From: a virus
Taxonomy: Duplodnaviria > Caudoviricetes
IMG/VR virus record: IMGVR_UViG_3300005613_000071
Coordinates: 1 to 60,342 of that record
Direction: 5' to 3' (one strand)
DNA length: 60,342 nucleotides
Each line of letters starts with the position of its first letter. Position 1 is the stretch's first letter. Below the pieces are notes generated by a model that worked only from the letters and a program-made list of their open reading frames with translations, ran no database searches and had not been told where the DNA came from. The translations under genes were made by a program, and so were the position numbers. This document shows, piece after piece, positions 1 through 60,342 of this stretch.

Positions 1-123
1 CGCTCCGACTCCACCGAGTCATGTTGGTTGACGTGGGACCAACAGGATACTACCCAAGCATGGGACTACTTCCCCTTGTGTATGTCCTTGGTGGCTCGTG
101 TCTCCTCTGATGTCATGGACAAC
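1..123. repeat. Perfect 123-bp direct repeat, copy 1 (copy 2 at 59098..59220)
   Basis: Base-by-base identity from CGCTCCGACTCC to CATGGACAAC, then divergence. Confidence 0.9.
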
Positions 124-285
124 ACAGGCAAGTACACCTGCCATGAGACCAATATGTACCAACTCACGGAGTTCATCTCCTCGGTGTACTACCGCAACCA
201 CGCCTTCATTGACGTTGACGACTACGTGATGCACGCTTTCCGTATCCCCAAACCCAAGAACAATGACGAAGAAACAACTGATTGA
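1..285 (+). CDS. 3' part of early hypothetical protein (allele of 58783..59370), truncated by window start
   Basis: Frame open from base 1; nt 1-123 identical to 59098-59220; translation matches the C-terminus of 58783..59370. Confidence 0.75.
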   Translation, partial: RSDSTESCWLTWDQQDTTQAWDYFPLCMSLVARVSSDVMDNTGKYTCHETNMYQLTEFISSVYYRNHAFIDVDDYVMHAFRIPKPKNNDEETTD

Positions 286-454
286 TAGCCTGTCTGACTT
301 CAAGGACGACGACCTTGTTGTCATCATGGTGCATGACACCACGGCTCACGAGGACATCTACGACTTCTATGTAGATGCTGTATACCTCGACCCTTTGCAC
401 AACAACTGCGAATCAGAGATTCAATTAACCCTTATCAACCACAACAATGACTGA
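263..454 (+). CDS. Small early hypothetical protein (homolog of 59348..59575)
   Basis: MTKKQL...HDTT.HED.YDF shared with 59348..59575; overlaps upstream ORF in the same way. Confidence 0.7.
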   Translation: MTKKQLIDSLSDFKDDDLVVIMVHDTTAHEDIYDFYVDAVYLDPLHNNCESEIQLTLINHNND

Positions 455-671
455 AGAAACCTTATACGACCTCCGTCTCTACGTTAGCGACTGCTTCAAC
501 CACCGCGAATCATACACCGCAGACAGCGGATATATGCGACTCACCAAGCTGATGCAAGAAGAGTACGACCTCGACAACAACGACGTGGACGAGGTGGTAA
601 GCGAAATCGAAGAGCTTGTTGCCAAGTTTATCATGGAGAACTCACCAAAATTTACAGACAATGACGAATGA
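447..671 (+). CDS. Small acidic hypothetical protein
   Basis: 74-aa ORF tightly coupled to both neighbours. Confidence 0.65.
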   Translation: MTEETLYDLRLYVSDCFNHRESYTADSGYMRLTKLMQEEYDLDNNDVDEVVSEIEELVAKFIMENSPKFTDNDE

Positions 672-972
672 AGAATGGAGCACAAAGCTCAAGAAACACT
701 GGGAAGAATTGCCTGACCAAATCGAAACACCAATGACTAGTAAAGACATCCAAAACTACATCGAGAAAGACCTCGGCAAACCCCTACGTCACGATCCTGA
801 TATGCTCCTCGAAGCGACACAAGAAACCGCATCCGAATTTGAGCTTGACGAGTGGAGTGTGTTGCGGTTCATGTTAGCCGACGAACCCATAAAGTACAGC
901 CACAGCTATGGATTCCACACTGCATACGGCAGGGCTATCTGCGAACACTTCTCATTTATCTACGGCTCATGA
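661..972 (+). CDS. Hypothetical protein
   Basis: ATG at 661 overlapping upstream ORF end; phage-like codon usage. Confidence 0.65.
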   Translation: MTNEEWSTKLKKHWEELPDQIETPMTSKDIQNYIEKDLGKPLRHDPDMLLEATQETASEFELDEWSVLRFMLADEPIKYSHSYGFHTAYGRAICEHFSFIYGS

Positions 973-1157
973 TACGAGTACACGACATCATCAGTGCCAA
1001 CCCATACGACGGGGACTACCGCATCCGAGTAGAACACATCGAACGGGAAGCACCTGAAACTACACGACAACTACAAAAACATTTACAAACTTCACCACAA
1101 CCCAAGAGCGTAGTCATTGACTGCGTCAATTCAATCTTCAAAGCAACATTACAATGA
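969..1157 (+). CDS. Hypothetical protein
   Basis: ATGA overlaps at both ends. Confidence 0.55.
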   Translation: MIRVHDIISANPYDGDYRIRVEHIEREAPETTRQLQKHLQTSPQPKSVVIDCVNSIFKATLQ

Positions 1158-1381
1158 GCAAAGTCGACAAAGCCAAAATGGACAAATACATGTACAACCT
1201 GATTGAGGAAACACTCATAAGCCTGTGGAAACAGGGTAAGGTCGTTCGGTCATCCAACCCTGATACAAAGACGGGCGAGTACTACTACACCCAGCCATCC
1301 AAGGCCAAGGCCGCCACCAAAAACAGACCTGAATTGGGTGATTACCTGACCTACGAAGAATTCCAATCTCAAATTAACTAA
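1154..1381 (+). CDS. Hypothetical protein (possible winged-helix-like)
   Basis: 75-aa ORF, ATGA coupled; LWKQGKVVRS...GEYYY resembles a wHTH wing (weak). Confidence 0.6.
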   Translation: MSKVDKAKMDKYMYNLIEETLISLWKQGKVVRSSNPDTKTGEYYYTQPSKAKAATKNRPELGDYLTYEEFQSQIN

Positions 1382-1383
1382 TC

Positions 1384-2100
1384 ATGAATTCATTCCAAGA
1401 ATCTAAGAACGAACTCGAAGCGGCTATCCGCTACGCAGAGAACGCTATCTCCTCTGCCAGTGCTACCATCGAGTCGATGGAGTTCCGTCAAGAGATGGCC
1501 AAGAAGCAGTACGCAGAGCAGACGGGACGTGAGCAAGCCCTCCAAAATCAGGTCGATGAACTCAAGTCCGAGCTTGACAAGCTCCGCAAGGAGAAAGAAG
1601 CATCAAGCGGACCATGCGGATGCCAAGCATACCGCGACCTCGAAGAAGCACGTGGCCGTGCAGAGGGTGAGGTTGAATTGCTTCAGAGCTCTATCAAGCA
1701 GTTGGAGCGTGACCTCACCGTCAAGACATCCCAAGCGGAAGCGTGGAAGAAGGAGGCGCGAGAGCCCAAAGAGGGCGCACCTACTATGCCCGTCATCCCT
1801 AAGGACGTAGCCATCGCCATCTTCCGTGAGGGTGTGCAGTCAGGCATCAACGATGCTGTTGCTGAACTCGAAGGGCAGACCATCAATATCGAAGAGAGTG
1901 AATACTGCGGCGACTTCGAGGTGTCCTTTGCACGAGACATCGACCTCGACGACCACCTTGACCTCGACTGGATGCGAGACAAGGTTGGGCAGTACGAGGA
2001 GTCCTTCGTAGTAGATGCACTCAAGGGATTGTGTGCAGACAAGGAGTTCGAGTGCCGTATCCACGGAATCGACGACCAAGAAACAAAAGACAATGATTAA
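1384..2100 (+). CDS. Coiled-coil early protein (long allele of 59735..60307)
   Basis: Heptad-rich N-terminal half; near-identical to 59735..60307 with a ~43-aa insertion. Confidence 0.8.
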   Translation: MNSFQESKNELEAAIRYAENAISSASATIESMEFRQEMAKKQYAEQTGREQALQNQVDELKSELDKLRKEKEASSGPCGCQAYRDLEEARGRAEGEVELLQSSIKQLERDLTVKTSQAEAWKKEAREPKEGAPTMPVIPKDVAIAIFREGVQSGINDAVAELEGQTINIEESEYCGDFEVSFARDIDLDDHLDLDWMRDKVGQYEESFVVDALKGLCADKEFECRIHGIDDQETKDND

Positions 2101-2395
2101 ATACATCACCTCCCTCATCAGCCCCAGCAAGCCACAGCCTGAGCGCATGAGAAACAAGTTTGAAATCGTAAGTGAATACCCATGCGTCACTATCAAGATG
2201 CGAAGAGGCTTCTTCTTCATGCTTGTTCGTTGCGTAATCGTAGGGCAGGCAGAGATTCGAAGAACTTCAGACGAGCGTACGAAGATATCTAAGGCTATCG
2301 TAGACAGCATGTGGGAGATGCACCGAGAAGCAACACGAATGCAACATGAATCACAAACCAATAATCAGAAATGGAATCAAACCAAGCTGAATTAA
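2093..2395 (+). CDS. Hypothetical protein
   Basis: ATG at 2093 overlapping upstream ORF end. Confidence 0.55.
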   Translation: MIKYITSLISPSKPQPERMRNKFEIVSEYPCVTIKMRRGFFFMLVRCVIVGQAEIRRTSDERTKISKAIVDSMWEMHREATRMQHESQTNNQKWNQTKLN

Positions 2396-2532
2396 TCCTT
2401 AATATGTTCGTCTCCGAGTACGAACGATGGGAGGACTCACAGGCTCGACGCCCAGTCCGACCACCCAACTACGAAAAACTCGGACATAAAATGTTTGAAG
2501 CCTATAAAACCGCTAAGCACTATGGATACTGA
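2371..2532 (+). CDS. Small hypothetical protein (53 aa, MESNQAELIL...)
   Basis: Read manually; below ORF-track cutoff; fills gap in coupled operon. Confidence 0.5.
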   Translation: MESNQAELILNMFVSEYERWEDSQARRPVRPPNYEKLGHKMFEAYKTAKHYGY

Positions 2533-2656
2533 AAACGAAATCATCTACGGATACTTCCGCAACGGAGGCATCTTCGTAACCCCATCTCTTGAACTGGCGT
2601 GGAAGCGTCACACCCATGACGAACCCTTCATCGTATACGACCCATCAGATGAGTAA
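2522..2656 (+). CDS. Small hypothetical protein (44 aa, MDTENEIIYG...)
   Basis: Read manually; overlaps both neighbours. Confidence 0.5.
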   Translation: MDTENEIIYGYFRNGGIFVTPSLELAWKRHTHDEPFIVYDPSDE

Positions 2657-2996
2657 CGAAGACGCCATCAATCACATCAACGATTCATTCGACTTCGACT
2701 CTAAGGCTGTCACCTTGGCCCGCATGTTTGCTTTCGAGGACATCATAGAGTACGACATCATGGAGTGGGTAAAGATGCCCGTAAGCGCAGGTCTTGGCGA
2801 GTTCGTGGAGCACTGCCGTCAGGCTAATGAGATGGTGATACCAAAGTATACATCTCGCAAAACGTACGACCCCATAGATATGGAAGGTGCGCTTCACGAC
2901 CTGTCTGAAAAAATGGAGACGGTCATGATTGCGATGCAGGTGTATGCCGACATCCACTCAACTATGAGGGAAAAAATCCACGGGAAACTTGTTTAA
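2649..2996 (+). CDS. Hypothetical protein
   Basis: ATG at 2649 overlapping upstream ORF end. Confidence 0.65.
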   Translation: MSNEDAINHINDSFDFDSKAVTLARMFAFEDIIEYDIMEWVKMPVSAGLGEFVEHCRQANEMVIPKYTSRKTYDPIDMEGALHDLSEKMETVMIAMQVYADIHSTMREKIHGKLV

Positions 2997-3016
2997 TAGA
3001 ATCAAATCAACTAAAT

Positions 3017-3412
3017 TTGCAGACGAATCCACTTACATTTATCGACCAAGGTCACGAGGCTCTCCGCATGTATTGCGAAGCCATCGGGATCGACTACACA
3101 TCGTACGACAGGCACTTCAAGCAGACGCAACCGCGAATGGCTTTCGGTGTCGCACTTACGAAGCATATAGGTGACAGCCTCACCGCAGACGTGCTTGGTA
3201 AGGACAGAACAACAATCATACACTACAGACGCAAGCACGAGAACAACCTCGACTGGTGGGATGGGTATGAAACAATGTTCGAGACCGCAGAATACATCAT
3301 CGACTCATACTTCAATGAGATGGCTAAGGTCAACCGCATTGAGTACATCGACGAGATGATTAAGAAGTTAGTTAAAGAGAAAAATTCAGTTCAATCTCAA
3401 ATCAATGTCTAA
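3017..3412 (+). CDS. DnaA C-terminal (domain IV)-like HTH DNA-binding protein; true start may be downstream
   Basis: LTADVLGKDRTTIIHYRRK resembles the DnaA signature (GGRDHTTVLHA); TAAATTTG promoter box at 3012-3019 overlaps the listed start. Confidence 0.6.
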   Translation: MQTNPLTFIDQGHEALRMYCEAIGIDYTSYDRHFKQTQPRMAFGVALTKHIGDSLTADVLGKDRTTIIHYRRKHENNLDWWDGYETMFETAEYIIDSYFNEMAKVNRIEYIDEMIKKLVKEKNSVQSQINV

Positions 3413-3443
3413 TTACAATTTCAAGACCACAAATTATTTTTAA
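3405..3443 (+). pseudogene. Orphan 5' remnant of the annealase gene (MSNYNFKTTNYF*)
   Basis: Translation matches MSEYKFKVTN at 3970; sits directly before the GIY-YIG insertion. Confidence 0.65.
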
Positions 3444-3455
3444 GTAGAGGTTTAT

Positions 3456-3463
3456 TACCTTTG
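3456..3463 (+). promoter_or_regulatory. Bacteroidota -7 promoter box TACCTTTG
   Basis: Matches TAnnTTTG; 4 nt before ATG 3468. Confidence 0.7.
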
Positions 3464-3467
3464 CCAC

Positions 3468-3977
3468 ATGAATAAGTATTACGTTTATGGGATAATGAAC
3501 ACGGATAAAAAGCTCGTGTACATTGGTAAGGGGAGCCGAGCAAGAGTCTACAGGCAGGCGTTCAACATCAACGAAGATGCTGACTCCTTCTACTCGAATG
3601 GCGGGGACATCACGGAACTAATCACTTTCTTCCATGAAAGAGTATCTGAACGTGACGCTTTCGCACTTGAGAGACAGCTCATCGACGAGCACCTTGATAA
3701 AGGCTTTGACTTAATTAACCTTAGGCTAAATCACTCCAAGGATATGGAGTGGCGCCAAAAGATAAGCGAGTCAAACAAAGGAAAGCACAATCATTGGGGA
3801 GCGAACAACCCAAATAGGCAAAGGTGTTTATACACCGAGACCAATGAAGTGTTCGACACTCTCAAAGAGCTTTGCGACTCCAAAGGATTCAATTACTCTT
3901 CAGTAAAATCCTCGCTAAGCAGATTTAAGAAGACAAACAAACAAAATAAATACTCTAATTTAATTTCTTATGTCTGA
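3468..3977 (+). CDS. GIY-YIG family homing endonuclease with NUMOD-like DNA-binding region
   Basis: YYVYGI...VYIGKG...R motif; HSKDMEWRQKISESNKGK NUMOD3-like; AT-rich relative to flanks. Confidence 0.8.
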   Translation: MNKYYVYGIMNTDKKLVYIGKGSRARVYRQAFNINEDADSFYSNGGDITELITFFHERVSERDAFALERQLIDEHLDKGFDLINLRLNHSKDMEWRQKISESNKGKHNHWGANNPNRQRCLYTETNEVFDTLKELCDSKGFNYSSVKSSLSRFKKTNKQNKYSNLISYV

Positions 3978-4488
3978 ATACAAATTTAAGGTAACAAACA
4001 TTCGCGGTAAAAATTACGTCGAAGTCAACGAGCGTATCAAATTCTTTCGTCAGGAAGAGCAGTATAAAAACTGGGGTATTCTCACGGAGTTCCCAGTGCT
4101 TGACTCAGAGCAGTGCCTATGCTTGTGCACCATCACTACACCCGATGGTCAAATCGTAGCACAAGGCCACGCTCACGAGGAAAAGAGTTCATCTAACATC
4201 AACAAGACAAGCTATGTCGAAAACTGCGAGACCTCAGCCGTCGGACGTGCCTTGGCAATGCTCGGAATCGGAATCGACACGTCTATTGCATCAGCTAATG
4301 AAGTCTCAGACGCCATTGCTAAGCAAGACGCGAGTCCCTCTGCTCCGACAGAGAACATCATGGACAAAGCCGTGACGTACATCAAGGGGCAGTCCAATAA
4401 GCAGAAGGCTTTCGATAGCATCCTCACCAAGTATGGGGACCAGCTATCTGAGAAGCAAGTAGCAGGCCTCAAAAAGTTCGTGCGATGA
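3970..4488 (+). CDS. Phage ssDNA-annealing protein (Sak/Rad52-like)
   Basis: IRGKNYVEVNERI...GHAHE...SYVENCETSAVGRALAMLGIG motif; adjacent to nuclease and SSB-like genes. Confidence 0.7.
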   Translation: MSEYKFKVTNIRGKNYVEVNERIKFFRQEEQYKNWGILTEFPVLDSEQCLCLCTITTPDGQIVAQGHAHEEKSSSNINKTSYVENCETSAVGRALAMLGIGIDTSIASANEVSDAIAKQDASPSAPTENIMDKAVTYIKGQSNKQKAFDSILTKYGDQLSEKQVAGLKKFVR

Positions 4489-4781
4489 TTGGGTTGCTCG
4501 GCTTTATCTCAGGCATCCTCTCATCCATTGCAGTTGCCTCCATCGTGTACGAGCTTCGTGCTCGTCACGAAGGCAACTACGGAAACAAGTATGAAGAGTA
4601 CGTGCCGCAGATGTATCGAATGCGCTCTGGAGGTATGACCATCAGGGAGATTGCCAAGTATACAGGCATCCCCAAGTCCACCGTTCATCGATACTTGCAA
4701 GCTGTAGACCGAGGTCTTCACAGCTCATCAGATTACGAGGTGTCTGAGGATGGCTCGATTAAAAAGAAGCTCAATGATTAA
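4485..4781 (+). CDS. HTH protein with N-terminal hydrophobic segment
   Basis: GMTIREIAKYTGIPKSTVHRYL is a classic HTH; first ~22 aa hydrophobic. Confidence 0.7.
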   Translation: MIGLLGFISGILSSIAVASIVYELRARHEGNYGNKYEEYVPQMYRMRSGGMTIREIAKYTGIPKSTVHRYLQAVDRGLHSSSDYEVSEDGSIKKKLND

Positions 4782-5562
4782 CATCCCCGAAGCCCTGCAA
4801 GAGCGGTACAACAAGCCGCACCTTTCTTACTCGTCGCTGAAGGTGGCGCTCACCGACATGGCGAGGTTCGACCAATACATGAAAGGTGAGTTGAAGTTTG
4901 AGTCACCTGCCCTCGCCTTCGGGTCTCTCTACGATATGCTCTTGTTCGAGCGTGACAAAGCCTTCGATACCTACGCAGTAGTATCAGATGATGCTATCAT
5001 CGACAGGTGCTCTGACAAGACTCGCTCCTCTAAGCGACCGAAGCTTACGAAGGAGTACAAGGATATGCAGAAGTACCTCATCGAGGAGGCAAGCAAGCAG
5101 GGTAAGATGCTGTGCTCACCCGACGACTGGAAGCAAGCGAACGAGATGATCGACAGGCTCGAACGTTGCGGCCTCGTAAGTGACATGTTGTCCTCGGGCA
5201 AGTATCAAGTGGAGTTCAACGAAATGATTGGGCCCGTAAAGGTCAAAGGCTTTCTCGATTGCCTCGGCGACGGGTTCATCGTAGACTCCAAGTCCACTAA
5301 GGCTGTCGATAAATTCCGCTACAGCGTACGTGATTTCTGCTACGACATCCAAGCTTACATCTACTGCAAGGTGTTCGGTGTCAACAAGTTCTACTGGCTT
5401 GTGCAAGAGAAGACGTACCCGTATCTACCTGCAGTAGTAGAGTGTTCAGATGAAACCCTGTTCGCTGGAGAGATGAAGTTCAATGACGCTGTTGAGCGCA
5501 TCACGAACTTCCTCGAAGGCAACAAAGCACCTGACCAAGACTATGTACAATTCAAAGTTTGA
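4774..5562 (+). CDS. PD-(D/E)xK exonuclease (RecE/DUF3799-like)
   Basis: LSYSSLK, ALAFGS, KGFLD...IVDSKST, YDIQAYIY motifs. Confidence 0.8.
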   Translation: MINIPEALQERYNKPHLSYSSLKVALTDMARFDQYMKGELKFESPALAFGSLYDMLLFERDKAFDTYAVVSDDAIIDRCSDKTRSSKRPKLTKEYKDMQKYLIEEASKQGKMLCSPDDWKQANEMIDRLERCGLVSDMLSSGKYQVEFNEMIGPVKVKGFLDCLGDGFIVDSKSTKAVDKFRYSVRDFCYDIQAYIYCKVFGVNKFYWLVQEKTYPYLPAVVECSDETLFAGEMKFNDAVERITNFLEGNKAPDQDYVQFKV

Positions 5563-5640
5563 GTATGTATTGCTATGTGCTCTCCACATTTTGGCTTATC
5601 TTTCAATTTATTTTCTAATCTCAATTCTAATTAACAAATC

Positions 5641-5949
5641 ATGAGCGAACAGAAGTATGACTCCGTTCTCGTCGGCTGGGCTGACGAACCCAAGTACAAT
5701 GACAATGGCGAACTCCTCTCTTGGAACTTGCGCTTGAAGGACCACGAACTCAAGGACATGCTTGATCAATACGTCACCAAGCGTGACGAAGAAGGTCGAG
5801 GTGGCAACGTATACGTGACTCTCTTTATGAGCAAGAATGGCAAGGCGTGTGCCCGTGTGTTCAACCCGAGCAGCGAGGCCGCGAAGGAGAAGCGTCAACA
5901 GAAACAAGGGTCTAATGCAGAGCAAGAGTCTGCGGACTTGCCCTTCTAA
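5641..5949 (+). CDS. Probable single-stranded DNA-binding protein
   Basis: Small beta-rich protein with acidic tail ending ADLPF; located in recombination module. Confidence 0.6.
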   Translation: MSEQKYDSVLVGWADEPKYNDNGELLSWNLRLKDHELKDMLDQYVTKRDEEGRGGNVYVTLFMSKNGKACARVFNPSSEAAKEKRQQKQGSNAEQESADLPF

Positions 5950-6061
5950 ACCAGTAGGGCTTTACGCAGCTATCGAGTGGGGGCTGAGGAACATTAAGTT
6001 CCTTGGTCCCTTCTCTTTCTGTGGAAGTAAAGACGACATCAACCTGACATTTCACTGCATC

Positions 6062-6277
6062 ATGATTGACTACGACATCGACTTCAAAGTCTTTATACCC
6101 TCGTTTACAGAGAAGTACATCTGCATCATCATCCCGAACAAGAAAGGGGACAACAGCGTACTACTCACTCGTGACGATTGCAGTAGCGTTATGGGGAGCA
6201 AGGTCTCCATGCAGTGGATTGCCGACAAACTAAAAAAGAAATGGGAAATGAAGATCTCCCCAGCATCTATAGCTTGA
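6062..6277 (+). CDS. Hypothetical protein (start uncertain)
   Basis: In-frame ATG at 6062 inside ORF 5837..6277. Confidence 0.45.
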   Translation: MIDYDIDFKVFIPSFTEKYICIIIPNKKGDNSVLLTRDDCSSVMGSKVSMQWIADKLKKKWEMKISPASIA

Positions 6278-6501
6278 CTCTCGACATAGCTTACAAGAAG
6301 GGCAGTCGCATAATCAACAGGGATGCGTGGGCTATCAGCAGGTACGACACTCCTAATGAAATCATGGCCAACGACAGCAAGACTATGGACAGACTGAAGC
6401 TGGAGTTTTATGGCAAGACATACAAAGGTCAGAAGCACCTCATCATAAAGGGTGTTCGCAGCAAGAAGGTTGTGGGTAAAGTAAATCGAACAGCACTATG
6501 A
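6241..6501 (+). CDS. Hypothetical protein
   Basis: ORF coupled (ATGA) to downstream gene. Confidence 0.6.
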   Translation: MGNEDLPSIYSLTLDIAYKKGSRIINRDAWAISRYDTPNEIMANDSKTMDRLKLEFYGKTYKGQKHLIIKGVRSKKVVGKVNRTAL

Positions 6502-6806
6502 AACCATCTGAAAGACAAGAGGGCGGAGAGCATTACAACATGCCCATCCAACCCACTGAGTTCATCTTCAAGAACAACATCCCGTTCATCGAAGGTAACG
6601 TCATCAAGTATCTATGCAGACACCGCCAAAAGAATGGGGCGGAGGATATCCTAAAGGCCATTCATTACTTAGAACTAATCCTAGAATTCGAATACAATGA
6701 AAGTGACATTCTTCAAAGACGTCTTCGACAAGGACGCACCGCACCATGTCAACGTGATGACCGCCCTCGACAGAATCAAGACGGGCCAGTCGAAAACCAC
6801 GATTGA
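6498..6806 (+). CDS. DUF3310 family protein (T7 gp1.7/SaV-like)
   Basis: QEGGEHY...EGNVIKYLCRHRQKNGAEDILKAIHYLE motif. Confidence 0.8.
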   Translation: MKPSERQEGGEHYNMPIQPTEFIFKNNIPFIEGNVIKYLCRHRQKNGAEDILKAIHYLELILEFEYNESDILQRRLRQGRTAPCQRDDRPRQNQDGPVENHD

Positions 6807-8562
6807 TGCTGTACGATCGGGTGATAAGGACGCGAAGAAAAAACTTCCTGTCGTATGCTTTAGCGGTGAGTTTGCGTCACGTGCAGACGATGCTCTATTC
6901 GAGCACAGCGGACTCATTGTTCTGGACTTTGACCACATTGATGTTGACAAATCCAAGAGCGTACTTGCCACGGACAGCTATGTATTTGGGTGCTGGGTTT
7001 CACCGAGTGGTGATGGGCTCAAGGCTCTGGTAAGAGTCACCAATCCTGAGCGACACAGAGACCACTTCCGAGCCCTACGTACGTACTTCCACAAGCAATA
7101 CGACCTTGAGGTTGACGAGTCAGGCATCAACGAGTCTCGTGCATGCTTCGAGTCCTACGACCCAGAGCTAAGCCTCAACCCAGACTGCAAGAAGTTCGGG
7201 GCGTTTGCCACCGAGCGTAGCGAACAAGTGCAAGAGGCTAAGCGAGGAGAGTTCACGGACTACATGAAGCTCAACCTTGCAGCGCGTATGATACGCCAAG
7301 CAGATGACGGAGAGAAGCACGCAGCCCTACTGAAGTCTGCTAAGCTTGTGGGTGGGTACATCTCAGCAGGACGCATCGAAGAGGAGGAGGCTGTGCGCAT
7401 TCTCTTCCGCGAGATTTGCAAGCGTGATATCGACAGCGAGCAGGCGGCTATGACAACCATCCGTCAGGCTATCGAGGTAGGCAAGAACATGCCCATCCGC
7501 GAAGTCATAGACAATGAACAAGATGCACAGCGTGATCTGCTCATCAACGACGGAGACATGTCATTCATCTCATCCGATGACGAAGACTTCCGATGGATCG
7601 ACGACTACGCCAACGGCAAGATTCCTGTAGGCTTAGATACTGGTGACGACAAGCTAGACAACTACTTCCGTTACAAGAAGGAATTCGTTATCATGAATGG
7701 ACACTCGAACGTAGGTAAGACAACCTTCGCTCTTTACATGATGGTGAACTCAGCCGTGAGGCACGGGTGGAAATGGGTAGTGTACTCCTCGGAGAACCGC
7801 ACAGCCTCTCTGAAGATGTCTCTCATGCAGTTCGCGGTCAACAGGAAGATCGGGGACATGACGTATGAGCAGCGTCGGACGGCGTACAAGTGGGTGAACG
7901 AGCACTTCACAGTCATCAGCAACAACCAAGTGTACTCTTACTCAGACATCCTCGTCTTCCTTGAGAAGATCGTGCGTCAGCAGGAGTGTGATGCTGTGTT
8001 CGTGGATCCCTACAACAGTCTCAAGATTGAGCTTTCAGGCAATGGCAACTCTCACGACTACCATTACCAAGCTGCTTCAGAGTTCTTGACTTTCTCCAAT
8101 GCAAACAACGTAGCGGTGTGGCTTAATATGCACGCTGTCACCGAGGCTCAACGCCGCAAGGGTGATGACGGGTTGCCTGTAGCTCCGTATGCAGAGGACA
8201 CAGAGGGTGGTGGTAAGTTCGTGAACCGAGCAGACTGCTTCATCACGATACACCGCAAGGTGCAAGCCCCAGATCACAACATCAAGAAAACTACTGAGCT
8301 GCACATCAGAAAGGTGCGCGAGACAGAGACAGGAGGACAGCCTACACCTATCGACGACCCGATAACGTTCACAATGAACACATCGCACACAGCTTTCAGA
8401 ATCAACACGACAGGGAGCGAGCTGTTCCAAGGTGTTGACAAGCAGTTCGATAAGTACAAGCAGTTCAACATGCCCTCTAACAGTCTATTCTTAGAAAATT
8501 CCGCTGTAACTTCGCATAGTGAAGCGACAAAGCAAAGGAACTTCGAAGAAGAAGTCCGCTAA
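6697..8562 (+). CDS. Primase-helicase: BT4734/VirE-N-like prim-pol N-terminus fused to a DnaB-like SF4 helicase
   Basis: KKKLP...FSG, SGLIVLDFD, SPSGDGLK prim-pol motifs; Walker A GHSNVGKT; Walker B VFVDPY. Confidence 0.85.
   Translation: MKVTFFKDVFDKDAPHHVNVMTALDRIKTGQSKTTIDAVRSGDKDAKKKLPVVCFSGEFASRADDALFEHSGLIVLDFDHIDVDKSKSVLATDSYVFGCWVSPSGDGLKALVRVTNPERHRDHFRALRTYFHKQYDLEVDESGINESRACFESYDPELSLNPDCKKFGAFATERSEQVQEAKRGEFTDYMKLNLAARMIRQADDGEKHAALLKSAKLVGGYISAGRIEEEEAVRILFREICKRDIDSEQAAMTTIRQAIEVGKNMPIREVIDNEQDAQRDLLINDGDMSFISSDDEDFRWIDDYANGKIPVGLDTGDDKLDNYFRYKKEFVIMNGHSNVGKTTFALYMMVNSAVRHGWKWVVYSSENRTASLKMSLMQFAVNRKIGDMTYEQRRTAYKWVNEHFTVISNNQVYSYSDILVFLEKIVRQQECDAVFVDPYNSLKIELSGNGNSHDYHYQAASEFLTFSNANNVAVWLNMHAVTEAQRRKGDDGLPVAPYAEDTEGGGKFVNRADCFITIHRKVQAPDHNIKKTTELHIRKVRETETGGQPTPIDDPITFTMNTSHTAFRINTTGSELFQGVDKQFDKYKQFNMPSNSLFLENSAVTSHSEATKQRNFEEEVR
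8507..8514 (+). promoter_or_regulatory. -7-like promoter box TAACTTCG
   Basis: One mismatch to TAnnTTTG; 4 nt before GTG 8519. Confidence 0.5.
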
Positions 8563-9031
8563 GAAAAGGGAGTTAGGTAAGTATAAGAGTGGATTGGAAA
8601 AGACATGTGCTAACCTTCTCGCTGAATCGGGGCTAAGTTTTGCCTACGAGGAACGTGAGTACGAGATCCTCCCCAAGTTTAACTACCCCCAGACGTATTG
8701 GAAGATGACCCCTAAATCCAAGGGGCTTATCGACAAGACAGACAAGGTGGTTCTCCCAATCAAATACACTCCTGATTTCGTAGCTAAAGACGGGAGCTGG
8801 ATCATAGAGACCAAAGGGTTTATTCATTCTCACCACGACTTCCCCATGAGGTGGAAGCTGTTCATGGATTACCTGATAAAACTAAACGAGCCGCTCCCGA
8901 TGTTATTCATTTGCCGTAACAGGCAGCAGATAGAAGAAGCCATCCAAATAATAAAATCAAATGGACAAAAAACAAATACCCATCGAAGAGCTGGGTCGCG
9001 TGTACGGGGTAGCCGTAAGCAGGATGTATGA
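8519..9031 (+). CDS. T7 endonuclease I-like nuclease (Holliday junction resolvase)
   Basis: YKSGLE...YE...YTPDF...IETKG motif set. Confidence 0.8.
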   Translation: MKRQSKGTSKKKSAKKRELGKYKSGLEKTCANLLAESGLSFAYEEREYEILPKFNYPQTYWKMTPKSKGLIDKTDKVVLPIKYTPDFVAKDGSWIIETKGFIHSHHDFPMRWKLFMDYLIKLNEPLPMLFICRNRQQIEEAIQIIKSNGQKTNTHRRAGSRVRGSRKQDV

Positions 9032-9218
9032 GGTCATAACAAATTACAGTGAAGACCTGTACACACAGAATGGCAAACCCAAAGAGGATCCTGGACAGGT
9101 GTCACGAGTCTTAGACTCTATGGTGTCTAAGCTCAGGCACGAAGCCAGCCTTATACGAGACGCCTCTTACGAATATTGGGAAGCAAATGCAAAGCCAGAA
9201 GAGAAGGAGTTATTCTAA
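8961..9218 (+). CDS. Hypothetical protein
   Basis: 85-aa ORF within replication operon. Confidence 0.6.
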   Translation: MDKKQIPIEELGRVYGVAVSRMYEVITNYSEDLYTQNGKPKEDPGQVSRVLDSMVSKLRHEASLIRDASYEYWEANAKPEEKELF

Positions 9219-9678
9219 CACGACTGGTAGATTTGCGGAAGAGAGATTCAAGAGGGCGGCCAAGCGGCTAGGGTTTGAGGTAATCAAATCCAGCAAGAAA
9301 GAAGACATGCAGAAACACATCGACTACTGGCTACACTACAGCGATAGGAAGCATTCAGTTGATGTGAAAGGGAACAACCTGCCAGATGAAATCTGGTGTG
9401 AGTTCAAGAACGTAGCGGGGAACGAAGGATGGATGTATGGCAACGCACATATCATCGCATTCGATATGCCTGAAGAAGGCGGATTCTCCATTGTAGATAG
9501 GGAAGAACTACGAGAGTGGTGTGAGAAGAATGTAGCTGACATATTTGTTGACAAGCGCAATGCGTATCGAAAAAAGTACCAGCGCAAAGACAGACTTGAC
9601 GTCATCACCATGCTCAACTTACACGACCTTAAGGAGTTAGATTCCTACCGAGTCTGGCCCTACGAGACGGATTATTGA
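9187..9678 (+). CDS. PD-(D/E)xK nuclease-like protein
   Basis: G..AE, HIDYW...SVDVKG, EFKN..G..GW motifs. Confidence 0.65.
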   Translation: MQSQKRRSYSNTTGRFAEERFKRAAKRLGFEVIKSSKKEDMQKHIDYWLHYSDRKHSVDVKGNNLPDEIWCEFKNVAGNEGWMYGNAHIIAFDMPEEGGFSIVDREELREWCEKNVADIFVDKRNAYRKKYQRKDRLDVITMLNLHDLKELDSYRVWPYETDY

Positions 9679-9720
9679 CTATCTTGTAGGTCCTTTTAAC
9701 CACCATTTTTTACAGCACCC

Positions 9721-10704
9721 ATGAGCAACTCGATCTTTGAGAAGAGGCTGAGCTATAAGCCCTTCGACTATTCTGAAATCACCGACCCCCTCATCAACGC
9801 GATGTGGGCTAGCCACTGGACACACAATGAATTCAACTTTAAGTCAGACGTCCAGGACTACCATACCTCACTCACGAAAGAGGAGCAAGGCGTTATCAAA
9901 CGCGCTATCCTTCTCATCTCACAGGTGGAAGTGGCGGTGAAATCGTACTGGTCGAACATCGGCAAGCACCTGCCCAAGCCAGAGATTGCAGATATGGGTG
10001 CTGTATTTGGTGGCGTTGAGGTCATCCACTCACGTGCTTACTCAGAGATACTGACGAAGCTGGGGTTGGAGGATGAGTTCAAGACCTTGCTTGATAACGA
10101 GCCAGTGCTCAACCGCGTTAACTACTTGAACAAGTATGTGGACCGCGTGTATGAGGACGATCGAAAGCAGTTCTTGTACAGCCTCATCCTATTCACACTC
10201 TTTACTGAGAACGTGTCTCTGTTCAGCCAGTTCTACACCATCCTGGGATTCAACAGGTTTCAGGCTGTCTTCAAGGACACGTCGAACGTGGTGCAGTACA
10301 CGAGCAAGGAAGAGAACCTTCATGCAGAGGGTGGCATGGCTCTGATCAATCAAATCCGCCGCGAGCATCCTGAGTTGTTTGATGCTGAGCTTGAAGAACG
10401 CATCAGTCACGAGGCTGAGGAAGCCCTTCAAGCAGAGGGTCGCTTGATTAACTGGATCCTTCAAGGGTTTGAGAATCAGTTCCTTAGCGAGTCTATCTTA
10501 AACAACTACTTGAACAACAGAGTTAACGAAAGCATGCGTCGCATCGGCTTTAATCTTGAGTTCCCTGTGAACCAAGAGAAGCTGGAGGTTACGGCATGGA
10601 TGGACGAAGAGGTGTATGCGTCCGCGTTATCTGACTTCTTCCACAAGAAGCCTATCGATTACGCAAAGAGCACCAAGAGTTTCACAGCAGAAGAACTATT
10701 TTAA
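9721..10704 (+). CDS. nrdB: Ribonucleotide reductase beta subunit, class Id-type
   Basis: Ferritin-like ligands QVE70VAVK74, E100VIH103SRAY107, TENVSLF, KEENLH; DFFHKKPIDY tail. Confidence 0.93.
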   Translation: MSNSIFEKRLSYKPFDYSEITDPLINAMWASHWTHNEFNFKSDVQDYHTSLTKEEQGVIKRAILLISQVEVAVKSYWSNIGKHLPKPEIADMGAVFGGVEVIHSRAYSEILTKLGLEDEFKTLLDNEPVLNRVNYLNKYVDRVYEDDRKQFLYSLILFTLFTENVSLFSQFYTILGFNRFQAVFKDTSNVVQYTSKEENLHAEGGMALINQIRREHPELFDAELEERISHEAEEALQAEGRLINWILQGFENQFLSESILNNYLNNRVNESMRRIGFNLEFPVNQEKLEVTAWMDEEVYASALSDFFHKKPIDYAKSTKSFTAEELF

Positions 10705-12380
10705 TGAAAGATTTTTACTGGGTCACAGAAGAGACTCGACAATTTATGGAGAAGGGATACCTTGACCCAGGCCAATCGGTCGAAGACAGGGTGAGAGAGA
10801 TAGCTGCCCACGCTGAACGCATCCTAGAAGACACCATGCAGGGTGACTGGGAAGGATTCGCTGATGACTTCTACGAATGTATGAAGCGAGGGTGGTTTAG
10901 CCTGAGCACCCCAGTGTGGGTAAACTTTGGTAAGGATAAGGGCTTGCCTATCTCGTGCTTTGGTACGCAGGTTCAGGACGATACATTCGATATCTTACGT
11001 GGGGCTGCAGAGATTGGAGCTATGAGCAAGGTGGGTGGCGGCACGGCAACGTACTTCGGTAAGCTTCGACCTCGTGGAGCTAAGATCTCTACGGGTGGCG
11101 AGACCAACGGGGCTGTGTCTATGATGGAGCTGTTCAATACGACAACCAACGTCATCTCTCAGGGCAAGGTGCGACGCGGGAGCTGGGCTGCATACCTTGA
11201 TGTGGAACACCCAGACATCGAGGAGTTCTTGCAGATCCGCAGCGAGGGGCACGCTATACAAGATGTGTCATTCGCTGTGTGTATCGGAGACAAGTGGATG
11301 AAGGAGATGATCAAGGGAGACCGCAAGAAGCGTGAGATCATGGCTAAGATTCACAAGAAGCGCAGCGAGACAGGCTATCCATACATCTTCTTTACAGACA
11401 ACGTAAACAACGCACGCCCGTACGTATACGAAGACAAGGGGTTGAAGATCACACACTCACAGTTGTGCGCAGAGATCATGGAGTACACAGACGAAGAGAA
11501 GTCTTTTGTCTGCTGCCTATCCTCTATGAACCTACTGCACTACGACGAGTGGAAGGCCCCCGATACGAAGAAAGATCCAGTCATGGTATTGACAGCCTTC
11601 CTTGACGCTGTGTATTCAGAGTTCATCGATAAAGCCAAGGACATTCCGTTCATGGAGAAAGCTGTTCGCTTTGCTGAGGATCACCGCAGCATTGGGGTCG
11701 GAGCACTTGGCTACCACTCGTACCTGCAGAGCAAGGGCATCCCATTCGAAAGCTTGCAGGCTCGGCTTATAAACAAGGAGATGTTTGCTCACATCATGCG
11801 ACAGACAAACCAAATGAGCATGCAGCTAGGAATGATGGGTGGTGTGTCTGAGTTCATGGAAGGGTACGACTATCGCCACAGCACGCGCATGGCAGTAGCT
11901 CCTACCACCTCGTCCTCATTCATCCTTGGTCAAGTCTCCCCATCTATCGAGCCGCTGCAATCTAACTACTTCACAAAGGATTTGGCTAAAGGCAAGTTCA
12001 CTTACAAGAACCCATACCTTAAAGACCTCCTTGCTGAGAAGGGTAAGGATGATGCAGCCACATGGAAGAGCATCATGATGAAGGGCGGGTCAGTACAGCA
12101 TCTGGATTTCCTTACTCAAGAAGAGAAGGATGTATTTAAGACGTTTGCTGAGATCTCGCAGATGGAGGTGGTTCAGCAGGCCGCTGACAGACAGAAGTTC
12201 ATCGATCAGGGTCAGTCTCTTAACGTGATGATCAGCGATGACGTACCACTAAAGGATGTCAATCAGCTCGTCATCAAGGCGTGGGAGTTAGGTATCAAGA
12301 CTTTGTATTACCAACGAGGAGTCAACCAGGCACAGGCTGTTGGCAGGGATATCTTAAATTGCGCAGTGTGTGAGGCGTAG
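10704..12380 (+). CDS. nrdA: Ribonucleotide reductase alpha subunit (short, no ATP-cone)
   Basis: PISCF, SQLCAEI, VCCLSS, AVAPTTSSS, KTLYYQR, C-terminal CAVCEA. Confidence 0.95.
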   Translation: MKDFYWVTEETRQFMEKGYLDPGQSVEDRVREIAAHAERILEDTMQGDWEGFADDFYECMKRGWFSLSTPVWVNFGKDKGLPISCFGTQVQDDTFDILRGAAEIGAMSKVGGGTATYFGKLRPRGAKISTGGETNGAVSMMELFNTTTNVISQGKVRRGSWAAYLDVEHPDIEEFLQIRSEGHAIQDVSFAVCIGDKWMKEMIKGDRKKREIMAKIHKKRSETGYPYIFFTDNVNNARPYVYEDKGLKITHSQLCAEIMEYTDEEKSFVCCLSSMNLLHYDEWKAPDTKKDPVMVLTAFLDAVYSEFIDKAKDIPFMEKAVRFAEDHRSIGVGALGYHSYLQSKGIPFESLQARLINKEMFAHIMRQTNQMSMQLGMMGGVSEFMEGYDYRHSTRMAVAPTTSSSFILGQVSPSIEPLQSNYFTKDLAKGKFTYKNPYLKDLLAEKGKDDAATWKSIMMKGGSVQHLDFLTQEEKDVFKTFAEISQMEVVQQAADRQKFIDQGQSLNVMISDDVPLKDVNQLVIKAWELGIKTLYYQRGVNQAQAVGRDILNCAVCEA

Positions 12381-12384
12381 TGCT

Positions 12385-12392
12385 TATATTTG
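12385..12392 (+). promoter_or_regulatory. Bacteroidota -7 promoter box TATATTTG
   Basis: Exact TAnnTTTG immediately after nrdA stop. Confidence 0.55.
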
Positions 12393-12434
12393 CATCGTTA
12401 CACAGGGTTATATATGCTGTGGAACTTCGCTACT

Positions 12435-12460
12435 GAGAGAGGGCTTCGGCCCTCTCTTTT
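12435..12460 (+). terminator. Intrinsic terminator at the nrdA / convergent-gene junction
   Basis: GAGAGAGGGC-TTCG-GCCCTCTCT-TTT hairpin. Confidence 0.8.
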
Positions 12461-12464
12461 GGTA

Positions 12465-13037
12465 TCACGTCCAGTTGTTAGAGCCCAGTACAACGAAGCG
12501 AGTGCCAGTGAACATGAAGGTCACCCACTCTCCGACACCGATAATAGGTCCAGAATGGTTGTCGAAGAAGTTAGGGGGAGAAGCAAACACATAATGTACG
12601 TCACTAAAATCTGAGAGTGTGCCATACAAAAGACTAGGTCTAACTGTTATATCTGATGTCTTGTTTTTTACCCCCACACAAAAAACAGATCCTGGAGCAA
12701 GATTAAGTTCAACATCTATTTCTCCAGTAAAACCCGCCTTCCACAATGGCCCAGAATTCAACGAAAAAACATTGAAGCCTTGGGGGCCTGAAACTTGTGA
12801 GTAGACATCATCTGGAGTCTCATTAAAGTCAATAAGTGTTTCATGATCTTTTTTGCCAAAGTACATGCGTCCAACCCCTAAGCTGCCGATTGAGGTAAAA
12901 AACCACTCAACATTCTTGTCTTCGTTGGCGCTGTATTTGCCTAAAGAAATGTCTTGCTCGTCGCCCAAGCTGTTTACGACGTCGTTATCTATGAGCCTAA
13001 ATCCAGGCTCTATAAAAGGAAATACGTGGCTTCTCAT
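12465..13037 (-). CDS. Cassette paralog 3 (MRSHVFP...WVTFMFTGTRFVVLGSNNWT); possible virion/adhesin-like protein
   Basis: Shares N- and C-terminal motifs with the next two ORFs. Confidence 0.75.
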   Translation of the reverse strand: MRSHVFPFIEPGFRLIDNDVVNSLGDEQDISLGKYSANEDKNVEWFFTSIGSLGVGRMYFGKKDHETLIDFNETPDDVYSQVSGPQGFNVFSLNSGPLWKAGFTGEIDVELNLAPGSVFCVGVKNKTSDITVRPSLLYGTLSDFSDVHYVFASPPNFFDNHSGPIIGVGEWVTFMFTGTRFVVLGSNNWT

Positions 13038-13681
13038 GATATCCAGTTGTTAGAGCCGAGGAGCACGAAGTTGGTCCCATTCCACATGAGTGTGGTCCAG
13101 CATGATTTGTCGACGACATAACCATCATTAGGGTTGTGTAAATCTATGCTAAAAGCACCAGAACCGAAAGAACCTTCTTCTGGGTAAAACACCCCCGCCC
13201 CTTCGTTGCCGTATACGACTGGAACGAGGTTTCTTTTGAGCACATTGTCTGCGGGGTTCTTTGATCCTATACAAAAAATTTCCCCAGCAGTTAATTTTTC
13301 TGGATCAGGAAGCTCGCTTGCCTCAAGAAATGTTGAGAGAGAAGCGCTACCAGAAACAATAGGGTTTGTCGAAAGTATGTAAGAGGTCCAAATGTTTAGT
13401 GCTATAATTGAATCGTGGCCTCCGCTCCAATCTAAATTTGTTTCTGAAGGGACTGATACATTTGAATCGAGTAAGTACTCTCCTCCTCCCTCCACAATAA
13501 AGTTGATGGATCCAACCTCTGAGCTCGAAGTAAGTGTACTGACCACGTACACACCCCCGTCCGAACCAACACCCCTGTAGTTACTATATTGGGCCGAATA
13601 AAAAGGAGCGCTTTCGTCTATCTCGATTCCGTCGAGCTTTTGAAATTTATTGTTTGATACAGGAAATACGTGCTTTCTCAT
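13034..13681 (-). CDS. Cassette paralog 2 (MRKHVFP...WTTLMWNGTNFVLLGSNNWIS)
   Basis: Conserved termini; ATGA coupling. Confidence 0.75.
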   Translation of the reverse strand: MRKHVFPVSNNKFQKLDGIEIDESAPFYSAQYSNYRGVGSDGGVYVVSTLTSSSEVGSINFIVEGGGEYLLDSNVSVPSETNLDWSGGHDSIIALNIWTSYILSTNPIVSGSASLSTFLEASELPDPEKLTAGEIFCIGSKNPADNVLKRNLVPVVYGNEGAGVFYPEEGSFGSGAFSIDLHNPNDGYVVDKSCWTTLMWNGTNFVLLGSNNWIS

Positions 13682-14277
13682 GATATCCAGCTATTAGACC
13701 CCAGGATTACCCAGCGAGTGCCAGTGAACATTACTGTGACCCAGATATTGCCGCCAGAAGAGTATGTTGTGGTGGAGGATAAACCAAATGCACCCGTATC
13801 AAATGGAGGTATAAAATCTGTGACCGTGTGGACGTCAAGGTTTGGAAGACTACGAGTAGTGGCTATATCCGTTGATGGTTTTGAGCCAATACAAAATATA
13901 GATCCCTCAGAAAGAGAATAGTCTTGTATATCAGTGATATAAAGACGGTTTTTAAAAAGCTCGTTGCTAGAGTTCTTAATGCTTCGGGCATGAAAAAAAG
14001 TAATAAGTAGTGGCTCACTGATTGTTATTTCCGATGGGGCTGATATATCGCTCAACAAATACTCCCCCCCGCCGCCATCGACGATAAAGTCAATACGCAC
14101 TATTAGATCTCCTGCAATATTGAAGTTAGCAGCCCCTTGGACGCCATCTGAACCAGTAGTCTTGTAGTAAATGTTATTTCCGCTAACACCAGCTAATAGA
14201 CTCCTGCCCTCATCTATCGTCTCAACATCTAGCTTATTGAAGCTAGGTCTGCATACAGGAAATACGTGGCTTCTCAT
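13678..14277 (-). CDS. Cassette paralog 1 (MRSHVFP...WVTVMFTGTRWVILGSNSWIS)
   Basis: Conserved termini; ATGA coupling. Confidence 0.75.
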   Translation of the reverse strand: MRSHVFPVCRPSFNKLDVETIDEGRSLLAGVSGNNIYYKTTGSDGVQGAANFNIAGDLIVRIDFIVDGGGGEYLLSDISAPSEITISEPLLITFFHARSIKNSSNELFKNRLYITDIQDYSLSEGSIFCIGSKPSTDIATTRSLPNLDVHTVTDFIPPFDTGAFGLSSTTTYSSGGNIWVTVMFTGTRWVILGSNSWIS

Positions 14278-14286
14278 AACGCTAGG

Positions 14287-14661
14287 TTATGTAGTAGCCG
14301 TCAACCCAATAGGCACCCAGTTTTCTCCGTTCCAGAAACAAGTGAATACTGCCGCCGAGTCCGTGCCATCACCCCCGTACTGAAGATCGACCTCTCTGAA
14401 GTCGGCGTCATTGGCGAAAGGACCGTATGGATCCATGTTCACAATGCAAGAGAAGTCTCCGTTGTCCTTTCCGATTTCCAATATGATTCCAGAAAGGTCT
14501 GGCTCTGGCTTAACGAGATTGATTACAACATCAGCCCCACCATCCTTAACCAAGATGCGACTCGTATTCATGTTCCAGTCAGCGGAGCCAGAGGCTGTGT
14601 CCACCTCTTGGACTTCTTCTTCTCGAAAGTACGGGATGATAGTCTTATAGTCTCTTGCCAT
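14287..14661 (-). CDS. Hypothetical beta-rich protein; C-terminus resembles the cassette family (FTCFWNGENWVPIG)
   Basis: First gene after minus-strand promoter box TATATTTG (~14678-14685). Confidence 0.7.
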   Translation of the reverse strand: MARDYKTIIPYFREEEVQEVDTASGSADWNMNTSRILVKDGGADVVINLVKPEPDLSGIILEIGKDNGDFSCIVNMDPYGPFANDADFREVDLQYGGDGTDSAAVFTCFWNGENWVPIGLTATT

Positions 14662-14757
14662 ATCTATTTGTTTGATGCAAATATACTAAACACAGGCTTA
14701 TGTGTTTAAGACATAATTTATTCAGCCCCCTTTTTTATTTCGTACATTTGGTGACGA

Positions 14758-16656
14758 ATGAAAACCATTATCACTACCCTCTTACTGGCAATTACCTTTT
14801 CGAGCATAGCTCAAGAATGTAGCCTATTAGTGCCTGATAACGTTAGAGTTATGGGCATGAATCGAACCGATGTAAACCTCGCTGAGGTTGACACCGTTGT
14901 ACTACCCATCGTGTTCCACATCGTACACACTGGAGCAGGAGAAGAAAATAACATCTCCGACGAGCAGATCATGTCGCAGGTCGATGTTCTCAACGAAGAG
15001 TTCGCAGACAGTAAGATCCAGTTCTGCATGGCTTCTCGTGACCCTGAAGGCAACCCCACTAACGGCATCACTCGCACGGACTATAGCTCCAATGAGGATT
15101 ACATGATGGATGGTATCAGTAATGGATCAGGTAGCGGAGCCGACCAGACACAGCTCAAGAGCGACGTCGGTTGTTGGAATCCTTCTGAGTACATCAACTA
15201 CTATGTCGTCACTGAAATCAACGGAAACGACGGGGGCTGGGGCATTCAGGGTTTTGCCTACCTCGGTCCCACTGGTGACTGCCGAGACGGTGTCGTGTGT
15301 CTGTATAACGTGACTGGAAACGTAGGCACACTCAAGGCTGGGCGTGAGCTTGGGCTCACTGGGGTTCATGAGATGGGGCACCACCTCACATTGTGGCACA
15401 CGTTCAGCAATAGCAATGACTGCGACGAAACAAACTGCGAAACTCAGGGGGACCAAGTGTGCGACACCCCGCCAACAACACCTAACGACATCGGGTGCCA
15501 GACTGCTGATTGTCCAGACGCCTTGATTGAGAACTTCATGGACTACACGCCAGAGACTTGCCGAGAGAGCTTTACCGTGGGTCAGTCGGAGCGCATGCAC
15601 GAGTGCCTTCAAACATCTAGATCAGGCCTAGTAGATAACTTGTCATGCGTGCCTGTTGTAGACTACGACGCCACCGCATTGACAGCCTACTATCAGCAAG
15701 AGTGGTGCACCCCAACCCAAGACATCTGGATTGATGTGGTAAACCAAGGCACTCTGACTATCCCCATGCTTGACGTGCAGCTCTATGTCAACGGCAACGA
15801 ATATGTACAGACTTTGTTTGATGTGCCTGTTGGCACTTCGGAAGTGTTCTTTCCTGACGTGTATGTAGATGGGGCTCAGATGTTTGAGGTTCAGACTATT
15901 AGCGACGTTGACCAATACCAAGACAACGACTACGCATGGTGGCCCATCTCTACAGTTTCGGGTGAGCTGCTAGACATCGTGGTTGGTACAGACAACTGGG
16001 CTAACGAAGTAGACTGGGTGCTGTATGACGATGATGGGGAGGTTGTGATTGGTGATGGGAACTATCCCTTTGGATACGCCACTTACGTGTATGAAGCGTG
16101 CGTGAACGAGGGATGCTACACCTTCGAAGCGACCGACACCAATGGAGATGGCATGTGTTCTCTTGACTTTGGCAACGATGGGGTGTGTGATATTGGGGGT
16201 GATGGTATTACAATCTCAGTAGGTGATAACGTAATCCTTGCTACAGGTCAGACCGAATACTCTCTGTTTGACACAACGTTCTGCTTCACTATCGGAAGCT
16301 GTCCTCTAGACTTTGATGGCAACGGAGCCGTAGGTAATGGAGACATACTTGAGATGATGCTTGAGTATGGATGCAGCAGCGGATGCCAAACAGATCCAAA
16401 CAATGACGGAATCGTAAACGTCATGGACCTGCTCTACATACTGACCAGTCTTGGTGACTGCCCCCTCGAACAAGAATTCTCTGTGGGTATGCTCAAGGAC
16501 TTAACCATTACCGCAGCTTCATCGGGCGGGGTCGGAAGAGATCCGCGTATCTACGATATGACTGGACGTCAGGTTCAAGGACCGCTAGAGAACCTTGCTA
16601 CTGGAGTGTACATCCTGAAGTGGAAGAGTCTAACCAAAAAAGTTTTCGTACAATGA
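14758..16656 (+). CDS. Secreted pappalysin-type (M43) zinc metalloprotease with dockerin-like repeats and T9SS type A-like C-terminal domain
   Basis: Signal peptide; LPIVFHIV; HEMGHHLTLWH; ENFMDY Met-turn; DFDGNG/DPNNDG repeats; IYDMTGRQV...GVYIL...KKVFVQ; TACATTTG promoter upstream. Confidence 0.85.
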   Translation: MKTIITTLLLAITFSSIAQECSLLVPDNVRVMGMNRTDVNLAEVDTVVLPIVFHIVHTGAGEENNISDEQIMSQVDVLNEEFADSKIQFCMASRDPEGNPTNGITRTDYSSNEDYMMDGISNGSGSGADQTQLKSDVGCWNPSEYINYYVVTEINGNDGGWGIQGFAYLGPTGDCRDGVVCLYNVTGNVGTLKAGRELGLTGVHEMGHHLTLWHTFSNSNDCDETNCETQGDQVCDTPPTTPNDIGCQTADCPDALIENFMDYTPETCRESFTVGQSERMHECLQTSRSGLVDNLSCVPVVDYDATALTAYYQQEWCTPTQDIWIDVVNQGTLTIPMLDVQLYVNGNEYVQTLFDVPVGTSEVFFPDVYVDGAQMFEVQTISDVDQYQDNDYAWWPISTVSGELLDIVVGTDNWANEVDWVLYDDDGEVVIGDGNYPFGYATYVYEACVNEGCYTFEATDTNGDGMCSLDFGNDGVCDIGGDGITISVGDNVILATGQTEYSLFDTTFCFTIGSCPLDFDGNGAVGNGDILEMMLEYGCSSGCQTDPNNDGIVNVMDLLYILTSLGDCPLEQEFSVGMLKDLTITAASSGGVGRDPRIYDMTGRQVQGPLENLATGVYILKWKSLTKKVFVQ

Positions 16657-17669
16657 AAAAGCTACTGTGGTTCCTGATCCCCGTGCTGTCTTACGGGCAG
16701 GGGATATGCGACATAGAGATCCTTGGGTTCAACCCCATCTCTACAGACATGACGATAGTCATTAATGGTGGGTACTGCACTCCTGAGGCAGGTGATTCTA
16801 TTGGTGAGTTCCTTCTTAGTATAGCCTTCAATCCAGCCCTCGAAGACAACGGGGATTGGGGGTGCATATATCCTAACGGATGGGCATACCTCATCTTCCC
16901 GCTTAACTTTCCTGGCTTTGACATCGGGGAAGGTGATGACGGCATGCTTCAGACAGGAGACACGGTGTCCTTCGCCCTCAATGAAATCCCAACCTTCGGG
17001 AGCGGGACAGCCTACTGCTGGATAGAGATCATGCAGAGTGGAGCTTACTTTGAGGAGTGCTTGGTTATATCTGTATGGCAGATCAACGACAGCAACCCGC
17101 TTGATGGGAGCAACACTGGCATTGGTGGGTTCCCGTATCCTGATGCAGACATATTCAACTCATGGATAATGTGGAGCTTGAACGGAGCCTGTTCACCACC
17201 GCCTCCACCCATCGTGTACGGATGCACGGATATGTTCGCGTACAACTACAACTTTGTAGCGTCTCAAGATGATGGAACGTGCGTCTATCAGGGATGCCAA
17301 GACCCGCTTGCGCTTAACTATTGCGAAGAGTGCGAGGTAGAAGGGCCTTGTATTTATGAACCCCCAGGAGGAGAGGATTGCAGTGACCCGCTAATCTTTA
17401 TTGCAAATACGTTTAGTCCTAACAACGACGGCCTCAACGACTACTGGAAGGTGGTGACTAGAGCTGAGTGCTGGCTGACATGGGAGTTACGCATATACAA
17501 CAGGTGGGGTACGCTCGTATGGATGAGCTATGACCCTGATGCTAAGTGGCTAGGGGAAAGGCTTGACGCCTTTGTTCCTGACGGTGTGTATACGTGGGCT
17601 CTTAAGGCTAAGACTTACGAGTCAACGAAGGTTGTTGACATGGCTGGACAGATAACGATATTTCGTTAA
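16653..17669 (+). CDS. Secreted Cys-rich protein with gliding-motility/T9SS type B C-terminal domain
   Basis: Signal peptide; GCTD..A.NY repeats; NTFSPNNDGLND...IYNRWG...PDGVY...GQITIFR. Confidence 0.8.
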   Translation: MKKLLWFLIPVLSYGQGICDIEILGFNPISTDMTIVINGGYCTPEAGDSIGEFLLSIAFNPALEDNGDWGCIYPNGWAYLIFPLNFPGFDIGEGDDGMLQTGDTVSFALNEIPTFGSGTAYCWIEIMQSGAYFEECLVISVWQINDSNPLDGSNTGIGGFPYPDADIFNSWIMWSLNGACSPPPPPIVYGCTDMFAYNYNFVASQDDGTCVYQGCQDPLALNYCEECEVEGPCIYEPPGGEDCSDPLIFIANTFSPNNDGLNDYWKVVTRAECWLTWELRIYNRWGTLVWMSYDPDAKWLGERLDAFVPDGVYTWALKAKTYESTKVVDMAGQITIFR

Positions 17670-17974
17670 TTGCAATCCTTCTGACGCAGATCATCGACTA
17701 GAATCTCTAAGCGGGCTACGTCTCTTTCTACGTGGTTGAGCCTGAGGTTTTGCTCTGCGTCGTCAGGCAAGCTGCCCATCTCGCCTCTAGGCCACTTGAT
17801 CCTAAACTCTGAGTTCAGTTCGATCTCTTGGTTGTGACGCATCTTATCTATCTCTAGATGCGAAATCCTTTCCATGATTGTGAAGTATCCCCACACAGCA
17901 CCGCCAACTCCAACTACAATCTGGATCAGCCACTTGATATTTATTCCGAAGCTCGTGCTATCGTCTAATTTCAT
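17666..17974 (-). CDS. Membrane-anchored hypothetical protein (lysis region)
   Basis: One hydrophobic segment followed by coiled coil. Confidence 0.65.
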   Translation of the reverse strand: MKLDDSTSFGINIKWLIQIVVGVGGAVWGYFTIMERISHLEIDKMRHNQEIELNSEFRIKWPRGEMGSLPDDAEQNLRLNHVERDVARLEILVDDLRQKDCN

Positions 17975-18183
17975 TGAACCTGGTTCTTGGCCAAGAGGAG
18001 TTTAATCTCCTGGATGTCCGCCATAAGTTTTTTGAAATCAGATTTAAATTCTTTATTGTCCGCTTCGAGAGCGTATACCCTTGAGCTAAGCTTGTTATAG
18101 TCCGCCTGGAACTTAATCCACCCGCCGACAAGCGTGCCAGCTACGGCAAGAAACTCGAAGTGAGATAGATATTGTTCAATCAT
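17971..18183 (-). CDS. Small TM + coiled-coil protein (lysis region)
   Basis: FLAVAGTLVGGWI segment then heptads; ATGA coupling. Confidence 0.65.
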   Translation of the reverse strand: MIEQYLSHFEFLAVAGTLVGGWIKFQADYNKLSSRVYALEADNKEFKSDFKKLMADIQEIKLLLAKNQVQ

Positions 18184-18623
18184 TTCTTGGACTTTTCTAT
18201 GGTCCTACCAGCGAAGTAGGCACCAAATGATGTTAGCATAAGTATCTCCAGCAAAGATACATAACTTTCTTTGACGTTAAATGGCAGATAATCAAGTGAA
18301 TCCAGGACCATAGTCACCATAAACATGCTCATCAAAGCAATCAAAGTTACAGGGCGTATGTACTTAGCGAGCTTGATGTCGCTGTTCATGTCCGCCTTCC
18401 ATCTCTCAGTAACGTTGTTCTGGAATGCAATCTCTGCGTCAATCTTTGCCTTGACTTCTTCTGGACTCAAGTCAGGGTATTGCTTGTCAATAAGGTTCTT
18501 TACAACACCCAGCGCACCCTGATCTGGCAAGAGATCCCCCACTGTATCCAATACGTTAGGGGCCTTCTCTTTAAGCCACTTGCCAAGGCTGGTATCTTTA
18601 ATCTTCTTGCTTTCCTGACTCAT
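18180..18623 (-). CDS. Putative holin
   Basis: RWKADM...IRP, two TM helices, GAYFAGRTIEK C-terminus typical of a phage holin family. Confidence 0.7.
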   Translation of the reverse strand: MSQESKKIKDTSLGKWLKEKAPNVLDTVGDLLPDQGALGVVKNLIDKQYPDLSPEEVKAKIDAEIAFQNNVTERWKADMNSDIKLAKYIRPVTLIALMSMFMVTMVLDSLDYLPFNVKESYVSLLEILMLTSFGAYFAGRTIEKSKK

Positions 18624-21600
18624 AGATTTCTTGCATGATGTCGAGGATTGCTACGGTGTGGTTTCTGAAACCTCTCCCGTCAAACTCCTTGACTGAGTTG
18701 TACTTATCATTAATCTCATCGAGAGCCTCAACCTTTTCGTCATCGTTCATCATCTCATACTGAACGCTGTTCATCAGGTTCTCGACGTCTTGATATCTTT
18801 CTTTACCAGCCACAGCCATGAGGCTGTTCATCTGCTCCGTGTTGAAGTAAACCCCGCTCTGCACGAACTTCTCATCATTAAGGAAGGTGTAGTTCTTGCC
18901 GAGCATACGGAGAGCCATCAGTTCTTTTTTGCTTGTCACGTCTGGAACGCTCACCTTGCGCTTCTTGGCAAAGGATGGGGTTGATACCACTTTAGAAACT
19001 GTTTCGGTAGATTCGAACAGCCTGTAGATTTCCTGAGATACTGGGTCATCCTCGCCTTGTCTAAGCTTGGTCACATCAAACAACTGATACATCCATCCAA
19101 CATTGCCTCGTGGGTTCTGCTTGATAGGGTTGCCCTTCCAGTCTACACGAACAGGGATGTCTGCACCTCCAAACGTCCGATCTTTGATCGTGTATTCTAG
19201 GTTAGCCATAAGTCTCTCTGCGCGGTCCATGTCCTTGGTGATGCGTCTGTCTGGCAGGAACTCTCTCTGAGCTCTGTAGATAGCGCTAAACTGGTTTGGA
19301 AGTATGACTGACATACCTACGTTTGCGATGCTGTTCAAGAGGTTATCAGAGGATCTCTCTACCTCCCCGCCAGCGAGGATCTGCAAGAAGTCATTGAGCC
19401 CCTGCAAGAAGCTCTGCTCCATCATGGATCCAGCGGCAGTCAAAGGGCCTATGCTTACCATGTCTGAGAACATGTGTTTAGCAAAGTCAATAGCTCCATC
19501 GTACTCACGTTCCCTCACTTCTTCTTTGTCATACCCTACTGCAACAGCGGCCATCAACGCTCCAGGAAGCCCGAGCTTCATGTAGTTGACGAACACGTCA
19601 TCATCTTGCTTCGACGCATCCTCTCCAGAAAGCATGCGCTTAAGGGCTGAGATGTTTATACTAGTAGGGGGGAACTGGTCGTAAGCAAGGTTCTTCTCTT
19701 CGTCCTCATCCCACTGCACTGGACCAGACAGGATACCCTCAGACAACAGCATCACCGCTGTCTCTGTTACCACGGCTCCGATCATAGCCTTGGCCACGTG
19801 TCTCGAAGCCTCGTCAAGATTGCCCTTCTTCATTTCGCTTGAGGCTCTGGCCGCAGCTACAATAGGTGACGCAAACGTAGCGCTCTCGATAAGGATGTTA
19901 GCTGGCGTGCTACGGAACGGAATCATAAACCTAAGCAAGGCCTTTGCTGTTTGCTCACCGTTGATGTATGGCAACATGTCCAGGGCTTCACCCATCTTGC
20001 GCTCCACAAAGCCTATGCTTTCGTTTACACCCTTAGAGAATGCAGTCTCCTCTTGGAATGTGATTCTACGCCCAGCGCCTCTAGCCTTCTCAGCATTCTT
20101 TCGTGGTGGGTGCTTTAGGAAATCGGCCAACGCCTCACCCTCAAGCCCCATCTCCATGGCCTGCTCGTACAGATTCTTATCTTCAAAATACTTTCTGAAC
20201 GGCGTGTCACCCAGAGACAACAGACGGAACATTACCTCTGCTGGAACTCCGAACGACCCCTGTACTGCCAACTTAAGTCGTTGGCTAGGTGGGATATCCT
20301 TTCCGCTGATAGCAGCCATCATAGATCTAAACGGCATGAGGCCTCTCGACTGTCGCCACTCCGTCGTGTCTTTGTCTTGGCCCGTGATGACTTGATCGAT
20401 GGTATCGACGAAGTTCTCGCCCATGTGACTCATGGCGTAGAAGTACGCGCCAAGAGATACACGCCTGTCGGCGTCATACTCTTTGCCAGCCAGCCTTGAC
20501 AATGACGACATGAAGGCTTTGACAGGAGCGGCGGTAATGTCGACTCCTACATCAAGGATAGAGTTTACCCCGTTGGCTTCGATGTTAGTAACTTGAGACA
20601 TGGTGGTCAACAGGTTTCCTTGAGCAATCTGACCAAGTAGCTCGCCCCATCCGCGCTCAATAACTACGTTGGTGAACGTATCCATCTCTCTTTCTACAGC
20701 CTTCAGGCGCTTGACGGCGTCTTCAAGTTCCTTTCCTACCTTCTCTCCACGTATGGCCCTTGTCTCAAGGTCTTCCACCTGAGCCTGGGCCTGGAACATC
20801 TGACCAGCCAAGTCATCGAGACGCTTGGCTTGCTCCTCAGTTAGCTTGTTTCCTTTGGCTTCTGCTGCCGCCGTGATGATAGACACCAATCCTTTTGGCG
20901 AGCTCCTCTTTACCTCTCTAAAATGGCGAAGCAATCGTCCAGCGGTAGTGCCCATAGATGACATCTCAGCAATAAGGTCTGGGATGATGTCTGCCTCTCC
21001 CCTAGCTACAGCTCTTGCAAGCCTCTCTGCTTGAGCGAGAACGCCGAGGTTGTCGTTCATAGTAGAGATTCTTCCAAGCTGTTCGTCATTGACGATGTCG
21101 ATAAGCTCTTGGTCAGTAAGGTCCTGGACATCTTTCTTTAAAGACTTAAGCTTCTGTGGAGTAATGTAGTTGCGAGGATCCTTAACGATCTTGGTTCTAA
21201 TGTCTGGATCAAAGCGTCCCTTCTGGCGACTAGCCGTCTGACGCATCTTCTTCTTCGTAGCTGTTGCAATCGATGCACGCTCTACTGCATCAGCCATGTT
21301 AGCCGCCACCTGAGACTCGCTGACCGCAACATCAGAAGGTACAACCATATTGTCGTATGCCGCCTCAAGAGCTTCGCGTGAATCAAACTCCATACCAAGC
21401 ACACCCTTGGCGTACCCCTCAAAGCGAGCGACAGCCTTGTCATACTTGGCCCCGCGAGTAGTTCTCTTGATTCTAGATTCTTCTGACTCGATTGTGCCTC
21501 TATCCAGGATTGGGTCTGACATATCGTAGTACTCAATCTTACCTCTCAGGTATACGTCGTTACCGATGATAGTAGCTTCTTCAGCCGACTTAACTGGACG

Positions 21601-24600
21601 TCCAGCCATATCAACAAACACGTTGTGGCTGAATGGGTTAAACTTAACTCTAACCCCGTCATAGTTGAGGTCAGTGCCTGAACCCACAAACTCACCATTG
21701 ACACTAGCCATCGGGAACTTGTTTTCTTGGAACGTAACAATCTTCTCTCTTGCGTTTTGATTTACATAAAGCTCTACGTTCTTAACCGTTACTGCTGGAG
21801 CGTATGTCAATGCTTCGCCGCTAGCAGTCTTGTCGTGCACGGTCTGCACTGGAACGCCAGTGTTCTTCATGACGTTGAGGTTGAGTCGGATACCTACCTT
21901 TTTCCCTGGCTCTATGTTGACTCCCTTAGCCAGGATGCGTCGTGAAGTAGCATCTGTTGACAACGCCTCATCGACTACAGTCTTGGATATCTTTACACTT
22001 GCACCCCTGACCTTAGTCATGGTGCCAACGTCTTTAGTTCTTGTTCTGAAGAGGCTGTTCTCTGCTGCATCTATGGTCTTGCCTTCGAGCTTGGTGTTAA
22101 GCTTTCTTCCTGGGGTAGGCATAACCTTCTCTGTAATTGGGTCTACGTTATCGAAAGACAAAGCCAGCTGATCACCAGGGACAGCATCCAACCCAACTGT
22201 GTTTGCGTCAGATCCGATAGACCGCTCCATCGCTGACTTGTAGTCGCTAATGAATGGCCTTCCTTGGTAGCTACTCATGGAGTACACGCCGTCGTGATAC
22301 ATGAGTTGCTGTACTTGGAATGGAGTCAACCCCATCTTTTTAGCAACCTTCTTCACAAACAGAGTAGACTCTGAATCATCATAGACGTCAAAATCTCTGA
22401 GCCTTTCAATCTGATTTCCAACCAGCTCTTTATAGATTCTAGCTGCGCCGTTTCTTACCTTGTCGTCACCCTTAGACTTGAGGTCTCTGATGGTGGCAAA
22501 CACCTCGGCATCAGAAGCCATTGCGTTCACGTCTGCTCCTAGCGCATTTAAGCGGGCAATAGCTGACGTTCTTACATCTTCTGATATGACTAGGCCCTCG
22601 GAGTAATCAACTTGATTAAACCTGCCTCTAAATACGTTGAACTGATCACGGAAGTGTCCGTCTTTAGGGATGGCATTCTTATCTCCAGTGTTTCCAAGGT
22701 ACAGATCTGCAAGCTTAGTTGTGTTTGCTCCGATCATAGACGCCAAGGCTGGGATGTTGCGAGAATCTCTCTTCTTGGCGGACTTGATGAATTGCTCCTC
22801 GTTCAACTTGCCGTCGATGTAGTACTGCTTGAAGATCTCGTTAATGTCAGACAAGTGTTTAGCCATGGTGTTAGCTCTGTCGCCTCGAACCATGCCGAGG
22901 GTACCGTCTTGTTCTCTCTTTGAGATGGCTTCAATCCTTCCTGGGGAGATGAACTCAGTAGCTCCGCTCTGCACGCGCTTGAGCCCAGCCTTAAATAGCT
23001 GCAAGCTTAGGTTTAAGTTTGGATCGATCTGAGACCCATTGGACGTGTATGACACGAGAAGGTCGTACATCATTTTAAAATCCATTGGATTGACCTCTAT
23101 TGATTCGTCAGCCGCAATAGACTTCATGACCTCGGACCTGCCCTCCTCGTAGTTACCTACTGCATCAGCCACGTCGGTGTTATGATCGTGAATCAAGTGT
23201 TGACGCAAGATGTCTAGTGACTGAGCAGCAATATCCACGCTCTGTTCGAGTGTTGGGTTATCGCCAATCTGCTGCTTAACCAAGCTGCTCTCCATTTGAA
23301 GCAACGATGACTTGTCATTAATCGAGCACGTTCCAGCACCAACCGCGCACAAGGCTCTGGCCTTGTCTCGAAGCTGTGCTTGGTATCTAGTAGACACCTC
23401 TGGGTCTGATACTATCCTGTCCGTAAAGGCGTACGCGGCTCTCTCAGTCACCCCGTCAGAGTCGTCGACGCCGAACTCTTCGTTGGCTTGCTGATATGCT
23501 TCTTGCACTTCCTCAAGGGTGGCGTAATCGTGGATGATGTCGTAAGCAAAGTCCTCCTTGGTGTAGTACTTGTCAACCTTTTGTTGTTCAATCTCATAGA
23601 TCGCATCCACCCTGTCTTGATCCATGGTCTTTACGATACGTTCAAGAGCAGAGATGTAATCCTTACCCATGTATGGCGGCTCACCCTTTGTCTTGCGTCG
23701 CTCTATATTGAGAAGCTTCGTAAACTTAGGCAGGATGTCTCTTTTGATCGAGTCTTTTTCTTTGGCTACGCGCGCTTTATCTTCTTTATATACTGGGGGC
23801 CGAAGCTTCCAGCTCTTCATGACGTCAGCATTGACAGGCTCTGTACTCCCGTCTGGCTTAACTAGCTCAAATTGTCCATACCTAACACTGCCCTTGCCCT
23901 TGCCCATGTCAGTGGCGTACTTCCACCAGTTAATGAAGTCCCACTTGCCGTTGAAAGTCTTCTCTTCTACGAATGAATTAGACGGACCGCCAAACCTATC
24001 ATAGAGCCCTCTTACATACTTGATTTTAAATGATCCACTCTCAGGAAGTTTGGACGGAGACAGAGCTGCTCTCTCAGTCGTGGTTTCTGCTGCTGTCTCT
24101 GACACAACAAAAGCCTCGCCAGTTTTAAGAGATCGCTGCAACTTCTGAAGAATAGGCTTAGCCTGCGAGATGTCCTCGATAAGCATAGCGTCCCGTCCAA
24201 GGGTGGCCTTCATGAACTTGTTGATGGCTACTCTGATGCGGTCAAGAAGATTCGGATCGGAGTAATCGTAGTTAAGGAGTTCTGTAAAGTATTCTACGAT
24301 CTGCTCTTCTGTAACCTCTTGCTCTTTTGCGTTGCGAACTTTACGATACAAGTCGCCCTTCTGCTCCACAATAGAGACGAGCTCTTCCTTGCCTGAGTTC
24401 CGAGCTATACCTTCGAGTTCATCGATCAGTCCGTACACCACCTTGGGGTTGTTCTTGTACGCCTTTCTCAGGGCTGGGCCTATGGTAGTGTGGAGCACCT
24501 CCTCTACAATAACTGCTCGTGGGTCCTTGCCACTCTTTCTAGATTCAGCTAGCCGCTTAGCATTCAGGTGTATTTCAATGCTCCCGTCTGGATTGTTTAC

Positions 24601-27525
24601 TGCAAGAGCGTTCGTTGGGGCGACCACATTAGATGATCTATCGCCAGACTCCTGAGTGTTGTGAACCACCACCTTGAAGTTCGAGCCAGCAGCAGCCTTA
24701 AGCGCTGGAGCAAGCATCTTGTTGATGACCCTAATGTCCTTTTTCGTGAGACCAGGGATAGACGTAATAGCTAGGCTGCCATCACTCTTGGCTTGAAACT
24801 CATCGAACTCTCCGTCAATACCACGGGAAGCAACTTTTTCTTGAGGCTGTTCTCTTACCTCTTCTTTGGTCGGCTCAACCTTAGGCTCGACAGGCTTAAC
24901 GAGATTTCGGATATCAGCAACCCTCTCGGCCTCTGGCTTCAGGTCTCCCTCAGCAGTGCCCGTTCCACCCGTGTCGATCTCCTCCATATTCTTGAGATCC
25001 CAAACAGCCTTCTGGTTGTACTGCTTACCAAGCTCAATGCCTACCTCTTTATCTACTGTGGCGGCTACGTCAATGTATGTCTTATTGTCGTTTGCATCGA
25101 ACCAAGTTCCTACTGAGATCACATCCTCGTTGCCTTCGAACAAGTCGTTGTTATCCTTCACGAATGCTTCGAGATCTTCTGCTGAGATGTCACCCTCGAC
25201 AATCTTGCTTCTCTCTGGGAAGATGCTTACGCTAGTCTTTTCTTGTCCAGCCTGATTTATTCCGTCGAGAGTAAACGTAGACCCCTTAGCTTCTTGGTCT
25301 GCATTGTGGTTTTCAAGCTGAGCTGCAGCTGAGTATTGCTGCGTAACTTCTGGAGCCTTCTCTTCAATGTTTGGGTTTATAGCCTTAAGCCCCAAGTGGT
25401 TGCGAAGGTCCTGCTCTGCAATGTACGCTTCTTCTGCAGCCTTTGTGAGCTCCTCGGTCATACCAGCCTGCGTTTGTGAAGCGCCTCGCTCGTCGCGCAA
25501 TACGCTTCTCTTCTCGCCGAGAACTCCGAGCAGTCTCAATGCTTCCTTCCTGTGGTCATTAGCTTTGTTGAGCCTGTCTGACAAGTCAGATATCACACGA
25601 GGATCGGTATCAACCCCCACTGCTCCGCTCATAGCTTCGTCAAGGGATTCTTTAAGAACAGCAACTTCGCCTCTAATGTTGTCCATCCTGTGGGCAACGC
25701 GAGAGTCCTCGTACTTTCTGCGCTCTTCTATATTCAGGTCAGTGCTCTCACCAGAGTGAGAGTTAATAATGCGCATGCGCTGGTCAACCAACGTGAAGAT
25801 GTTGCCAGTCAGCGCCTCAAGCTCTACGTCACTAACTCCTTGCTTCTGAGCATTCTTGTATCTGATAGTGGCTTGCTCAATAGCGATGTCAATATTATTG
25901 ATTCTCTCCATCTCTTTTGGATGGCGGAGTGTCATCATCCTATAGAACGTTTCCTTGGTAGCTTTCTCTTGCTGAAGCTGTTGGTCAAAGTTCTTTGAGA
26001 GTAGAGGGTCCACAGACTGTGACTTGTTCAAGGACTCAACGTTCTGCTGATCCTTGGACGTCATGCCGCTTTTCTCTACGCGAGAGTTGACGGCTGCCTG
26101 TGGTCTGCGAACAGCGTCGGCTCCCGCATCGAGTGCACGACGCGCACCTCCTGGGGCAGCGATAGTGCCTGAAGAGGCAATACCCATGACGGTAGCCTCA
26201 AGCCACCTGTCGAAGTAGTCGTCACCAGTGTAGTCTACGTTACCACCGATGTCCTCAGACAGCATGCGTGACGCCTCTTGCAATCCCTCAACACCACCCT
26301 CCGACAAAGCCTCAAGGCCTTGGTGTCTAAGGTATGTTCTAAGAGCTTCTGTAGCAGTCTCCTTCCTGAGGGGGTTGCTGATCATGTTCTTGAATGACCT
26401 CTTCAGGATGCTAGATTGAATAGATCCACCGCCAGCTGTAAGGGCGCCGTCCGCCACAGACATAAAGATTCTAGCAGCCTCTCCTTTAGCCGTGTCATCG
26501 AAGACAGGCTCTAATCCCTGCTGAATCCTGTTAAGATCTTCTCTCTCTGAGTCTTGGTAAGTGTTAGATGCAGCCACCGTGCCGCCGACAGCAATGCCTA
26601 CTGGCCCGAGAGCTGCCGCCGCAATGTACGGGGCACTGCCAGACACGGCTCTAGTGGATCTAGTAACGAGTTCAGCAACATCTCCAATGCTGTTAATATC
26701 CGTGGCTCTTTCCACAAAGCCTGTAGTGTACTGAGTTGTATAATCCGTTCTGGCTTTTTCTGTGAAGTCAGAAAGCTCCTGGTCTATAGATCTTTTGTAT
26801 GACTCTCTTACTTCGGCAGACATATATCCAGGCATAGCTGCGGCAGCAGAAGACATTGGGCCAGACAAGAAGTCAATCGTAGACATGCCCAGCTCAACAG
26901 CGTTGTCTCTAAAGAAGTCCCAAACACCACCACCAAAGCCAGTAGTCTCATTGTATCTGTCGTCACCATCCAGCGGGATAGCCAGCCCAAACTGGGAGTA
27001 GAGTCTGTTCGCGTAATCTTCTTTGTCTACGTCAGCCTCGCCGATTCTATTGTTGATCTCGTCGCTGTATCGAGAAAGCAGATCCTTTTGCTTATCTGAA
27101 GCCTTCTTATTGATGGCCTGCTGAATCTCGAAGCTCTTTTGCTCATCGGTCTTGTCCGTAGATCGGATGTCACTGACCATGGAGTTAAACTCTTCGTCAT
27201 CAAAAACGCTAGCATGAAGTTCTGCTTGGTCTGCAGCGAAGCGCTCGGCATACTCTCTACCGATACCGCTTACACTAAGATCTTGTGCGGGCGGAGAAGA
27301 AGCCAATTCTTCTTCCGAAGGCACTGAAGCTATAAGCGGTGTAGTTGTCGCCTCTGGTGATTCTAAATCTTTTTTTTTTGACTCATCAATCAGACCACTC
27401 GCATAATTCAATATGCCATCGTAGTCTATAGACTCGTCTTCAAAGTACAGTTCGTTGGCAATCCATGATGGGTTTTTACCTGCTGTGATGTACTCTTGTA
27501 TTCTTGCTTGAAGCTGTTCGTTCAT
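18598..27525 (-). CDS. Giant (2975 aa) multidomain virion cargo/ejection (polyvalent) protein
   Basis: Last gene of the virion operon; Gly/Ala-rich membrane-like segments; several embedded enzyme-like domains. Confidence 0.8.
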   Translation of the reverse strand: MNEQLQARIQEYITAGKNPSWIANELYFEDESIDYDGILNYASGLIDESKKKDLESPEATTTPLIASVPSEEELASSPPAQDLSVSGIGREYAERFAADQAELHASVFDDEEFNSMVSDIRSTDKTDEQKSFEIQQAINKKASDKQKDLLSRYSDEINNRIGEADVDKEDYANRLYSQFGLAIPLDGDDRYNETTGFGGGVWDFFRDNAVELGMSTIDFLSGPMSSAAAAMPGYMSAEVRESYKRSIDQELSDFTEKARTDYTTQYTTGFVERATDINSIGDVAELVTRSTRAVSGSAPYIAAAALGPVGIAVGGTVAASNTYQDSEREDLNRIQQGLEPVFDDTAKGEAARIFMSVADGALTAGGGSIQSSILKRSFKNMISNPLRKETATEALRTYLRHQGLEALSEGGVEGLQEASRMLSEDIGGNVDYTGDDYFDRWLEATVMGIASSGTIAAPGGARRALDAGADAVRRPQAAVNSRVEKSGMTSKDQQNVESLNKSQSVDPLLSKNFDQQLQQEKATKETFYRMMTLRHPKEMERINNIDIAIEQATIRYKNAQKQGVSDVELEALTGNIFTLVDQRMRIINSHSGESTDLNIEERRKYEDSRVAHRMDNIRGEVAVLKESLDEAMSGAVGVDTDPRVISDLSDRLNKANDHRKEALRLLGVLGEKRSVLRDERGASQTQAGMTEELTKAAEEAYIAEQDLRNHLGLKAINPNIEEKAPEVTQQYSAAAQLENHNADQEAKGSTFTLDGINQAGQEKTSVSIFPERSKIVEGDISAEDLEAFVKDNNDLFEGNEDVISVGTWFDANDNKTYIDVAATVDKEVGIELGKQYNQKAVWDLKNMEEIDTGGTGTAEGDLKPEAERVADIRNLVKPVEPKVEPTKEEVREQPQEKVASRGIDGEFDEFQAKSDGSLAITSIPGLTKKDIRVINKMLAPALKAAAGSNFKVVVHNTQESGDRSSNVVAPTNALAVNNPDGSIEIHLNAKRLAESRKSGKDPRAVIVEEVLHTTIGPALRKAYKNNPKVVYGLIDELEGIARNSGKEELVSIVEQKGDLYRKVRNAKEQEVTEEQIVEYFTELLNYDYSDPNLLDRIRVAINKFMKATLGRDAMLIEDISQAKPILQKLQRSLKTGEAFVVSETAAETTTERAALSPSKLPESGSFKIKYVRGLYDRFGGPSNSFVEEKTFNGKWDFINWWKYATDMGKGKGSVRYGQFELVKPDGSTEPVNADVMKSWKLRPPVYKEDKARVAKEKDSIKRDILPKFTKLLNIERRKTKGEPPYMGKDYISALERIVKTMDQDRVDAIYEIEQQKVDKYYTKEDFAYDIIHDYATLEEVQEAYQQANEEFGVDDSDGVTERAAYAFTDRIVSDPEVSTRYQAQLRDKARALCAVGAGTCSINDKSSLLQMESSLVKQQIGDNPTLEQSVDIAAQSLDILRQHLIHDHNTDVADAVGNYEEGRSEVMKSIAADESIEVNPMDFKMMYDLLVSYTSNGSQIDPNLNLSLQLFKAGLKRVQSGATEFISPGRIEAISKREQDGTLGMVRGDRANTMAKHLSDINEIFKQYYIDGKLNEEQFIKSAKKRDSRNIPALASMIGANTTKLADLYLGNTGDKNAIPKDGHFRDQFNVFRGRFNQVDYSEGLVISEDVRTSAIARLNALGADVNAMASDAEVFATIRDLKSKGDDKVRNGAARIYKELVGNQIERLRDFDVYDDSESTLFVKKVAKKMGLTPFQVQQLMYHDGVYSMSSYQGRPFISDYKSAMERSIGSDANTVGLDAVPGDQLALSFDNVDPITEKVMPTPGRKLNTKLEGKTIDAAENSLFRTRTKDVGTMTKVRGASVKISKTVVDEALSTDATSRRILAKGVNIEPGKKVGIRLNLNVMKNTGVPVQTVHDKTASGEALTYAPAVTVKNVELYVNQNAREKIVTFQENKFPMASVNGEFVGSGTDLNYDGVRVKFNPFSHNVFVDMAGRPVKSAEEATIIGNDVYLRGKIEYYDMSDPILDRGTIESEESRIKRTTRGAKYDKAVARFEGYAKGVLGMEFDSREALEAAYDNMVVPSDVAVSESQVAANMADAVERASIATATKKKMRQTASRQKGRFDPDIRTKIVKDPRNYITPQKLKSLKKDVQDLTDQELIDIVNDEQLGRISTMNDNLGVLAQAERLARAVARGEADIIPDLIAEMSSMGTTAGRLLRHFREVKRSSPKGLVSIITAAAEAKGNKLTEEQAKRLDDLAGQMFQAQAQVEDLETRAIRGEKVGKELEDAVKRLKAVEREMDTFTNVVIERGWGELLGQIAQGNLLTTMSQVTNIEANGVNSILDVGVDITAAPVKAFMSSLSRLAGKEYDADRRVSLGAYFYAMSHMGENFVDTIDQVITGQDKDTTEWRQSRGLMPFRSMMAAISGKDIPPSQRLKLAVQGSFGVPAEVMFRLLSLGDTPFRKYFEDKNLYEQAMEMGLEGEALADFLKHPPRKNAEKARGAGRRITFQEETAFSKGVNESIGFVERKMGEALDMLPYINGEQTAKALLRFMIPFRSTPANILIESATFASPIVAAARASSEMKKGNLDEASRHVAKAMIGAVVTETAVMLLSEGILSGPVQWDEDEEKNLAYDQFPPTSINISALKRMLSGEDASKQDDDVFVNYMKLGLPGALMAAVAVGYDKEEVREREYDGAIDFAKHMFSDMVSIGPLTAAGSMMEQSFLQGLNDFLQILAGGEVERSSDNLLNSIANVGMSVILPNQFSAIYRAQREFLPDRRITKDMDRAERLMANLEYTIKDRTFGGADIPVRVDWKGNPIKQNPRGNVGWMYQLFDVTKLRQGEDDPVSQEIYRLFESTETVSKVVSTPSFAKKRKVSVPDVTSKKELMALRMLGKNYTFLNDEKFVQSGVYFNTEQMNSLMAVAGKERYQDVENLMNSVQYEMMNDDEKVEALDEINDKYNSVKEFDGRGFRNHTVAILDIMQEIYESGKQED

Positions 27526-27565
27526 GGTAAACGGCTGATTTCAAGCAAAGATAAGGAAATGTGTG

Positions 27566-28915
27566 TTACTGTCCTCGCCGCCGAATCTCCTTAAGAAGGA
27601 TATTCATGTCGGTATTGTTTATATTAAGGGCACCCATAAGCGCGGTTCTAGTAGCTGATTTGGGTGACGGGTTGAGTTCAAAGTCTGACTCGACTCCATC
27701 CGTGCCCGTTACAACAACGGTGTACGTTTCAGAGCCTGGGTTGTAAATCAACTGCTGGACCTTAGCTCCGCGCATCTCACCAGTACGCAAGACCTCACCA
27801 CCTAACGCTACGCCCGTTCCGCCAATAGACGTTTCATCAGGCATGCCTTCGTTCTTAGTGTAGTTGATGTCACCAATCTGGCCGACTAGTTTCTCAGCAC
27901 TACTGCCCATCTCATACCCTTCTTCTTTCTTTTCTTCTTTCTCTCTCTGCTCGTCTCTCCACTCCTGAAGCATTTCTTGCACGTAGTCGTACTGGTCTTT
28001 AGACATGGATTCAAAACCCTTAGAGCTGCTCGGGTGCTTAGCTATCAGGGCATTACCCTGATTCGACTCTACAGATACAAACTCGCCAGTAGCTCCAGCC
28101 TTCTCTTGAGACCTTCTTCGCGTAACCTGCGGGTTGTTCAACACGTAATTAATAAAGGCTGACTCAGCCTCCACCTCGGTGTCGTACAAGTTGCCCCACT
28201 TCTCCTTGATGACCTTATCTCTTCCAGTCATAACTGGCACTGGCTGCAAGTCTGGCTTGGAGAGGTTTACCAAGTCGTTAAAGTAATCCTCTTTGGTGTC
28301 GTACTTCTTTATGATGCCTCCATCCTTGTCGCGCACGAAATACTTACCTCCAGATTTGGTAACTCTATTGTCCCTCATAGAAGCACCCTCCCCCACTGTC
28401 AGGTTGAAGTCAAGCGTACCAGCCTTCTTGTTGTACACTTCCCCAACACCAGCTATGTCGGTTGTAGCCGCTTGGTTTGGATCCTCGCCGACCTTAAGGA
28501 ACAGACTGTGCTCCTCTTCAAGGGCTTTAAAGTTTTTAATAGCCTCGGTGTACACAGTCTCTGCCTGAGACATCTCATTGTTAAACTTATCGACATCAGC
28601 TTTAAATCTAGCTATGTCGTTTAAGTTCGAAAAATCATAAGCATCTTCAGCTCTGCCCCCAATCCTGTCTTTTATCTCATTAGCATCAGCAGCAAACATA
28701 GACCTAGTAGCTTCATCATTAGTGAAGTCAGCGTCTTTAACCCTAGATCTAGCCTCAGCTTCACGGCGACCGATCTCCATCTTAGCACCAGCAAAGCCAG
28801 AGCCTACTCCAGCAATAGCCTTACCAGCTTCACGGATGCCCTGTATATAAGCTTCGCCAGCAGCAGACTTTCTAGTGTCGAATCTCCCGAGACCAGCAAT
28901 GTTACCCTCTGCCAT
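27566..28915 (-). CDS. Putative internal virion/ejection protein
   Basis: Lies between pilot-like and giant genes; helical N-terminus. Confidence 0.6.
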   Translation of the reverse strand: MAEGNIAGLGRFDTRKSAAGEAYIQGIREAGKAIAGVGSGFAGAKMEIGRREAEARSRVKDADFTNDEATRSMFAADANEIKDRIGGRAEDAYDFSNLNDIARFKADVDKFNNEMSQAETVYTEAIKNFKALEEEHSLFLKVGEDPNQAATTDIAGVGEVYNKKAGTLDFNLTVGEGASMRDNRVTKSGGKYFVRDKDGGIIKKYDTKEDYFNDLVNLSKPDLQPVPVMTGRDKVIKEKWGNLYDTEVEAESAFINYVLNNPQVTRRRSQEKAGATGEFVSVESNQGNALIAKHPSSSKGFESMSKDQYDYVQEMLQEWRDEQREKEEKKEEGYEMGSSAEKLVGQIGDINYTKNEGMPDETSIGGTGVALGGEVLRTGEMRGAKVQQLIYNPGSETYTVVVTGTDGVESDFELNPSPKSATRTALMGALNINNTDMNILLKEIRRRGQ

Positions 28916-29783
28916 TATTTTCTAATTTCTTAATGAGTCCTTTGACAAATTTATGCAAAGGTGTCTTGCCTTCTCCTGCAAGCTGTTCTAGTTTTCCAAG
29001 GTCTTCTGGTGATACCACGCCCTCTCCGCCTGTCATCTCTCCAATCTTCTGGCCGTCCTGCATGATGTCGATAGGGTTTTCGTCGTGAGAGAACTCACCT
29101 GGAGTCTTGCCTCTAACAAGACCTCCATCTTCCATGAACATCTTTAGAAGTTCTGGGTCTACGCCATCAAATTTCCCTGCTCCTGCAGCCGCCCCAGTCG
29201 CAATACCGCCAGCAGCCTGAATGCCCGCCTGAAGCATAGCCTGTCTTCCAGACCTAGCCAAATCTTCAGCACCGTACTTTTGAGCCAAGCCCTCAGCCTC
29301 TAGTCCACGACCAAGAGCAAGGTCCGTTCTTGCATCAGAGAGCTTTTGTTCAGCCACTCTCTGCTCAGCCGTGCCGACAGCTTCAAGGCCACGCGCTCTA
29401 CGCTGTTGTTCTTCAGCTGCTATCTGAGCCATCCTATCCATGCTGCCCTGAGCCACAGCCTGAGTACCCCCAAGCAGCGCTCTAGCTCCACCAGCTTGCA
29501 AGGCTTCCATCTGGCCAGCTTCTTGCCTCTGTGCCTGCTGACGCAAGTAATCAGACGTAGGGTCTTGCATGACCAGCTGTCTAAGTTCAGAGTACGACGG
29601 ACCCAATCCATACTGTCCACGAGCAGCCTTGGCCTCTCCAGAAAGCTGTTTAGCTTGGGTTATGGCATCTTGAGCTCTTGTAGCTTCATCCTCAGCCTGG
29701 TTTTTAGCTGCTCTTGACGCAGATATTCCAGACGCTAAAGATGTCCCTGCTTTTATTAGTGCCGCTATTGTTAATGGATCCAT
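28902..29783 (-). CDS. Putative internal virion (pilot-like) protein
   Basis: MDPLTIAALIKAG start; Ala/Gln/Gly-rich; GKTPGEFSHDENPID...GEMTGGE motif; promoter box 4 nt upstream. Confidence 0.7.
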   Translation of the reverse strand: MDPLTIAALIKAGTSLASGISASRAAKNQAEDEATRAQDAITQAKQLSGEAKAARGQYGLGPSYSELRQLVMQDPTSDYLRQQAQRQEAGQMEALQAGGARALLGGTQAVAQGSMDRMAQIAAEEQQRRARGLEAVGTAEQRVAEQKLSDARTDLALGRGLEAEGLAQKYGAEDLARSGRQAMLQAGIQAAGGIATGAAAGAGKFDGVDPELLKMFMEDGGLVRGKTPGEFSHDENPIDIMQDGQKIGEMTGGEGVVSPEDLGKLEQLAGEGKTPLHKFVKGLIKKLENNGRG

Positions 29784-29787
29784 TATG

Positions 29788-29795
29788 CAAATATA
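29788..29795 (-). promoter_or_regulatory. -7 promoter box TATATTTG
   Basis: Exact consensus, 4 nt before ATG 29783. Confidence 0.7.
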
Positions 29796-29796
29796 G

Positions 29797-32700
29797 TTAT
29801 TGTTGGGTTCCCCCGTGATTAGCCTTTGATTCTTCGTAAGTTGCGTTGACAGAGTACACCTCATGTAAGCCAGCTCCAGCAGGAGTCTTTGAACACTCGA
29901 CTCTAATGTAGTGGCCTCTTATCTGATCTCCAGTAAGAATCTTTTCAGCGGCTAAGAAAATGGTGTCACCGCCATTTGTATCTATTCCAGCAAGGTCAGG
30001 CCTTTCGTCAAATACGAGCTCATTACTAGATCTGTCAATACTTACAAGCTTTGAATCAAGTACGCTTCCACTAAAAGTTCTAGTTATTTTAACGAACCCT
30101 AGCGTTGGAGAGCCTTTGTACAGCTGATAGCCTATTGGAATATGCTTTCCTTTGAGGCTGGACAGCATTTTAATCCTAGCCCCAAAAGCGCTTTCAGTAG
30201 TTCCTAGAGGGATGTACTCGCTTGTGCTGAGTGAGCTCTCATCCCTAGGTATATTGATATAGAAAGCATCTTCCTTTTCAGAGAAGTTGCTCGATGGCAT
30301 ACGCACGGAAGTAATAGTCTGTCCAGAGCTTGACTGTAAAGATGTATCCCATGCGCTATCCCCCTCTATGGATATCGACTTGTAAGCCTTCACGGTACTG
30401 GGGGAGTCATTGCATATAATCGCAAAGCTAGACTTGGCCACGTCTTGAGAGCCTGGGAATTTATTAGATTCAACAAGGCTGGACTGATAGTGCACAAAGT
30501 AATTAAGGACATCAGACGTGTCGTACTGACACATAAAAAAAGTATTCTTTAAAGAAGCGTAGGTTTTAGGGTAGAATGTGTAGTTAGACTGCCACACGCC
30601 AAGGGCTTCGTTGTAACCGATTGTCCTTATTGTCTCAGTTGGGGTTCTCATCGTTACATACAAGACGCTGTCTTCTGGATCGTACCCAGTGTAGACTTTC
30701 TTAGCTCCAGACTTACTTCTCAAGGAAGCAAAGTCACCATCCATTGATGACTTAATGTCCGTCTCACTTATGACTTCCATCTTCTGGCCTATCTTAACGA
30801 TGGCAGATTGAGAGAGGTCGGCGAAATAACATATCGAATCCCTAACAAGAACAGACTCAGGGTTTTCTGTTCCGTAAAATCCAGAGTACTGTGTAAGGTT
30901 GTTCAGCACCCTGCTTGACAGAGACACCAATCCAGACTGTGTTCCAGTTTGTATGACGTCTTTGTTAATGGCTATCAAAGAACATTTGTTTTCTTGGATA
31001 GAGAGAAGGTTGTCACCAAGCTTGCCTATGAAAGAGCACCTTCCGTTTTCAGAAGGAAGGTCAAAGAAGTTAGCGGCTGAGGTATTGAATGAGCTCAGAG
31101 CTAATATCGACGTGTCATCTGAGTAGGCCTCGCTGTACGTTATGCTGTTGTATCTATTTATCGTTGCAGCCCTTTCAAACGTTGTGTGAGACCTGCCTCT
31201 ACTCCACCTTTTTGACTGGAAGAAGTCAGAAACATACTGGGACTCGATCTCCATGTTCTTGTACACGTACAAGTTTGGGTTGTCGTTGACTTGGAATGCA
31301 CCTCCTGAGTATTCTGGTGTGCTTACTGAGGATGTTCTTAGGTAGCAGTCTCCATCCGATACGATAATGTTGGGGCCGTGGCTTGTATCGTAATCTCCTT
31401 TATATACCCCAACCCTCCCAGCTTCTCCAATTTCATGCCACAGTCTTCTCTCAGATCTTCTAGGGGTTAGTATCTCGACGATAGAGGTGTGGCCCCACAA
31501 AGGGTCCTGGGCGGGTGCGGTTCCGTCTGGATATCTAACTGTGTTATCTGCATCATAGGCCACGGAAAACCAATCCCAACCTGGGTACTTAAGCTCAACA
31601 CCACTTGTTTGGCTTTCGATGCCAGCAGCCACTTGTGGCGCTTCCAGAATAATAAAATCTCCTTTATGCTGAATACTTGGCGTGGCGGATGGAGCTATAG
31701 GGTTGTTGCTATCACCGAGGGTGACGACCCCCACTACATTAAACTCTATCATTGTCGAACTGTCGTTAGCGAGAGGCCAAGTCAAATCGGATGCTGGGTC
31801 GGTATCGCCATTGACAGAGTATTTTACTACTCTGAGCTTGTCCCCTTCTGTGAAAGAGTAATCAACAGCTACCGCCGACTTATCATTCTTGTAGTTGTTA
31901 AGAGTGTCTAGCTTAACATATATCTGCTTCTTAGATGAGTTAACTGAAAAGGCAGATGTTCTAGGTACAAAGGCTCTGCCGACAGAGTACTGGATAAAAC
32001 TCTCGTAGGTAGACATACCGCCGTACACTATTTGATACCTCTCAGCCCATGAAGGAGCATCGTAATTGGAATTCCAATCAATCTCCACGCTGCAAACGCC
32101 CCTATTATCGCTTCTCTCGCCTGGATGCTTCGCGTAGAAACTACCGAGTTTATTTACAAAGCCAGACCTGTTGTATTTGTCGTAATAAACAATCCCAAGA
32201 TCGTGACTACACCCAGCCTTAAAAGTAGTTTTGGCTGCAAATGTCCGCATAGACTTGCTTGACGGACCAATCACATTGATGCCGCCTGTTATGTTGCTGC
32301 TAAGATACTGATCGGTAAAACCACTAGAAAGGCCCCAGTTCACACTATCGAAGGCAAAGTCCCCAGTGGTAGGTCCAGCCACACCTCCAAGCGACCCAGA
32401 GATAACTAGGCTGCCAAACGTAGGTTGGGATATTTCTTTCACGTAAGGGTATACCTTTACAGTTGTCGCATCAGGGTGAGTGACTTTGAAACCCCACTTA
32501 ACCTTCATCTTACCTCCAACAGGAAGTTTCGATCCAGTGGTACCACTAGCCCCTGGGGGCGCATAAAATATCTCAGCATCAAACTCAGAACCACCAAGGG
32601 TTATGGTGTACTCGATCTCGTAGCCATTAAAAAATTCGTCCACTTGTTCGAAAAACAAATCTGTAAACGCACTAAGCGTGACGTCCTCTGGCGACGATAA

Positions 32701-34281
32701 GGAAGCAGAGAACGATGGGGCTTCGATATTCGTTCCAGAATTTCCTGGCGCTGTTATATCTATATGAGTGTCAGCATCTGAAAAGTGCCCCACGCCTAGA
32801 TTGTACGTGTATCCTTGCTGATCGGTAGCGTTGCCTACAAGCAGGTAGTTGGAAGAATCATAACCGCCAACAAAACTTCCCTTGGCCACAGAAGCTTTAG
32901 GTTTGAGGACGATAGAGGTTCTGAACAGGGTGCCTCCAGGCACTGTGTCTCCAGCAGATGTAAATGACGCAACATCAAGAAAATCCCACTCCCAAAACAT
33001 ATTGTCACTGCTATTCGTTCTTGGTGTCGCTGACTCAAAAATAAGATCCGTATCATCGTCAGCGATAAGAACGCTACCTCCAGAAACCTCGTCGGCATAC
33101 TTTGCGGTAAGGTTTACAACCGTCTCAGAGTTAGGCCTGCCCTCCTCATAGTTAGAGTACATGAGCCTGTCTCCTGCAATAGACTGACCCTCAGCTTTCA
33201 AGGGTACGTTGTCGTATAGCTTGTTCACCTGATTGTCAGAAACCGCTTGATATACCCCGTCGTTGTAGAATCTATACAGCCCACTAGAAGCCTCATATAC
33301 AGTCACAGAAGATGCAAACACCTCTCTTGTAAGATTTGCATTAGCGTCAAACTCATCAATAACAAACATAGTAGAGCCATTGTCTCTAGTGCCAAGCAAT
33401 CTAATCTTAGATACATCTCTTATGTACAAGTCTGGCGTGATAGATGATGAGGACTCAGACCTCCACTTAGTGTCAATAATGCACTCGTTGTCTGTGAAAT
33501 ACAACTGACCGCTTTCGTCACCCTCAAGGCCTGAGGCAGCTATGTGATCTGGGAAGGCTAGCTTTGAGTACGGGCCTATGGCCGACAGCTCACCGTCCTT
33601 ATATATGTACTGAACCGCGAATTGAAAGGTGGCTCTTTCAAAATTATTTATCGGGACAGAAGTGTTTGTTTCAAAAGAAAACGTTGGAGGGTTTATTGGT
33701 GCGGCCTTTATAGCGTTTAGAGCGAAGTCAAGCTGAGCATCAGAATAATCATCATACTCACCAGCTAAGGCTCTATCAACATTTATCTTTCTTGGGGGGT
33801 TGTTGTTATCGGTAAAGTACAGTATACTCTGAATGACCCCGTCTTGCTGAAATGCCTTGTTGATTACGTCAGCAGAGACAAATCCATCCTGATCGAAGTT
33901 TAGCCAGTCATTCCTAAACACTGTAAGATAGACTGGGCTTGAAGCAGCATCAACTGGATCATAATTGTTGGCGTCAACACGAACAATCATGTCGTGCGTA
34001 TGAACCCCTTCAGCCGAGGTTGCCACAAAAAGATATATATACCCCAGCTGCGGGTCCTCGACCTTGCCTATGACAGTAACGTCTGCATCAACTGCGGATG
34101 TTTCGCCGTTAAGGATATCGAACAACACCCCCTTGAATCCTCTAACGGTCTTCAAGATAGATTCCGTTCCTGCTCCTCGATGACTGATGGTCACGTTTGT
34201 GGCAGCGACCATCTCCCCGTCTTTTACTAGACGTTGGTCTTTATCCGTGACAAGCTTTAAGGGTCTGTTCTTATCAATCAT
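29797..34281 (-). CDS. Tail stabilization/muzzle protein (crAss-like, P22 gp10-type)
   Basis: LYFTDNNNPPRKINV, FQFAVQYIYKDGE, YDNVPLKA...RLMYSNY, GIVYYDKYNR, YG.ENPES, IRGHY motifs; position after ring genes. Confidence 0.8.
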   Translation of the reverse strand: MIDKNRPLKLVTDKDQRLVKDGEMVAATNVTISHRGAGTESILKTVRGFKGVLFDILNGETSAVDADVTVIGKVEDPQLGYIYLFVATSAEGVHTHDMIVRVDANNYDPVDAASSPVYLTVFRNDWLNFDQDGFVSADVINKAFQQDGVIQSILYFTDNNNPPRKINVDRALAGEYDDYSDAQLDFALNAIKAAPINPPTFSFETNTSVPINNFERATFQFAVQYIYKDGELSAIGPYSKLAFPDHIAASGLEGDESGQLYFTDNECIIDTKWRSESSSSITPDLYIRDVSKIRLLGTRDNGSTMFVIDEFDANANLTREVFASSVTVYEASSGLYRFYNDGVYQAVSDNQVNKLYDNVPLKAEGQSIAGDRLMYSNYEEGRPNSETVVNLTAKYADEVSGGSVLIADDDTDLIFESATPRTNSSDNMFWEWDFLDVASFTSAGDTVPGGTLFRTSIVLKPKASVAKGSFVGGYDSSNYLLVGNATDQQGYTYNLGVGHFSDADTHIDITAPGNSGTNIEAPSFSASLSSPEDVTLSAFTDLFFEQVDEFFNGYEIEYTITLGGSEFDAEIFYAPPGASGTTGSKLPVGGKMKVKWGFKVTHPDATTVKVYPYVKEISQPTFGSLVISGSLGGVAGPTTGDFAFDSVNWGLSSGFTDQYLSSNITGGINVIGPSSKSMRTFAAKTTFKAGCSHDLGIVYYDKYNRSGFVNKLGSFYAKHPGERSDNRGVCSVEIDWNSNYDAPSWAERYQIVYGGMSTYESFIQYSVGRAFVPRTSAFSVNSSKKQIYVKLDTLNNYKNDKSAVAVDYSFTEGDKLRVVKYSVNGDTDPASDLTWPLANDSSTMIEFNVVGVVTLGDSNNPIAPSATPSIQHKGDFIILEAPQVAAGIESQTSGVELKYPGWDWFSVAYDADNTVRYPDGTAPAQDPLWGHTSIVEILTPRRSERRLWHEIGEAGRVGVYKGDYDTSHGPNIIVSDGDCYLRTSSVSTPEYSGGAFQVNDNPNLYVYKNMEIESQYVSDFFQSKRWSRGRSHTTFERAATINRYNSITYSEAYSDDTSILALSSFNTSAANFFDLPSENGRCSFIGKLGDNLLSIQENKCSLIAINKDVIQTGTQSGLVSLSSRVLNNLTQYSGFYGTENPESVLVRDSICYFADLSQSAIVKIGQKMEVISETDIKSSMDGDFASLRSKSGAKKVYTGYDPEDSVLYVTMRTPTETIRTIGYNEALGVWQSNYTFYPKTYASLKNTFFMCQYDTSDVLNYFVHYQSSLVESNKFPGSQDVAKSSFAIICNDSPSTVKAYKSISIEGDSAWDTSLQSSSGQTITSVRMPSSNFSEKEDAFYINIPRDESSLSTSEYIPLGTTESAFGARIKMLSSLKGKHIPIGYQLYKGSPTLGFVKITRTFSGSVLDSKLVSIDRSSNELVFDERPDLAGIDTNGGDTIFLAAEKILTGDQIRGHYIRVECSKTPAGAGLHEVYSVNATYEESKANHGGTQQ

Positions 34282-35096
34282 CCTTTAGGCGCTTGCTTGT
34301 AGTTCTTTCTTATAGTCCTCAAGACCTCTTCCTTGGTGAATGACTTCATACGTGAGTTAGCCTTTCTTCTTTCGTTATAGTATTCAGCCCGCGCTCTAGC
34401 CTTTTCATTGGCTGGAACAGCAGCCTTTCTTTCAATCATCTTGTAGTACAGGTAAGAAAGCAAAGCCTCTTCTGCATATACATGAACCTGAGGGTTTGAT
34501 GAGCGAGCCTCATCAGATACGTACTCAATGACGACCTCACTAATGCTAGAGTTGCTCTTAAGCTCTATCCTGTTCTGGTCTAGATTTACTCTAAACTCAC
34601 CTTTATATCTGCCTCCTCCGTGGCCGTAAAGCTGTCCTTGGGTATTCCCATACACGTAGTTTCTAAAGACATAAGAGGCGAAACCCTCGTCGGTAGACCC
34701 ACCTAGATTTCCATCTGTAGAACTCTTGTCGTCCTCTCTATCTAGGAGTCCGTCACCGTCTGAGTCGTAAGTAGTGTTTGATTCAGTAGAATACTTCTGA
34801 GAGTAGTTGATGTTTTTATTTTCACCAAGTACATACACCAACCCATCCCCGCCTACGACGCCAACCTTACTCCAGTCTACATAGTCGTCTGGCAATTCGA
34901 CCGTATTGTTAGATGAGTTCACAGACAGTTTCAAGGATCTTATCACCTTGAGCATATCAAACCCAAGCTCTCTTAACCCTCTAAGCGCGAAGTTCTTAAT
35001 AGCTGCGTCGCTTACGTGAGCAGCGAAGTCGTTGCCATCCATGCTGAGCATGAAGTCATTGATGACCTGCTGTAGTGGTACGTAATTCCTAGCCAT
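34278..35096 (-). CDS. Tail ring/tubular protein
   Basis: VELPDDYVDWSKVG, VIEYVSD, VHVYAEEAL motifs; synteny. Confidence 0.7.
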   Translation of the reverse strand: MARNYVPLQQVINDFMLSMDGNDFAAHVSDAAIKNFALRGLRELGFDMLKVIRSLKLSVNSSNNTVELPDDYVDWSKVGVVGGDGLVYVLGENKNINYSQKYSTESNTTYDSDGDGLLDREDDKSSTDGNLGGSTDEGFASYVFRNYVYGNTQGQLYGHGGGRYKGEFRVNLDQNRIELKSNSSISEVVIEYVSDEARSSNPQVHVYAEEALLSYLYYKMIERKAAVPANEKARARAEYYNERRKANSRMKSFTKEEVLRTIRKNYKQAPKG

Positions 35097-35851
35097 TAGA
35101 ATGATTGTTCGGTTTTTCTTTCTGTTTGCTCTTTCTCAGAGAATACCTGTACGTTTTGATCCCTCAGGTTCAACCCAATCAAGCTTGCAATCTCAATAAC
35201 CAGATCCATTGTGTAGTGCTCTGGCAGTTCAAAGTCCCTACTATTTGTTGAGTCGTACAAATCAACAGCCGATCCAGCAGTCACCCCGTATGTGGGTGGG
35301 TCTTCGGATCGAGCAGGTGTAGCTGTGTCGGTATAGCTCTGAGGAATCTTGTAGTAGCGAACCTTGATCTTTTGAATAGACTCGGGGAACACCTCGATGT
35401 CACCAGAGACTAGAGCCACAGGGAAAGACTCGCTAGGAGCGTTGAGGGTGCTGCCGAGGATGCGCTCAATCTTCTCTTCGTCATATACAATCTCAACTGG
35501 AGTCCTTGTGGTCTGACCCAAAAGCAAACTCCCTGCAGTTGAGATGCTTATCAATCTTGAGAAGTCACTTGGCCTAGCGTATACACCGCTAGCTTTAGTC
35601 ACGTCAGAAGACTTAGCAAAGGTGGCAAGATCCTCGTGGATCTGCTTAAACTTAGACTTGTCTCTACCCTGCCCAAAGCCAGCTCTCTCCAAGCGACTCC
35701 CATCTTTAAGGGTGTCGAATAATCTATTGAAGATTCTCAGTTGAGCGACCTGAGCAAAGCGGTTGAATTCGTCTACAGTAACGAAGCCCTGTTGGTCTTT
35801 ATTGACCAAGTCTTTAAGGGTGTTGTAGACTACGTTTACACTTGCTGGCAT
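35096..35851 (-). CDS. Head-tail ring/adaptor protein
   Basis: NKDQQGFVTVDEFNRFAQ.AQ; Y...P; DFELP motifs; synteny. Confidence 0.7.
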   Translation of the reverse strand: MPASVNVVYNTLKDLVNKDQQGFVTVDEFNRFAQVAQLRIFNRLFDTLKDGSRLERAGFGQGRDKSKFKQIHEDLATFAKSSDVTKASGVYARPSDFSRLISISTAGSLLLGQTTRTPVEIVYDEEKIERILGSTLNAPSESFPVALVSGDIEVFPESIQKIKVRYYKIPQSYTDTATPARSEDPPTYGVTAGSAVDLYDSTNSRDFELPEHYTMDLVIEIASLIGLNLRDQNVQVFSEKEQTERKTEQSF

Positions 35852-35855
35852 ACCG

Positions 35856-35863
35856 CAAATATA
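35856..35863 (-). promoter_or_regulatory. -7 promoter box TATATTTG
   Basis: Exact consensus, 4 nt before ATG 35851. Confidence 0.7.
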
Positions 35864-35918
35864 CAAAAACAAAAAGCCCTCTTAAAAGAGAGCCTTTTGA
35901 TCAATAGGTATGTGTCGT

Positions 35919-36725
35919 TTAGCTTAGCTGCTTGTCAATCTCTTCTGCAACTATATCTCCTTTTTCCGTAAGCAAGTGACGAACCATAACGTCTACACCG
36001 TCCATGCCCATAGGAACTGAAAGTATGAGGCTGTCCGTGTCGAACCAGCGAACGGAATCGGCAGTGATCTTGAGAATTTGGTAAGACACAGCTTTGTTCA
36101 CCTTAGCTCGCATGCGAACTGTGGGGTCGTCGAATGACTTGATGAACCCTTCTGGGTTGTTCTTAGCTCTCACCAAGAGGTCGTGCTTGATCTCTGCAAA
36201 GTCTCTGTCCGTATCAAGACCATAGGCCGTAGCTACAGTGAGTAGCTCATCGACTGGCTTTGTGCGGATTAGAAGAACAGCATCGGCAACAAGGAGTTCT
36301 TGATCGATACTGACCTCTGCCTTCTTCACAAAGTCGACACGTCGGAACAGATTACCTCCGTTAGCTTCATTGCGAGGGTGGAGGTCGAGAAAGCGCTTAA
36401 GGTTCGGCTTTGTCTTTTCAACCCACAGCTTGCCCTTGTTGAACATGATGGGGGTCTTGATTGGGTTGTCGGACTGCTCGTCAATGAAGATAGATGGTTC
36501 TGACGCGCAGTATCTAGTTTGACGTACGATATCTTGCGACTCATCATAATAGCTGTACGAAGCGTTACGAATCATGTGGAGAGCCCCATTAGGCTTAACC
36601 ATCTCGTACTCTACGTGTTGCGCCGATGGGCGCTTAGGATCTGGAGTGCCCTGAACCTTCTTGATCGTATTGCTCCCTGTTGTTTTTGTGGCGGCGGGGC
36701 GGCCGCGCTTAGCTTGTTGTGTCAT
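35919..36725 (-). CDS. Conserved virion-module protein following the major capsid gene
   Basis: RYCASEPSIFIDEQ...FLDLHP.N motif; likely start MTQQAK after AT-rich leader. Confidence 0.7.
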   Translation of the reverse strand: MTQQAKRGRPAATKTTGSNTIKKVQGTPDPKRPSAQHVEYEMVKPNGALHMIRNASYSYYDESQDIVRQTRYCASEPSIFIDEQSDNPIKTPIMFNKGKLWVEKTKPNLKRFLDLHPRNEANGGNLFRRVDFVKKAEVSIDQELLVADAVLLIRTKPVDELLTVATAYGLDTDRDFAEIKHDLLVRAKNNPEGFIKSFDDPTVRMRAKVNKAVSYQILKITADSVRWFDTDSLILSVPMGMDGVDVMVRHLLTEKGDIVAEEIDKQLS

Positions 36726-36749
36726 TGAATTAGAATTAAAAAGTAAAAA

Positions 36750-36789
36750 GTAATTGAGAAGGGCGGCGATTCCGCCCCTCTCAATTACC
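36750..36789 (-). terminator. Hairpin/terminator after the major capsid gene
   Basis: GTAATTGAGA(A)GGGCGG...CCGCCCTCTCAATTAC inverted repeat followed by T-rich tract on the - strand. Confidence 0.65.
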
Positions 36790-36797
36790 ATCATGTA

Positions 36798-38195
36798 TTA
36801 TCCTCTCTTGAGCAACACGTGCTGGTTAGCAGCGCGAGTCACCAAGTTGGATTCAGAGCGGTAGTGGAACTTAGCCACATCCTCACCGTTAGTAGCGTAT
36901 CCGAGGACACCACCACCTTCTACCCAGTGCTCGATATCACGGCTGTAACCGTTAGCAGCTTTGTAGTTCATCTCAAGCGCAGGGGCCTTAACACCCGTAC
37001 GAGCGTCAGCAACGTTGCTCATAGGAATCAAAGCACCAGACACTGCACCAGCAGCAATGGCACCATAAGAAGCACCAACCGTTGGGTCGTTGAGCATCTT
37101 CCAGTCATGCTTGTGGAAGGTGTATCCGCCACGCTGGAAAGACTTAAAGCCCAAAGACACCGCCATGTCAGAAGAGTTGTTGAAGGCTCCAAACTGAGCA
37201 GCGAGACCAGCCGTCAAGTTGGCAGCAGCAGAAGCTCCCTTAGCAAGAGAGTCATCCATGTTAAGCGAAGACTGTCTATCGAGGTACATAGCGTACTCGT
37301 TAGGAGCCCCTTGCTTATCGAGCAACAAGATGATAGCGTCAATATCATCGATAGAGTCAAGCTTAGCATTGTCTGTAGTGGCCACGATACCTCTGTCTTC
37401 GATAGCTGCGAAGTAACCTTCAGAACCAGCGATGGTTCCTCCGATACCAGATACAGCACCCAACTGAGAGTACATGAGCATAGCTTCGCGCTGGTTCATG
37501 AAACGCTTACGAGCATCCATCTCACCCTTGACGTACCATCTGTACTGACCGTTCACCTTCAACCAACCGATGTTAGTTGCTTGAGAACCGTTGACGTGGA
37601 ACGTCTCCTTAGTGATGATGAATGGGTTGGTGCGCTTCGTGATAGCCGTCTCGTAGAACAAGCCAGGCTGATCCGTACCCTGAGCGTATACGTTACCGAT
37701 GACGTTACCCTGCATAGCAGCAGTCACAGCAGCGAAGGTGCCTCCGTCGAGAGCCACCATAGTACCAGTAGCTGCGGTATTTGATACAGTAACAACGATG
37801 TATCTATCGCCGTTAGCTCCCAAGATCACGTCGTTCACGCGAACAGCTTGGTCAGCGATAGTGATAGCCGTATCTTCATCGACCTTAGAGATGGTGAAGG
37901 CGATAGGCGTATTTGCCGTTGTACCAACAGCGTGCGTAAACTGAATCGTTCTGTGCAAGCGACCTTCTTCGTACCACTGTACTTCGTCAGAGGTGCCAGC
38001 GCTCTTCTTTGCGCCGACGAGATCCAAGAAGCCAGTGATACCTTGATCACCGAAAGTTTCGACGTAGAGTTCTCTTACGTCAGGTTTTGTTGGGTCCAAG
38101 AGGGTTCCCAAAGTAGTGTAGGTAGCTGGCGTGAGGTCGAAGTTCTTAGGTCCGACGTCAGCTGGAGTGCTACCAGTTTGTTGACCGAGTGCCAT
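36798..38195 (-). CDS. Major capsid protein
   Basis: 465 aa; W.EEGRLH, SLGFKSFQRGGYTFHKHDW, HYRSE motifs; strong codon bias; follows scaffold-like gene. Confidence 0.85.
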   Translation of the reverse strand: MALGQQTGSTPADVGPKNFDLTPATYTTLGTLLDPTKPDVRELYVETFGDQGITGFLDLVGAKKSAGTSDEVQWYEEGRLHRTIQFTHAVGTTANTPIAFTISKVDEDTAITIADQAVRVNDVILGANGDRYIVVTVSNTAATGTMVALDGGTFAAVTAAMQGNVIGNVYAQGTDQPGLFYETAITKRTNPFIITKETFHVNGSQATNIGWLKVNGQYRWYVKGEMDARKRFMNQREAMLMYSQLGAVSGIGGTIAGSEGYFAAIEDRGIVATTDNAKLDSIDDIDAIILLLDKQGAPNEYAMYLDRQSSLNMDDSLAKGASAAANLTAGLAAQFGAFNNSSDMAVSLGFKSFQRGGYTFHKHDWKMLNDPTVGASYGAIAAGAVSGALIPMSNVADARTGVKAPALEMNYKAANGYSRDIEHWVEGGGVLGYATNGEDVAKFHYRSESNLVTRAANQHVLLKRG

Positions 38196-38240
38196 TTGTT
38201 AGTTATTGTAGGTTGTAAAAATCAAAAAAAAGTTTTGAGA

Positions 38241-39299
38241 TTACCTCCCGAGCGCGGCTCTAAGCTGTGCTGCGAGAGAGCTCTCTCCAGGTTGAGAACT
38301 TCCTTGATTCGGGCTCTTGGCACTAATGTTAGCTGCTTGGTTCACGATTCCTCGTTGGCCATCTGACATCCCCTGCTTGTACACTGACTGGACAATCGTT
38401 TCGATATTGTCAATTACAGCGCGGTGGATATTCAGCTTATCGTAGTCCCAACTCCCATCCCCGTTCACGTAGGGATCAAAGTACTCGTCAAGGCGAGTGT
38501 TCTTCTCTGCAAGCTGACCCTTGTATTCATTCGTCAATCCGAAGGTGAAGGACTTGCCATCACCGAGTTCGAACTCCACACCCTCAAGGGCGTCGAGATC
38601 TTTTCGCATGTTTGAAATCCACTGGTCATCAATAGGAGAAGTGCTTTCGACTTCAGCCTCTGTCTTCACGGGAGCTTTATATGATTCTCTAATGTTAGAG
38701 ATGCTGTCTCGCGCAGACTTAGCGTCCATCTTAAGTTGCAACTGAGAGAGTTTAACCTCATCTTCTGTGTGCAGATTCGGGTCGAGCTTATACTTGCTGC
38801 CTAGAAGAATATCCAACTCCTCTTGAGAAAGGTCTTTGTAATCAGAGATCATCTGAAGTTTTACAGCTGTAAGATCATCCATTTCGGAGGCATCTAGTTG
38901 CTGATATCGGAACCAATCTTGAGGATCTCGGCCTGTCTCGCTGACAAACCGAGCGATAGCTTCTACGCGCTCGTCAAGCACGCTCTCTTGTTGCTGAGGA
39001 GTAAGATCATCCAAAGAAGCAATCTCTCTACCGAGCCTTTCGCTCAAGTATGAAAGAACACTGCCTTCGATATCCACCTCCTCGGTATCTGGGTTTTGTG
39101 TGGTTTCTGTTTCCGTAGTGTCAACTTGTTCTTCAGAAGCTCCCGTTGAAACTTCCTGATCTACCTCACGAGCAGCGTCGATATCGATATACTCTGGCGG
39201 GACAAAATCATCTTGACCCACTCCTTGCTTCAGGTTATCGACCTGATCGTCAGACAGAAACTCCACTGAGGAGTTTTCATTAACATCTTGATTTTCCAT
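38241..39299 (-). CDS. Putative capsid scaffolding protein
   Basis: Very acidic N-terminus; directly upstream of MCP; -7 box upstream. Confidence 0.65.
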   Translation of the reverse strand: MENQDVNENSSVEFLSDDQVDNLKQGVGQDDFVPPEYIDIDAAREVDQEVSTGASEEQVDTTETETTQNPDTEEVDIEGSVLSYLSERLGREIASLDDLTPQQQESVLDERVEAIARFVSETGRDPQDWFRYQQLDASEMDDLTAVKLQMISDYKDLSQEELDILLGSKYKLDPNLHTEDEVKLSQLQLKMDAKSARDSISNIRESYKAPVKTEAEVESTSPIDDQWISNMRKDLDALEGVEFELGDGKSFTFGLTNEYKGQLAEKNTRLDEYFDPYVNGDGSWDYDKLNIHRAVIDNIETIVQSVYKQGMSDGQRGIVNQAANISAKSPNQGSSQPGESSLAAQLRAALGR

Positions 39300-39330
39300 G
39301 AATTAAATTTTACGCAAATATATAACTTAT

Positions 39331-39410
39331 TTACTTTCTGTATTTTGCAACTTTCCTCTTAATCCTCTCGGGCTGAGAGACGAACTGCTTACCCCCTCTG
39401 CTTTAGCCAT
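39331..39410 (-). pseudogene. Internally deleted remnant of a small basic phage protein gene
   Basis: ATGGCTAA start is out of frame with GKQFVSQPERIKRKVAKYRK* (80 nt in total). Confidence 0.45.
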
Positions 39411-39588
39411 GCGTCGCAGTTTTAAACTTAGCCTCTTTGACAGCACCAGGATGTGGCTTGTAGTCACCCTTCATCAGGAAGTACCTGCCACGATCTTCCA
39501 TCCAGTGATATCCACTAGGGGGTGGAACACTGACAGTTTTCGTGCTCACCTTGAGCTTCCCGCCTTTGTTGTACTTGACTGCGTTCAT
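39403..39588 (-). CDS. Small basic hypothetical protein
   Basis: KYNKGG and PPPSGYHWM...LMKG.YKPH motifs. Confidence 0.7.
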   Translation of the reverse strand: MNAVKYNKGGKLKVSTKTVSVPPPSGYHWMEDRGRYFLMKGDYKPHPGAVKEAKFKTATHG

Positions 39589-39589
39589 G

Positions 39590-39877
39590 TTACCACTTTA
39601 CTTTATCCGCCCAGTACGCCGCACTCATCTTGCCCTTAGCAATGTTCTTGGCATGCCGAGCTTTGAAGCTTGCACGCTTCTTCTGTCTCGCTGGGGTTGG
39701 GTTCGACTCTGTTACGGTATCTGCTCCTTTTTCTCCAAAGCGAATAAGCTTCACCCTATCCCCTTCTTTGGCCAGTACCATGTGCGACTTCTTCGGATGC
39801 TTTGGCGTGGACTTGGCTTTGTTTACGCCGCTAAGCCCATGCCTCTTCAGCATGTTTTTTATTCTGCTATCGCTCAT
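39590..39877 (-). CDS. Small basic conserved phage protein
   Basis: KSHMVLAK...KLIRFG...RASFKARH...SAAYWADKVKW; promoter box 4 nt upstream (39882-39889). Confidence 0.8.
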   Translation of the reverse strand: MSDSRIKNMLKRHGLSGVNKAKSTPKHPKKSHMVLAKEGDRVKLIRFGEKGADTVTESNPTPARQKKRASFKARHAKNIAKGKMSAAYWADKVKW

Positions 39878-39889
39878 GATGCAAATATA

Positions 39890-39920
39890 ATAAAACAAAG
39901 AAAGGGGCTCACGGCCCCTT
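39890..39920 (-). terminator. Intrinsic terminator
   Basis: AAGGGGC-CGTGA-GCCCCTT followed by TCTTTGTTTT on the - strand. Confidence 0.7.
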
Positions 39921-39940
39921 ATCTTTAGTCTAATCTTCTA

Positions 39941-40075
39941 TTACTTCTCTTTGACCTCTTGAAGATCTTGAAGAGCTGTCACGCCTTCGTTGACTTCCGA
40001 CCATGGGCGGCTAGACAAGTAGACGAGCAAAGCGTCACGCAGGGACGCGGGGATGACGTAGTTTTTTTCTTCCAT
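39941..40075 (-). CDS. Small protein (44 aa, MEEKNYVIPASLRDALLVYLSSRPWSEV...), possible tail-fibre accessory
   Basis: Read manually; intact frame after AT-rich leader. Confidence 0.55.
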   Translation of the reverse strand: MEEKNYVIPASLRDALLVYLSSRPWSEVNEGVTALQDLQEVKEK

Positions 40076-40094
40076 TGTATTTAAATTGTTTTTA

Positions 40095-40379
40095 TTAGGC
40101 AAGCGGTGGAGTCACCGTAGCTGTCGGGAACTCAGCAGACATAGCGGAGTTTACGATAGCATCGATGTTGGTCTCCCCAGATTCGTTCGTGTAAGAGAGG
40201 TGGGCTCTATGCTGGTAGACGCCACCGTCTTCCTTTACGGAAAGCGAGATGTTGACGTAGTCGTTAGCACCGATGTGAATATTTTCTACGGTCATAGCTG
40301 GGTTCAAGAGTGTAAATCCATCCATTTGAAACGTGTGCTCACCAGAGATGTTCCAGGTTTGAGATGTGTATAAAGGCAT
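40095..40379 (-). CDS. Hypothetical protein (tail accessory)
   Basis: ORF in tail-fibre block; -7 box upstream. Confidence 0.65.
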   Translation of the reverse strand: MPLYTSQTWNISGEHTFQMDGFTLLNPAMTVENIHIGANDYVNISLSVKEDGGVYQHRAHLSYTNESGETNIDAIVNSAMSAEFPTATVTPPLA

Positions 40380-40404
40380 ATCAGAATGTTTGTTGCAAAT
40401 ATAA

Positions 40405-40659
40405 TCAATCAGGCTTTACCCCGTACTCTCCATCTTGAAGGTTATAAGTTGTCTCACCTGAGCTGGTCAAGTAAGTGAATGATCTAGTCTCGCCTGTTGG
40501 GATTTCAAGGGTCTCATAAGTTGCGACATAGGTCCCATCATCCTGAAGACAGTCTTCGAGTGTTTCCTCATTAAAGACCCAAGACATGTTGGGGCACCTA
40601 GAGTCTGTCCAGACTTCCTTAAGCTCAGATTCGGATGTAATTGTTACGCTTCTAATCAT
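40405..40659 (-). CDS. Hypothetical protein (tail accessory)
   Basis: ATGA-coupled to upstream gene. Confidence 0.6.
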   Translation of the reverse strand: MIRSVTITSESELKEVWTDSRCPNMSWVFNEETLEDCLQDDGTYVATYETLEIPTGETRSFTYLTSSGETTYNLQDGEYGVKPD

Positions 40660-41984
40660 GATGATGCTCGGATTAAGAGAAATGTAGCATCGGAACTATT
40701 GTTTCCACAGTACGAATGAATCCAGTTTATTGTAGATCCAGAGTCAATGGGATTTGCTAAATCAGAAATGTCGACAAACCTTGTCCCTCCGATGCCGTTA
40801 CTGATGCCGTTGAGACTAGAATTTGAAGGCAAATTGTGACTACCGTAGATCGCTGGATTTGAACTGTATACTACGTAGCCTCCGTTATACTTGCCCGTAT
40901 AAACATAATTCTGAGCCATGCCATCATTAGCATCTATCTCTTCCCAAAGACCGCCTGTGCTAGTAAGCTGCCTCCACGTTCTGTCAAAGGTTAATCCAGT
41001 ACCAAATGGACTTCCGTAATTACCCGAACTGCAATACCATATTTCACCACCCTTAATAGCCATCATTACGTTTCTGGTGGGTCCAAGGTATTCCCAGTCT
41101 GTGTCGTTCCCCACTTGTTGAGGGTACAGTATATCGGTACTAGTACCAGTTCCAAGGGCCCCGTAAGCATTCTCCCCCCACCTCCAGAGCCTTCCTGTGC
41201 TATCAATAGCTCCAGGAGAGTCACTCATAACCTTAATGTCAGTCCAACCTTCTACGTCAAACGTGCCGCTGGCGGTGCCATCACTCATGAGAGTCCAAGA
41301 CGAAGTGAGCCCGCTTGTCGTGTTCAGTCCAGTTTTTCCTTCGGAGTTCGATCCTATAACATAAAGTTTACCACCATTAGATCCCTTTACCGCGATGTAA
41401 ACAGTGCTGCCATAGTATGGGTATGGGTCTCCGTGAATAGAAACCCAGTCTGTATCACTTCCAATTTGAGCGAAACTATAGTTTGCTGTAGTTCCGCTGT
41501 TTCCAAAATACGCACCGTTTCCGCTGTGGTGAAACGTTCCACTTGTGCTTACGTACATAATACCCCCGTACCCCACGAAAAAGTTGGCAACATTTTGAGC
41601 GGCCAAATGATACTCGTCCTGAGGGGCGGAGGCTGTAACAGCTCTTCCTATGGATGATGTAAAAACAGCACTAGGCCAACAGGTATAAAGGTCTCCAGAG
41701 TCTGTTAGATAGGCAGATCCAAAACCACCGAACTTGAAGTTACCTTTAGAAATAGTGGCCGTAGTTAGCTGTCCTTTTGAAGGGACGGCAGAAGGTATAA
41801 TGACATTACCATCAACCTTAATCTTAAGGACGTCTTGAGCGCCTGCCCCGCCACCCCACATAAGAACCCCTGTGTCTGCCTCTGTGAGAGCAAAGTCTTC
41901 GATAGAACCTCCTCCACCTTGCGTCACAAAGAACCCGCTTACGTTGTCGATATTCGACGTGTCTACTCCAATAATCTTACTCAT
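40656..41984 (-). CDS. RCC1/BLIP-II-like beta-propeller protein; candidate receptor-binding protein
   Basis: [36 protein letters not shown] repeats. Confidence 0.7.
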
Positions 41985-44809
41985 AGCTCAAGCCAAGTAT
42001 TGTCAGGTTTGAAATAAATAGTGCTATTAGCTCCGTCGACAACGTGACCAACAACCCTCACAAACTCTCCAGCTGTAGATGGAGCAGTAGTGGTTACTGC
42101 CCCTGCTGTCGTGCTCATGTATAGCGGCGTGCCCTTTTTAGATGCGCTCCACCCCGTGTTAGAAGACATCTTCACCACGCCTTCAACAAGCAGCTCGTCA
42201 CCACTAGCGGCATCTGTCACAACTGTGAGCATGCCAGTTGCAGCGGTACTATCTGATTGAGCTCCGACAGCTGATGGTGCGGTATTAGCAAAGTTAACTA
42301 GCGTTCCTGCCGTAGCAGCTGGTGCGGTGCCGTAAGCTCCAGTGACAAGTCGAGCTCCGTCTTGGAACTCCCCTACAGTGGTTGGCGCCGTAAATGACTG
42401 AGACATATTGGCCGAGCCGCCACCACCACTCATGGCGACCCAAGAAACTGTACCAGATCCATTTGTTTGGAGCACGTAGTTTGCGGTGCCGTCAGTAGTG
42501 GGGAGCTTAAAACCAGTTCCCAAAGGATCCCCTACTTGAAGCTGTCCGTTTACCCTTACGATGTCATTGTCGAACTCACCGTAGATAAGTGGAGTCGTCG
42601 TGCTGCTGTTGGCAATGTACAGCTTGTTGCTTTCCGTAGTGAGCTGATACCCAGCCTCATACCCAAGAAGAACATTATTGCTACCCGTGGTGAGGTTAAA
42701 CCCTGTGCGGTACCCCACCGCTGTATTAGAAGCCCCAGAGCTTACGACCTTAAGTGATTCATAGCCCACCGCTACCGTGTTGGAGAAGGTAGAAAACCCA
42801 CTTGTTCCCTGGGCTGCGTAATATCCTACCGCTACGTTGCTGTTTCCAGTGCTCAAGAAATAAAGAGATCTACGACCAAGGGCGGTGTTGGCGCCACCAC
42901 TGGTGAGGTAATACCCTGACTCTGCGCCTATCGCAGTGTTCGAGTTCCCTGAAGTAAGGAAGATCATAGCCCTATAGCCCACAGCTGTAGCAAACCTATA
43001 GACAGAGGTTCCGCTTGCACCCTTTCCAGCCGCAGTCCCCACAAGGGTGTTGGCCGCTAGGAGGTTATTGGGAACAGAGTTATACCCAGCCTCATCGCCT
43101 ACAGCAACATTATATTGCTGAGTCGTCAGGCTATGGTTAGCCCCTACACCTATCGAGACATTTCTGTTGCCACTAGTCAAAGATGATCCAGACTGCCCAC
43201 CTACAGATACGTTTCGCTGACCATCCGTCAAGGCGTCGAGAGACTGGGTTCCTATGCCTACGTTGTTGGTGGCAGTGGTGATTGAAGGCCAGCTACTCCC
43301 GATAAGAGTGTTGCTGCCTGAGTCAAGAATCTTAGCCCTGCCAACAACATGAAGCTTCTCTGTAGGGGCGGTAGTTCCGACGCCGACGTTGCCAGCCACA
43401 AGAGTTCCGCTTGCATCATCAGCATTGTTACCTATAGCAACCTTCCCCGCAGCGAGACGAGTAAACCTAACGTCTCCATTGTCTCCAGAGTTTTCTCCAA
43501 TGTGAAGGGCTCTAGATATAACAAATCTATTTACATCACCAGCGTAAGAGAATCTACCCCATTCTCCACCACCTCCCTTTTGAAAGGCCATCCTTCCACT
43601 CCACCCCACTATCCACTGATTCGTGCCGCCTGACCATCCTATCCTGTTGTAAGAGTTTACAAACAGCGTGTTTGAATTTGCAACCCCATCATCTATATGA
43701 AGTGAATAAAGTGGCGAAGTAGTGCCGATGCCGACCCTTGAGTTAGCGATATCTACATATAGCTTATCTGTAGCCGTAGCCACTCCACTTGCATCACCAG
43801 CCCATATGTTGCCAGTAGGGATGTTGGGCACGTCGTTGGCCCTGCCAGCACCCATGATGATGCCAGATATCTTATTACCACTGGTGTTTACCTTGATGAT
43901 GATGCCAAGGTTTTGAATAGCGTTGGTTCCAGTAGGCTTCGTAGTTACCCAACCTCCAGAAGCGCCTAGGTATACTGTCTGACCCTCTGAGTAGATGGAG
44001 GCGTCAGGGACGTCCACGTTGTTAATGAAGCCAAGGGCAATACCCAAACCCTCACCGTCATCGTTTAGATCTTGGTCGAGAACGAAATGAGCTGGATAGT
44101 TTGTAGCAGCATCAGCTGCAATGACTTCAGCGAGGCTTCCAACAGATCCAGTTACGTGAACAGGAGTTCCCTTGTAAAGCACACCGCCGCTAACGTTCTT
44201 TACGTTTTCTGAAATAGTACTTGGGTAAGCGAAGGAAACAGCGCCAGCGCCGTCTGCAGTTAATACTTGCCCCTCACTTCCATCTGCGGCTGGAAGAGTA
44301 TATGCGCTCCACTTGGTGTCGTAATCAGTAGCACTGTTCTTCTGAAGAAACTGATTCTCAGATCCACCAGGAGCATACCCGCCTGAAGACTCACCACGAA
44401 GATCTCCAGTTGAGAACCCAAGACCGTCGTCAGATGTAAAAGTAACAACACCAGTTCCGCTGTCGTAACTGCCCCCTGTAAAGCCTAGCCCATCAGCACC
44501 GTCAGCACCTGGAGCACCATCAATGCCATCAATACCTGGGGCCCCGTCAGCTCCGTCAGCGCCATCAGCGCCATCAGCGCCAGGAACTCCCTGAATACCT
44601 TGTATGCCCTGAGGGCCTTGTGGTCCTTGTGGACCCTGTGGGCCTTGAGCCCCTTGAGGGCCTTGAGGACCCTGAGGCCCCTGAGCTCCTTGTAGGCCAG
44701 CAGAAACCTCTACTGGGCTTACCTCTGGAGAAGAAACCTGGATAGCAGGGGTGGTCTCCACAGAGACCTTTACAACTCCTGGACCGCTATTTACAACCTT
44801 TACTGACAT
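41981..44809 (-). CDS. Tail fibre with collagen-like repeat and YadA-head-like beta-roll repeats
   Basis: (GPQ)n/(GAD)n; RVGIGTTSP; repeated N(V/T)A(V/I)G units. Confidence 0.85.
44490..44700 (-). repeat. Collagen-like Gly-X-Y repeat (9-bp periodicity)
   Basis: [12 protein letters not shown]...GADGADGAD. Confidence 0.85.
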
Positions 44810-45183
44810 CAGGCTCCTATATCGTCGTTTACTTTAAACGTACCGTACAGGAGAGTCTTTACAGATCCAGCAGTAAACCTGACCCCATTTGTATCAGTGA
44901 CTTGCAAGTCATATACGTACAGTCCTGGAGAGAGGGCACCGACCTCATTAGCGGCGGACGTTATAGCCAACTTAGAGTTGGAAGCCTCTCCACTGGAGCT
45001 GACATAACTTATAGTCAGGGTCTCAGGTGTTGCAGTATCGGAGGTAGCTACCTTCATCTCAAATGTTCCACTCACCCCATGCTCAGGCATCGCAACACCA
45101 AACTCCAAGTTGAGCTCAAATGTATCACCCCTCTTACAGACGATGTCCAAACGATTTGATATATCTACGCTTACTGTAGCCAT
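44809..45183 (-). CDS. Tail-fibre attachment/adaptor-like protein
   Basis: RGDTF...YVYDLQ...LLYGTFKV motif of small Ig-like tail proteins. Confidence 0.6.
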
Positions 45184-47639
45184 TATTCTTGAATGATGTT
45201 GTTTACGATATCAGTTACTTCCTTGTCTACCCCCTCTGGTCCTTCAGTAAGCTCGTCTCTTTCTCCTTTGCGTTGAGCGATGAGTTTGCTTTGCTCCACC
45301 GCTTGCTTCTCTACCCTATCGTCTTTCCGATCCTCTTTAAGAACTTCGAGCTTCTCTTTAAACTCTTGCTCTTCAGTACGGAATCCAAGGGTGGCCTGAG
45401 CTCTAATAAGCTCAATCTCTCTACGGAACTGGTGCTTGACTTGCTCTAGCTGCATCTCAAGTTGAGTTTTGAGCTGGAGCTTTTGAGCCTCAAGCTGCGC
45501 CTCCATCTGCATTTCTTGCTGCTTGGCTTGTGAGGTAGCTGCTGCTGATTGCTGCTGAATCTGGGCTTGCATCTGAGAATTCTGCATAGCCATCTGTTGA
45601 TTGCGAGTTATACGCTTTGATCGACGAACGATAAGCAAGCGCTCTGCTTGGTTGACATCTCTAAGCTGTCGTATTGCGATCGCGTCTTCGATGTCTAGTT
45701 CCTTCTGAGCAAGGGCTATCTGGATGTTCTGCTCAAGGTATTGCTTCTCAGCGTCCTCCATCTCCTTGACTATCCGAACCCCGAAGTTGTACATGGGAAG
45801 ATTCTCAAAAGAAGAGAGCACCTCCATGTTGGTGTTGCCGACAGCATTGGCATACGCCCTAAAGATAACGCTCTCTCTTGGCAGGATCTGCAGGCACTTA
45901 ACGATGTCAGAGCAAACCTTCTTAAACAAGATCATAGAAGCATGAGTCATATCGTAGATGGCGTTATTGCCAGCGGCGATAGCTTGCTGCTGAACCCCAA
46001 CCAGGGCTTCGCCTCTAGGTGAACTAGCATCCATAGCTTCGTTGATACCCGTTGTATCTCTTATGAGCCTGAGGTAATGGTTGTATAGCCCGATGAACTC
46101 ATTGATGTTTCGGACAGCATTGCCAATCTCTCTGATTGGTGGGTTCTGAAATCCACCCTCGGGGTTCTTGCTTCTGTAGTAGAACACACCAGTCTGCTCA
46201 TAGATGTCGTGCAACTCAAGCGGCTGAAGCTCACCTCCCTTGCCCAACTGCACATTCTCCAAACCTTCAATGTCGATGATGATTCCATCAGGCTTGGCCT
46301 TAGCTACAGCCTGTTGAATCTTTAGGTGAGTAAGCTGAAGTTGATCGGCAAACCCGATGCAGCTATTCACCATAGACTTAGGCATCATGTCCTCTATGTT
46401 CGTAGCAACCACAGAATAAGAAAGGGTCGCCCTTGATAGGTCGTGGAGGTTTTTAGGTATGTTAGTCTTCAGACCGTAGCTAAACAGCTTGCCACAACCC
46501 ATGATGTAGTATCCACCGTACACAGTCTCATTGTCAAGACTCTTAACCTCTCTCTTGTATACTGAGTTTTCTGGTGCTTTGTAGTCGTCACCCTTGTAGT
46601 AAAAGCCTACATTTCCATGTCGACTCTCTTTCTCTTCAAACATCATCTTGTCTACAGACAAGAACTCGAACTCAAGAACGTCTACCATGAACTCATCGTA
46701 GCCGTATTGAGATCTGTTTGTATCTGGGTCGTAAGATGACACGCTCATGCGCTGTGATCTGTTACCAGACTTAGATCTAAACTTCTCTGCTATGTACTGA
46801 TAGTCCTCTTCGGTTAGTTGATCACCAGCCAAGCGCTTAAGTTCGTGGATAGGCATGGTGCGCACATGACCAGCATAGATCATGTCTCCGAATGACGGGT
46901 CTTTAACTTCGCTGTGAACAAAGTCAATAGGATCGACATAGTCGGTTTTAATACCGTAGTTGGGGTCGTTGGTTCTTTTCACCACCGCCATACCCAAGTT
47001 CACGATGTCGTTGACAGATCTTCTATACACTGAATCGTGGAAGTCATTCCACTGGAGCGTCATGTTTGTAGCTATCTGAGCGGCTATCTCTGAAGAGGAC
47101 TTGATGTTATTCCCCATAAAGATTTCAGCCTCCTCTAGTGTGTCGGGAAGCTGTTCTACATCGGCCACGTCTACGCCAGTCTTTTCTTTGATCTGAAGCA
47201 GCTGCTGCTTAGCCTGGATAAGAGCCTCCATCTTTTGGCGCTCTCTGTCTTTCTCGGATGAGGAGAGTGGGTCGACAGCCTCTAGGTTTGGGTACGGTTC
47301 TCTGGAGAGGATCTTGTTGACTACTATCCGCGCAAACTTCGGGAGTATTGGCACTGGAGTAAAGTCAAGGTTCAAGAAGCTGCCATCCCCATTGTTAGGG
47401 TCCATGCTTGTCAAGAGCTGCCTATAGATAGCTGTGTCTTGTGTGCCGTTAGCGTAAGCTCTGTTCTTGAGGAAGGTATCTCTCCTGCGCCTCATAAGGG
47501 AGTTCTCTCTATCGAGAGACCCCCACTGATTCTCTATGGCTCTTGCATATTGAAGGCCATACGAGATACTTTCTTTAACCTCTCTTTTTTCAAGAGGATT
47601 GGGAAACCCTTTTTTAGATGTATTATTCTCCCCGTACAT
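45183..47639 (-). CDS. Portal protein
   Basis: 818 aa directly after terminase; LNLDFTPVPILPKF, TGINEAMD; Gln-rich C-terminal coiled coil. Confidence 0.85.
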   Translation of the reverse strand: MYGENNTSKKGFPNPLEKREVKESISYGLQYARAIENQWGSLDRENSLMRRRRDTFLKNRAYANGTQDTAIYRQLLTSMDPNNGDGSFLNLDFTPVPILPKFARIVVNKILSREPYPNLEAVDPLSSSEKDRERQKMEALIQAKQQLLQIKEKTGVDVADVEQLPDTLEEAEIFMGNNIKSSSEIAAQIATNMTLQWNDFHDSVYRRSVNDIVNLGMAVVKRTNDPNYGIKTDYVDPIDFVHSEVKDPSFGDMIYAGHVRTMPIHELKRLAGDQLTEEDYQYIAEKFRSKSGNRSQRMSVSSYDPDTNRSQYGYDEFMVDVLEFEFLSVDKMMFEEKESRHGNVGFYYKGDDYKAPENSVYKREVKSLDNETVYGGYYIMGCGKLFSYGLKTNIPKNLHDLSRATLSYSVVATNIEDMMPKSMVNSCIGFADQLQLTHLKIQQAVAKAKPDGIIIDIEGLENVQLGKGGELQPLELHDIYEQTGVFYYRSKNPEGGFQNPPIREIGNAVRNINEFIGLYNHYLRLIRDTTGINEAMDASSPRGEALVGVQQQAIAAGNNAIYDMTHASMILFKKVCSDIVKCLQILPRESVIFRAYANAVGNTNMEVLSSFENLPMYNFGVRIVKEMEDAEKQYLEQNIQIALAQKELDIEDAIAIRQLRDVNQAERLLIVRRSKRITRNQQMAMQNSQMQAQIQQQSAAATSQAKQQEMQMEAQLEAQKLQLKTQLEMQLEQVKHQFRREIELIRAQATLGFRTEEQEFKEKLEVLKEDRKDDRVEKQAVEQSKLIAQRKGERDELTEGPEGVDKEVTDIVNNIIQE

Positions 47640-47644
47640 TGGGG

Positions 47645-47652
47645 CAAATATA
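47645..47652 (-). promoter_or_regulatory. -7 promoter box TATATTTG
   Basis: Exact consensus, 5 nt before portal ATG. Confidence 0.7.
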
Positions 47653-47658
47653 CTAAAA

Positions 47659-49782
47659 TTACGAGTGCCAGTGTTTTATCTTATACTTCCTAAAGAATTC
47701 CTTCTCGTTGAGGCTTGACTTAGGCTTTTCTTGTTTTACTTTTTGAGCGGCTAGAAGGGCCAGCCCAGAGCTAATCGTCAAGTCAAACTTAGTTCTGTCA
47801 GAAATCTTGTAGCCTATCCAGTCCTCTAAAGTTCTATTGAAGTACATCTTGCCCACCTCACCCGTCTGAGGATTCTCGCCTATGTGATCGTGGATATATG
47901 TCTCTATAGCTTGAGCGTGAGACTGGATCACGTCTTGAGAGTTGGATGGTATGCCTTTTGTCTTTACGTTAACCTTAGCACTGGAAGATGACAAGTGCGC
48001 TGGTCTACCCATTAAGTATCCATCATAACCTCTTGATTCAAAGTATCTTACGATGCCGTACTTGTTGTTCTCTACGAGTAGCGGGTACCCATAATAAAAA
48101 GCGCACATCAAAACATCTTCGTAAAAGATACTGGCTAGGTCTGGACGAGACGCGTATTCAACTACAAAACAGTTACTTACGGACTCCATGTTAAACTTAT
48201 TGTAGAGGTGCATAGCACCCTTAGACCCTCTCCCATCAACCGTAGCGTCAAGGTCGTACGAGTCGACACCTCCCACGCCTACGTGGTCATTACCTGGATG
48301 TCTCTTCCCGTACTTGTCTATCACTTTGTTTCGGTTCTCTGGCGCTGGCTGCCATGACACATAGAATCTTCCGTTATGGTCTGGAGAGAATATAACCTCT
48401 TTGTCTTTCTCTTTCCACATAAAGTTGCCACGCACAACGGGGTCTGGGAATAGTTCATTGTTGTGGTCAATCTGTTGGTAGATTTTACCAACGTTGAATA
48501 GACTACCCTCGATGCTATCTCGGAAAGCTTCCTCTTCGGTAAAGGGGAACTGCCTGACAACCTCGTTAAGTTCTGAGGCGTCGCTCTTAAGACTATCTCT
48601 TTCGTTCTTTAGGTACGCCTTGCTCCCAAGCTCGATAGGTTCACCATCGATACCGCTAACGGGATTGTTCGGGTCCTCTGAAACTGGATTGCCATACTTA
48701 TCGAAAAATCCTTCGAGGGCTTCGTAAGCTGGTATAAAGATGCGATACAGCCCGCTTTTAGTCCTACCATTTGCATTGCGTTCATTAGGGTTAGAATCTT
48801 CCCAAAGGACTTTGTACTCGCTTCCGCCCTTGTCCATCGGGTTCACTGTACTACCTACAAGAGCCTTGCCAACTACCTTCTTACCGACAATAAGGCAGGT
48901 TCTCTCTATGCGCCATGCCTCTCTGATGTCCACAGGCTTCTCCCACTTGCCAGCCTCATCGAGGTACAGCATGTGTAGCTTCTCTCCATCGTATGCGTTA
49001 TTCGTCGTGTTCTTCCAGTTGATGATGGTGTTGAGCGCGTCACCTTTGTACGACGTCTTGTTGTTCTTAGTGATACGCTTCGAGGGTTCGCGGAAGGCGA
49101 GCTCCATACGGGGGTTGGTAGTTCCGTCTTGAATAGGCTTGAAAAAGAATGGGTACGACCTAAAGATCGGAACCACCTTCTTCATAAAAATATTCTCTTG
49201 AGAGTCTTTACCAGTCTTCGACTGAATCCCAAGAAGCTTGTCTTTAACTTGAGTAGCTTCGTCAACAAGTACAGAAGAACAGATATTAGTATACCCAGAG
49301 CGGCGACACTTAGTATATAGCTGACCGATACAACGGGGATCAGCTTCGCACGCAGCCATGTGTAGAAAGATTTCACGTTGGAAGGCAAGATAGTAAGGAT
49401 ACCCGATGTCGATCTTGGACCACTGGAGAAGCATGTAATGCCTTCCTGTAATGTACGTAGCGATGCCATCATTGTAAAACCAAACACCGTTGCGCCTGCG
49501 CTCAAACTCTCTCTCGATATATGAAGAAAACTTTTTTCTAAACTCCGCTGGCTTCTCGAACCACTCATCCATACTTCGTATCTTCTGCAGTTCTTCGGGC
49601 ATAGGAATGCGTTGCCACATCTGCATCGACTTTGACTTGTCATGGAAGAGTATTTCAGATCGCTTTGGTTTCTTTGGGAGTACAACAAGAAGCCCATGGA
49701 GTTCGACAACCTCTCCTTCCGTACCGTTAGGGTCGATCTTAATCCCTTTATCTTCATATCCATCTAAGTCGATTAGATTCAT
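47659..49782 (-). CDS. terL: Terminase large subunit
   Basis: KCRRSGYT (Walker A-like), LYLDEAGK (Walker B), GST motif III, GGVDSYD nuclease, LVENNK, FDLTIS. Confidence 0.9.
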   Translation of the reverse strand: MNLIDLDGYEDKGIKIDPNGTEGEVVELHGLLVVLPKKPKRSEILFHDKSKSMQMWQRIPMPEELQKIRSMDEWFEKPAEFRKKFSSYIEREFERRRNGVWFYNDGIATYITGRHYMLLQWSKIDIGYPYYLAFQREIFLHMAACEADPRCIGQLYTKCRRSGYTNICSSVLVDEATQVKDKLLGIQSKTGKDSQENIFMKKVVPIFRSYPFFFKPIQDGTTNPRMELAFREPSKRITKNNKTSYKGDALNTIINWKNTTNNAYDGEKLHMLYLDEAGKWEKPVDIREAWRIERTCLIVGKKVVGKALVGSTVNPMDKGGSEYKVLWEDSNPNERNANGRTKSGLYRIFIPAYEALEGFFDKYGNPVSEDPNNPVSGIDGEPIELGSKAYLKNERDSLKSDASELNEVVRQFPFTEEEAFRDSIEGSLFNVGKIYQQIDHNNELFPDPVVRGNFMWKEKDKEVIFSPDHNGRFYVSWQPAPENRNKVIDKYGKRHPGNDHVGVGGVDSYDLDATVDGRGSKGAMHLYNKFNMESVSNCFVVEYASRPDLASIFYEDVLMCAFYYGYPLLVENNKYGIVRYFESRGYDGYLMGRPAHLSSSSAKVNVKTKGIPSNSQDVIQSHAQAIETYIHDHIGENPQTGEVGKMYFNRTLEDWIGYKISDRTKFDLTISSGLALLAAQKVKQEKPKSSLNEKEFFRKYKIKHWHS

Positions 49783-50909
49783 GACTCACACTCTTTCTTG
49801 TATTGATCTCGTCTAGCCAACAGCTTATCGTATCCATACTCCCCCTCTTCCATCTGCTCAAGAGCTTTCTCTACGACGGAGAAGGCTACTTGCGGAGAGC
49901 CTAGCTTATACACTGCAAAAGAATACATCTCTGGGAACCAGTACTTGTAGTCAGCCATATCTACGTTCGTGTATGCCACCGACGGGTTAGCTAGCCGAGA
50001 GGCCGTCTCCCCCAAGGTGACAGCATACAAGTATCTCTCGCTTTTAATAAGCAGCTCCATGGCCCCTACTATAGGGTCTAGGCGTGACGGTGTGTGCTCC
50101 CAGGCCCTGATGAAGCTGTCGATTACTTTGTCTTGGGGTTCGCCAACATTTTGGCTGAGCTCAGCAATCCTAAGTAGCGAGATAAATACCTCGTCATCAT
50201 TACCTCGGTCTGTGATTCTTGATCTTTTTTCATATTGTTTAATTGCTTTCCTGTATTGACCTGATAGCGCATACGACTGAGCCAAGTAGTACATGCTTCT
50301 CGTATTGCTTGGGTCTCTCTTCAGATCCTTCTCAAAGATCCTTGCGTCGTTAGCATATTTCTTCTGCGCCGTCTCATCCCTCTTAAGCGGTGAGGATCTA
50401 GCGAATACGCCAGCTGTCTTTAGCATCGTACCCTCTGGGGACTCAGACTCATCTTTATGGTCGAAGCCTAGGTACTCGTGAAGAACACCGTAGTACTTAG
50501 CTTTAGACTTAGAGCTCACCATAGTGGGTCGTGAGAAGACGCCTTTGTCAGTTCTGAAGTTCATCCACACCAGGTCCTTGGGAACCTCGAAGCCTTCGAA
50601 GATGTCTTCTTGAAATGGCTCAAGGTTATCGTCAGCATCCATAAACCAAACGATATCTGCATGAGGGCGAGCGAGCTCAAGTACATAGTTGCGGTTCGTA
50701 GAGAAGTCCTTCCACTTATGTTCGTGAAGCTCCCCAGGAATGTTATGACCGTCCATAACCTCTTTGATCTTATCCATGGTGCCGTCGCTCGACCCTGTGT
50801 CGGAGATAACCCAGTAGTTGATATACGGGGCTACGCTATCGAGGCAGCGCTGGATATCCTGCTCTTCGTCTTTGACGATCATAGCAAGGCAGAAGGTAGG
50901 CTTACTCAT
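49779..50909 (-). CDS. Glycosyltransferase family 2 with TPR-like C-terminus
   Basis: CLAMIVKDE, DTGSSDGT, DFSTNRN, MDADD (DxD), GVLHE; YYLAQSY TPR helices. Confidence 0.85.
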   Translation of the reverse strand: MSKPTFCLAMIVKDEEQDIQRCLDSVAPYINYWVISDTGSSDGTMDKIKEVMDGHNIPGELHEHKWKDFSTNRNYVLELARPHADIVWFMDADDNLEPFQEDIFEGFEVPKDLVWMNFRTDKGVFSRPTMVSSKSKAKYYGVLHEYLGFDHKDESESPEGTMLKTAGVFARSSPLKRDETAQKKYANDARIFEKDLKRDPSNTRSMYYLAQSYALSGQYRKAIKQYEKRSRITDRGNDDEVFISLLRIAELSQNVGEPQDKVIDSFIRAWEHTPSRLDPIVGAMELLIKSERYLYAVTLGETASRLANPSVAYTNVDMADYKYWFPEMYSFAVYKLGSPQVAFSVVEKALEQMEEGEYGYDKLLARRDQYKKECES

Positions 50910-51097
50910 CAGAAGCTTCTTCCAAATCGATCCATACGAGCCAGCTTAGCCACCCCAGACTTAGGGTTCTTGAGCTCCATATACTTACCGCATGGACACT
51001 TGATATCGTGATACGCTCCGTCGTCACCGAACTTAATAGAGACTCCGCCCTTACTTTCTTCGTGCTTCTTGTCGCACTTGCAAATGTATTCTGCCAT
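50909..51097 (-). CDS. Small zinc-ribbon protein (FmdB-like)
   Basis: YICKC...H...KCPCGKYM. Confidence 0.65.
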   Translation of the reverse strand: MAEYICKCDKKHEESKGGVSIKFGDDGAYHDIKCPCGKYMELKNPKSGVAKLARMDRFGRSF

Positions 51098-51099
51098 GA

Positions 51100-51231
51100 T
51101 TATCGTCCTTGTGAAGCGTAGGGCTTCGTATACTTTTTTGAATTTTTATTCTTCGACTGCTTGGTCTTTGCGTGAACGCCTTTTCTTTTTACGCTCTTAG
51201 ACTTGTAGGTAGATAGTTGTTGTTTAGCCAT
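51100..51231 (-). CDS. Very basic 43-aa peptide (MAKQQLSTYKSKSVKRKGVHAKTK...YTKPYASQGR)
   Basis: Read manually; intact frame with AT-rich leader; K/R-rich. Confidence 0.6.
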   Translation of the reverse strand: MAKQQLSTYKSKSVKRKGVHAKTKQSKNKNSKKYTKPYASQGR

Positions 51232-51242
51232 TTTATTTAATT

Positions 51243-51274
51243 TGGTACCCCCGACAGGATTCGAACCTGTGACC
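51243..51274 (-). pseudogene. Orphan 3' part of a canonical tRNA (T-arm, acceptor 3' strand, CCA)
   Basis: GGTC-ACAGG-TTCGAAT-CCTGT-CGGGGGT-A-CCA with no matching 5' half nearby. Confidence 0.8.
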
Positions 51275-51313
51275 TGATGTATTTAATTTGTATCTTAGGT
51301 TCAAATATACGAA

Positions 51314-51802
51314 ATGAATCATTGCACTTACTGCGGAGCGGAAAGCAAAAACCCAAGGTTCTGCTCCAGGTCTTGCTCGGCCAGCTATACAAACAAGGCT
51401 TCACCGAAAAGAAAGTTAAAAAGAAAATGCAAGAAGTGCGATGAAGTAGTAAGAAACTATAGGTCTACACTTTGCCAGCTACACTGGGATGAACACACGG
51501 AGTGGAACAAAGAGAATAGAAGGTCAAAGACGATAGGCGAAGTCGTGGAAAAAAGATCTAATCTACATCGCAGCTCAGCATATGCTGATATAAGAAACTT
51601 TGCGCGACACGATCACAAAGAAATGCTGAAGAATCCATGCTACAACTGTGGATATGATAAGCATGTTGAACTGTGTCATATAAAAGCCATAAGCGAGTTC
51701 ACGTTAGAAGCAACAATCAACGAGGTTAACGCTGCCTCTAACGTGATTCAACTCTGCCCTAACTGCCATTGGGAATTTGACAACGGCGTGTTAGAATTGT
51801 AG
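51314..51802 (+). CDS. HNH homing endonuclease with N-terminal zinc fingers
   Basis: CTYC, FCSRSC, CKKC; CYNCGY...ELCHIK...N...NVIQLCPNCH; antisense to the surrounding operon. Confidence 0.85.
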   Translation: MNHCTYCGAESKNPRFCSRSCSASYTNKASPKRKLKRKCKKCDEVVRNYRSTLCQLHWDEHTEWNKENRRSKTIGEVVEKRSNLHRSSAYADIRNFARHDHKEMLKNPCYNCGYDKHVELCHIKAISEFTLEATINEVNAASNVIQLCPNCHWEFDNGVLEL

Positions 51803-51873
51803 ACGGGGTGGGACTCCAACCCACATATGCCAATTTAGAAGATTGGTGCATTATGCTGTTATGCTACCCGTCC
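51800..51873 (-). tRNA. tRNA-Arg (anticodon TCT), divergent
   Basis: Acceptor GGACGGG/CCCGTCT; D-stem GCAT/ATGC; anticodon arm CCAAT-CTTCTAA-ATTGG; T-arm GTGGG-TTGGAGT-CCCAC; no encoded CCA. Confidence 0.75.
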
Positions 51874-51880
51874 ATATGGT

Positions 51881-51959
51881 TGTCGGCGAGGTGGGGCTTG
51901 AACCCACATGTGACCTATTACTCTTTCTACAAGGTATAAGCTTGAGGAGATACTCGCCG
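51881..51959 (-). ncRNA. Atypical tRNA-like RNA lacking a normal D-arm
   Basis: Acceptor CGGCGAG/CTCGCCG; T-arm GTGGG-TTCAAGC-CCCAC; CAAG-CTTATAC-CTTG hairpin. Confidence 0.6.
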
Positions 51960-52121
51960 TTATTCTTCGTCCCTCTCCTCGTGAGTGCTTGTCTGGTTTT
52001 CTATCCAGTTTACGTAAGCCTCTATACCTTCTTGAGTAATCGTGATGTCATCCCACCACTCATTTTGAGAATCGCTCTGCGAATCCTCCTGAGTAGTCTT
52101 TTTCTTCTTCGATTTCTCCAT
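51960..52121 (-). CDS. Possible small hypothetical protein (53 aa, MEKSKKKKTTQ...)
   Basis: Read manually; overlaps upstream gene in +1 frame. Confidence 0.3.
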   Translation of the reverse strand: MEKSKKKKTTQEDSQSDSQNEWWDDITITQEGIEAYVNWIENQTSTHEERDEE

Positions 52122-52386
52122 TCTCTTTTAATTCTTTTACCATCTGTTCTAGCTTTTGTCGCTCTATAATTAACTCCTTGCAGTCTATTGCTGTCTGCTT
52201 AATCGACTGAAGCTCTGCTTTACGTGCCGAGCCGCCAGCTTCTGGATCTACAGGCCTTCTAACTTCATCTATCATATTGTCGATAGCTACCTGCATGCTG
52301 TCCATCAGCCTCTCCGCTGCATCAACTGTCTTGAACTTCGACGTAGAGGAATCGGTCTTCGGGGATGCGGATATATTCTTTGCCAT
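52060..52386 (-). CDS. Helical protein, candidate terminase small subunit
   Basis: Coiled-coil protein upstream of terL block ending GGFAERFSK; function inferred from position only. Confidence 0.5.
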   Translation of the reverse strand: MAKNISASPKTDSSTSKFKTVDAAERLMDSMQVAIDNMIDEVRRPVDPEAGGSARKAELQSIKQTAIDCKELIIERQKLEQMVKELKENGEIEEEKDYSGGFAERFSK

Positions 52387-52927
52387 CGATCTTAAATCTA
52401 TAGTCTATATTTTTCTCAAAACCTACGACATCGCCAACCTTAAGGCCCATGCGCTTTGTCTCTTCGCTTTCGAACGCGAGCTTAGCTTTCGTAGTAGGCT
52501 TCTCTTTGAGCTCTACAGTTACCAGGCCAGACTTACCCTCCTTGATGCTCTCTTTCTCTTCCTCTATAGGCGACAAGATCGCCCACCCACCTAGCGGGCG
52601 TACCTCCCCGTCTTTCTTACTCTTGTATGCTATAGCTTGGTTGCTGATAGCGTGCTCTTCGTTGTAGCGCACCAAGAAGTTGTTCTCTATACCAGTCAGT
52701 GGCTGACCCTCATTGAGGACCACCAGGTGGTGGAAGTACAGCGTATCGCCAACTTCAACACCAGTGTCGTACTTAAAGGGTGTGGCCACCACAGGAGCTT
52801 CATTCTTCCTGAGGTCGAACTCTCGAAAGCGATTGTCGACATACAGCTCTAGACCACCAGCAGTAGTCACTGTGTCTTCAATCTGCTTGTCTAGTTCTAT
52901 GACAAACAAATCAAATGTTCTCATCAT
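52322..52927 (-). CDS. GroES-like co-chaperonin (two tandem Cpn10-like domains)
   Basis: TTAGGLEL...GVEVGDTLYF and KSGLV...GLKVGDVVGF...IDGKEY. Confidence 0.75.
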   Translation of the reverse strand: MMRTFDLFVIELDKQIEDTVTTAGGLELYVDNRFREFDLRKNEAPVVATPFKYDTGVEVGDTLYFHHLVVLNEGQPLTGIENNFLVRYNEEHAISNQAIAYKSKKDGEVRPLGGWAILSPIEEEKESIKEGKSGLVTVELKEKPTTKAKLAFESEETKRMGLKVGDVVGFEKNIDYRFKIDGKEYIRIPEDRFLYVEVQDS

Positions 52928-53166
52928 TAAAAATTCAAGTCGTATTCAATTATCACGGGCATACCATTGACGCTCTTCCATAGGGCGTTTTCGCCATCTG
53001 TGTTCACGTATATGAGATACCGCGTTGATGCAAATTTATGAAGAAATTCTGTATCTAGCACGATAGCAGAAACATTTCCTTCGCCAGCTCTCATGCCGAC
53101 ATAATAGGCCATCCCGTTCTTAGGGTCTTGGCCAATAATAATTTTTCTTACGTATCCTTCTTCCAT
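52927..53166 (-). CDS. Hypothetical protein
   Basis: VRKIIIG...MAYYVG...WK...MPVIIEYDLNF; coupled to GroES-like gene. Confidence 0.7.
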   Translation of the reverse strand: MEEGYVRKIIIGQDPKNGMAYYVGMRAGEGNVSAIVLDTEFLHKFASTRYLIYVNTDGENALWKSVNGMPVIIEYDLNF

Positions 53167-53462
53167 TAGTTTAGAGATATACCGAGATCTCCCAGCATAT
53201 CCCCCAGGCTGTCGTCTTCATCAGAGTAGGTGCTCTTCATAACGTCTATGACGAGATCGAGCTCCTCCCATGAATCTAGATTGTAGCTGAAGAGAGACTT
53301 CATCTCTACTGATTCATCTTCGGTCGATTCAATTTCATCCATGAGTCCTACTACTATAGCTGACATCACCCTGTCCTCATATCCTCTTGACTTAACAAAG
53401 TTCTCGATTTCGAGTACCTTAGCGTAAAGCTCAGACAAGAATTCCACGTCTTCGTAGTTCAT
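53166..53462 (-). CDS. Acidic hypothetical protein
   Basis: Coupled ORF; TATCTTAG promoter-like box upstream. Confidence 0.7.
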   Translation of the reverse strand: MNYEDVEFLSELYAKVLEIENFVKSRGYEDRVMSAIVVGLMDEIESTEDESVEMKSLFSYNLDSWEELDLVIDVMKSTYSDEDDSLGDMLGDLGISLN

Positions 53463-53494
53463 GGTTTATTTTTGTCTAAGATACAAATAAATTT

Positions 53495-53917
53495 ATGCCT
53501 AAGAGTAAAGTAAAAAAGAAACGGTTGTTTAGAGAGGTCTCGTTTATGAACGAGCGATACATAAATCACAACCACCTTAAGAACTTTCGAGCAGCTCGTA
53601 TCATGTTCTGCGAGGACAACGACATCTCGTTCAGCCACCTAGAGTTCCTTTTATGGGCTTACGACAAAGAGTTCTGGACTATCAACTACGCAGCTGACGA
53701 GTACGGGTTCAATAAGAAGAACTTCGGCAACAGGATGCTATGGCCCCTTATGAAGCAAGGCCTCGTATATAAGCATTTCGACAAGCTTACCCCTAGTGCC
53801 TCTCGTGAGGACCACCTCTTCCGTGACGAGACTAAGATGAACTACCGAGTGCGCTATGCTATAACGCAAAAAGCCCGCATGGTGGTGCAGGCTTTTTACA
53901 GAAGGCTAGAATATTAA
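53495..53917 (+). CDS. Winged-helix (MarR-like) DNA-binding protein
   Basis: ISFSHLEFLLW...PLMKQGLV...YAITQKARMVV; divergent from neighbouring operon. Confidence 0.6.
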   Translation: MPKSKVKKKRLFREVSFMNERYINHNHLKNFRAARIMFCEDNDISFSHLEFLLWAYDKEFWTINYAADEYGFNKKNFGNRMLWPLMKQGLVYKHFDKLTPSASREDHLFRDETKMNYRVRYAITQKARMVVQAFYRRLEY

Positions 53918-54387
53918 GTTAGGATCGGCTCGTAGTAAGTCTTGCCTTTATCATCTCGAACAGCTTTAAGGCAGCGCCCACGATTATCTCCGCCATAAAC
54001 GTAACTGACGTGAACCCAATCAGGATTGTCTTCGTCACCAAACTCCCAGATAAGCTGATCAAACGTAAGGTTGTTGAGTATATACTGGAAGATTTGAGAA
54101 TTTGTGCACTGTCCAAATACATCTGCGTCCAGGTCGAGTGCTCTTCCTTCCACGTGTTGACTGCGGCTTGACCCGCCAATAGCAGTGTTGAGCTCAGCCG
54201 AACGATAGCCGCTCGACACGTATATAGGGCACCCGAAAGCGTCCCTAAGAGGTTGAAATATATTGAGCGCAACTTGTCTAAGGTTCTCGATAACCCAGTC
54301 ATCATCAGGTGTATTATTGATGCCACGTCGAGAAGCTGTTGTGCTTTTCGTGCATTCGGCAAGAGTTAGATTTTTAGAAAGATTCAT
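53914..54387 (-). CDS. Endolysin, peptidase M15 family
   Basis: SSGYRS..LN..IGGSSRSQHVEGRALD...WVHVSY. Confidence 0.9.
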   Translation of the reverse strand: MNLSKNLTLAECTKSTTASRRGINNTPDDDWVIENLRQVALNIFQPLRDAFGCPIYVSSGYRSAELNTAIGGSSRSQHVEGRALDLDADVFGQCTNSQIFQYILNNLTFDQLIWEFGDEDNPDWVHVSYVYGGDNRGRCLKAVRDDKGKTYYEPILT

Positions 54388-54409
54388 GCCTTGTGGTGGA
54401 GAGGGCGCG

Positions 54410-54604
54410 TTACTTCTGACCAGTCACGCGTCTGTACTCCTCTACAAGAGCCTTCGCCGCTGGAGTTCCTTTGGCAGCAGCGATCTGACCTTCAAGAGAA
54501 GCTATCTTCTTCTTCTTTTCTTTCTCGTTCTTCACAGTCGTATAGAGAGACTTCTGAGCGACACCCCCTTCGGAGTACATTGGGTATTTCTTTTTTGCTT
54601 TCAT
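54410..54604 (-). CDS. Small basic protein
   Basis: MKAKKKYPMYSEGG; -7 box 5 nt upstream (54610-54617). Confidence 0.65.
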   Translation of the reverse strand: MKAKKKYPMYSEGGVAQKSLYTTVKNEKEKKKKIASLEGQIAAAKGTPAAKALVEEYRRVTGQK

Positions 54605-54618
54605 GTTTGCAAATATAA

Positions 54619-55209
54619 TCACTTAGAGTCAACCTCCTCAAACAGAATCTTTTGAATGTAACCCTGAGTCTCTTTAGGTAGGTACTCTAGCCACTCCCTA
54701 GGGTCGCCATAGATATCTACGCCCTCAGCCTTAGCTCTCTCCAAAGCCTTCAAGACTGTTCCCTCCCCTGCATTATAGCTGCCGTATATACGAGCTAGCC
54801 TGTTGACTTCAGGGATGGGCTTAGGTGGCGACTTCACAAAAGAAAGACCAGAGATAGCTTCTATCTTGGCGTCACGCATGATGCGGCTATCAAGAGGGTC
54901 GAAAGGATCTAACCCCTTAGAGATAAAACCCCTATCCTCTAAATCCTTCTGCGTAGCTGGCATGATCTGCCAACGCCCACGAGCGCCAGCTGGAGAGACA
55001 GCGCGGTCAGGGTCTCTCTCCCCGCCAGTCTCCGCCATCATCTGACGCAAGATGCGGTCGCTAGAATTGGTTACATAGCTGAGAGTGTCGCTGCCATGAA
55101 CAGAAGACTCAGGGTCATCAACATAGAACACCTCCCCGCCAGGACCCTCAACCTTAACCTGCTTCACAGGCTTGATGGGATCACCGTTGCTTAATCGTAT
55201 TGATTTCAT
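54619..55209 (-). CDS. Lytic transglycosylase (SLT domain)
   Basis: AETGG...AVSPAGARGRWQIMPAT...SYNAGEG...LPKETQGY. Confidence 0.85.
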   Translation of the reverse strand: MKSIRLSNGDPIKPVKQVKVEGPGGEVFYVDDPESSVHGSDTLSYVTNSSDRILRQMMAETGGERDPDRAVSPAGARGRWQIMPATQKDLEDRGFISKGLDPFDPLDSRIMRDAKIEAISGLSFVKSPPKPIPEVNRLARIYGSYNAGEGTVLKALERAKAEGVDIYGDPREWLEYLPKETQGYIQKILFEEVDSK

Positions 55210-55349
55210 ATCAGAAACAAAGATACAGTCTTTGCGCCTATTCAGCATTTAAAGCTACAGCCTAGTGATTTTCTTAAATCACCTCATATCTTCTTAGTAG
55301 TGTTTCTCTATTTACTTAAGAAGCTTATCCCTTTCCCCTTGTTGCTTCG

Positions 55350-55388
55350 AGGCAAAGTTACAGCAAAAAACTTACAATGTCAACCCCC
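55350..55388 (-). promoter_or_regulatory. Leftward promoter (TTGACA ... TAACTTTG)
   Basis: Reverse complement reads GGTTGACATTGTAAGTTTTTTGCTGTAACTTTGC. Confidence 0.6.
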
Positions 55389-55878
55389 TAGAGTATTGCT
55401 TTAAGTAATAAGCGTAACTCACTGCTATAGAACAGCTTATATGATACATGCATAGGAAAAAGAAGCAGTGATCGAGAGTGGACTCGCCTAAGAAAAGAAG
55501 TGAGAAATAAAGATTGTGGGGATAATACGTACCTATAGACGTCACACCCCCGCACCCGAAACGCATTACGTACCCCCGTGGGTACAACACGCTACACGTT
55601 TGGCGCATACATTTCAGCTTTTCGTAACAGGCTGGTGGCGAGCAGGTTAGAGCACGGCAGTTGGAGTAGCGGTACAGGTTGGAGTTTGTAGCGTCTATCT
55701 TCGATAGAGGACAATCCCCTCTCCCCTTCCCCACGAATCTGCGATTCACGTCGCATATGACGCCACACTGCAATGCGCTGTCCAGGTCATGACCCGTTGT
55801 CCAGCCTCATGTATGTACGCGGTCTGATGGGCCTTTTTACCCCCCTTAGGGGGTAACTTTTTTATCAGCAAAAAAAGA

Positions 55879-55911
55879 TTTGGAATTTGGCGGAAGTCGG
55901 TTATACCTTTG
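55879..55911 (+). promoter_or_regulatory. Early rightward Bacteroidota promoter (-33 TTTG, -7 TACCTTTG)
   Basis: TTTG 55879-55882, 21-nt spacer, TACCTTTG 55904-55911; A-tract upstream. Confidence 0.75.
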
Positions 55912-55963
55912 CAGAGCCATCGGCAATCGGTTGGTGGCATTCAAACTTCAAACTTCATCTCCG

Positions 55964-56527
55964 ATGAACAACAATCAATCTCGTATCAACCTCCTCAAGG
56001 AGGTTAAGTCAGCAGTCAACACTGCTTCGTTCGCTCCAACCTCAGACCGCATCGAAGATGCGAAGAAGGCGGTTCAGGAACTCATGTCATACGTCGAATC
56101 CCTCGAAGAGGGACTGAAGCCAAAGCGTCGTCGTAAGACGAAGCAGAAGTCTTCCAAGGCTACCCCAGCTACCAAGGTAGCAGACCGCCAAGAGAAGGCT
56201 TTCCATGGCCGTCCTGACACTCCTGTCACACCATCCACACGGAAGCCGAAGGCTTCGGTCGAGGCGGCTCGGAAAGCGGCTCACGACGTGTCACGTCACA
56301 CAGGGGCTGAAAGCCGAGCCAAGCGGAAAGCCGAGGCAGTCAAGGAGGCTGTCGTCATGCCGAAGGCCGCACCTATGAAGGTGACATCACATGATGAGGC
56401 TCGATTGGCCGACCTCGAAGCTAAGATTGAGGCTCTGATTGCCTTGCAATCCATGGGGCATGACGTTACACGTTCTGCTGAAGTACTCTTCAGCGACCTC
56501 CCCTTCGACCCTACTTCAAACCTCTAA
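55964..56527 (+). CDS. First early protein; Lys/Ala-rich with DLPF near the C-terminus
   Basis: ATG 55964 after promoter and TCAAACTTCAAA leader. Confidence 0.7.
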   Translation: MNNNQSRINLLKEVKSAVNTASFAPTSDRIEDAKKAVQELMSYVESLEEGLKPKRRRKTKQKSSKATPATKVADRQEKAFHGRPDTPVTPSTRKPKASVEAARKAAHDVSRHTGAESRAKRKAEAVKEAVVMPKAAPMKVTSHDEARLADLEAKIEALIALQSMGHDVTRSAEVLFSDLPFDPTSNL

Positions 56528-56537
56528 TTCATTGAAA

Positions 56538-56696
56538 ATGAACATCTGGCAACAACACATCAACGCCAACTACCGCAGGATGGTAGCTGAACTCAACGAT
56601 ATGGCTCGTTTCGAAGGAAACGACAAGGCTCTTGCGACGCTTGATGCCATCCTCGACTGCCTGAATGCTCAAAGAGCACAACTCGAACAACAATAA
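56538..56696 (+). CDS. Small early protein (52 aa)
   Basis: MNIWQQHINANY...; in-frame ATG just after upstream stop. Confidence 0.6.
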   Translation: MNIWQQHINANYRRMVAELNDMARFEGNDKALATLDAILDCLNAQRAQLEQQ

Positions 56697-56701
56697 CCCT
56701 T

Positions 56702-56760
56702 GAGTGGGGGAGTATATACACCTTCTGAGTTTACGAAGAAGGTGATATACGACCCCTCTC
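56702..56760 (+). repeat. GA-mismatch hairpin element, copy 1
   Basis: GGGG-GA-GTATAT-A-CACCTTCT-GAGTTTACGA-AGAAGGTG-ATATAC-GA-CCCC. Confidence 0.85.
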
Positions 56761-56796
56761 TCTAACTCGAAATTCAAACTTCAAAATTCAATCATC

Positions 56797-57000
56797 ATGT
56801 CAAACGTTTCAGACATCATCGACTCCGTCATCGCTTCAGGTTACATGACAAGTGTAGACGTATACAAGACGTTCGAGGACTCCGAAGCCGAACGGAAGTA
56901 CATCCTCAAGTATCACTTGGACGAAGAACTTGAGCAGTTCTTGATGTGCAAGGCAATGGAGGATGCTCTCACCCCCAAGCCTGACAAGCCCCCATACTGA
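56797..57000 (+). CDS. Small early protein
   Basis: 67-aa ORF after TCAAACTTCAAA leader. Confidence 0.65.
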   Translation: MSNVSDIIDSVIASGYMTSVDVYKTFEDSEAERKYILKYHLDEELEQFLMCKAMEDALTPKPDKPPY

Positions 57001-57007
57001 CATCACA

Positions 57008-57060
57008 GGTACACTGATGAGCCTTGATTAGGCGAAACACCCCCTTGGGGTGTCTGTATC
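57008..57060 (+). ncRNA. Type I hammerhead ribozyme 1
   Basis: GGTACA-CTGATGA-GCCT(TGATT)AGGC-GAAA-CACCCC(CTT)GGGGTG-TC-TGTATC; complete core; predicted cleavage after C57054. Confidence 0.9.
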
Positions 57061-57080
57061 AAACTTCAAATCTGTTCACC

Positions 57081-57209
57081 ATGAACCCTTCCAAACTCCA
57101 AGCCATCCTCGACATGTTCGAAACCTTCGGTGCTGACGTGATGTGTAACACCTCTGACTGGTGTGACCTGACCTGCGAAGAGCAGATGATTGTCGAGGCC
57201 AACCTGTAA
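57081..57209 (+). CDS. Small early protein (42 aa) bracketed by the two hammerheads
   Basis: MNPSKLQAILDMF...; stop abuts ribozyme 2. Confidence 0.6.
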   Translation: MNPSKLQAILDMFETFGADVMCNTSDWCDLTCEEQMIVEANL

Positions 57210-57261
57210 GGTACACTGACGAGTCCTCAATGGACGAAACACCCTTCGGGGTGTCTGTATC
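57210..57261 (+). ncRNA. Type I hammerhead ribozyme 2
   Basis: GGTACA-CTGACGA-GTCC(TCAAT)GGAC-GAAA-CACCC(TTCG)GGGTG-TC-TGTATC; predicted cleavage after C57255. Confidence 0.9.
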
Positions 57262-57280
57262 AAACTTCAATTCATCAGAG

Positions 57281-57463
57281 ATGAACACATATCATTACAT
57301 CATCTACTACCAGCGTGACCGCGACGATTGGCGCGATGGTCATATCACGGCTAACAGCCTCGAAGAGGCCTTGAGCAAGTGTCACTACAACTTCCGTCAC
57401 ACTCCGTGGACCTTGAAGAAGGTGGAGTTGGTAAAAGATAACTCGTTGATTGTCAACGCATAA
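57281..57463 (+). CDS. Small early protein (60 aa)
   Basis: MNTYHYIIYY...ITANSLEEAL. Confidence 0.65.
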   Translation: MNTYHYIIYYQRDRDDWRDGHITANSLEEALSKCHYNFRHTPWTLKKVELVKDNSLIVNA

Positions 57464-57474
57464 CATCACATTAC

Positions 57475-57549
57475 ATGAACAAAAACTTGAACCTCGCTTT
57501 CCTTGCGTGGATGTCACTCCTTGCGTTGGTGGCCTTCCTCCAACACTAA
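57475..57549 (+). CDS. 24-aa hydrophobic peptide MNKNLNLAFLAWMSLLALVAFLQH
   Basis: Read manually; single TM-like helix filling the intergenic gap. Confidence 0.45.
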   Translation: MNKNLNLAFLAWMSLLALVAFLQH

Positions 57550-57553
57550 AATA

Positions 57554-57611
57554 GAGAGGTGAGTATATATACCTTCTGAGTTTACGAAGAAGGTAATATA
57601 CGAACCCTCTC
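57554..57611 (+). repeat. GA-mismatch hairpin element, copy 2
   Basis: Same core with compensatory TACCTTCT/AGAAGGTA; outer stem GAGAGG/CCTCTC. Confidence 0.85.
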
Positions 57612-57637
57612 AAATGTCAAACTTCAAACTTCAAATC

Positions 57638-57862
57638 ATGAAAAACTTCTTTTCTCAACCTGTTGGCCGTGCGGTTCTGTTCCTCAACGGCTTCCACTTC
57701 GGAAAGCGACTCAACGACCTGAATCGGTGTGCTCGGCTTGTTCCGAAGGACGTGAAGGGCTTTGCCTCCCTCCTCACAATGATGCCTGACGCTGACGCTG
57801 AACACGTTGGCGCAATCATCGACGAGTTGGTGTTCCTCGCTGACCAAATCGAGGGGGTATGA
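57638..57862 (+). CDS. Small early protein
   Basis: MKNFFSQ... after TCAAACTTCAAACTTCAAA leader. Confidence 0.65.
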   Translation: MKNFFSQPVGRAVLFLNGFHFGKRLNDLNRCARLVPKDVKGFASLLTMMPDADAEHVGAIIDELVFLADQIEGV

Positions 57863-58056
57863 CACAAGATAAATGCGAACGTGCAGTCCAAGCACTGCAA
57901 AACCACGGCTTCAAGGCCTCTCACGTAATGGGTGGACCTGACGACCACGGGGTGTGGTTGGATGCCGTATGGACAGACAAGCTCGGAGATGCGTGTAGCT
58001 TCCGCATCCACGACGAAGAAATCGAATGGTGGCAAACCCAAAACGAACCAGCATGA
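57859..58056 (+). CDS. Small early protein
   Basis: ATGA-coupled 65-aa ORF. Confidence 0.65.
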   Translation: MTQDKCERAVQALQNHGFKASHVMGGPDDHGVWLDAVWTDKLGDACSFRIHDEEIEWWQTQNEPA

Positions 58057-58199
58057 CACAAGCAGAACGACTCGACAACCGCACGAAGAACTGCGGTAGC
58101 TTTGAACTTGCGCTCATCAGGGCGTGGTTCAAGGCCGATAGCAACAACAAGAAGATTCTCGAAAACGCCTTCAAGGGCACAATGTTTGACCTCACATGA
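58053..58199 (+). CDS. Small early protein (48 aa, GSF...L..AWFKADSNN..IL..AF)
   Basis: Read manually; ATGA overlaps at both ends. Confidence 0.6.
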   Translation: MTQAERLDNRTKNCGSFELALIRAWFKADSNNKKILENAFKGTMFDLT

Positions 58200-58378
58200 A
58201 AAATTACCATAAGTGCCACAAGTGTGGCGGCCAAGGAATCTTCCTCGAATCACAAGAAGTGGGGTGCACCACAAACGGATACATCCAGATAGAGCACGAC
58301 TACGAGTGCGAGGACTGCCGAGCCACATGGGAAGTAAACTTTGAATTAACACCAAAAGAAAGAGATAACCATGAATGA
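58196..58378 (+). CDS. Zinc-ribbon protein
   Basis: CHKCGG...CEDCRATW. Confidence 0.7.
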   Translation: MKNYHKCHKCGGQGIFLESQEVGCTTNGYIQIEHDYECEDCRATWEVNFELTPKERDNHE

Positions 58379-58514
58379 CATCATCGAAGTAATCATCGAA
58401 CTCTCCCGTATGCAGGGGCAGGCAATCGATCGGGCACAGGCAGAGGCCATCAACACTGCCGTAGAGAAAGGCTACGACAAGTGGCAAAACGAATCAAAGG
58501 ATTTGGTTGATTGA
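58371..58514 (+). CDS. Small early protein (47 aa, MNDIIEVII...)
   Basis: Read manually; overlaps upstream ORF end. Confidence 0.5.
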   Translation: MNDIIEVIIELSRMQGQAIDRAQAEAINTAVEKGYDKWQNESKDLVD

Positions 58515-58526
58515 AGTTTGACCATC

Positions 58527-58608
58527 GAGGGGGCAGAGCAAATAACTCATGTCGGGTAAATACCATAGCTCTTACGGCTGAAACGTCAGTCCGCCCCCTC
58601 ACTTTTTT
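58527..58608 (+). ncRNA. Multi-stem structured element followed by T6 tract
   Basis: Closing stem GAGGGGGC/GCCCCCTC; inner stems AGAGC/GCTCT, GGTA/TACC, GGCTGA/TCAGTC. Confidence 0.5.
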
Positions 58609-58609
58609 C

Positions 58610-58690
58610 AAGGGAGCGCAGTCGGTGCGTACATCAAGGTGTTACACGACACCAAGGATGGCAGTTGTGTTCGAATCCCAACCTCCCTTC
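58610..58690 (+). ncRNA. tRNA-like element
   Basis: Acceptor-like AAGGGAG/CTCCCTT; CGCA/TGCG; GGTGT/ACACC; T-loop TTCGAAT in GTTGTG/CCCAAC. Confidence 0.6.
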
Positions 58691-58693
58691 TAT

Positions 58694-58748
58694 GTGTGAG
58701 TGTATATACACCTTCTGAGTTTACGAAGAAGGTGATATACACGAACAC
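58694..58748 (+). repeat. GA-mismatch hairpin element, copy 3
   Basis: GTGT-GA-GTGTATAT-A-CACCTTCT-GAGTTTACGA-AGAAGGTG-ATATACAC-GA-ACAC. Confidence 0.85.
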
Positions 58749-58782
58749 TTCAAATCATTTTCAAACTTCAAATCAATTCAGC

Positions 58783-59370
58783 ATGAAACAATATGCAGTA
58801 ATCCACGCTGTCGCAGGACTCTTCGAAGGGTACTCCGACACCACTTGCGAGTTCTTCCCCAAGCGGGGATTCGCAGAGAAGCACATCAACCAAATCCTGT
58901 CTGACTACGCAAACGATGATATGTGTGTGGACGTCAGCGGAGGGTTTGACGATGGCATTTACGCCACCATGACCCGTGACTACGAGGACTATGCGGCTTG
59001 CGTACCATCTGATATGTCGCATGACGATTGGGTTGCAGAGAATGGCGACGACGTTAGTGTCGAGGTGTTCCGCATCATCGAGGTTGATATGTCCAACCGC
59101 TCCGACTCCACCGAGTCATGTTGGTTGACGTGGGACCAACAGGATACTACCCAAGCATGGGACTACTTCCCCTTGTGTATGTCCTTGGTGGCTCGTGTCT
59201 CCTCTGATGTCATGGACAACGACCAATCGGTTCACGGCCTCGAACAACTGACGGACTTCATCTCCTCGGTATACTACGGCAGTCACGCTCTCATCGACAT
59301 CGACGACTATGTGATGCACGCTTTCCGTATCCCCAAACCAAAGAACAATGACGAAGAAACAACTGCTTGA
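58783..59370 (+). CDS. Acidic early hypothetical protein
   Basis: MKQYAVIHAV... after TCAAACTTCAAA leader; C-terminus duplicated at window start. Confidence 0.75.
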   Translation: MKQYAVIHAVAGLFEGYSDTTCEFFPKRGFAEKHINQILSDYANDDMCVDVSGGFDDGIYATMTRDYEDYAACVPSDMSHDDWVAENGDDVSVEVFRIIEVDMSNRSDSTESCWLTWDQQDTTQAWDYFPLCMSLVARVSSDVMDNDQSVHGLEQLTDFISSVYYGSHALIDIDDYVMHAFRIPKPKNNDEETTA

Positions 59371-59575
59371 CCTCATCGCACAATACCCTGACGATGCAGA
59401 GGTGGTAATCGAGGTGCATGACACCACGCTACACGAAGACCTGTACGACTTCACGTTAGACCCCATCTCGTGGGCTCGATTTGACAACACCACAGACAAT
59501 CCAATGGATTCCTTTGACTACAAAACCATGCACGAGCTACGGCTCTGCCCAATCAAGAACACAATAATCGAATAA
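59348..59575 (+). CDS. Small early protein (homolog of 263..454)
   Basis: MTKKQLLD...HDTTLHEDLYDF. Confidence 0.7.
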   Translation: MTKKQLLDLIAQYPDDAEVVIEVHDTTLHEDLYDFTLDPISWARFDNTTDNPMDSFDYKTMHELRLCPIKNTIIE

Positions 59576-59576
59576 G

Positions 59577-59732
59577 ATGCACATCAATGACTTCATGGCC
59601 ATCTGTGAGCAAGCCACAATCGATCCCGTGCTCGCATCTGAAGACGATGGTGTCAAGACCATCCTCAAGACGCCAACATCAGACGACAACCAACGAGCAA
59701 TGCTCATCAACTACTTCAACAAAAATTTCTAA
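59577..59732 (+). CDS. Small early protein (51 aa, MHINDFMAICEQ...)
   Basis: Read manually; fills the gap exactly between neighbours. Confidence 0.6.
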   Translation: MHINDFMAICEQATIDPVLASEDDGVKTILKTPTSDDNQRAMLINYFNKNF

Positions 59733-59734
59733 TC

Positions 59735-60307
59735 ATGAACTCAGTACAAGAATCCAAGAACGAGCTCGAAGCGGCTATCCGCTACGCAGAGAACGCTATC
59801 TCATCTGCACAGGGTACTATCGAGTCGATGGAGTTCCGCCAAGAGATGGCGAAGAAGAACTACCAAGAGCAGACAGGACGTGAGCAAGCCCTCGAAGCTC
59901 AGGTTGAACAACTCAAGGCCGAGCTTGATAAGCTCCGCAAGGAGAAAGAATCATCAAGCGGACCATGCGGATGCCAAGCATACCGCGACCTCGAAGAGCG
60001 AGCTACTATGCCCGTCATCCCTCGTGACGTAGCCATCGCCATCTTCCGTGAGGGTGTGCAGTCAGGCGTCAATGATGCTGTTGCTGAACTCGAAGGGCAG
60101 ACCATCAACATCTGCGAGAACGAATACTGCGGTGACTTCGAGGTGACATTCGCACGAGACATTCACCTCGATGATGAGCTTGACCTCGACTGGATGCGCG
60201 GCAAGGTTGGGCAGTACGAAGAGTCCTTCGTGGTAGATGCACTCAAGGGATTGTGTGCAAGCAAGGAGTTCGAGTGCCGCATCCACGGAATCGACGACAA
60301 TGACTAA
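59735..60307 (+). CDS. Coiled-coil early protein (short allele of 1384..2100)
   Basis: Near-identical translation lacking ~43 internal residues. Confidence 0.8.
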   Translation: MNSVQESKNELEAAIRYAENAISSAQGTIESMEFRQEMAKKNYQEQTGREQALEAQVEQLKAELDKLRKEKESSSGPCGCQAYRDLEERATMPVIPRDVAIAIFREGVQSGVNDAVAELEGQTINICENEYCGDFEVTFARDIHLDDELDLDWMRGKVGQYEESFVVDALKGLCASKEFECRIHGIDDND

Positions 60308-60342
60308 TCAAGTGAACGTAAAGCCTGAGGTAATCATCCGTA

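Follow-up and report, generated by a model that had tools for sequence, protein, structure and literature searches.

The DNA analysed here, which we refer to as the window, is a stretch of 60,342 nucleotides taken from a 99%-complete marine phage record in IMG/VR. Along its minus strand, a tRNA-like gene (X), a complete tRNA-Arg(TCT) (Arg-prime), an antisense HNH endonuclease gene and the 32-nt tail of another tRNA follow one another in this order (Table 1); the HNH gene runs antisense to these tRNAs and to every flanking gene. The original prediction had described an orphan tRNA 3′ end with CCA, an antisense HNH gene between this end and an intact but divergent tRNA, and an orphan acceptor strand unable to pair with that tRNA. 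By ARAGORN, Rfam, Pfam and sequence reading, all four of its elements were found at the positions it gave. Gene X, a second tRNA-like gene, had been absent from it.

Table 1 Features of the tRNA-Arg locus in the window
Feature	Position	Strand	Description or basis
tRNA-like gene X	51883..51959	-	Rfam tRNA, 28.5 bits, E 0.0016
Arg-prime, complete tRNA-Arg(TCT)	51799..51873	-	Putative replacement copy; ARAGORN, Rfam
HNH endonuclease gene, intact, 162 aa	51314..51802	+	Pfam HNH_2, phrog_1271
Spacer, HNH start to remnant, 39 nt	51275..51313	-	Sequence reading
3′ remnant of canonical tRNA-Arg(TCT), about nt 45-76	51243..51274	-	Identity with relatives
ORF43	51100..51231	-	Small, lysine-rich; between remnant and ORF62
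ORF62	50909..51097	-	Small, Cys-rich; right-hand anchor of the locus

The HNH gene ends on a TAG stop codon (51800-51802) that overlaps the 3′ end of Arg-prime. Its product matches Pfam HNH_2 (PF13391), scoring 32.1 bits over residues 110-159 (cut-off 21), and phrog_1271, annotated as HNH endonuclease (E 9e-9). In an alignment of 28 family sequences it keeps 23/23 invariant columns, including C4, C7, C17, C21, C109, C112, H117, H122, N143, C148, C151 and H152. The HNH superfamily residues H122, N143 and H152 and the Cys pairs C109/C112 and C148/C151 are invariant in all 28 members and, by analogy, would be catalytic and zinc-binding, respectively. The AF2 model has a pLDDT of 96.1. Foldseek searches of the PDB returned HNH nucleases as top matches (Cap5, T5 SciA, Gme HNH nickase, McrA and TagI), all weak (E ≥ 0.1, TM ≤ 0.31 normalised to the query), and the best phmmer match among PDB sequences had an E of 0.11, so that neither search yielded a match better than E 0.1. 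With 57% identity for the closest homologue in our IMG/VR search, no donor is in hand. Among phage GenBank records, tblastn of the protein gave three distant matches (30-44% identity), and blastn of positions 50000-53200 gave short tRNA-sized matches only, in six records, with no useful relatives.

Arg-prime is the single tRNA called by ARAGORN (anticodon at position 35), and it aligns to the full Rfam tRNA model (51800-51873, model positions 1-71; 57.4 bits against a gathering score of 29). It folds into a cloverleaf with acceptor, D, anticodon and T arms, which is the profile of an elongator tRNA. Both programs thus bear out the claim of an intact tRNA overlapping the HNH stop codon, and the unusual loops that had been remarked on are there as well: the D-loop reads AACAGCATA (G18 C19) and the T-loop TTGGAGT (G56), in place of the canonical G18 G19 and T54 T55 C56 with their G19:C56 pair. 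Since C19 and G56 have changed together, a Watson-Crick 19:56 pair would be kept; paired changes of this kind are also seen in loci L016, L021 and L031. In 30 long ORFs, AGA and AGG account for 369 of 699 Arg codons, so a phage tRNA-Arg(UCU) is likely needed, and Arg-prime is presumably charged and used as a tRNA.

The remnant consists of four variable-loop bases, a T-arm (ACAGG/TTCGAAT/CCTGT), an acceptor 3′ strand (CGGGGGT), an A and CCA. Rfam finds only a partial tRNA match in it (15.3 bits, model positions 43-63). Ten relatives (L003, L139-L142 and L144-L148) have an intact tRNA-Arg(TCT) whose 3′ end equals the first 30 bases of the remnant, and the CCA of the remnant arises from one extra C past these shared bases. 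Being identical, minus the last two bases, to the end of an intact tRNA-Arg(TCT) at the same locus, the remnant is not a chance look-alike. Its acceptor strand does not pair with the 5′ strand of Arg-prime (GGACGGG), as had been claimed, and no matching tRNA-like 5′ half was found within 1.6 kb. One 7-mer in the window was considered as such a half and rejected, lying as it does inside a coding region and not being tRNA-like.

Within the spacer the downstream flank of tRNA-Arg, ACAAATTAAATA, appears for a second time (51280-51291); in L003 and L140 this flank comes after the intact tRNA-Arg, in L094 after Arg-prime. The spacer also holds an inverted T-loop-like word, AGGTTCAAA, on the plus strand (51297-51305). 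Similar words (TCGAACCT) occur in the corresponding spacers of L038 and L054, two of the loci with homologous HNH genes discussed below. Contigs from three further runs (three studies) bridge the remnant to the HNH gene, and one continues from remnant through HNH and Arg-prime to X, in each case with 0-1 differences. Other contigs of the same runs lead from the 32-mer into canonical tRNA-Arg sequence. In the four runs no contig joins across the cassette, and the HNH-less form of the same genome was not seen there.

Gene X scores just under the Rfam gathering threshold of 29, with its D-arm region unaligned. It comprises an acceptor stem, T-arm and anticodon hairpin (loop CTTATAC; anticodon TAT, Ile-like). 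An ordinary D-arm is missing: the anticodon hairpin is enclosed by a 3-bp helix (CTC/GAG), after which comes a loop bearing GG. Among 14 genes of the X build, 98.2% of cells pair (62.7% in shuffles); pairing in the 3-bp helix reaches 100%, and 3/3 of its pairs covary. In L003, L115 and L139-L148, X immediately precedes tRNA-Arg, and its T-stem shows a compensatory change. On the other side of the locus, ORF62 lies directly 3′ of tRNA-Arg in most relatives. ORF43, for which no Pfam or PHROG family was matched, is missing here in the closest canonical-tRNA relatives and present here in the contigs with Arg-prime and in L201, L204 and L205. The phage group is mosaic at this locus, where GT, ORF43 and ORF62 come and go. 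A promoter and terminator scan of 50900-52400 found four promoter-like sites (2.5 expected) and two terminator-like sites (1.1 expected), hence no usable signal for HNH, and RNA-library contigs at the locus comprised only tRNA-sized pieces and one 247-nt stretch (51993-52239).

A metagenome scan gave 80 related loci, 49 of them with a called tRNA-Arg(tct) and two of these 49 with the genotype of the window. These two are also the only ones among the 80 to hold the HNH gene (0/78 of the others). Overall, HNH is present only in the window, L001/L009, L137 and L138, and it is absent from the IMG/VR loci L003, L005 and L006 as well as from L094, L115 and L130; it is thus polymorphic among syntenic relatives, in the presence/absence pattern of a free-standing homing endonuclease. 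None of the 47 non-window loci with tRNA-Arg(tct) has the TTGGAGT loop or Arg-prime, while 45 of them contain GGTCACAGGTTCGA[AG]TCCTGTC, the variable-loop and T-arm sequence of the remnant. L003, L005 and L006 have one canonical tRNA-Arg(tct) immediately upstream of ORF62, and the closest relatives by TerL N-terminus (92-93% identical; L003, L139-L142, L144 and L146) carry X and then an intact tRNA-Arg whose 3′ end matches the remnant. That HNH-less relatives would hold one intact tRNA ending in GGGGGTA had been anticipated; its anticodon, TCT, proves to be that of the replacement. The combination of fragment and divergent tRNA occurred in none of the 47 metagenome and three IMG/VR loci that lack HNH, all of which have a tRNA-Arg with canonical T-loop only. 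Homology of the window to the canonical allele ends 12 nt past X on the left and at tRNA nt 44/45 on the right.

These relatives also bear on the suggestion that integration left, or made use of, the 32-nt piece as an attP-type core with its match in a host tRNA. It is common for integrative elements to contain a tRNA gene's 3′ part, and the 32-mer does occur in seven bacterial MAG contigs. These matches, however, are scattered over Thermotogae, Fidelibacterota, Latescibacterota and Peregrinibacteria, the 99%-complete record encodes no tyrosine or serine recombinase (PF00589, PF00239), and relatives hold a whole tRNA gene at exactly the same spot. We therefore give this suggestion, which the original prediction had raised against itself, next to no credence.

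Arg-prime occurs without HNH at the same locus in three contigs (L094, L115 and L130), where it is the sole tRNA-Arg, with neither canonical copy nor remnant. The L094 copy is identical to that of the window, and those of L115 and L130 show 5-6 nt of difference, among them the compensatory replacement of C27:G43 by T27:A43. No trace of HNH was found in L094 and L130. In L115, the 14 nt after Arg-prime match the last HNH codons and stop at 13/14 positions, and the matched codons encode the family-conserved C-terminus DNG-x-L-x-L. As the only tRNA-Arg of three HNH-less contigs, Arg-prime is an allele circulating in the phage group rather than cargo of HNH only, and the absence of any HNH trace from L094 and L130 means that it can exist, and perhaps spread, alone. 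In the TerL tree, the window falls inside the canonical-tRNA clade and L115 in another deep clade; the distribution of Arg-prime requires at least two changes (origins), with a single change allowed in 0/200 bootstrap trees. Arg-prime is linked to HNH or its footprint in two of three Arg-prime lineages, and in 0/47 loci with the usual tRNA-Arg. The direction of change, from canonical to Arg-prime, would follow from parsimony across the sampled relatives.

An arrangement of this kind could also stem from an ancestral tandem of Arg-prime and canonical tRNA-Arg(TCT), with HNH landing between the two and a deletion removing the 5′ part of the second, so that nothing would have been brought in. Phage tRNA arrays do hold isoacceptor duplicates, such as the two adjacent tRNA-Arg(acg) genes of L010. 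Nevertheless, no related metagenome locus has two tRNA-Arg(tct) genes (a second copy in 0/47 non-window relatives, and Arg-prime itself in 0/47), the Arg-prime contigs have no canonical copy or remnant, and the left junction just after X is common to the window and L115. An ancestral tandem hence appears improbable to us.

Searching IMG/VR for the HNH protein gave 71 loci with homologues of 35-57% identity. Some tRNA is present at 57 of these, and at 39 or more a tRNA-Arg(TCT) lies within 110 nt of the homologue (21 called by ARAGORN and 18 having the build of X), which makes tRNA-Arg(TCT) the likely target of HNH. Seven loci (L013, L020, L021, L028, L038, L049 and L054), and probably L045, show a broken tRNA together with HNH and a full substitute tRNA. 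In these, a matching 5′ acceptor strand with D-arm sequence stands 630-830 nt upstream of the orphan T-arm, with HNH and the substitute between the two, and the substitute has the anticodon TCT except in L049. The association of HNH and substitute tRNA-Arg in or beside a broken tRNA thus recurs in unrelated phages with homologous HNH. In three further loci (L026, L027 and L078), HNH is contained in an intron at nt 34/35 of tRNA-Arg(TCT); Rfam group I matches in L027 and L078 are sub-threshold (32.5 and 28 bits; gathering 50), and at gathering thresholds Rfam returned tRNAs only in 20 homologue loci. Intron-borne and substitute-tRNA forms interleave on the HNH tree.

Given that intron-borne relatives are nested in the HNH clade of the window, HNH might have arrived in a group I intron of the canonical tRNA-Arg(TCT), the core and 5′ exon then having decayed and Arg-prime having been gained separately; L028, split at nt 34/37, is broken at the intron site. 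For the window such a history seems highly improbable. Positions 51000-52200 contain no Intron_gpI match at E up to 10, so HNH is not group I intron-borne here, and the locus lacks the 5′ exon of the old tRNA that would identify an intron-encoded endonuclease. Moreover, the remnant begins at nt 45, outside the anticodon loop, just 39 nt separate it from the HNH start, and Arg-prime abuts the HNH stop exactly as in the non-intron relatives.

The homologues also bear on the possibility that the window is a chimera, produced by ordinary illegitimate recombination between Arg-prime and canonical lineages, in which HNH is a passenger that does not target tRNA-Arg. In line with this are the mosaic nature of the locus (GT, ORF43 and ORF62 being variable), the existence of Arg-prime without HNH, the duplicated flank ACAAATTAAATA, which would represent a misaligned join, and the known occurrence of nuclease genes at exchange boundaries (PMC10448857). 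Yet chance association leaves unexplained why at least 39 of 71 HNH homologues lie within 110 nt of tRNA-Arg(TCT), why HNH and a substitute are repeatedly found between matching halves of a broken tRNA, and why relatives of this HNH reside inside tRNA-Arg(TCT) introns. We consider a passenger role unlikely, even if it is the least improbable of these alternatives.

Taken together, positions 51275-51873 are probably the product of homing by a free-standing HNH endonuclease into tRNA-Arg(UCU) with a substitute supplied, and the replacement of tRNA-Arg by the HNH element is well supported by comparison with relatives. The HNH would come from a family living in or beside phage tRNA-Arg(UCU) genes. 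The ancestor, like nearly all relatives, would have had one canonical tRNA-Arg(UCU) between X and the small ORFs upstream of terminase, and the donor a divergent and presumably uncut Arg-prime, arranged tail to tail with its HNH gene. In a mixed infection, HNH would have cut the canonical gene somewhere from the anticodon loop to the T-stem, and repair would have copied Arg-prime, the HNH gene and a piece of downstream flank out of the donor. On the right side, the copied strand may have been joined illegitimately to an unresected break end, so that donor DNA would have taken the place of nt 1-44 of the old gene and left nt 45-76 as a dead tail. Because AGA/AGG decoding would have been kept through Arg-prime, the element could be tolerated without being an intron. 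That HNH itself made the cut, the position of this cut and the repair pathway are all deduced from the layout, and the link between HNH and the break is circumstantial. Since the window contains no 5′ fragment of the old gene, it records a replacement, and insertion into the gene is not seen directly. Arg-prime would be expected to resist cutting by HNH; the remnant keeps a perfect canonical T-arm and would therefore still be cut if the T-loop alone were the target. With respect to the original prediction of intronless homing with a substitute tRNA, the recurrence of the layout with homologous HNH speaks for it, whereas the idea that the divergent tRNA is carried by the HNH element needs to be amended, Arg-prime not being exclusive HNH cargo.

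Among known systems, a close parallel is SegB, a GIY-YIG homing endonuclease encoded by a free-standing gene in the tRNA gene cluster of T4 and T6 (PMC2330249, PMC13096335). Phages without segB have their tRNA genes cut by this enzyme, and the T-loop motif that it reads is GGTTCRANTCC (PMC2330249). Shared with the window is a free-standing nuclease gene that lies among phage tRNA genes and is missing from otherwise similar relatives; SegB is moreover co-inherited with flanking tRNA markers, and its recognition includes a conserved T-loop DNA motif. In contrast, the window enzyme is an HNH nuclease, and the sections of the SegB papers drawn on here deal with preferred inheritance and segmental amplification rather than replacement by a structurally divergent allele (PMC2330249, PMC13096335), and describe no broken tRNA with a full same-anticodon substitute beside the SegB gene. 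Intronless homing by the free-standing T4 endonucleases SegE, SegF, SegG and MobE, (PMC2330249, PMC2790892) is similar in that the nuclease gene adjoins a variant of the target, and that a co-infecting phage has its sensitive allele cut and then repaired with co-conversion of the flanks. There, however, the target gene is whole and homologous on both sides, while in the window the old gene is truncated, its role passes to a whole spare, and one of the junctions is illegitimate. A group I intron within the tRNA-fMet anticodon region (Bonocora and Shub 2001, as cited in PMC3984707) offers a tRNA-gene-specific nuclease and an anticodon-loop insertion, comparable with the nt 34/35 introns of the window-HNH relatives; the window differs in having no intron core, a second gene instead of splicing, and HNH antisense to the tRNA. 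Fractured genes are split-intein genes whose two halves flank a free-standing endonuclease gene (PMC2677866). Here too a homing endonuclease gene stands between pieces of a host gene and not inside an uninterrupted intron or intein; in that case protein trans-splicing of the halves brings the function back, but in the window the piece or pieces are dead and a spare gene supplies the function.

The window also resembles integrase-driven islands. These insert into tRNA genes and carry a tRNA 3′ end, so that a displaced 3′ piece lies beside the inserted DNA and sequence brought by the element keeps the gene functional. The window, on the other hand, has no recombinase, and what it gains is a whole tRNA with a different acceptor stem instead of a matching 3′ end. 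Our literature searches found no published description of a replacement layout with HNH and substitute tRNA.

The usual view is that needed genes can harbour homing endonucleases only within self-splicing introns or inteins, the other refuge being intergenic sites. The locus and its parallels point to another route, along which an element that breaks a gene also provides a functional stand-in for it; in this way the nuclease would bring about a durable exchange of alleles in a gene of translation. Three states of such a process are represented in the phage group: the empty canonical site, the site that is occupied and holds a dead remnant, and the spare apparently left after nuclease deletion. 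These would provide natural pairs of target and immune alleles for mapping the specificity of a compact HNH enzyme of some 160 residues.

A broader and more tentative idea, possible in our view but on balance doubtful, is that selfish nucleases reading tRNA genes, above all the T-loop, drive the diversification of phage tRNAs. Odd T-loops, and perhaps the D-arm of X, would then be uncuttable alleles, the C19:G56 pair a compensated escape, and nuclease plus spare a third general route. If so, the endpoint would be a spare allele fixed after nuclease loss, as in L115, L094 and L130, and there would be a reason why phage tRNAs often look odd to tRNA finders. Part of the case for the homing history given above is that, at the HNH homologue loci, non-canonical T-loops occur in 9/17 HNH-adjacent tRNA-Arg(tct) genes versus 32/294 other tRNAs of the same loci (Fisher p 6e-5, calculated without the window's own copy and on related, non-independent sequences), and a TTG[GA] loop in 3/17 versus 1/294. 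Counting against that history, the remaining 8/17 HNH-adjacent genes have ordinary T-loops, and the elbow swap is not confined to tRNAs next to HNH genes: the T-arm word of Arg-prime occurs in 57 IMG/VR loci, none with a window-type HNH and most of them as tRNA-Ser(tga).

The window is the complete record of an uncultured virus, 60,342 bases long and with an estimated completeness of 99%. This locus is flanked by a GroES-like gene on one side and the terminase module on the other, and every gene of the region lies on the minus strand except the antisense HNH gene. The HNH stop codon overlaps the 3′ end of Arg-prime, a complete tRNA-Arg(TCT) whose T-loop reads TTGGAGT and whose D-loop reads AACAGCATA, with G18 C19 and G56 replacing the usual G19 and C56. 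The acceptor stem of Arg-prime, GGACGGG/CCCGTCT, is incompatible with the orphan tRNA tail beyond the HNH gene. The layout of the original prediction thus holds in every detail, namely an orphan tail, an antisense HNH gene, an odd tRNA-Arg and an acceptor mismatch between tail and tRNA. Of the neighboring genes, the GT2/TPR gene is present in some relatives and missing from others, while ORF43, which seems to be mobile, follows tRNA-Arg in L094, L115, L201, L204 and L205 and occupies other genome sites in, for example, L152 and L156.

Features of the tRNA locus in the window, in minus-strand order
Feature	Position	Strand	Evidence or description
201-aa protein upstream of the tRNA spot	52322-52927	-	phrog_13932, a PHROG named co-chaperonin GroES, E 6e-43
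X, tRNA-like	51959..51883	-	Rfam tRNA 28.5 bits (threshold 29), D-arm region unaligned
Spacer, X to Arg-prime			9 nt
Arg-prime, complete tRNA-Arg(TCT)	51873..51799	-	ARAGORN; Rfam 57.4 bits
HNH gene, 162 aa	51314-51802	+	antisense to tRNAs; Pfam HNH_2 32.1 bits
Spacer, HNH to remnant			39 nt
Inverted T-loop core copy	51297-51305	+	AGGTTCAAA
Second copy of flank word	51280-51291		ACAAATTAAATA
Remnant, 32 nt	51274..51243	-	variable loop, T-arm, acceptor 3′ strand CGGGGGT, A, CCA
ORF43, 43 codons	51100-51231	-	lysine-rich, no family
ORF62, 62 codons
GT2/TPR gene	49779-50909	-	between ORF62 and terminase
Terminase

Relatives carry an intact canonical gene at this spot. An IMG/VR scan with the GT2/TPR protein gave five loci besides the window's own copy, and the three that reach the tRNA spot (L003, L005, L006) have a single canonical tRNA-Arg(tct) directly upstream of ORF62, preceded directly by X in L003. 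When metagenomes were scanned with the GroES-like protein, 80 loci were obtained, with tRNA-Arg(tct) called in 49. Two loci, L137 and L138, match the window at 100% identity and hold both Arg-prime and the HNH gene. The TTGGAGT loop is missing from all 47 non-window loci with a called tRNA-Arg(tct), and 45 of these contain the word GGTCACAGGTTCGA[AG]TCCTGTC. Neither the HNH (tblastn, E 1e-4 or better) nor a second tRNA-Arg(tct) gene was found in any of the 78 non-window loci. Tandem tRNA-Arg genes in the ancestor could likewise have left one whole and one broken copy, but such a pair is seen in no relative. In the closest relatives by terminase N-terminus (92-93% identity; L003, L139-L142, L144, L146), the order is X, 4 nt, tRNA-Arg, about 14 nt, ORF62, and the last 30 nt of tRNA-Arg equal the first 30 nt of the orphan. 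Judged from this match, the orphan is what is left, at the 3′ end (nt 45-76), of a tRNA-Arg(TCT) formerly carried by this phage lineage, and Arg-prime has the same anticodon as the gene it replaced. HNH-less relatives with one intact tRNA had been anticipated here; they exist, and their gene ends like the orphan and has anticodon TCT. That the fragment is instead an attP core is very unlikely, as searches of the record gave no recombinase and genome matches are scattered.

The junctions suggest how the replacement took place. On the left, in a junction common to L115, the window tracks canonical relatives through X and 12 nt more before becoming Arg-prime; on the right, it matches the canonical gene from nt 45 onward. 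The spacer before the remnant holds a second copy of ACAAATTAAATA, a word found 3′ of tRNA-Arg in all relatives, the first copy of which lies past the remnant. Such doubling would be expected if the canonical gene had been broken and a donor copy, made up of Arg-prime, the HNH gene and the downstream flank of the donor itself, had been attached to the break end by a non-homologous join. As the remnant shows no decay across the 30 bases common to the intact gene, the event was probably recent. The window genotype is widespread: 20 runs, from 13 studies, hold some part of the stretch, and 18 runs hold at least half of its sampled words. Contigs of three runs from three studies span ORF43, the remnant and the HNH gene, and one continues through Arg-prime to X, with 0-1 differences throughout. 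In the same runs other contigs pass from the 32-mer to the sequence of canonical tRNA-Arg, and these samples therefore contain the two alleles together. Separately, three independent cassettes (that of the window and, as AGGTTCGAC, the spacers of L038 and L054) have the T-loop core repeated in inverted form at a distance of 25-35 nt from the orphan T-arm; this copy could be a fold-back repair scar, half a target site or a regulatory site.

The arrangement recurs across the HNH family. In an alignment of 28 members, the window HNH retains 23/23 invariant columns (two Cys pairs at the N-terminus, CxxC, H117, H122, N139, N143 and a CxxCH motif), and its fold is predicted with a pLDDT of 96.1; a search for close solved structures gave none, the best Foldseek matches being HNH nucleases at E 0.1 or worse. 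IMG/VR holds 71 homologue loci (35-57% identity), with a tRNA-Arg(TCT) within 110 nt of the homologue in at least 39 (21 by ARAGORN, 18 of the X build) and any tRNA within that distance in 57. Searching for T-arm hairpins outside called tRNAs and then for a matching acceptor strand, we found seven loci (L013, L020, L021, L028, L038, L049, L054) in which an orphan T-arm and acceptor 3′ strand has a matching 5′ acceptor strand and D-arm sequence 630-830 nt upstream; L045 is probably a further one. Between the two pieces lie the HNH gene and a complete substitute tRNA, with anticodon TCT except in L049. In L010-L012, L014, L017, L024, L025 and the window, the 3′ piece alone survives. The original idea of an HNH gene with a substitute beside a broken tRNA thus captures a habit to which this family returns repeatedly, and more than a single accident. 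An HNH that is a mere passenger at a recombination boundary fails to explain these data, as it leaves unaccounted for why the whole family is tied to tRNA-Arg and why split genes turn up again and again. In L026, L027 and L078 an antisense HNH lies inside an intervening sequence splitting tRNA-Arg(TCT) between nt 34 and 35, with sub-threshold Rfam group I intron matches in L027 and L078 (32.5 and 28 bits; gathering 50), and a quick HNH tree places the window in a 17-row clade (SH-aLRT 87) of 13 loci with an antisense substitute at the stop, these three intron loci and one other. A decayed intron as origin is nevertheless at odds with the window, where no intron core is seen and the remnant begins at nt 45. 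Homologues in L010, L034, L043 and L057 have C-terminal extensions that are antisense translations of the neighboring tRNA gene (e.g. ...EGFEP...), so these ORFs ran on into the tRNA.

Arg-prime also occurs without the HNH. Its T-arm word (GGGTTGGAGTCCCAC), in which position 56 is G, is found in 57 IMG/VR loci (L080-L136), and Arg-prime itself stands at the same genomic position in three of them, identical in L094 and 5-6 nt different in L130 and L115. The differences include a compensatory C27:G43 to T27:A43 change, which argues for Arg-prime as a working tRNA. Both the HNH and the canonical remnant are absent from these three loci; in L115, the 14 nt that follow Arg-prime match the last four codons and stop of the HNH at 13/14 positions, within a C-terminus conserved across the family, and we read this as the footprint of a deleted HNH. 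Arg-prime would thus be tied to the HNH in two of its three lineages. On a terminase N-terminus tree, which omits L094 and L130 (terminase split by a probable intein), the window falls inside a canonical-tRNA clade, and L115, at 77% identity, in another deep clade whose phages have the canonical tRNA. At least two changes are required for Arg-prime on this tree, 0/200 bootstrap trees permitting one, so it has moved between phage lineages. The terminase large subunit of L094 (892-3993, minus strand), and likewise of L130, has an in-frame insertion of ~326 aa that follows the LYLDE motif. Given its initial Cys and LAGLIDADG-like words, this is probably an intein containing a homing endonuclease; the window terminase is without it. 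A second, unrelated HNH family (~113 aa; phrog_2255, E 4e-27) is encoded on the tRNA strand in L094 (~4535-4890, minus), L115 (7182-7523, minus) and L130, as well as L190, L197 and L159, either immediately upstream of X or in the interval from tRNA-Met to tRNA-Arg, so at least two nuclease families visit this spot in the phage group.

The altered T-loop may bear on nuclease escape. Among 311 distinct ARAGORN tRNAs of 70 homologue loci, the window's own copy excluded, T-loops departing from TTC[GA]A occur in 9/17 HNH-adjacent tRNA-Arg(tct) genes against 32/294 others (Fisher p 6e-5, a value that flatters the case since related sequences are not independent), and TTG[GA] loops in 3/17 against 1/294. 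In the three TTGGAAT cases (L016, L021, L031), as in the window, GC also replaces GG in the D-loop, and the joint changes would preserve the 19:56 tertiary pair; in L021, substitute and broken gene have identical T-stems and different loops. T4 SegB is reported to read the T-loop DNA motif GGTTCRANTCC of tRNA genes (PMC2330249), and a matching motif appears in PMC13096335. By analogy, a C56G allele would be a natural escape from a nuclease reading the T-loop in this manner. Against so simple an idea, 8/17 HNH-adjacent tRNA-Arg genes have ordinary T-loops, the T-arm of the window remnant is still perfect, and the swap is common in tRNAs without a nearby HNH of this family, none of which lies near the G56 word in L080-L136. 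A tRNA is called at the word in 48/57 of these loci; 39/48 are tRNA-Ser(tga), most with GC instead of GG in the D-loop, and the others include Arg(cct), Ala and Leu. The 19:56 swap is thus a wider habit of phage tRNAs.

The mechanism we propose builds on what we count as established: the anatomy, the intact canonical gene at the site in relatives, the presence or absence of the HNH among them, the linkage of HNH or footprint with Arg-prime, the incongruence of Arg-prime with the terminase tree, the recurrent layout and the heavy use of AGA/AGG (369 of 699 Arg codons). The HNH would cut canonical tRNA-Arg(TCT) DNA in the interval from anticodon loop to T-stem, Arg-prime would escape, and donor-templated repair would copy Arg-prime, HNH and flank before ending in an illegitimate join. 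Arg-prime would then be processed and charged; it has A20, C35 and A73, which we take to be ArgRS identity elements. It is established that free-standing homing endonucleases reside in phage tRNA clusters and that intronless homing occurs (PMC2330249; PMC2790892), and intron endonucleases of tRNA genes are known (cited in PMC3984707). Among the titles, abstract openings and passages covered by a full-text search of openly accessible papers, none described a homing endonuclease gene that breaks a tRNA gene and travels together with a whole replacement for it, or the 19:56 swap in phage tRNAs. To this field the window adds a dense set of relatives in which a single phage group displays the empty, the occupied and the nuclease-lost state, the putative footprint of the HNH in L115, and the elbow swap together with the statistics on it.

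The build of X, mostly missed by ARAGORN, recurs in L010, L017, L019, L020, L022, L029, L033, L035, L037, L042, L050, L067 and L141. Its order is acceptor stem, TA, a 3-bp helix around the anticodon hairpin, a TAAT-GG-type loop, T-arm and acceptor, and it looks as if the D-stem partner strand and GG loop had been shifted behind the anticodon arm. Across the 14 sequences, 98.2% of cells pair as against 62.7% when shuffled, with covariation at 3/3 pairs of the 3-bp helix. Matches to crAss-like phage records reach 81-83%. Copies with anticodon TCT act as the substitute beside HNH homologues; the window X has anticodon TAT, and ATA makes up 21.9% of Ile codons.

What the first reader, a model, noticed from the sequence alone, without database searches (positions are those of the whole stretch)
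55879..58783. Early operon as a modular RNA-processing array: interchangeable structured spacers, each followed by the same leader
Seen: after one host-type promoter, the spacers run GA-hairpin (56702), hammerhead (57008), hammerhead (57210), GA-hairpin (57554), then multi-stem + tRNA-like + GA-hairpin (58527-58748). Every block is followed by TCAAACTTCAA and then an ATG. Hammerheads and GA-hairpins occupy equivalent slots. Inference: the polycistronic early RNA is cut into mono/oligocistronic units with standardised 5' leaders, using self-cleavage and host nucleases (analogous to RNase III sites in the T7 early transcript). The shared spacers could also act as recombination anchors for swapping small host-takeover genes. 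This is my best candidate for an undescribed system.
Basis: inference. Interest (0 to 1): 0.85.

Follow-up and report, generated by a model that had tools for sequence, protein, structure and literature searches.

The report
Punctuated phage early operon with hammerheads
The first 3 kb of this marine flavobacterial phage's early operon is divided by hammerhead ribozymes, long conserved RNA hairpins and a tRNA-shaped element, each followed by the same short leader before the next gene; related phages swap these elements at the same positions, which makes the unknown role of phage ribozymes testable.

Summary

- **Hammerheads:** both have a complete type I core. Across 32 distinct relatives, 480 of 480 pair cells are paired and 7 of 15 pairs show compensatory change.
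- **GA-hairpins:** they belong to a larger family of 20-28 bp hairpins found only on the sense strand. Their structure is supported by covariation.
- **Equivalent slots:** the same gene family is preceded by a hammerhead in 9 contigs and by a long hairpin in 11 of 20. Other relatives carry a host-type promoter there instead.
- **Recombination:** a crossover falls inside the shared leader.

- A single "anti-leader" at 58511-58521 is complementary to every leader and changes with them in two variant lineages.
- The hairpin apex matches a repeat found across bacterial phyla.
- The same hammerhead family occurs in a cultured Flavobacterium phage.

Cleavage at the hairpins and at the tRNA-like element remains inference. 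Hammerhead arrays flanking phage genes were described in 2011, so I rate this a new variant of a known kind.

The parts
55837..55866 (+). Canonical terminator-like GC hairpin plus T-run just upstream of the early promoter
   Evidence: TTACCCCCCTTAGGGGGTAA followed by CTTTTTTATC. It shows what an ordinary intrinsic terminator looks like in this genome. The long hairpins lack such a T-run.
55879..55911 (+). Host-type (Bacteroidota) promoter, TTTG-N21-TAccTTTG
   Evidence: 5 matches in the genome against 0.9 expected. The consensus itself is recalled, not taken from a call. A Bacteroidota host is supported by a CHU_C type IX secretion domain and by terminase relatives in Flavobacterium and Cellulophaga phages.
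55916..55938 (+). 5' UTR hairpin between the promoter and the first leader
   Evidence: -13.9 kcal/mol, z -3.27.
55941..55958 (+). Leader copies 1 and 1b (TCAAACTTCAA, then TCAAACTTCAT) before ORF 55964-56527
56702..56760 (+). Long hairpin 1 (GA-hairpin). From base to tip: outer stem, GA/GA 2x2 loop, 6 bp, bulged A, 8 bp, GA/GA, G-C, UUUA loop
   Evidence: -33.6 kcal/mol, z -6.12; model R2: 70.2 bits on +, 30.3 on -.
56774..56791 (+). Leader copies before ORF 56797-57000
57008..57060 (+). Type I hammerhead 1. Predicted cleavage is between 57054 and 57055 (GUC|U)
   Evidence: model R1, 77.9 bits.
57059..57069 (+). Leader before ORF 57081-57209. It overlaps the last 2 nt of hammerhead stem I
57210..57261 (+). 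Type I hammerhead 2. Predicted cleavage is between 57255 and 57256
   Evidence: Hammerhead_1, 22.8 bits, E 0.04; 79.5 bits.
57260..57270 (+). Leader before ORF 57281-57463
57553..57611 (+). Long hairpin 2 (GA-hairpin)
   Evidence: z -7.15; 64.8 bits on +, 30.8 on -. It differs from hairpin 1 by a compensatory C-G to U-A change.
57617..57634 (+). Two overlapping exact leader copies before ORF 57638-57862. Four overlapping, leaderless ORFs follow, ending at 58514
58511..58521 (+). Anti-leader TTGAAGTTTGA, the exact reverse complement of the leader. The stop codon of ORF 58371-58514 lies inside it
   Evidence: exact minus-strand match; one copy per locus in the same context in relatives; it reads TTGATGTTTG in the lineages whose leaders are CAAACATCAA.
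58527..58608 (+). GC-rich multi-stem element with a conserved UGAAACGUCA apical hairpin, followed by AC and a T6 run
   Evidence: The closing stem and the apical stem both covary among relatives.
58610..58689 (+). tRNA-shaped element with a 7-bp acceptor-like stem, a D-like arm, a variable third arm and a T-arm-like GUUCGAAUCC loop
   Evidence: folds of 63-130 nt variants. It is not a tRNA by ARAGORN or the Rfam tRNA model.
58692..58750 (+). Long hairpin 3 (GA-hairpin)
   Evidence: z -7.64; 61.8 bits on +, 29.4 on -.
58761..58771 (+). Last leader copy, before ORF 58783-59370

Best explanation
This is a punctuated early operon of a roughly 60 kb podovirus-like phage of marine Flavobacteriia.

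One host-type promoter drives a string of small genes of unknown function. The RNA is divided into units by interchangeable structured modules. These are self-cleaving type I hammerheads, 20-28 bp long hairpins with a conserved tandem-GA apex, and one or more tRNA-shaped elements.

Every module sits a few bases after the stop codon of one unit. It also sits a few bases before a standard G-free leader (UCAAACUUCAA) that ends about 3-12 nt upstream of the next AUG.

**Proposed mechanism**
- The hammerheads cut themselves. The ribozyme body stays as a 3' cap on the upstream RNA, and a 5'-OH lies 4 nt before the leader.
- The long hairpins act as double-strand-specific nuclease sites (RNase III type) and/or barriers to exonucleases.
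- The tRNA-shaped element is a candidate RNase P / RNase Z site.
- Each unit therefore gets its own protected ends and an identical, unstructured translation start region. That suits a host which starts translation without Shine-Dalgarno pairing.

The leader also serves as the homology at which modules and genes are exchanged between phages. A single anti-leader in the 3' UTR of the fifth unit base-pairs with the leader.

**Shown here:** the structures, their covariation, their sense-strand orientation, their equivalence of position, the crossover in the leader, and the change of the anti-leader together with the leaders.

**Inferred:** all cleavage events, the translational role of the leader, and what the anti-leader does.
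For: **Hammerheads.** The complete core is present. Across 32 distinct sequences, 480 of 480 pair cells are paired, 7 of 15 pairs show compensatory change, and 0 of 500 shuffles reach the observed covariation score.

**Long hairpins.** Folding z-scores are -6.1 to -7.6. Across 30 sequences, 97.2% of cells are paired, 8 of 13 pairs are compensatory, and 0 of 500 shuffles reach the score. At each of the three window sites the sense strand scores about twice the antisense strand. All top-scoring hits in the 34 loci that were oriented by a protein lie on the sense strand.

**Confinement.** Models R1 and R2 hit only the five listed sites in the 60 kb genome.

**Equivalent slots** (my reading, one row per contig)
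- Gene family of ORF 57081: a hammerhead precedes it in 9 of 20 contigs and a long hairpin in 11.
- Gene family of ORF 57638: 18 long hairpin, 2 hammerhead, 3 promoter and 4 no structured spacer, of 27.
- Slot before ORF 58783: it holds a long hairpin of three different sequence types, a promoter, a tRNA-like element alone, or nothing.
- A contig present in two RNA-library runs joins the hairpin-2 leader to ORF 57093, which in the window follows hammerhead 1.

**Recombination.** L142 carries L146's hairpin-1 module up to the leader, then L146's hammerhead-slot gene after it.

**Anti-leader.** There is one copy per locus. The A-to-T change in it matches the T-to-A change in all leaders of two lineages.

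**Prior art.** Perreault et al. 2011 proposed processing for hammerhead arrays in prophages. They showed that three such tandem arrangements cleave during in vitro transcription (PMC3088659, passages read).
Against: - No RNA ends were seen. The four RNA-library runs are assembled contigs of relatives. One contig (X18 record 7) runs straight through hammerhead 2, so uncleaved RNA or contaminating DNA exists there.
- The hammerheads score below Rfam's curated thresholds. Their stem I is only 6 bp, and I identified no stem I / loop II tertiary contact. In vivo rates could therefore be low.
- Nothing ties the long hairpins to RNase III beyond their length and shape.
- The apex of the hairpins is shared with a repeat that behaves like a mobile palindromic element in bacteria. 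That fits a selfish or purely stabilising role as well.
- Four of 27 contigs have no structured spacer before the ORF 57638 family, and 9 relatives have none before the ORF 58783 family. The modules are therefore dispensable at a given gene.
- The tRNA-shaped element fails both tRNA detectors.
Confidence: 0.55

Rival explanations
1. The long hairpins are not cleavage sites. They are REP-like intercistronic hairpins that only block 3' exonucleases and insulate the next start region. Alternatively they are selfish palindromic repeats that spread among spacers. In this reading only the hammerheads cut the RNA.
For: - The type C apex CTCTGAACNNAGTGAAGAG gave at least 139 hits in 120 loci of bacterial genomes from many phyla, about 70 of which would be expected by chance.
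- 93 of the 139 carry the same GTCA flank, and 40 have an inverted partner within 120 nt. That is how REPIN- or MITE-like repeats look.
- The hairpins start 3-6 nt after stop codons.
- Some relatives lack them at the same gene.
Against: - In the phages every copy lies on the sense strand, never inverted, unlike the bacterial pairs.
- They occupy the same slots as hammerheads and promoters, which both create 5' ends.
- They are always followed by the leader.
Confidence: 0.25
2. The long hairpins are binding sites for a protein. This could be a phage early protein or a host protein that reads the tandem-GA apex. Binding would control translation or stability of the unit that follows, as a translational operator does.
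For: - The apical U-GA ... GA-A motif is nearly invariant in 29 of 30 aligned hairpins, while the stems around it covary.
- The same apex is conserved across bacterial phyla, which suggests a conserved reader.
- The apex resembles the CUGA / RUGAUGA arrangement of box C/D K-loops. That resemblance is recalled, not tested.
Against: - Type B and type D hairpins occupy the same slots without the GA apex.
- No early protein has a recognisable RNA-binding domain: 0 of 10 early ORFs have a PHROG match, and Pfam gives only sub-threshold zinc-ribbon hits for one.
- The 3-nt bulge that defines a K-turn is absent.
Confidence: 0.1
3. The long hairpin is a new class of self-cleaving ribozyme. This is the same logic by which pistol, hatchet and twister-sister were found next to hammerheads.
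For: - It alternates with hammerheads at orthologous positions.
- It has invariant non-paired nucleotides.
- It matches no Rfam family at E up to 10.
Against: - It is a simple rod with no junction or pseudoknot.
- The one candidate tertiary pairing (loop GAGUUU with leader AAACUU) is broken in the L144 variant. That variant instead keeps an intra-loop pair.
- Several unrelated sequence types fill the slot.
Confidence: 0.05
4. Each spacer is an independent transcription start for a phage-specific RNA polymerase that recognises hairpin promoters, as in N4-like phages.
For: - The genome encodes a 2975-aa virion-size protein.
- Host-type promoters replace the hairpins in some relatives.
Against: - The giant protein has no RNA polymerase match in PDB sequences, Pfam or PHROGs.
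- There is no T7-type polymerase match in the genome, although that search's controls were silent.
- G-U pairs, GA/GA loops and the two-fold sense-strand bias point to RNA rather than DNA.
- The hammerhead spacers leave no room for a promoter.
Confidence: 0.05

Closest known systems
Multiple hammerhead ribozymes flanking genes in prophages (Perreault et al. 2011, PMC3088659; passages read)
   Same: Several hammerheads lie close together and flank single genes or short gene blocks of varying identity. That paper already proposed that long phage transcripts are processed into gene-length mRNAs.
   Different: - Here the hammerheads alternate, at orthologous positions, with a conserved long-hairpin family, tRNA-shaped elements and promoters.
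- Every module is followed by one standard leader.
- An anti-leader accompanies the array.
- The host is a flavobacterium and the genes are the first early genes of a lytic-type genome.
RNase III sites of the phage T7 early transcript (recalled, no call)
   Same: Intercistronic hairpins of about two helical turns, with internal loops, in a polycistronic early RNA made by host polymerase. The hairpin stays on the upstream product as a 3' stabiliser.
   Different: Cleavage is not shown here. The hairpins carry a conserved tandem-GA apex and are interchangeable with ribozymes. T7 has no shared leader.
tRNA punctuation of mitochondrial transcripts, and HDV-like ribozymes next to phage tRNAs (recalled, no call)
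   Same: tRNA-shaped elements lie between cistrons and could be cut out by RNase P and RNase Z.
   Different: The element here is not a decoding tRNA. It occurs in one slot only, in 1-3 tandem copies in relatives.
Synthetic insulators such as RiboJ and Csy4 sites (recalled, no call)
   Same: A ribozyme or nuclease site placed before a standard ribosome-binding region, so that expression does not depend on upstream context.
   Different: Those are engineered parts. This would be a natural counterpart in a host without Shine-Dalgarno pairing.
Long-distance pairing that couples translation in RNA phage MS2, and 3'-UTR-derived small RNAs (recalled, no call)
   Same: A sequence at the end of one reading frame pairs with the start region of another gene. 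Here the stop codon lies inside the anti-leader.
   Different: The anti-leader matches all leaders about equally. The next leader downstream ranks first in only 10 of 32 loci, so pairing in cis or in trans cannot be told apart.

Membership tests
Hammerhead ribozyme, type I | Conserved core: CUGANGA, GAA, and a cleavage-site nucleotide that is not G | tested here: met
   The core columns are invariant in 32 of 32 sequences. The site is GUC in 31 and GUA in 1.
Hammerhead ribozyme, type I | Three helices around the core, open at stem I, with an A15.1-U16.1 pair | tested here: met
   480 of 480 cells paired, 7 of 15 pairs compensatory, and A-U in 32 of 32. Stem I had been pre-filtered to at least 5 of 6 pairs; stems II and III had not; the minimum-energy fold is the junction.
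Hammerhead ribozyme, type I | Score at or above Rfam's gathering threshold | tested here: not met
   Hammerhead_1 22.8 bits against 34, and RAGATH-1-hammerhead 23.9 bits against 56.3. The short stem I and long stem III depart from the Rfam seeds.
Hammerhead ribozyme, type I | Self-cleavage | not testable with these tools
   Contigs of RNA libraries cannot show ends.
Hammerhead ribozyme, type I | Tertiary contact between stem I and loop II, needed for fast cleavage | tested here: inconclusive
   Loop II has three invariant positions, U, A and U. I found no consistent partner by eye.
RNase III processing hairpin (T7 early type) | About 20 bp or more of interrupted double strand between cistrons | tested here: met
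   19-28 pairs per hairpin.
RNase III processing hairpin (T7 early type) | Cleavage by RNase III | not testable with these tools
   No raw RNA reads were available, and there is no enzyme assay.
tRNA | Detection by ARAGORN or by the Rfam tRNA model | tested here: not met
   for 58610-58689. A different tRNA-like element in relative L003 does reach 38.8 bits.
tRNA | Cloverleaf with a 7-bp acceptor stem and a T arm | tested here: met
   four-arm folds in variants of 63-130 nt. The T stem covaries but keeps one pyrimidine-C mismatch.
tRNA | Anticodon arm with a 7-nt loop | tested here: not met
   the third arm varies from 4 bp with a 4-nt loop to inserts of about 70 nt.
REP / REPIN-like palindromic repeat | Copies in both orientations, often as inverted pairs | tested here: not met
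   the phage copies are all on the sense strand. The bacterial relatives of the apex do form pairs.
K-turn | Tandem sheared G-A pairs next to a 3-nt bulge | tested here: not met
   GA/GA is present, but a 1-2 bp mini-stem abuts it with no bulge. A K-loop reading is not excluded.
Trans-acting antisense small RNA (for the anti-leader unit) | Complementarity to target start regions | tested here: met
   duplexes of -16.8 to -23.0 kcal/mol with the six leader-bearing start regions. The 5% tail of the genome background is -16.8.
Trans-acting antisense small RNA (for the anti-leader unit) | Own 5' and 3' ends | not testable with these tools
   A GC hairpin plus U-run follows it. No upstream promoter or processing site is visible.

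The most novel reading that the evidence does not exclude
The tandem-GA long hairpins would be a new class of RNA processing element. They would be either self-cleaving or the target of a conserved nuclease or reader. They would be functionally interchangeable with hammerheads, and their apex would be the same motif that a cross-phylum bacterial repeat carries. In addition, the single anti-leader would be a phage-encoded master switch that pairs with the standard leader of every early unit to time their translation or to couple it to an upstream reading frame.
Probability: 0.15. Interest if true: 0.9.

Novelty: new variant of a known kind. Interest (0 to 1): 0.68.

Why it matters
The biological role of bacterial and phage hammerheads has been open since they were found in 2011. 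A 2019 review still calls it undefined (PMC6765202, passage read).

Here related phages place a hammerhead, a long hairpin, a tRNA-shaped element or a promoter in front of the same gene and the same leader. That narrows the shared function to something all four provide. The likeliest candidates are a defined RNA end or an insulated start region.

The question becomes testable in two ways. Spacers can be swapped in a reporter. The same hammerhead family also occurs in a cultured Flavobacterium phage.

The leader and anti-leader pair, and the hairpin apex shared with a widespread bacterial repeat, are new leads on how translation starts and is controlled in bacteria that do not use Shine-Dalgarno pairing.

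Tried and rejected
**Searches and tests that led nowhere**
- **Rfam.** At gathering thresholds the window gave only tRNA-Arg at 51800-51873. At E up to 10 no family matched the long hairpins, the multi-stem element or the tRNA-shaped element; the hits there were microRNA and snoRNA noise.
- **Cultured phages.** blastn of the 4.5 kb region against 50,697 phage records found no match. A 96-nt type C hairpin plus leader gave one chance hit at E 0.9.
- **RNA evidence.** 24 runs were listed. None held half of the words, and the 4 RNA runs held 6-11%. I laid X17-X20. These are contigs of relatives only. Contigs break inside the hairpins, as expected for a three-copy repeat. No ends can be read, so I count this neither for nor against processing.
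- **Hairpin loop and leader pseudoknot.** I considered pairing of the loop GAGUUU with the leader AAACUU. I rejected it because the L144 variant (loop GAAUUUAUGA) breaks that pairing and instead keeps an intra-loop pair.
- **Does the anti-leader prefer the next start region downstream?** No. It ranks first in 10 of 32 loci that have about 5 leaders each.
- **Hairpin promoters for a virion polymerase.** The 2975-aa protein has no polymerase match. PF00940 is absent from the genome, but the control genomes were silent too, so that search proves little.
- **The 14-mer CTGAGTTTACGAAG in viral contigs** returned mostly chance hits, and I did not use it.
- **More anti-leader variants.** The metagenome scan gave 89 stretches, of which 5 are related. 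All 5 carry the same T variant. Only 2 have leaders in view, and both match. These add no lineage beyond the two already known.
- **The automatic 'long hairpin' label** (fold of at least 18 pairs) also fired before leaderless genes in roughly one case in eight. I therefore took the slot counts from reading by eye, one row per contig.
- **Literature.** Searches found no paper on hammerheads in Flavobacterium phages, on these hairpins, or on the bacterial repeat. This covers only the held library.

**What I left out of alignments and counts**
- received 32 of the 33 distinct hammerheads listed. L009:786-841 was left out by oversight.
- received 30 of the 62 hairpins listed. I chose types A, C and hybrids that lie next to a leader. 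I left out types B and D and the apparent chance folds in coding sequence.
- L156 looks like a palindromic assembly, and I ignored it.
- Several loci are the same or near-identical contigs and are not independent. L001-L003, L006, L008, L010, L012 and L014 duplicate L138, L120, L143, L145, L142, L130, L146 and L151. L133 and L134, L120 and L151, and L147 and L148 are near-identical pairs.

Full report
**What the window is.** The window is a whole virus record of 60,342 bases, estimated 99% complete. Genes on the + strand run from 55880 across the record's end to about 17.7 kb. They include a primase-helicase, ribonucleotide reductase and a protein with a CHU_C type IX secretion domain. Structural genes lie on the minus strand, among them the terminase, the portal and a 2975-aa protein. 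The terminase is 39% identical to that of the roughly 60 kb Flavobacterium phages of genus Elemovirus, and more distant relatives are Cellulophaga phages.

- A TTTG-N21-TAccTTTG promoter lies at 55879-55911. It is one of 5 such matches in the genome against 0.9 expected. A canonical GC hairpin with a T-run precedes it.
- The leader TCAAACTTCAA has 14 matches at up to one mismatch against 1.77 expected. All 7 exact + strand copies lie between 55941 and 58771. Each block's last leader copy ends 3-12 nt before an ATG.
- The three GA-hairpins share an exact 22-mer against 0 expected. They fold with z-scores of -6.1 to -7.6.
- The two hammerhead candidates fold into the three-helix junction as their minimum-energy structure.
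- The ten early ORFs I tested have no PHROG match. Pfam gives only sub-threshold zinc-ribbon hits for one of them.

**The hammerheads are real by every sequence criterion except Rfam's threshold.**
- Both read GGUACA-CUGA(U/C)GA-stem II-GAA-A-stem III-U-C, then UGUAUC. The predicted cuts fall after 57054 and 57255.
- Rfam scores them below its gathering cut-offs: 22.8 bits against 34, and 23.9 against 56.3.
- I collected 33 distinct relatives from related contigs and aligned 32 of them.
- All 480 pair cells are paired, 7 of 15 pairs show changes on both sides, and no shuffle of 500 reaches the observed covariation score. Sliding the partners drops pairing to 23-55%. Stem I had been pre-filtered; stems II and III had not.
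- A model built from this alignment hits only these two places in the genome.
- Cleavage leaves the ribozyme body on the upstream RNA. The downstream RNA starts with a 5'-OH, 4 nt before the leader, which overlaps the last 2 nt of stem I.

**The GA-hairpin is one member of a larger family of long hairpins.**
- A protein-anchored sample of 34 related loci, plus the 14 loci that share the exact core, shows rods of 55-70 nt with 19-28 pairs directly upstream of leaders.
- Type A is the window's type, with apex CUGA-G-UUUA-C-GAAG. Type C has apex CUGA-AC-GNA-GU-GAAG. Hybrids of A and C occur. Types B and D lack the GA apex.
- In 30 aligned type A, type C and hybrid hairpins, 97.2% of cells pair, 8 of 13 pairs are compensatory, and 0 of 500 shuffles reach the score.
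- The L144 variant changes loop positions 3 and 8 together (G-C to A-U). The '10-nt loop' is therefore really GA/GA plus one pair plus UUUA.
- The tandem GA next to the apex is kept in 29 of 30. The GA/GA at the base, which gave the element its name, is replaced by single bulges in type C.
- At each window site, and in the protein-oriented loci, the sense strand scores about twice the antisense strand. G-U pairs also occur. This is an RNA feature, not a DNA palindrome.
- The hairpins lack the T-run of this genome's ordinary terminator.

**Equivalent slots.** I clustered the ORFs of all loci and read the upstream sequences by eye, counting one row per contig.
- The family of ORF 57081 is preceded by a hammerhead in 9 of 20 contigs. 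In two of these a hammerhead-like core with a large stem III insert, which I did not verify, abuts the leader. In the other 11 a long hairpin precedes the gene.
- The family of ORF 57638 has a long hairpin in 18, a hammerhead in 2, a host-type promoter in 3, and no structured spacer in 4, of 27.
- The slot before ORF 58783 holds type A, B or C hairpins, a promoter, a tRNA-shaped element alone, or an overlapping ORF.
- A contig present in two RNA-library runs independently shows the hairpin-2 leader joined to the ORF that follows hammerhead 1 in the window.
- The alignment shows L142 identical to L146's hairpin-1 module up to the leader, and identical to L146's hammerhead-slot gene after it. 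The exchange therefore happened inside the shared leader.
- Many of these contigs are close relatives, so the counts are contigs, not independent events.

**The third block.**
- After ORF 58371-58514 comes a GC-rich element whose closing stem and apical hairpin UGAAACGUCA both covary. A U-rich tail follows it.
- Then comes a cloverleaf-shaped element. It has a 7-bp acceptor-like stem, a D-like arm and a GUUCGAAUCC T-loop. Its third arm ranges from 4 bp to inserts of about 70 nt.
- That element is tRNA-shaped but is not a tRNA by ARAGORN or Rfam.
- Relatives carry one to three such elements in tandem, and one of them reaches the Rfam tRNA threshold.
- Cutting by RNase P or RNase Z is a reasonable guess, but no more than that.

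**A new element: the anti-leader.**
- Positions 58511-58521 read TTGAAGTTTGA, the exact complement of the leader. The stop codon of the upstream ORF lies inside it.
- Most related loci that cover this region have exactly one copy, in the same context: GGTTRRTTGAAGTTTGACC followed by a G-rich stem.
- In the two lineages whose leaders all read CAAACATCAA, the anti-leader reads TTGATGTTTG. I saw no mixed case. These two lineages may descend from a single event.
- Predicted duplexes with the six leader-bearing start regions are -16.8 to -23.0 kcal/mol. The 5% tail of the genome background is -16.8.
- The whole-module fold closes the structured cluster with a helix between the anti-leader and the next leader.
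- The next leader is not a better match than the others, however. It ranks first in only 10 of 32 loci.
- I therefore cannot choose between two readings. One is pairing in cis, where a terminating ribosome would open the helix and give translational coupling. The other is pairing in trans, by a 3'-UTR-derived RNA that targets all leaders.

**A link to bacteria.**
- The type C apex pattern, with 17 fixed bases, gave at least 139 hits in 120 loci of species-representative bacterial genomes. About 70 hits would be expected by chance.
- 93 of the 139 hits share the flank GTCA, and 101 are followed by TC.
- The elements occur in Ignavibacteriota, Bacteroidota, Bacillota, Chloroflexota, candidate phyla and others. 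They often sit as inverted pairs 30-60 nt apart or in arrays.
- No Rfam family matches them, and no paper in the library holds the sequence.
- The two bacterial subtypes, CUCUGAAC...GUGAAGAG and UUCUGAGC...GCGAAGAA, mirror phage types C and A.
- This suggests a conserved reader of the motif, or a mobile origin of the hairpins. I could not tell which.

**A cultured handle.**
- Flavobacterium phage elemoE (NC_055854) has a type I hammerhead at 16302-16363 on the minus strand. It scores 50.6 bits with my model although it was not part of the model.
- That hammerhead is followed by GUC|UUUGUCAAACUUUAAAAAC and an AUG. It lies under an annotated opposite-strand ORF, gp65, that is probably spurious.
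- A type III-like hammerhead lies in the 5' UTR of that phage's first early gene (36.3 bits, E 1e-4).

**What is known and what is new.**
- Perreault et al. 2011 reported multiple hammerheads flanking genes in prophages. They proposed transcript processing and showed that three tandem arrangements cleave during in vitro transcription (passages read).
- A 2019 review still lists the purpose as undefined (passage read).
- New here are the following:
  - the interchange of hammerheads with a covarying long-hairpin family, tRNA-shaped elements and promoters at orthologous positions;
  - the standard leader, which is also a recombination joint;
  - the anti-leader;
  - the apex shared with a bacterial repeat.
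- My literature searches found none of these. They cover only the held library, and supplements were closed.

**Verdict.** I rate it a new variant of a known kind, with interest 0.68.

Noticed in passing
window 58511-58521 (+): A single anti-leader lies here. It is the exact complement of the shared leader and overlaps the stop codon of ORF 58371-58514. Most relatives that cover the region have one copy. In two lineages it changes together with their leaders.
   Followed up: yes
L178-L297 (bacterial genome contigs); compare the type C hairpin apex, e.g. L129:4512-4574: The hairpin apex CTCTGAACNNAGTGAAGAG is the core of a repeat, GTCAYTCTGARCGNAGYGAAGARTC. It is found in many bacterial phyla, often as inverted pairs or arrays. 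It has no Rfam family, and no paper in the library holds the sequence. What it is remains unknown.
   Followed up: partly
L177 (NC_055854) 16302-16363 and 18097-18153, minus strand: The cultured Flavobacterium phage elemoE carries two hammerhead candidates in its early region. One lies under an annotated opposite-strand ORF (gp65) that is probably spurious. Three of its early genes also share a leader of their own (aactaaaatttatacayt before the ATG).
   Followed up: partly
window 4891-4901 (+), inside ORF 4750-5562: A second exact copy of the anti-leader sequence sits in the loop of a small GGTGA/TCACC hairpin, inside a PDDEXK-like gene. I did not see it in relatives, and it may be chance (about 0.03 expected).
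   Followed up: no
window 57475-57549 (+): A 24-codon hydrophobic micro-ORF (MNKNLNLAFLAWMSLLALVAFLQH) lies just before long hairpin 2. Similar C-terminal coding sequence precedes the hairpin in several relatives.
   Followed up: no
L120 2613-2830 (also L151): Two hammerheads stand in tandem. The second has a hammerhead-like core with an insert of about 110 nt in stem III, and it ends GUC|UAUGUC right at the leader. I did not verify it by folding.
   Followed up: no
window 18598-27525 (-): A 2975-aa ORF lies among the structural genes. Its only match is a short L5 gp82-like domain (Pfam PF25735, phrog_586). It has no polymerase signal.
   Followed up: partly
L125, L130, L132, L133, L142, L146 upstream of position 6001: Relatives carry a second and sometimes a third tRNA-shaped element, with perfect covarying T arms and inserts of 100 nt or more, in tandem before the same gene.
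   Followed up: no

What the first reader, a model, noticed from the sequence alone, without database searches (positions are those of the whole stretch)
56702..58748. Three copies of a ~55-60-nt hairpin with conserved tandem GA/GA mismatches and covariation
Seen: the core ACCTTCTGAGTTTACGAAGAAGGT is invariant at 56702-56760, 57554-57611 and 58694-58748. The apex can be drawn CT-GA-GT(TT)AC-GA-AG. A second GA/GA opposition lies lower in the stem in all copies, with a bulged A. Copy 2 has a compensatory C-G to T-A change, and the outer stems differ in sequence but still pair. Sheared GA pairs would form on this strand only, so the structure is strand-specific. Inference: an RNase III-type processing site, a phage-protein operator, or an ssDNA hairpin signal (cf. 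N4 hairpin promoters). I do not recognise it as a named family; the CTGAG..CGAAG apex loosely recalls Bacteroidota palindromic repeats.
Basis: partly seen in the sequence, partly recalled or inferred. Interest (0 to 1): 0.75.

Follow-up and report, generated by a model that had tools for sequence, protein, structure and literature searches.

The report
Repeated early-gene hairpin of a Flavobacteria phage
Three near-identical 60-base hairpins sit between the first small genes of a marine Bacteroidota phage; they belong to a large undescribed hairpin family that trades places with self-cleaving ribozymes and promoters in related phages, so they most likely mark where early messages are cut or begun.

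Summary
The 24-nt core occurs 3 times, 0 expected. Each copy folds into a 55-59-nt hairpin with two GA/GA oppositions and a bulged A. The window is a whole 60-kb podophage of a Bacteroidota host, distantly akin to crAss-like phages. The copies lie in the early + strand block, each between an upstream gene or tRNA-like element and a leader (TCAAACTTCAAA) plus ATG.

The family has at least 115 distinct members in IMG/VR relatives, median 24 bp, and 19 of 22 pairs show double changes. No Rfam family matches.

In one orthologous slot, relatives carry a hairpin (14 of 23), a hammerhead (2), a host-type promoter (3) or nothing (4).

Best reading (about 0.4): an RNA-level intercistronic processing or insulating hairpin of RNase III type.

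Main rival (about 0.3): a DNA hairpin initiation signal. The sister-type apex also sits in short hairpins inside replication-initiator genes of unrelated phages (8 of 8 ORFs tested), and G-U pairs are rare.

No RNA ends could be mapped. I rate it a new variant of a known kind.

The parts
56702..56760 (+). Hairpin copy A (type 1). It starts 6 nt after the stop codon of ORF 56460-56696.
   Evidence: exact core at 56720-56743; fold -33.6 kcal/mol, z -7.7.
57554..57611 (+). Hairpin copy B (type 1), with the C-G to T-A double change. It starts 5 nt after the stop codon of a 24-codon ORF (57475-57549).
   Evidence: exact core at 57571-57594; fold -26.1 kcal/mol, z -5.9.
58694..58748 (+). Hairpin copy C (type 1), directly after a tRNA-like element.
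   Evidence: exact core at 58710-58733; fold -28.2 kcal/mol, z -6.5.
56774..56785 (+). G-poor leader motif TCAAACTTCAAA between hairpin A and the ATG at 56797.
   Evidence: 10 matches with up to 1 mismatch against 0.41 expected; 8 of them on the + strand, 7 between 55.9 and 58.8 kb.
57617..57635 (+). Two overlapping leader motifs between hairpin B and the ATG at 57638.
58761..58772 (+). Leader motif between hairpin C and the ATG at 58783.
57007..57062 (+). Type I hammerhead ribozyme in the next intergenic slot. Predicted cut after 57054, 5 nt before a leader motif.
   Evidence: RAGATH-1-hammerhead, 23.9 bits, below gathering score; full core, and 9 of 17 pairs compensatory among 28 homologues.
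57209..57263 (+). Second type I hammerhead ribozyme. Predicted cut after 57255.
   Evidence: Hammerhead_1, 22.8 bits, E 0.04, gathering score 34.
58610..58691 (+). tRNA-like element (acceptor-like stem, D-like arm, T-arm GTTCGAATC) that abuts hairpin C.
   Evidence: fold. ARAGORN and Rfam do not call it. Relatives keep the T-arm upstream of 24 of 182 hairpin contexts.
58527..58609 (+). Long conserved stem-loop followed by a T-run. Likely the terminator at the end of the first early block.
   Evidence: conserved in relatives (output).
55879..55911 (+). Host-type (Bacteroidota sigma-A-like) promoter: TTTG, 21 nt, TAccTTTG. It lies upstream of the first + strand gene (55964).
   Evidence: Conserved in relatives. 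The consensus is recalled, not tested.

Best explanation
The three hairpins are RNA elements of a polycistronic early transcript that the host RNA polymerase starts at the sigma-A-type promoter at 55.88 kb.

Each forms a helix of about 24 bp in the spacer between two cistrons. It acts as a processing and insulating module. The likely route is cleavage by the host double-strand-specific RNase III, as at the five sites of the phage T7 early transcript. This would separate the downstream cistron, with its G-poor leader at or near the new 5' end, from the upstream one, and leave stem remnants that protect the new ends.

In this phage clade the module is one of four interchangeable devices placed directly before the leader: hairpin, hammerhead ribozyme, tRNA-like element and internal promoter.

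Shown here:
- the structure and its covariation;
- the position and orientation;
- the helix length;
- the interchange between devices within a slot.

Inferred only:
- that the region is one transcript;
- that the hairpin is cut, and by which enzyme.
For: 1. Position. All three copies lie in spacers between co-directional small early genes, on the gene strand. Each sits a few nt after a stop codon or tRNA-like end, and 13-26 nt before the leader. Of 182 distinct family contexts, 100 have the leader within 50 nt downstream, and 98 of those have an ATG within the next 35 nt. Every hairpin found in loci L122-L155, which are oriented by a gene, lies on the gene strand.

2. Helix length. In 115 distinct long hairpins the median is 24 bp, and 112 of 115 have 20-30 bp. 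The idealised E. coli RNase III substrate is 22 bp, two helical turns. Bulges or loops give single-strand cuts that leave 3' hairpins as stability determinants (PMC3867540, passages read).

3. Slot interchange. Upstream of orthologues of gene 57638 in 23 loci, I found 14 hairpins of three sequence types, 2 hammerheads, 3 sigma-A-like promoters and 4 empty slots. Upstream of orthologues of gene 58783 in 34 loci, classed by eye, I found 12 hairpins, 4 clear promoters, and 3 cases where the tRNA-like element abuts the leader.

4. Real hammerheads occupy the next two spacers of the window. Hammerheads that flank single genes in prophages have been read as processing long phage transcripts (PMC3088659, passages read).

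5. The structure is under selection. 19 of 22 pairs show double changes against 11.9 in shuffles (0 of 500 shuffles reach it). The covariation score is 0.304 against 0.154 in shuffles and 0.09-0.17 when partners are slid.

6. A conserved host-type promoter precedes the block. No phage RNA polymerase was recognised.
Against: 1. G-U pairs are rare: 40 of 2781 pairs on the + strand. They are no commoner than on the reverse strand (71 of 2767). That is unlike most RNA helices.

2. The core sequence is far more conserved than an RNase III site needs. 24-38 nt are identical across phages whose flanking proteins are 55-85% identical.

3. The apex of the sister type (CTCTGAAC-RNA-GTGAAGAG, where RNA means purine, any base, A) recurs in short hairpins antisense within replication-initiator genes of unrelated phages. 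An RNA-processing role does not explain that.

4. The apex loops (C-GNA-G, TTTA) are motifs noted for stability in DNA. The RNA forms are less stable (PMC13037366, passages read; the TTTA point is recalled).

5. No internal loop or bulge holds a fixed position family-wide.

6. No transcript ends were seen. The only RNA data were assembled contigs, and their ends at 56721 and 58711 are explained by the 31-mer assembly graph.
Confidence: 0.4

Rival explanations
1. A DNA-level hairpin or cruciform initiation signal. The + strand of the palindrome extrudes as a very stable hairpin when the early region is opened or supercoiled. It then marks a start site, either for an unrecognised hairpin-reading RNA polymerase (as N4 early promoters do) or for priming or helicase loading (an origin-type signal).
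For: 1. The sister-type apex occurs in short 5-8-bp hairpins in unrelated phages and proviruses (no portal or giant-protein match in 5 records). There it lies antisense inside genes of replication initiators or primosomal proteins. 8 of 8 ORFs tested are of that kind, from six different PHROG families; Pfam recognised 4 of the 8.

2. In those phages the hairpin is followed by pyrimidine-rich short repeats and then iteron-like repeats. This is the same order as palindrome, pyrimidine tract and iterons on the antisense strand of ori-lambda.

3. The review PMC13037366 (passages read) states that GCGNAGC-type mini-hairpins occur at the G4 origin, in RSF1010 ssiA and in N4 virion-polymerase promoters.

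4. G-T pairs are rare on both strands. The stems have (TA)n runs. The sequence is highly conserved.

5. In hairpin-less relatives the same slots hold promoters with a DnaA-box-like 9-mer, perfect in two cases.

6. There are three to five copies, confined to the first 3-4 kb of the early block, as with the three N4 early promoters (recalled).
Against: 1. No RNA polymerase was found. No ORF has a DFDxD or DxDxD motif in the 2975-aa protein or any other candidate. There were no Pfam, PHROG or PDB sequence hits, and the atlas lead was only a DUF.

2. The stable apex is on the non-template strand for the downstream genes, whereas N4 reads the template strand (recalled).

3. The window copies have no iterons and no initiator gene nearby.

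4. Tight coupling to stop codons, leader and ATG, and exchange with hammerheads, are RNA-level features.

5. A host-type promoter already serves the block.

6. The link to origins rests on type 3, not on the type 1 apex of the window. A 14-mer scan found type 1 only in this clade.
Confidence: 0.3
2. An RNA operator or antitermination site. A phage or host protein binds the conserved apex in the nascent early RNA. It either controls translation of the next cistron, or makes the polymerase read through the terminator-like structure at 58.53-58.61 kb (nut- or put-like).
For: 1. The apex sequence is invariant among the 26 type 1 copies and nearly so within type 3.

2. Two copies lie upstream of a terminator-like stem with a T-run.

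3. The apex has a pyrimidine-rich 5' arm, a purine-rich 3' arm and G.A closing pairs, as lambdoid boxB hairpins do (recalled).
Against: 1. Types 1, 2 and 3, with different apices, coexist in one genome: L011 has all three, and L143 has type 2 three times plus type 3.

2. Type 2 lacks the upper GA/GA.

3. No window protein is present in all hairpin-bearing loci and absent from all hairpin-less ones.

4. Copy C lies after the terminator.

5. Three to five sites in 3-4 kb, each glued to a start codon, is unlike nut or put sites.
Confidence: 0.1
3. Chiefly a recombination cassette. The repeated hairpin-plus-leader units serve as homology patches that shuffle small early genes between phages, like PeSL elements of T4-type phages. 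Any molecular role, such as mRNA 3' or 5' protection, would be secondary.
For: 1. Identical 38-60-nt units flank different genes in different relatives. For example, copy C-type hairpins precede unrelated ORFs in L005 and L017.

2. Hairpin types are mixed among closely related genomes.

3. The early small ORFs are the most variable genes.

4. PeSLs are described as composite promoter/terminator motifs that mediate such shuffling (PMC4122927, abstract read).
Against: Homology patches need no hairpin, no covariation and no fixed orientation or spacing to the start codon. The units contain no recognisable promoter.
Confidence: 0.1

Closest known systems
RNase III processing sites of the phage T7 early transcript (R0.3 to R1.3)
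   Same: They are several hairpins of roughly two helical turns. They sit between cistrons of a host-polymerase-made early polycistronic RNA at the leading end of a podophage genome, and they carry internal loops or bulges (PMC3867540, passages; layout details recalled).
   Different: Cleavage is not shown here. The sequences are unrelated. The core is invariant over 24-38 nt, whereas T7 sites differ from one another. G-U pairs are nearly absent. The modules exchange with hammerheads, a tRNA-like element and promoters.
N4 virion-RNA-polymerase hairpin promoters and other mini-hairpin DNA initiation sites (G4 origin, RSF1010 ssiA)
   Same: There are three copies at the start of the early region. 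The hairpin is strand-specific, with sheared G.A pairs and (in type 3 relatives) a C-GNA-G triloop. They are associated with initiation regions (PMC13037366, passages).
   Different: N4 hairpins have 5-7-bp stems and 3-nt loops on the template strand, and they need a T7-like virion polymerase. Here the stems have 20-30 bp, the stable apex is on the coding strand, and no polymerase was found.
Palindrome of lambda-type replication origins
   Same: Short hairpins with the type 3 apex occupy the same place as the ori-lambda palindrome. They lie inside the initiator gene, next to a purine/pyrimidine-skewed tract and iterons.
   Different: The window copies are intergenic, long and multiple, and have neither iterons nor an initiator gene nearby. 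The lambda palindrome itself has a different loop.
PeSL cassettes of T4-type phages
   Same: They are repeated regulatory cassettes with a stem-loop that flank small variable early ORFs and coincide with gene swaps (PMC4122927, abstract).
   Different: PeSLs contain an early promoter and a terminator-like stem-loop. These units contain neither a recognisable promoter nor a T-run.
Hammerhead ribozymes flanking genes in prophages
   Same: They occupy the same kind of slot. In this clade they occupy literally the same slots, directly before the same leader.
   Different: The hairpin has no hammerhead core, no other known ribozyme signature in Rfam, and little room for tertiary structure.

Membership tests
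Any Rfam 15 family | Covariance-model score at or above the family's gathering score | tested here: not met
   (whole window, gathering threshold): only a tRNA at 51800-51873. (55500-60342, E up to 10): the only hit on a hairpin is mir-1991, 21 bits against a gathering score of 66, E=2, on the reverse strand of copy B.
Bacterial RNase III processing site | Double-helical stem of about 22 bp (two turns) | tested here: met
   Window copies have 21-22 standard pairs plus two GA/GA loops. The family median is 24 bp, and 112 of 115 have 20-30 bp.
Bacterial RNase III processing site | Lies within a transcript, between functional units | tested here: inconclusive
   The intergenic position on the gene strand is shown. 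Co-transcription is inferred from one upstream promoter. RNA-run contigs cover the region but cannot show transcripts or ends.
Bacterial RNase III processing site | Cleaved by RNase III | not testable with these tools
   Needs an enzyme assay or an rnc mutant.
N4-type virion-polymerase hairpin promoter | 5-7-bp stem and 3-nt loop on the template strand | tested here: not met
   The stems have 20-30 bp. The window apex is G-UUUA-C flanked by GA/GA, and it lies on the non-template strand for the downstream genes.
N4-type virion-polymerase hairpin promoter | Phage encodes a virion RNA polymerase | tested here: not met
   The 2975-aa ORF matches only the L5 gp82-like domain. There are no polymerase families, no PDB sequence hit at E of 1 or less, and no DFDxD or DxDxD motif. 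A very divergent enzyme cannot be excluded.
Mini-hairpin DNA (GCGNAGC type) | C-G closing pair with a GNA loop | tested here: inconclusive
   Type 3 relatives have AC-RNA-GT (GTA, GAA, ACA, AGA). The window's type 1 has a TTTA loop closed by G-C. It carries the string CGAAG only on its 3' side, where the symmetric fold does not use it as a loop.
Intrinsic terminator | GC-rich stem followed by a U-run | tested here: not met
   No T-run follows any copy, and the terminator scan does not list them.
Kink-turn | 3-nt bulge directly flanking tandem G.A pairs | tested here: not met
   Both GA/GA loops are symmetric 2x2 loops between regular helices. The single bulged A is 8 bp away from the upper one.
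Lambda-type origin palindrome | Inside or beside an initiator gene, next to iterons | tested here: not met
   Not met for the window copies. Met for the short-form hairpins of other phages.
PeSL cassette | Early promoter plus stem-loop flanking variable ORFs | tested here: not met
   They do flank variable ORFs. No sigma-70-type or Bacteroidota-type promoter lies within the unit.

The most novel reading that the evidence does not exclude
The hairpin is the expanded, multiplied form of a widespread and so far undescribed DNA hairpin signal. Its features are a pyrimidine-rich 5' arm, tandem sheared G.A pairs, a 2-bp cap with an RNA (purine-N-A) or TTTA mini-loop, and a pyrimidine-rich tract downstream. 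This signal marks initiation sites in many unrelated phages. It sits at lambda-type origins inside at least six different initiator gene families, and in Flavobacteria podophages it is reused three to five times at the head of the early region. There it would act as a start site for replication priming or for hairpin-dependent transcription.
Probability: 0.3. Interest if true: 0.8.

Novelty: new variant of a known kind. Interest (0 to 1): 0.6.

Why it matters
If the RNA reading is right, this clade of abundant marine Bacteroidota phages builds its early operon from interchangeable end-making modules: hairpin, hammerhead, tRNA-like element and promoter. Each is placed before a common translation leader. 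This is a natural counterpart of the insulator parts used in synthetic biology. It would also give a functional context for phage hammerheads, whose role is still open (PMC6765202, passages).

If the DNA reading is right, a single hairpin motif links origins of many temperate phages with the early regions of lytic Flavobacteria phages. That would point to a conserved host factor that reads it.

It is absent from Rfam and easy to test.

Tried and rejected
1. Public RNA runs. Four metatranscriptome runs hold small shares (0.05-0.09 of sampled words), and only as assembled contigs. Contig starts at 56721 and 58711 lie exactly 30 nt before the end of the sequence shared by copies A and C. That is what a 31-mer graph produces, so they say nothing about RNA ends. 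No expression claim is made.

2. Nucleotide and protein searches of the GenBank phage set. The locus and the 2975-aa protein found nothing. Only TerL gave distant relatives.

3. Virion RNA polymerase. Motif, Pfam, PHROG, PDB-sequence and atlas searches found none. Weak motif-B-like and HDG strings in the giant protein are in the wrong order and spacing, so I dropped them.

4. A cognate protein by presence and absence. tblastn of all window ORFs against five whole relatives and 34 loci gave no gene that tracks the hairpins.

5. G-U bias as a test for RNA. There is no excess on the + strand.

6. Type 1 apex outside the clade.

7. Known ribozyme. Rfam at E up to 10 gives nothing on the hairpins.

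8. Terminator. No T-run.

9. L167 and L197 carry the type 3 apex in a 70-nt tandem array with only a 4-bp stem. I did not follow this up.

11. Literature searches found no description of this hairpin. The terms were: hammerhead + bacteriophage + intergenic + polycistronic; sheared + DNA hairpin + triloop + replication origin; and hammerhead / Cellulophaga / Flavobacterium phage / ribozyme.
Full report
**Observation.** The core ACCTTCTGAGTTTACGAAGAAGGT is present three times, all on the + strand, at 56720, 57571 and 58710. No match appeared in 100 shuffles, even with three mismatches allowed. The whole record has no fourth copy. Energies are -33.6, -26.1 and -28.2 kcal/mol, and z-scores are -7.7, -5.9 and -6.5. 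From the base upward each has a copy-specific outer stem, a GA/GA 2x2 loop, an AT-rich stem, a bulged A, an 8-bp stem, a second GA/GA loop, and a G-C pair closing UUUA. Copy B has the C-G to T-A double change. The reverse strand folds 2.3-5.5 kcal/mol less well.

**What the window is.** The window is a complete IMG/VR virus record of 60,342 nt, with a CheckV estimate of 99%.
- It encodes a portal, a TerL, a primase-helicase, ribonucleotide reductase and endolysins.
- A 1494-aa protein carries the crAss muzzle C-terminal domain. An M43 peptidase sits next to a protein with a type IX secretion CHU_C domain.
- TerL is 39-50% identical to those of Flavobacterium, Cellulophaga and uncultured phages.

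The phage is therefore a podophage of a Bacteroidota host, distantly akin to crAss-like phages.

Genes on the - strand fill 18.6-55.2 kb. Genes on the + strand run from 55.96 kb to the end of the record and continue at 1-17.7 kb. The 2975-aa ORF has no recognisable polymerase.

**Surroundings.** The hairpins lie in the first 3 kb of the + block, among ORFs of 24-195 codons. In order, the block contains:
- a host-type promoter (TTTG, 21 nt, TAccTTTG; consensus recalled) at 55879-55911;
- two ORFs;
- hairpin A;
- an ORF;
- a hammerhead;
- an ORF;
- a second hammerhead;
- two ORFs;
- hairpin B;
- five ORFs;
- a long stem with a T-run (58527-58609);
- a tRNA-like element (58610-58691);
- hairpin C;
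- the conserved 195-codon gene.

Each hairpin, each hammerhead and the promoter is followed within about 25 nt by the G-poor motif TCAAACTTCAAA, and then by an ATG. That motif has 10 matches against 0.41 expected.

The hammerheads score below Rfam's gathering score (22.8 and 23.9 bits). They nevertheless have the full core, and among 28 homologues 9 of 17 pairs show compensatory changes.

**The family.** The exact core occurs in 14 other IMG/VR stretches, 23 copies in all. Loci found through the 195-codon protein (34 loci) and a leader-anchored scan revealed two further sequence types with the same architecture.
- Type 2 has the apex CT-TC-AT(TT)AT-GA-AG.
- Type 3 has the apex CT-GA-AC(RNA)GT-GA-AG, where RNA is purine, any base, A.

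The types coexist in single genomes: L011 has all three, and L143 has type 2 three times plus type 3.

I aligned 55 distinct 72-nt members without reference to structure (A1).
- RNAalifold finds 9 of 12 pairs with compensatory changes.
- With the window's own structure, 81% of cells pair, against 72.5% in shuffles.
- 19 of 22 pairs have double changes, against 11.9 in shuffles (0 of 500 shuffles reach it).
- The covariation score is 0.304, against 0.154 in shuffles and 0.09-0.17 when partners are slid.

The two cap pairs covary: GT/AC 16, AT/AT 10, AC/GT 26 of the 52 parsed. The three unparsed rows read AC..GT by eye.

With a further scan, 115 distinct long hairpins are in hand, with a median of 24 bp.

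The bulged A is specific to type 1. Type 2 replaces the upper GA/GA with Watson-Crick pairs.

No Rfam family matches.

**Interchange within slots.** Upstream of orthologues of gene 57638, 23 loci carry a hairpin of type 1, 2 or 3 (14), a hammerhead (2), a sigma-A-like promoter (3, two of them with a DnaA-box-like 9-mer) or nothing (4). Some loci are near-duplicates, so these are not 23 independent events. In the hairpin and promoter cases the C-terminus of the upstream ORF is conserved, so the slot is the same.

Upstream of the 195-codon gene, 34 loci classed by eye carry:
- 12 hairpins;
- 4 clear and 3 doubtful promoters;
- 3 cases where the tRNA-like element abuts the leader;
- 11 with another ORF or only the leader;
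- 1 cut off.

Whole relatives G006-G008 have no hairpin. G010 has five, all in its early block. No window protein tracks the presence of hairpins.

**An unexpected relative.** Of 157 occurrences with full flanks, 129 are long family hairpins. The other 28 are shorter or lack a stem; about 7 chance matches would be expected by my rough estimate of the collection size.

Many of the short ones lie in phages and proviruses of 37-67% G+C. Five such records have no portal or giant-protein match to the window. In these the hairpin has a 5-8-bp stem and is followed by pyrimidine-rich short tandem repeats and then iteron-like repeats. It lies antisense inside a gene. All 8 such ORFs tested are replication initiators or primosomal proteins, from six PHROG families, and Pfam recognises 4 of the 8.

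Read on its antisense strand, ori-lambda has the same order: palindrome, pyrimidine tract, iterons. Its loop is different.

A review states that GCGNAGC-type mini-hairpins are found at the G4 origin, in RSF1010 ssiA and in N4 promoters, and that the RNA versions are much less stable (PMC13037366, passages read).

**Weighing the readings.**

For an RNA role:
- the strict placement after a stop codon and before the leader and ATG (98 of 182 contexts have both leader and ATG);
- the constant gene-strand orientation;
- the helix length, which matches the 22-bp RNase III substrate (PMC3867540);
- the exchange with hammerheads and a tRNA-like element, which are RNA-level end-makers (PMC3088659);
- the host-type promoter that can feed the block.

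For a DNA role:
- the origin-linked apex;
- the DNA-type loops;
- the scarcity of G-U pairs on either strand (40 of 2781 and 71 of 2767);
- the extreme sequence conservation;
- the exchange with promoters that carry a DnaA-box-like 9-mer.

I put the RNA processing or insulator reading at about 0.4, the DNA initiation signal at about 0.3, an operator or antitermination site at about 0.1, and a mainly recombinational cassette at about 0.1.

The phi14:2 study found no common motif upstream of early transcripts made by the crAss-type virion polymerase (bioRxiv 10.1101/2020.03.07.982082, passages read). It therefore gives no precedent either way.

**Limits.** No RNA ends could be mapped. The only RNA data were contigs, and their ends are assembly artefacts. 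The alignment mixes related sequences, so shuffle counts are not probabilities. Promoter, DnaA-box and N4 or T7 details are recalled. Supplements were closed.

**Verdict.** This is a real, conserved, structured repeat. It is not a named family. I rate it a new variant of a known kind (intercistronic phage hairpins), with an open and testable link to origin hairpins.

Noticed in passing
window 57007-57062 and 57209-57263 (+): Two type I hammerhead ribozymes lie between small early genes. They score below Rfam's gathering score but have a complete core. 29 distinct homologues in relatives show covariation in all three stems.
   Followed up: yes
window 58610-58691 (+): A tRNA-like element with an acceptor-like stem and a T-arm. 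ARAGORN and Rfam do not call it. It is conserved upstream of hairpins or leaders in relatives, and ARAGORN calls one copy in L006 as tRNA-???.
   Followed up: partly
window 58511-58609 (+): Right after the stop codon of ORF 58371-58514 lies the reverse complement of the leader motif (TTGAAGTTTGA). It is followed by a long conserved stem-loop and a T-run. The anti-leader is conserved in relatives and could pair with leaders in RNA.
   Followed up: no
window 55.9-58.8 kb (+), e.g. 55941, 56774, 57059, 57617, 58761: The G-poor leader TCAAACTTCAAA, often doubled, lies 10-25 nt before early start codons. No Shine-Dalgarno sequence is visible. It is probably a translation leader of a Bacteroidota host.
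   Followed up: partly
L139, L140, L126 (e.g. L140 about 1100-1130; L139 about 1290-1315 and about 3950-3980): In hairpin-less relatives, internal sigma-A-like promoters carry a DnaA-box-like 9-mer in the spacer. It is perfect in two cases (TTATCCACA, TTTTCCACA) and off by one base in three.
   Followed up: partly
L202, L229, L157, L194, L203, L251, L230, L226: Short hairpins with the apex CTCTGAAC-GNA-GTGAAGAG lie antisense inside replication-initiator genes of unrelated phages and proviruses, next to pyrimidine-rich repeats and iterons. They look like a conserved origin component.
   Followed up: partly
L167 1-330 and L197 11570-11828: A 70-nt tandem array (4-5 units at a contig end) in which each unit contains the same apex motif with only a 4-bp stem.
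   Followed up: no
window 18598-27525 (-): A 2975-aa ORF beside the muzzle-like gene. It has only an L5 gp82-like domain and no polymerase motif. It is barely alignable even among close relatives (2-5% coverage in G006, G007 and G010; 74% in G009).
   Followed up: partly
window 44611-44680 (-) region of ORF 41981-44809: A collagen-like repeat in the tail-fibre gene gives the strongest 70-nt fold of the genome (-42.8 kcal/mol). This is a coding repeat, not an RNA element.
   Followed up: no
L273 (MAG contig labelled Parvibaculum sp., 7461 nt): This is the only hit of the type 1 core in 185,579 species genomes: two copies on a short contig. It is probably a phage fragment binned into a MAG.
   Followed up: no
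window 51799-51873 (-): tRNA-Arg (TCT), the only canonical tRNA of the phage.
   Followed up: no
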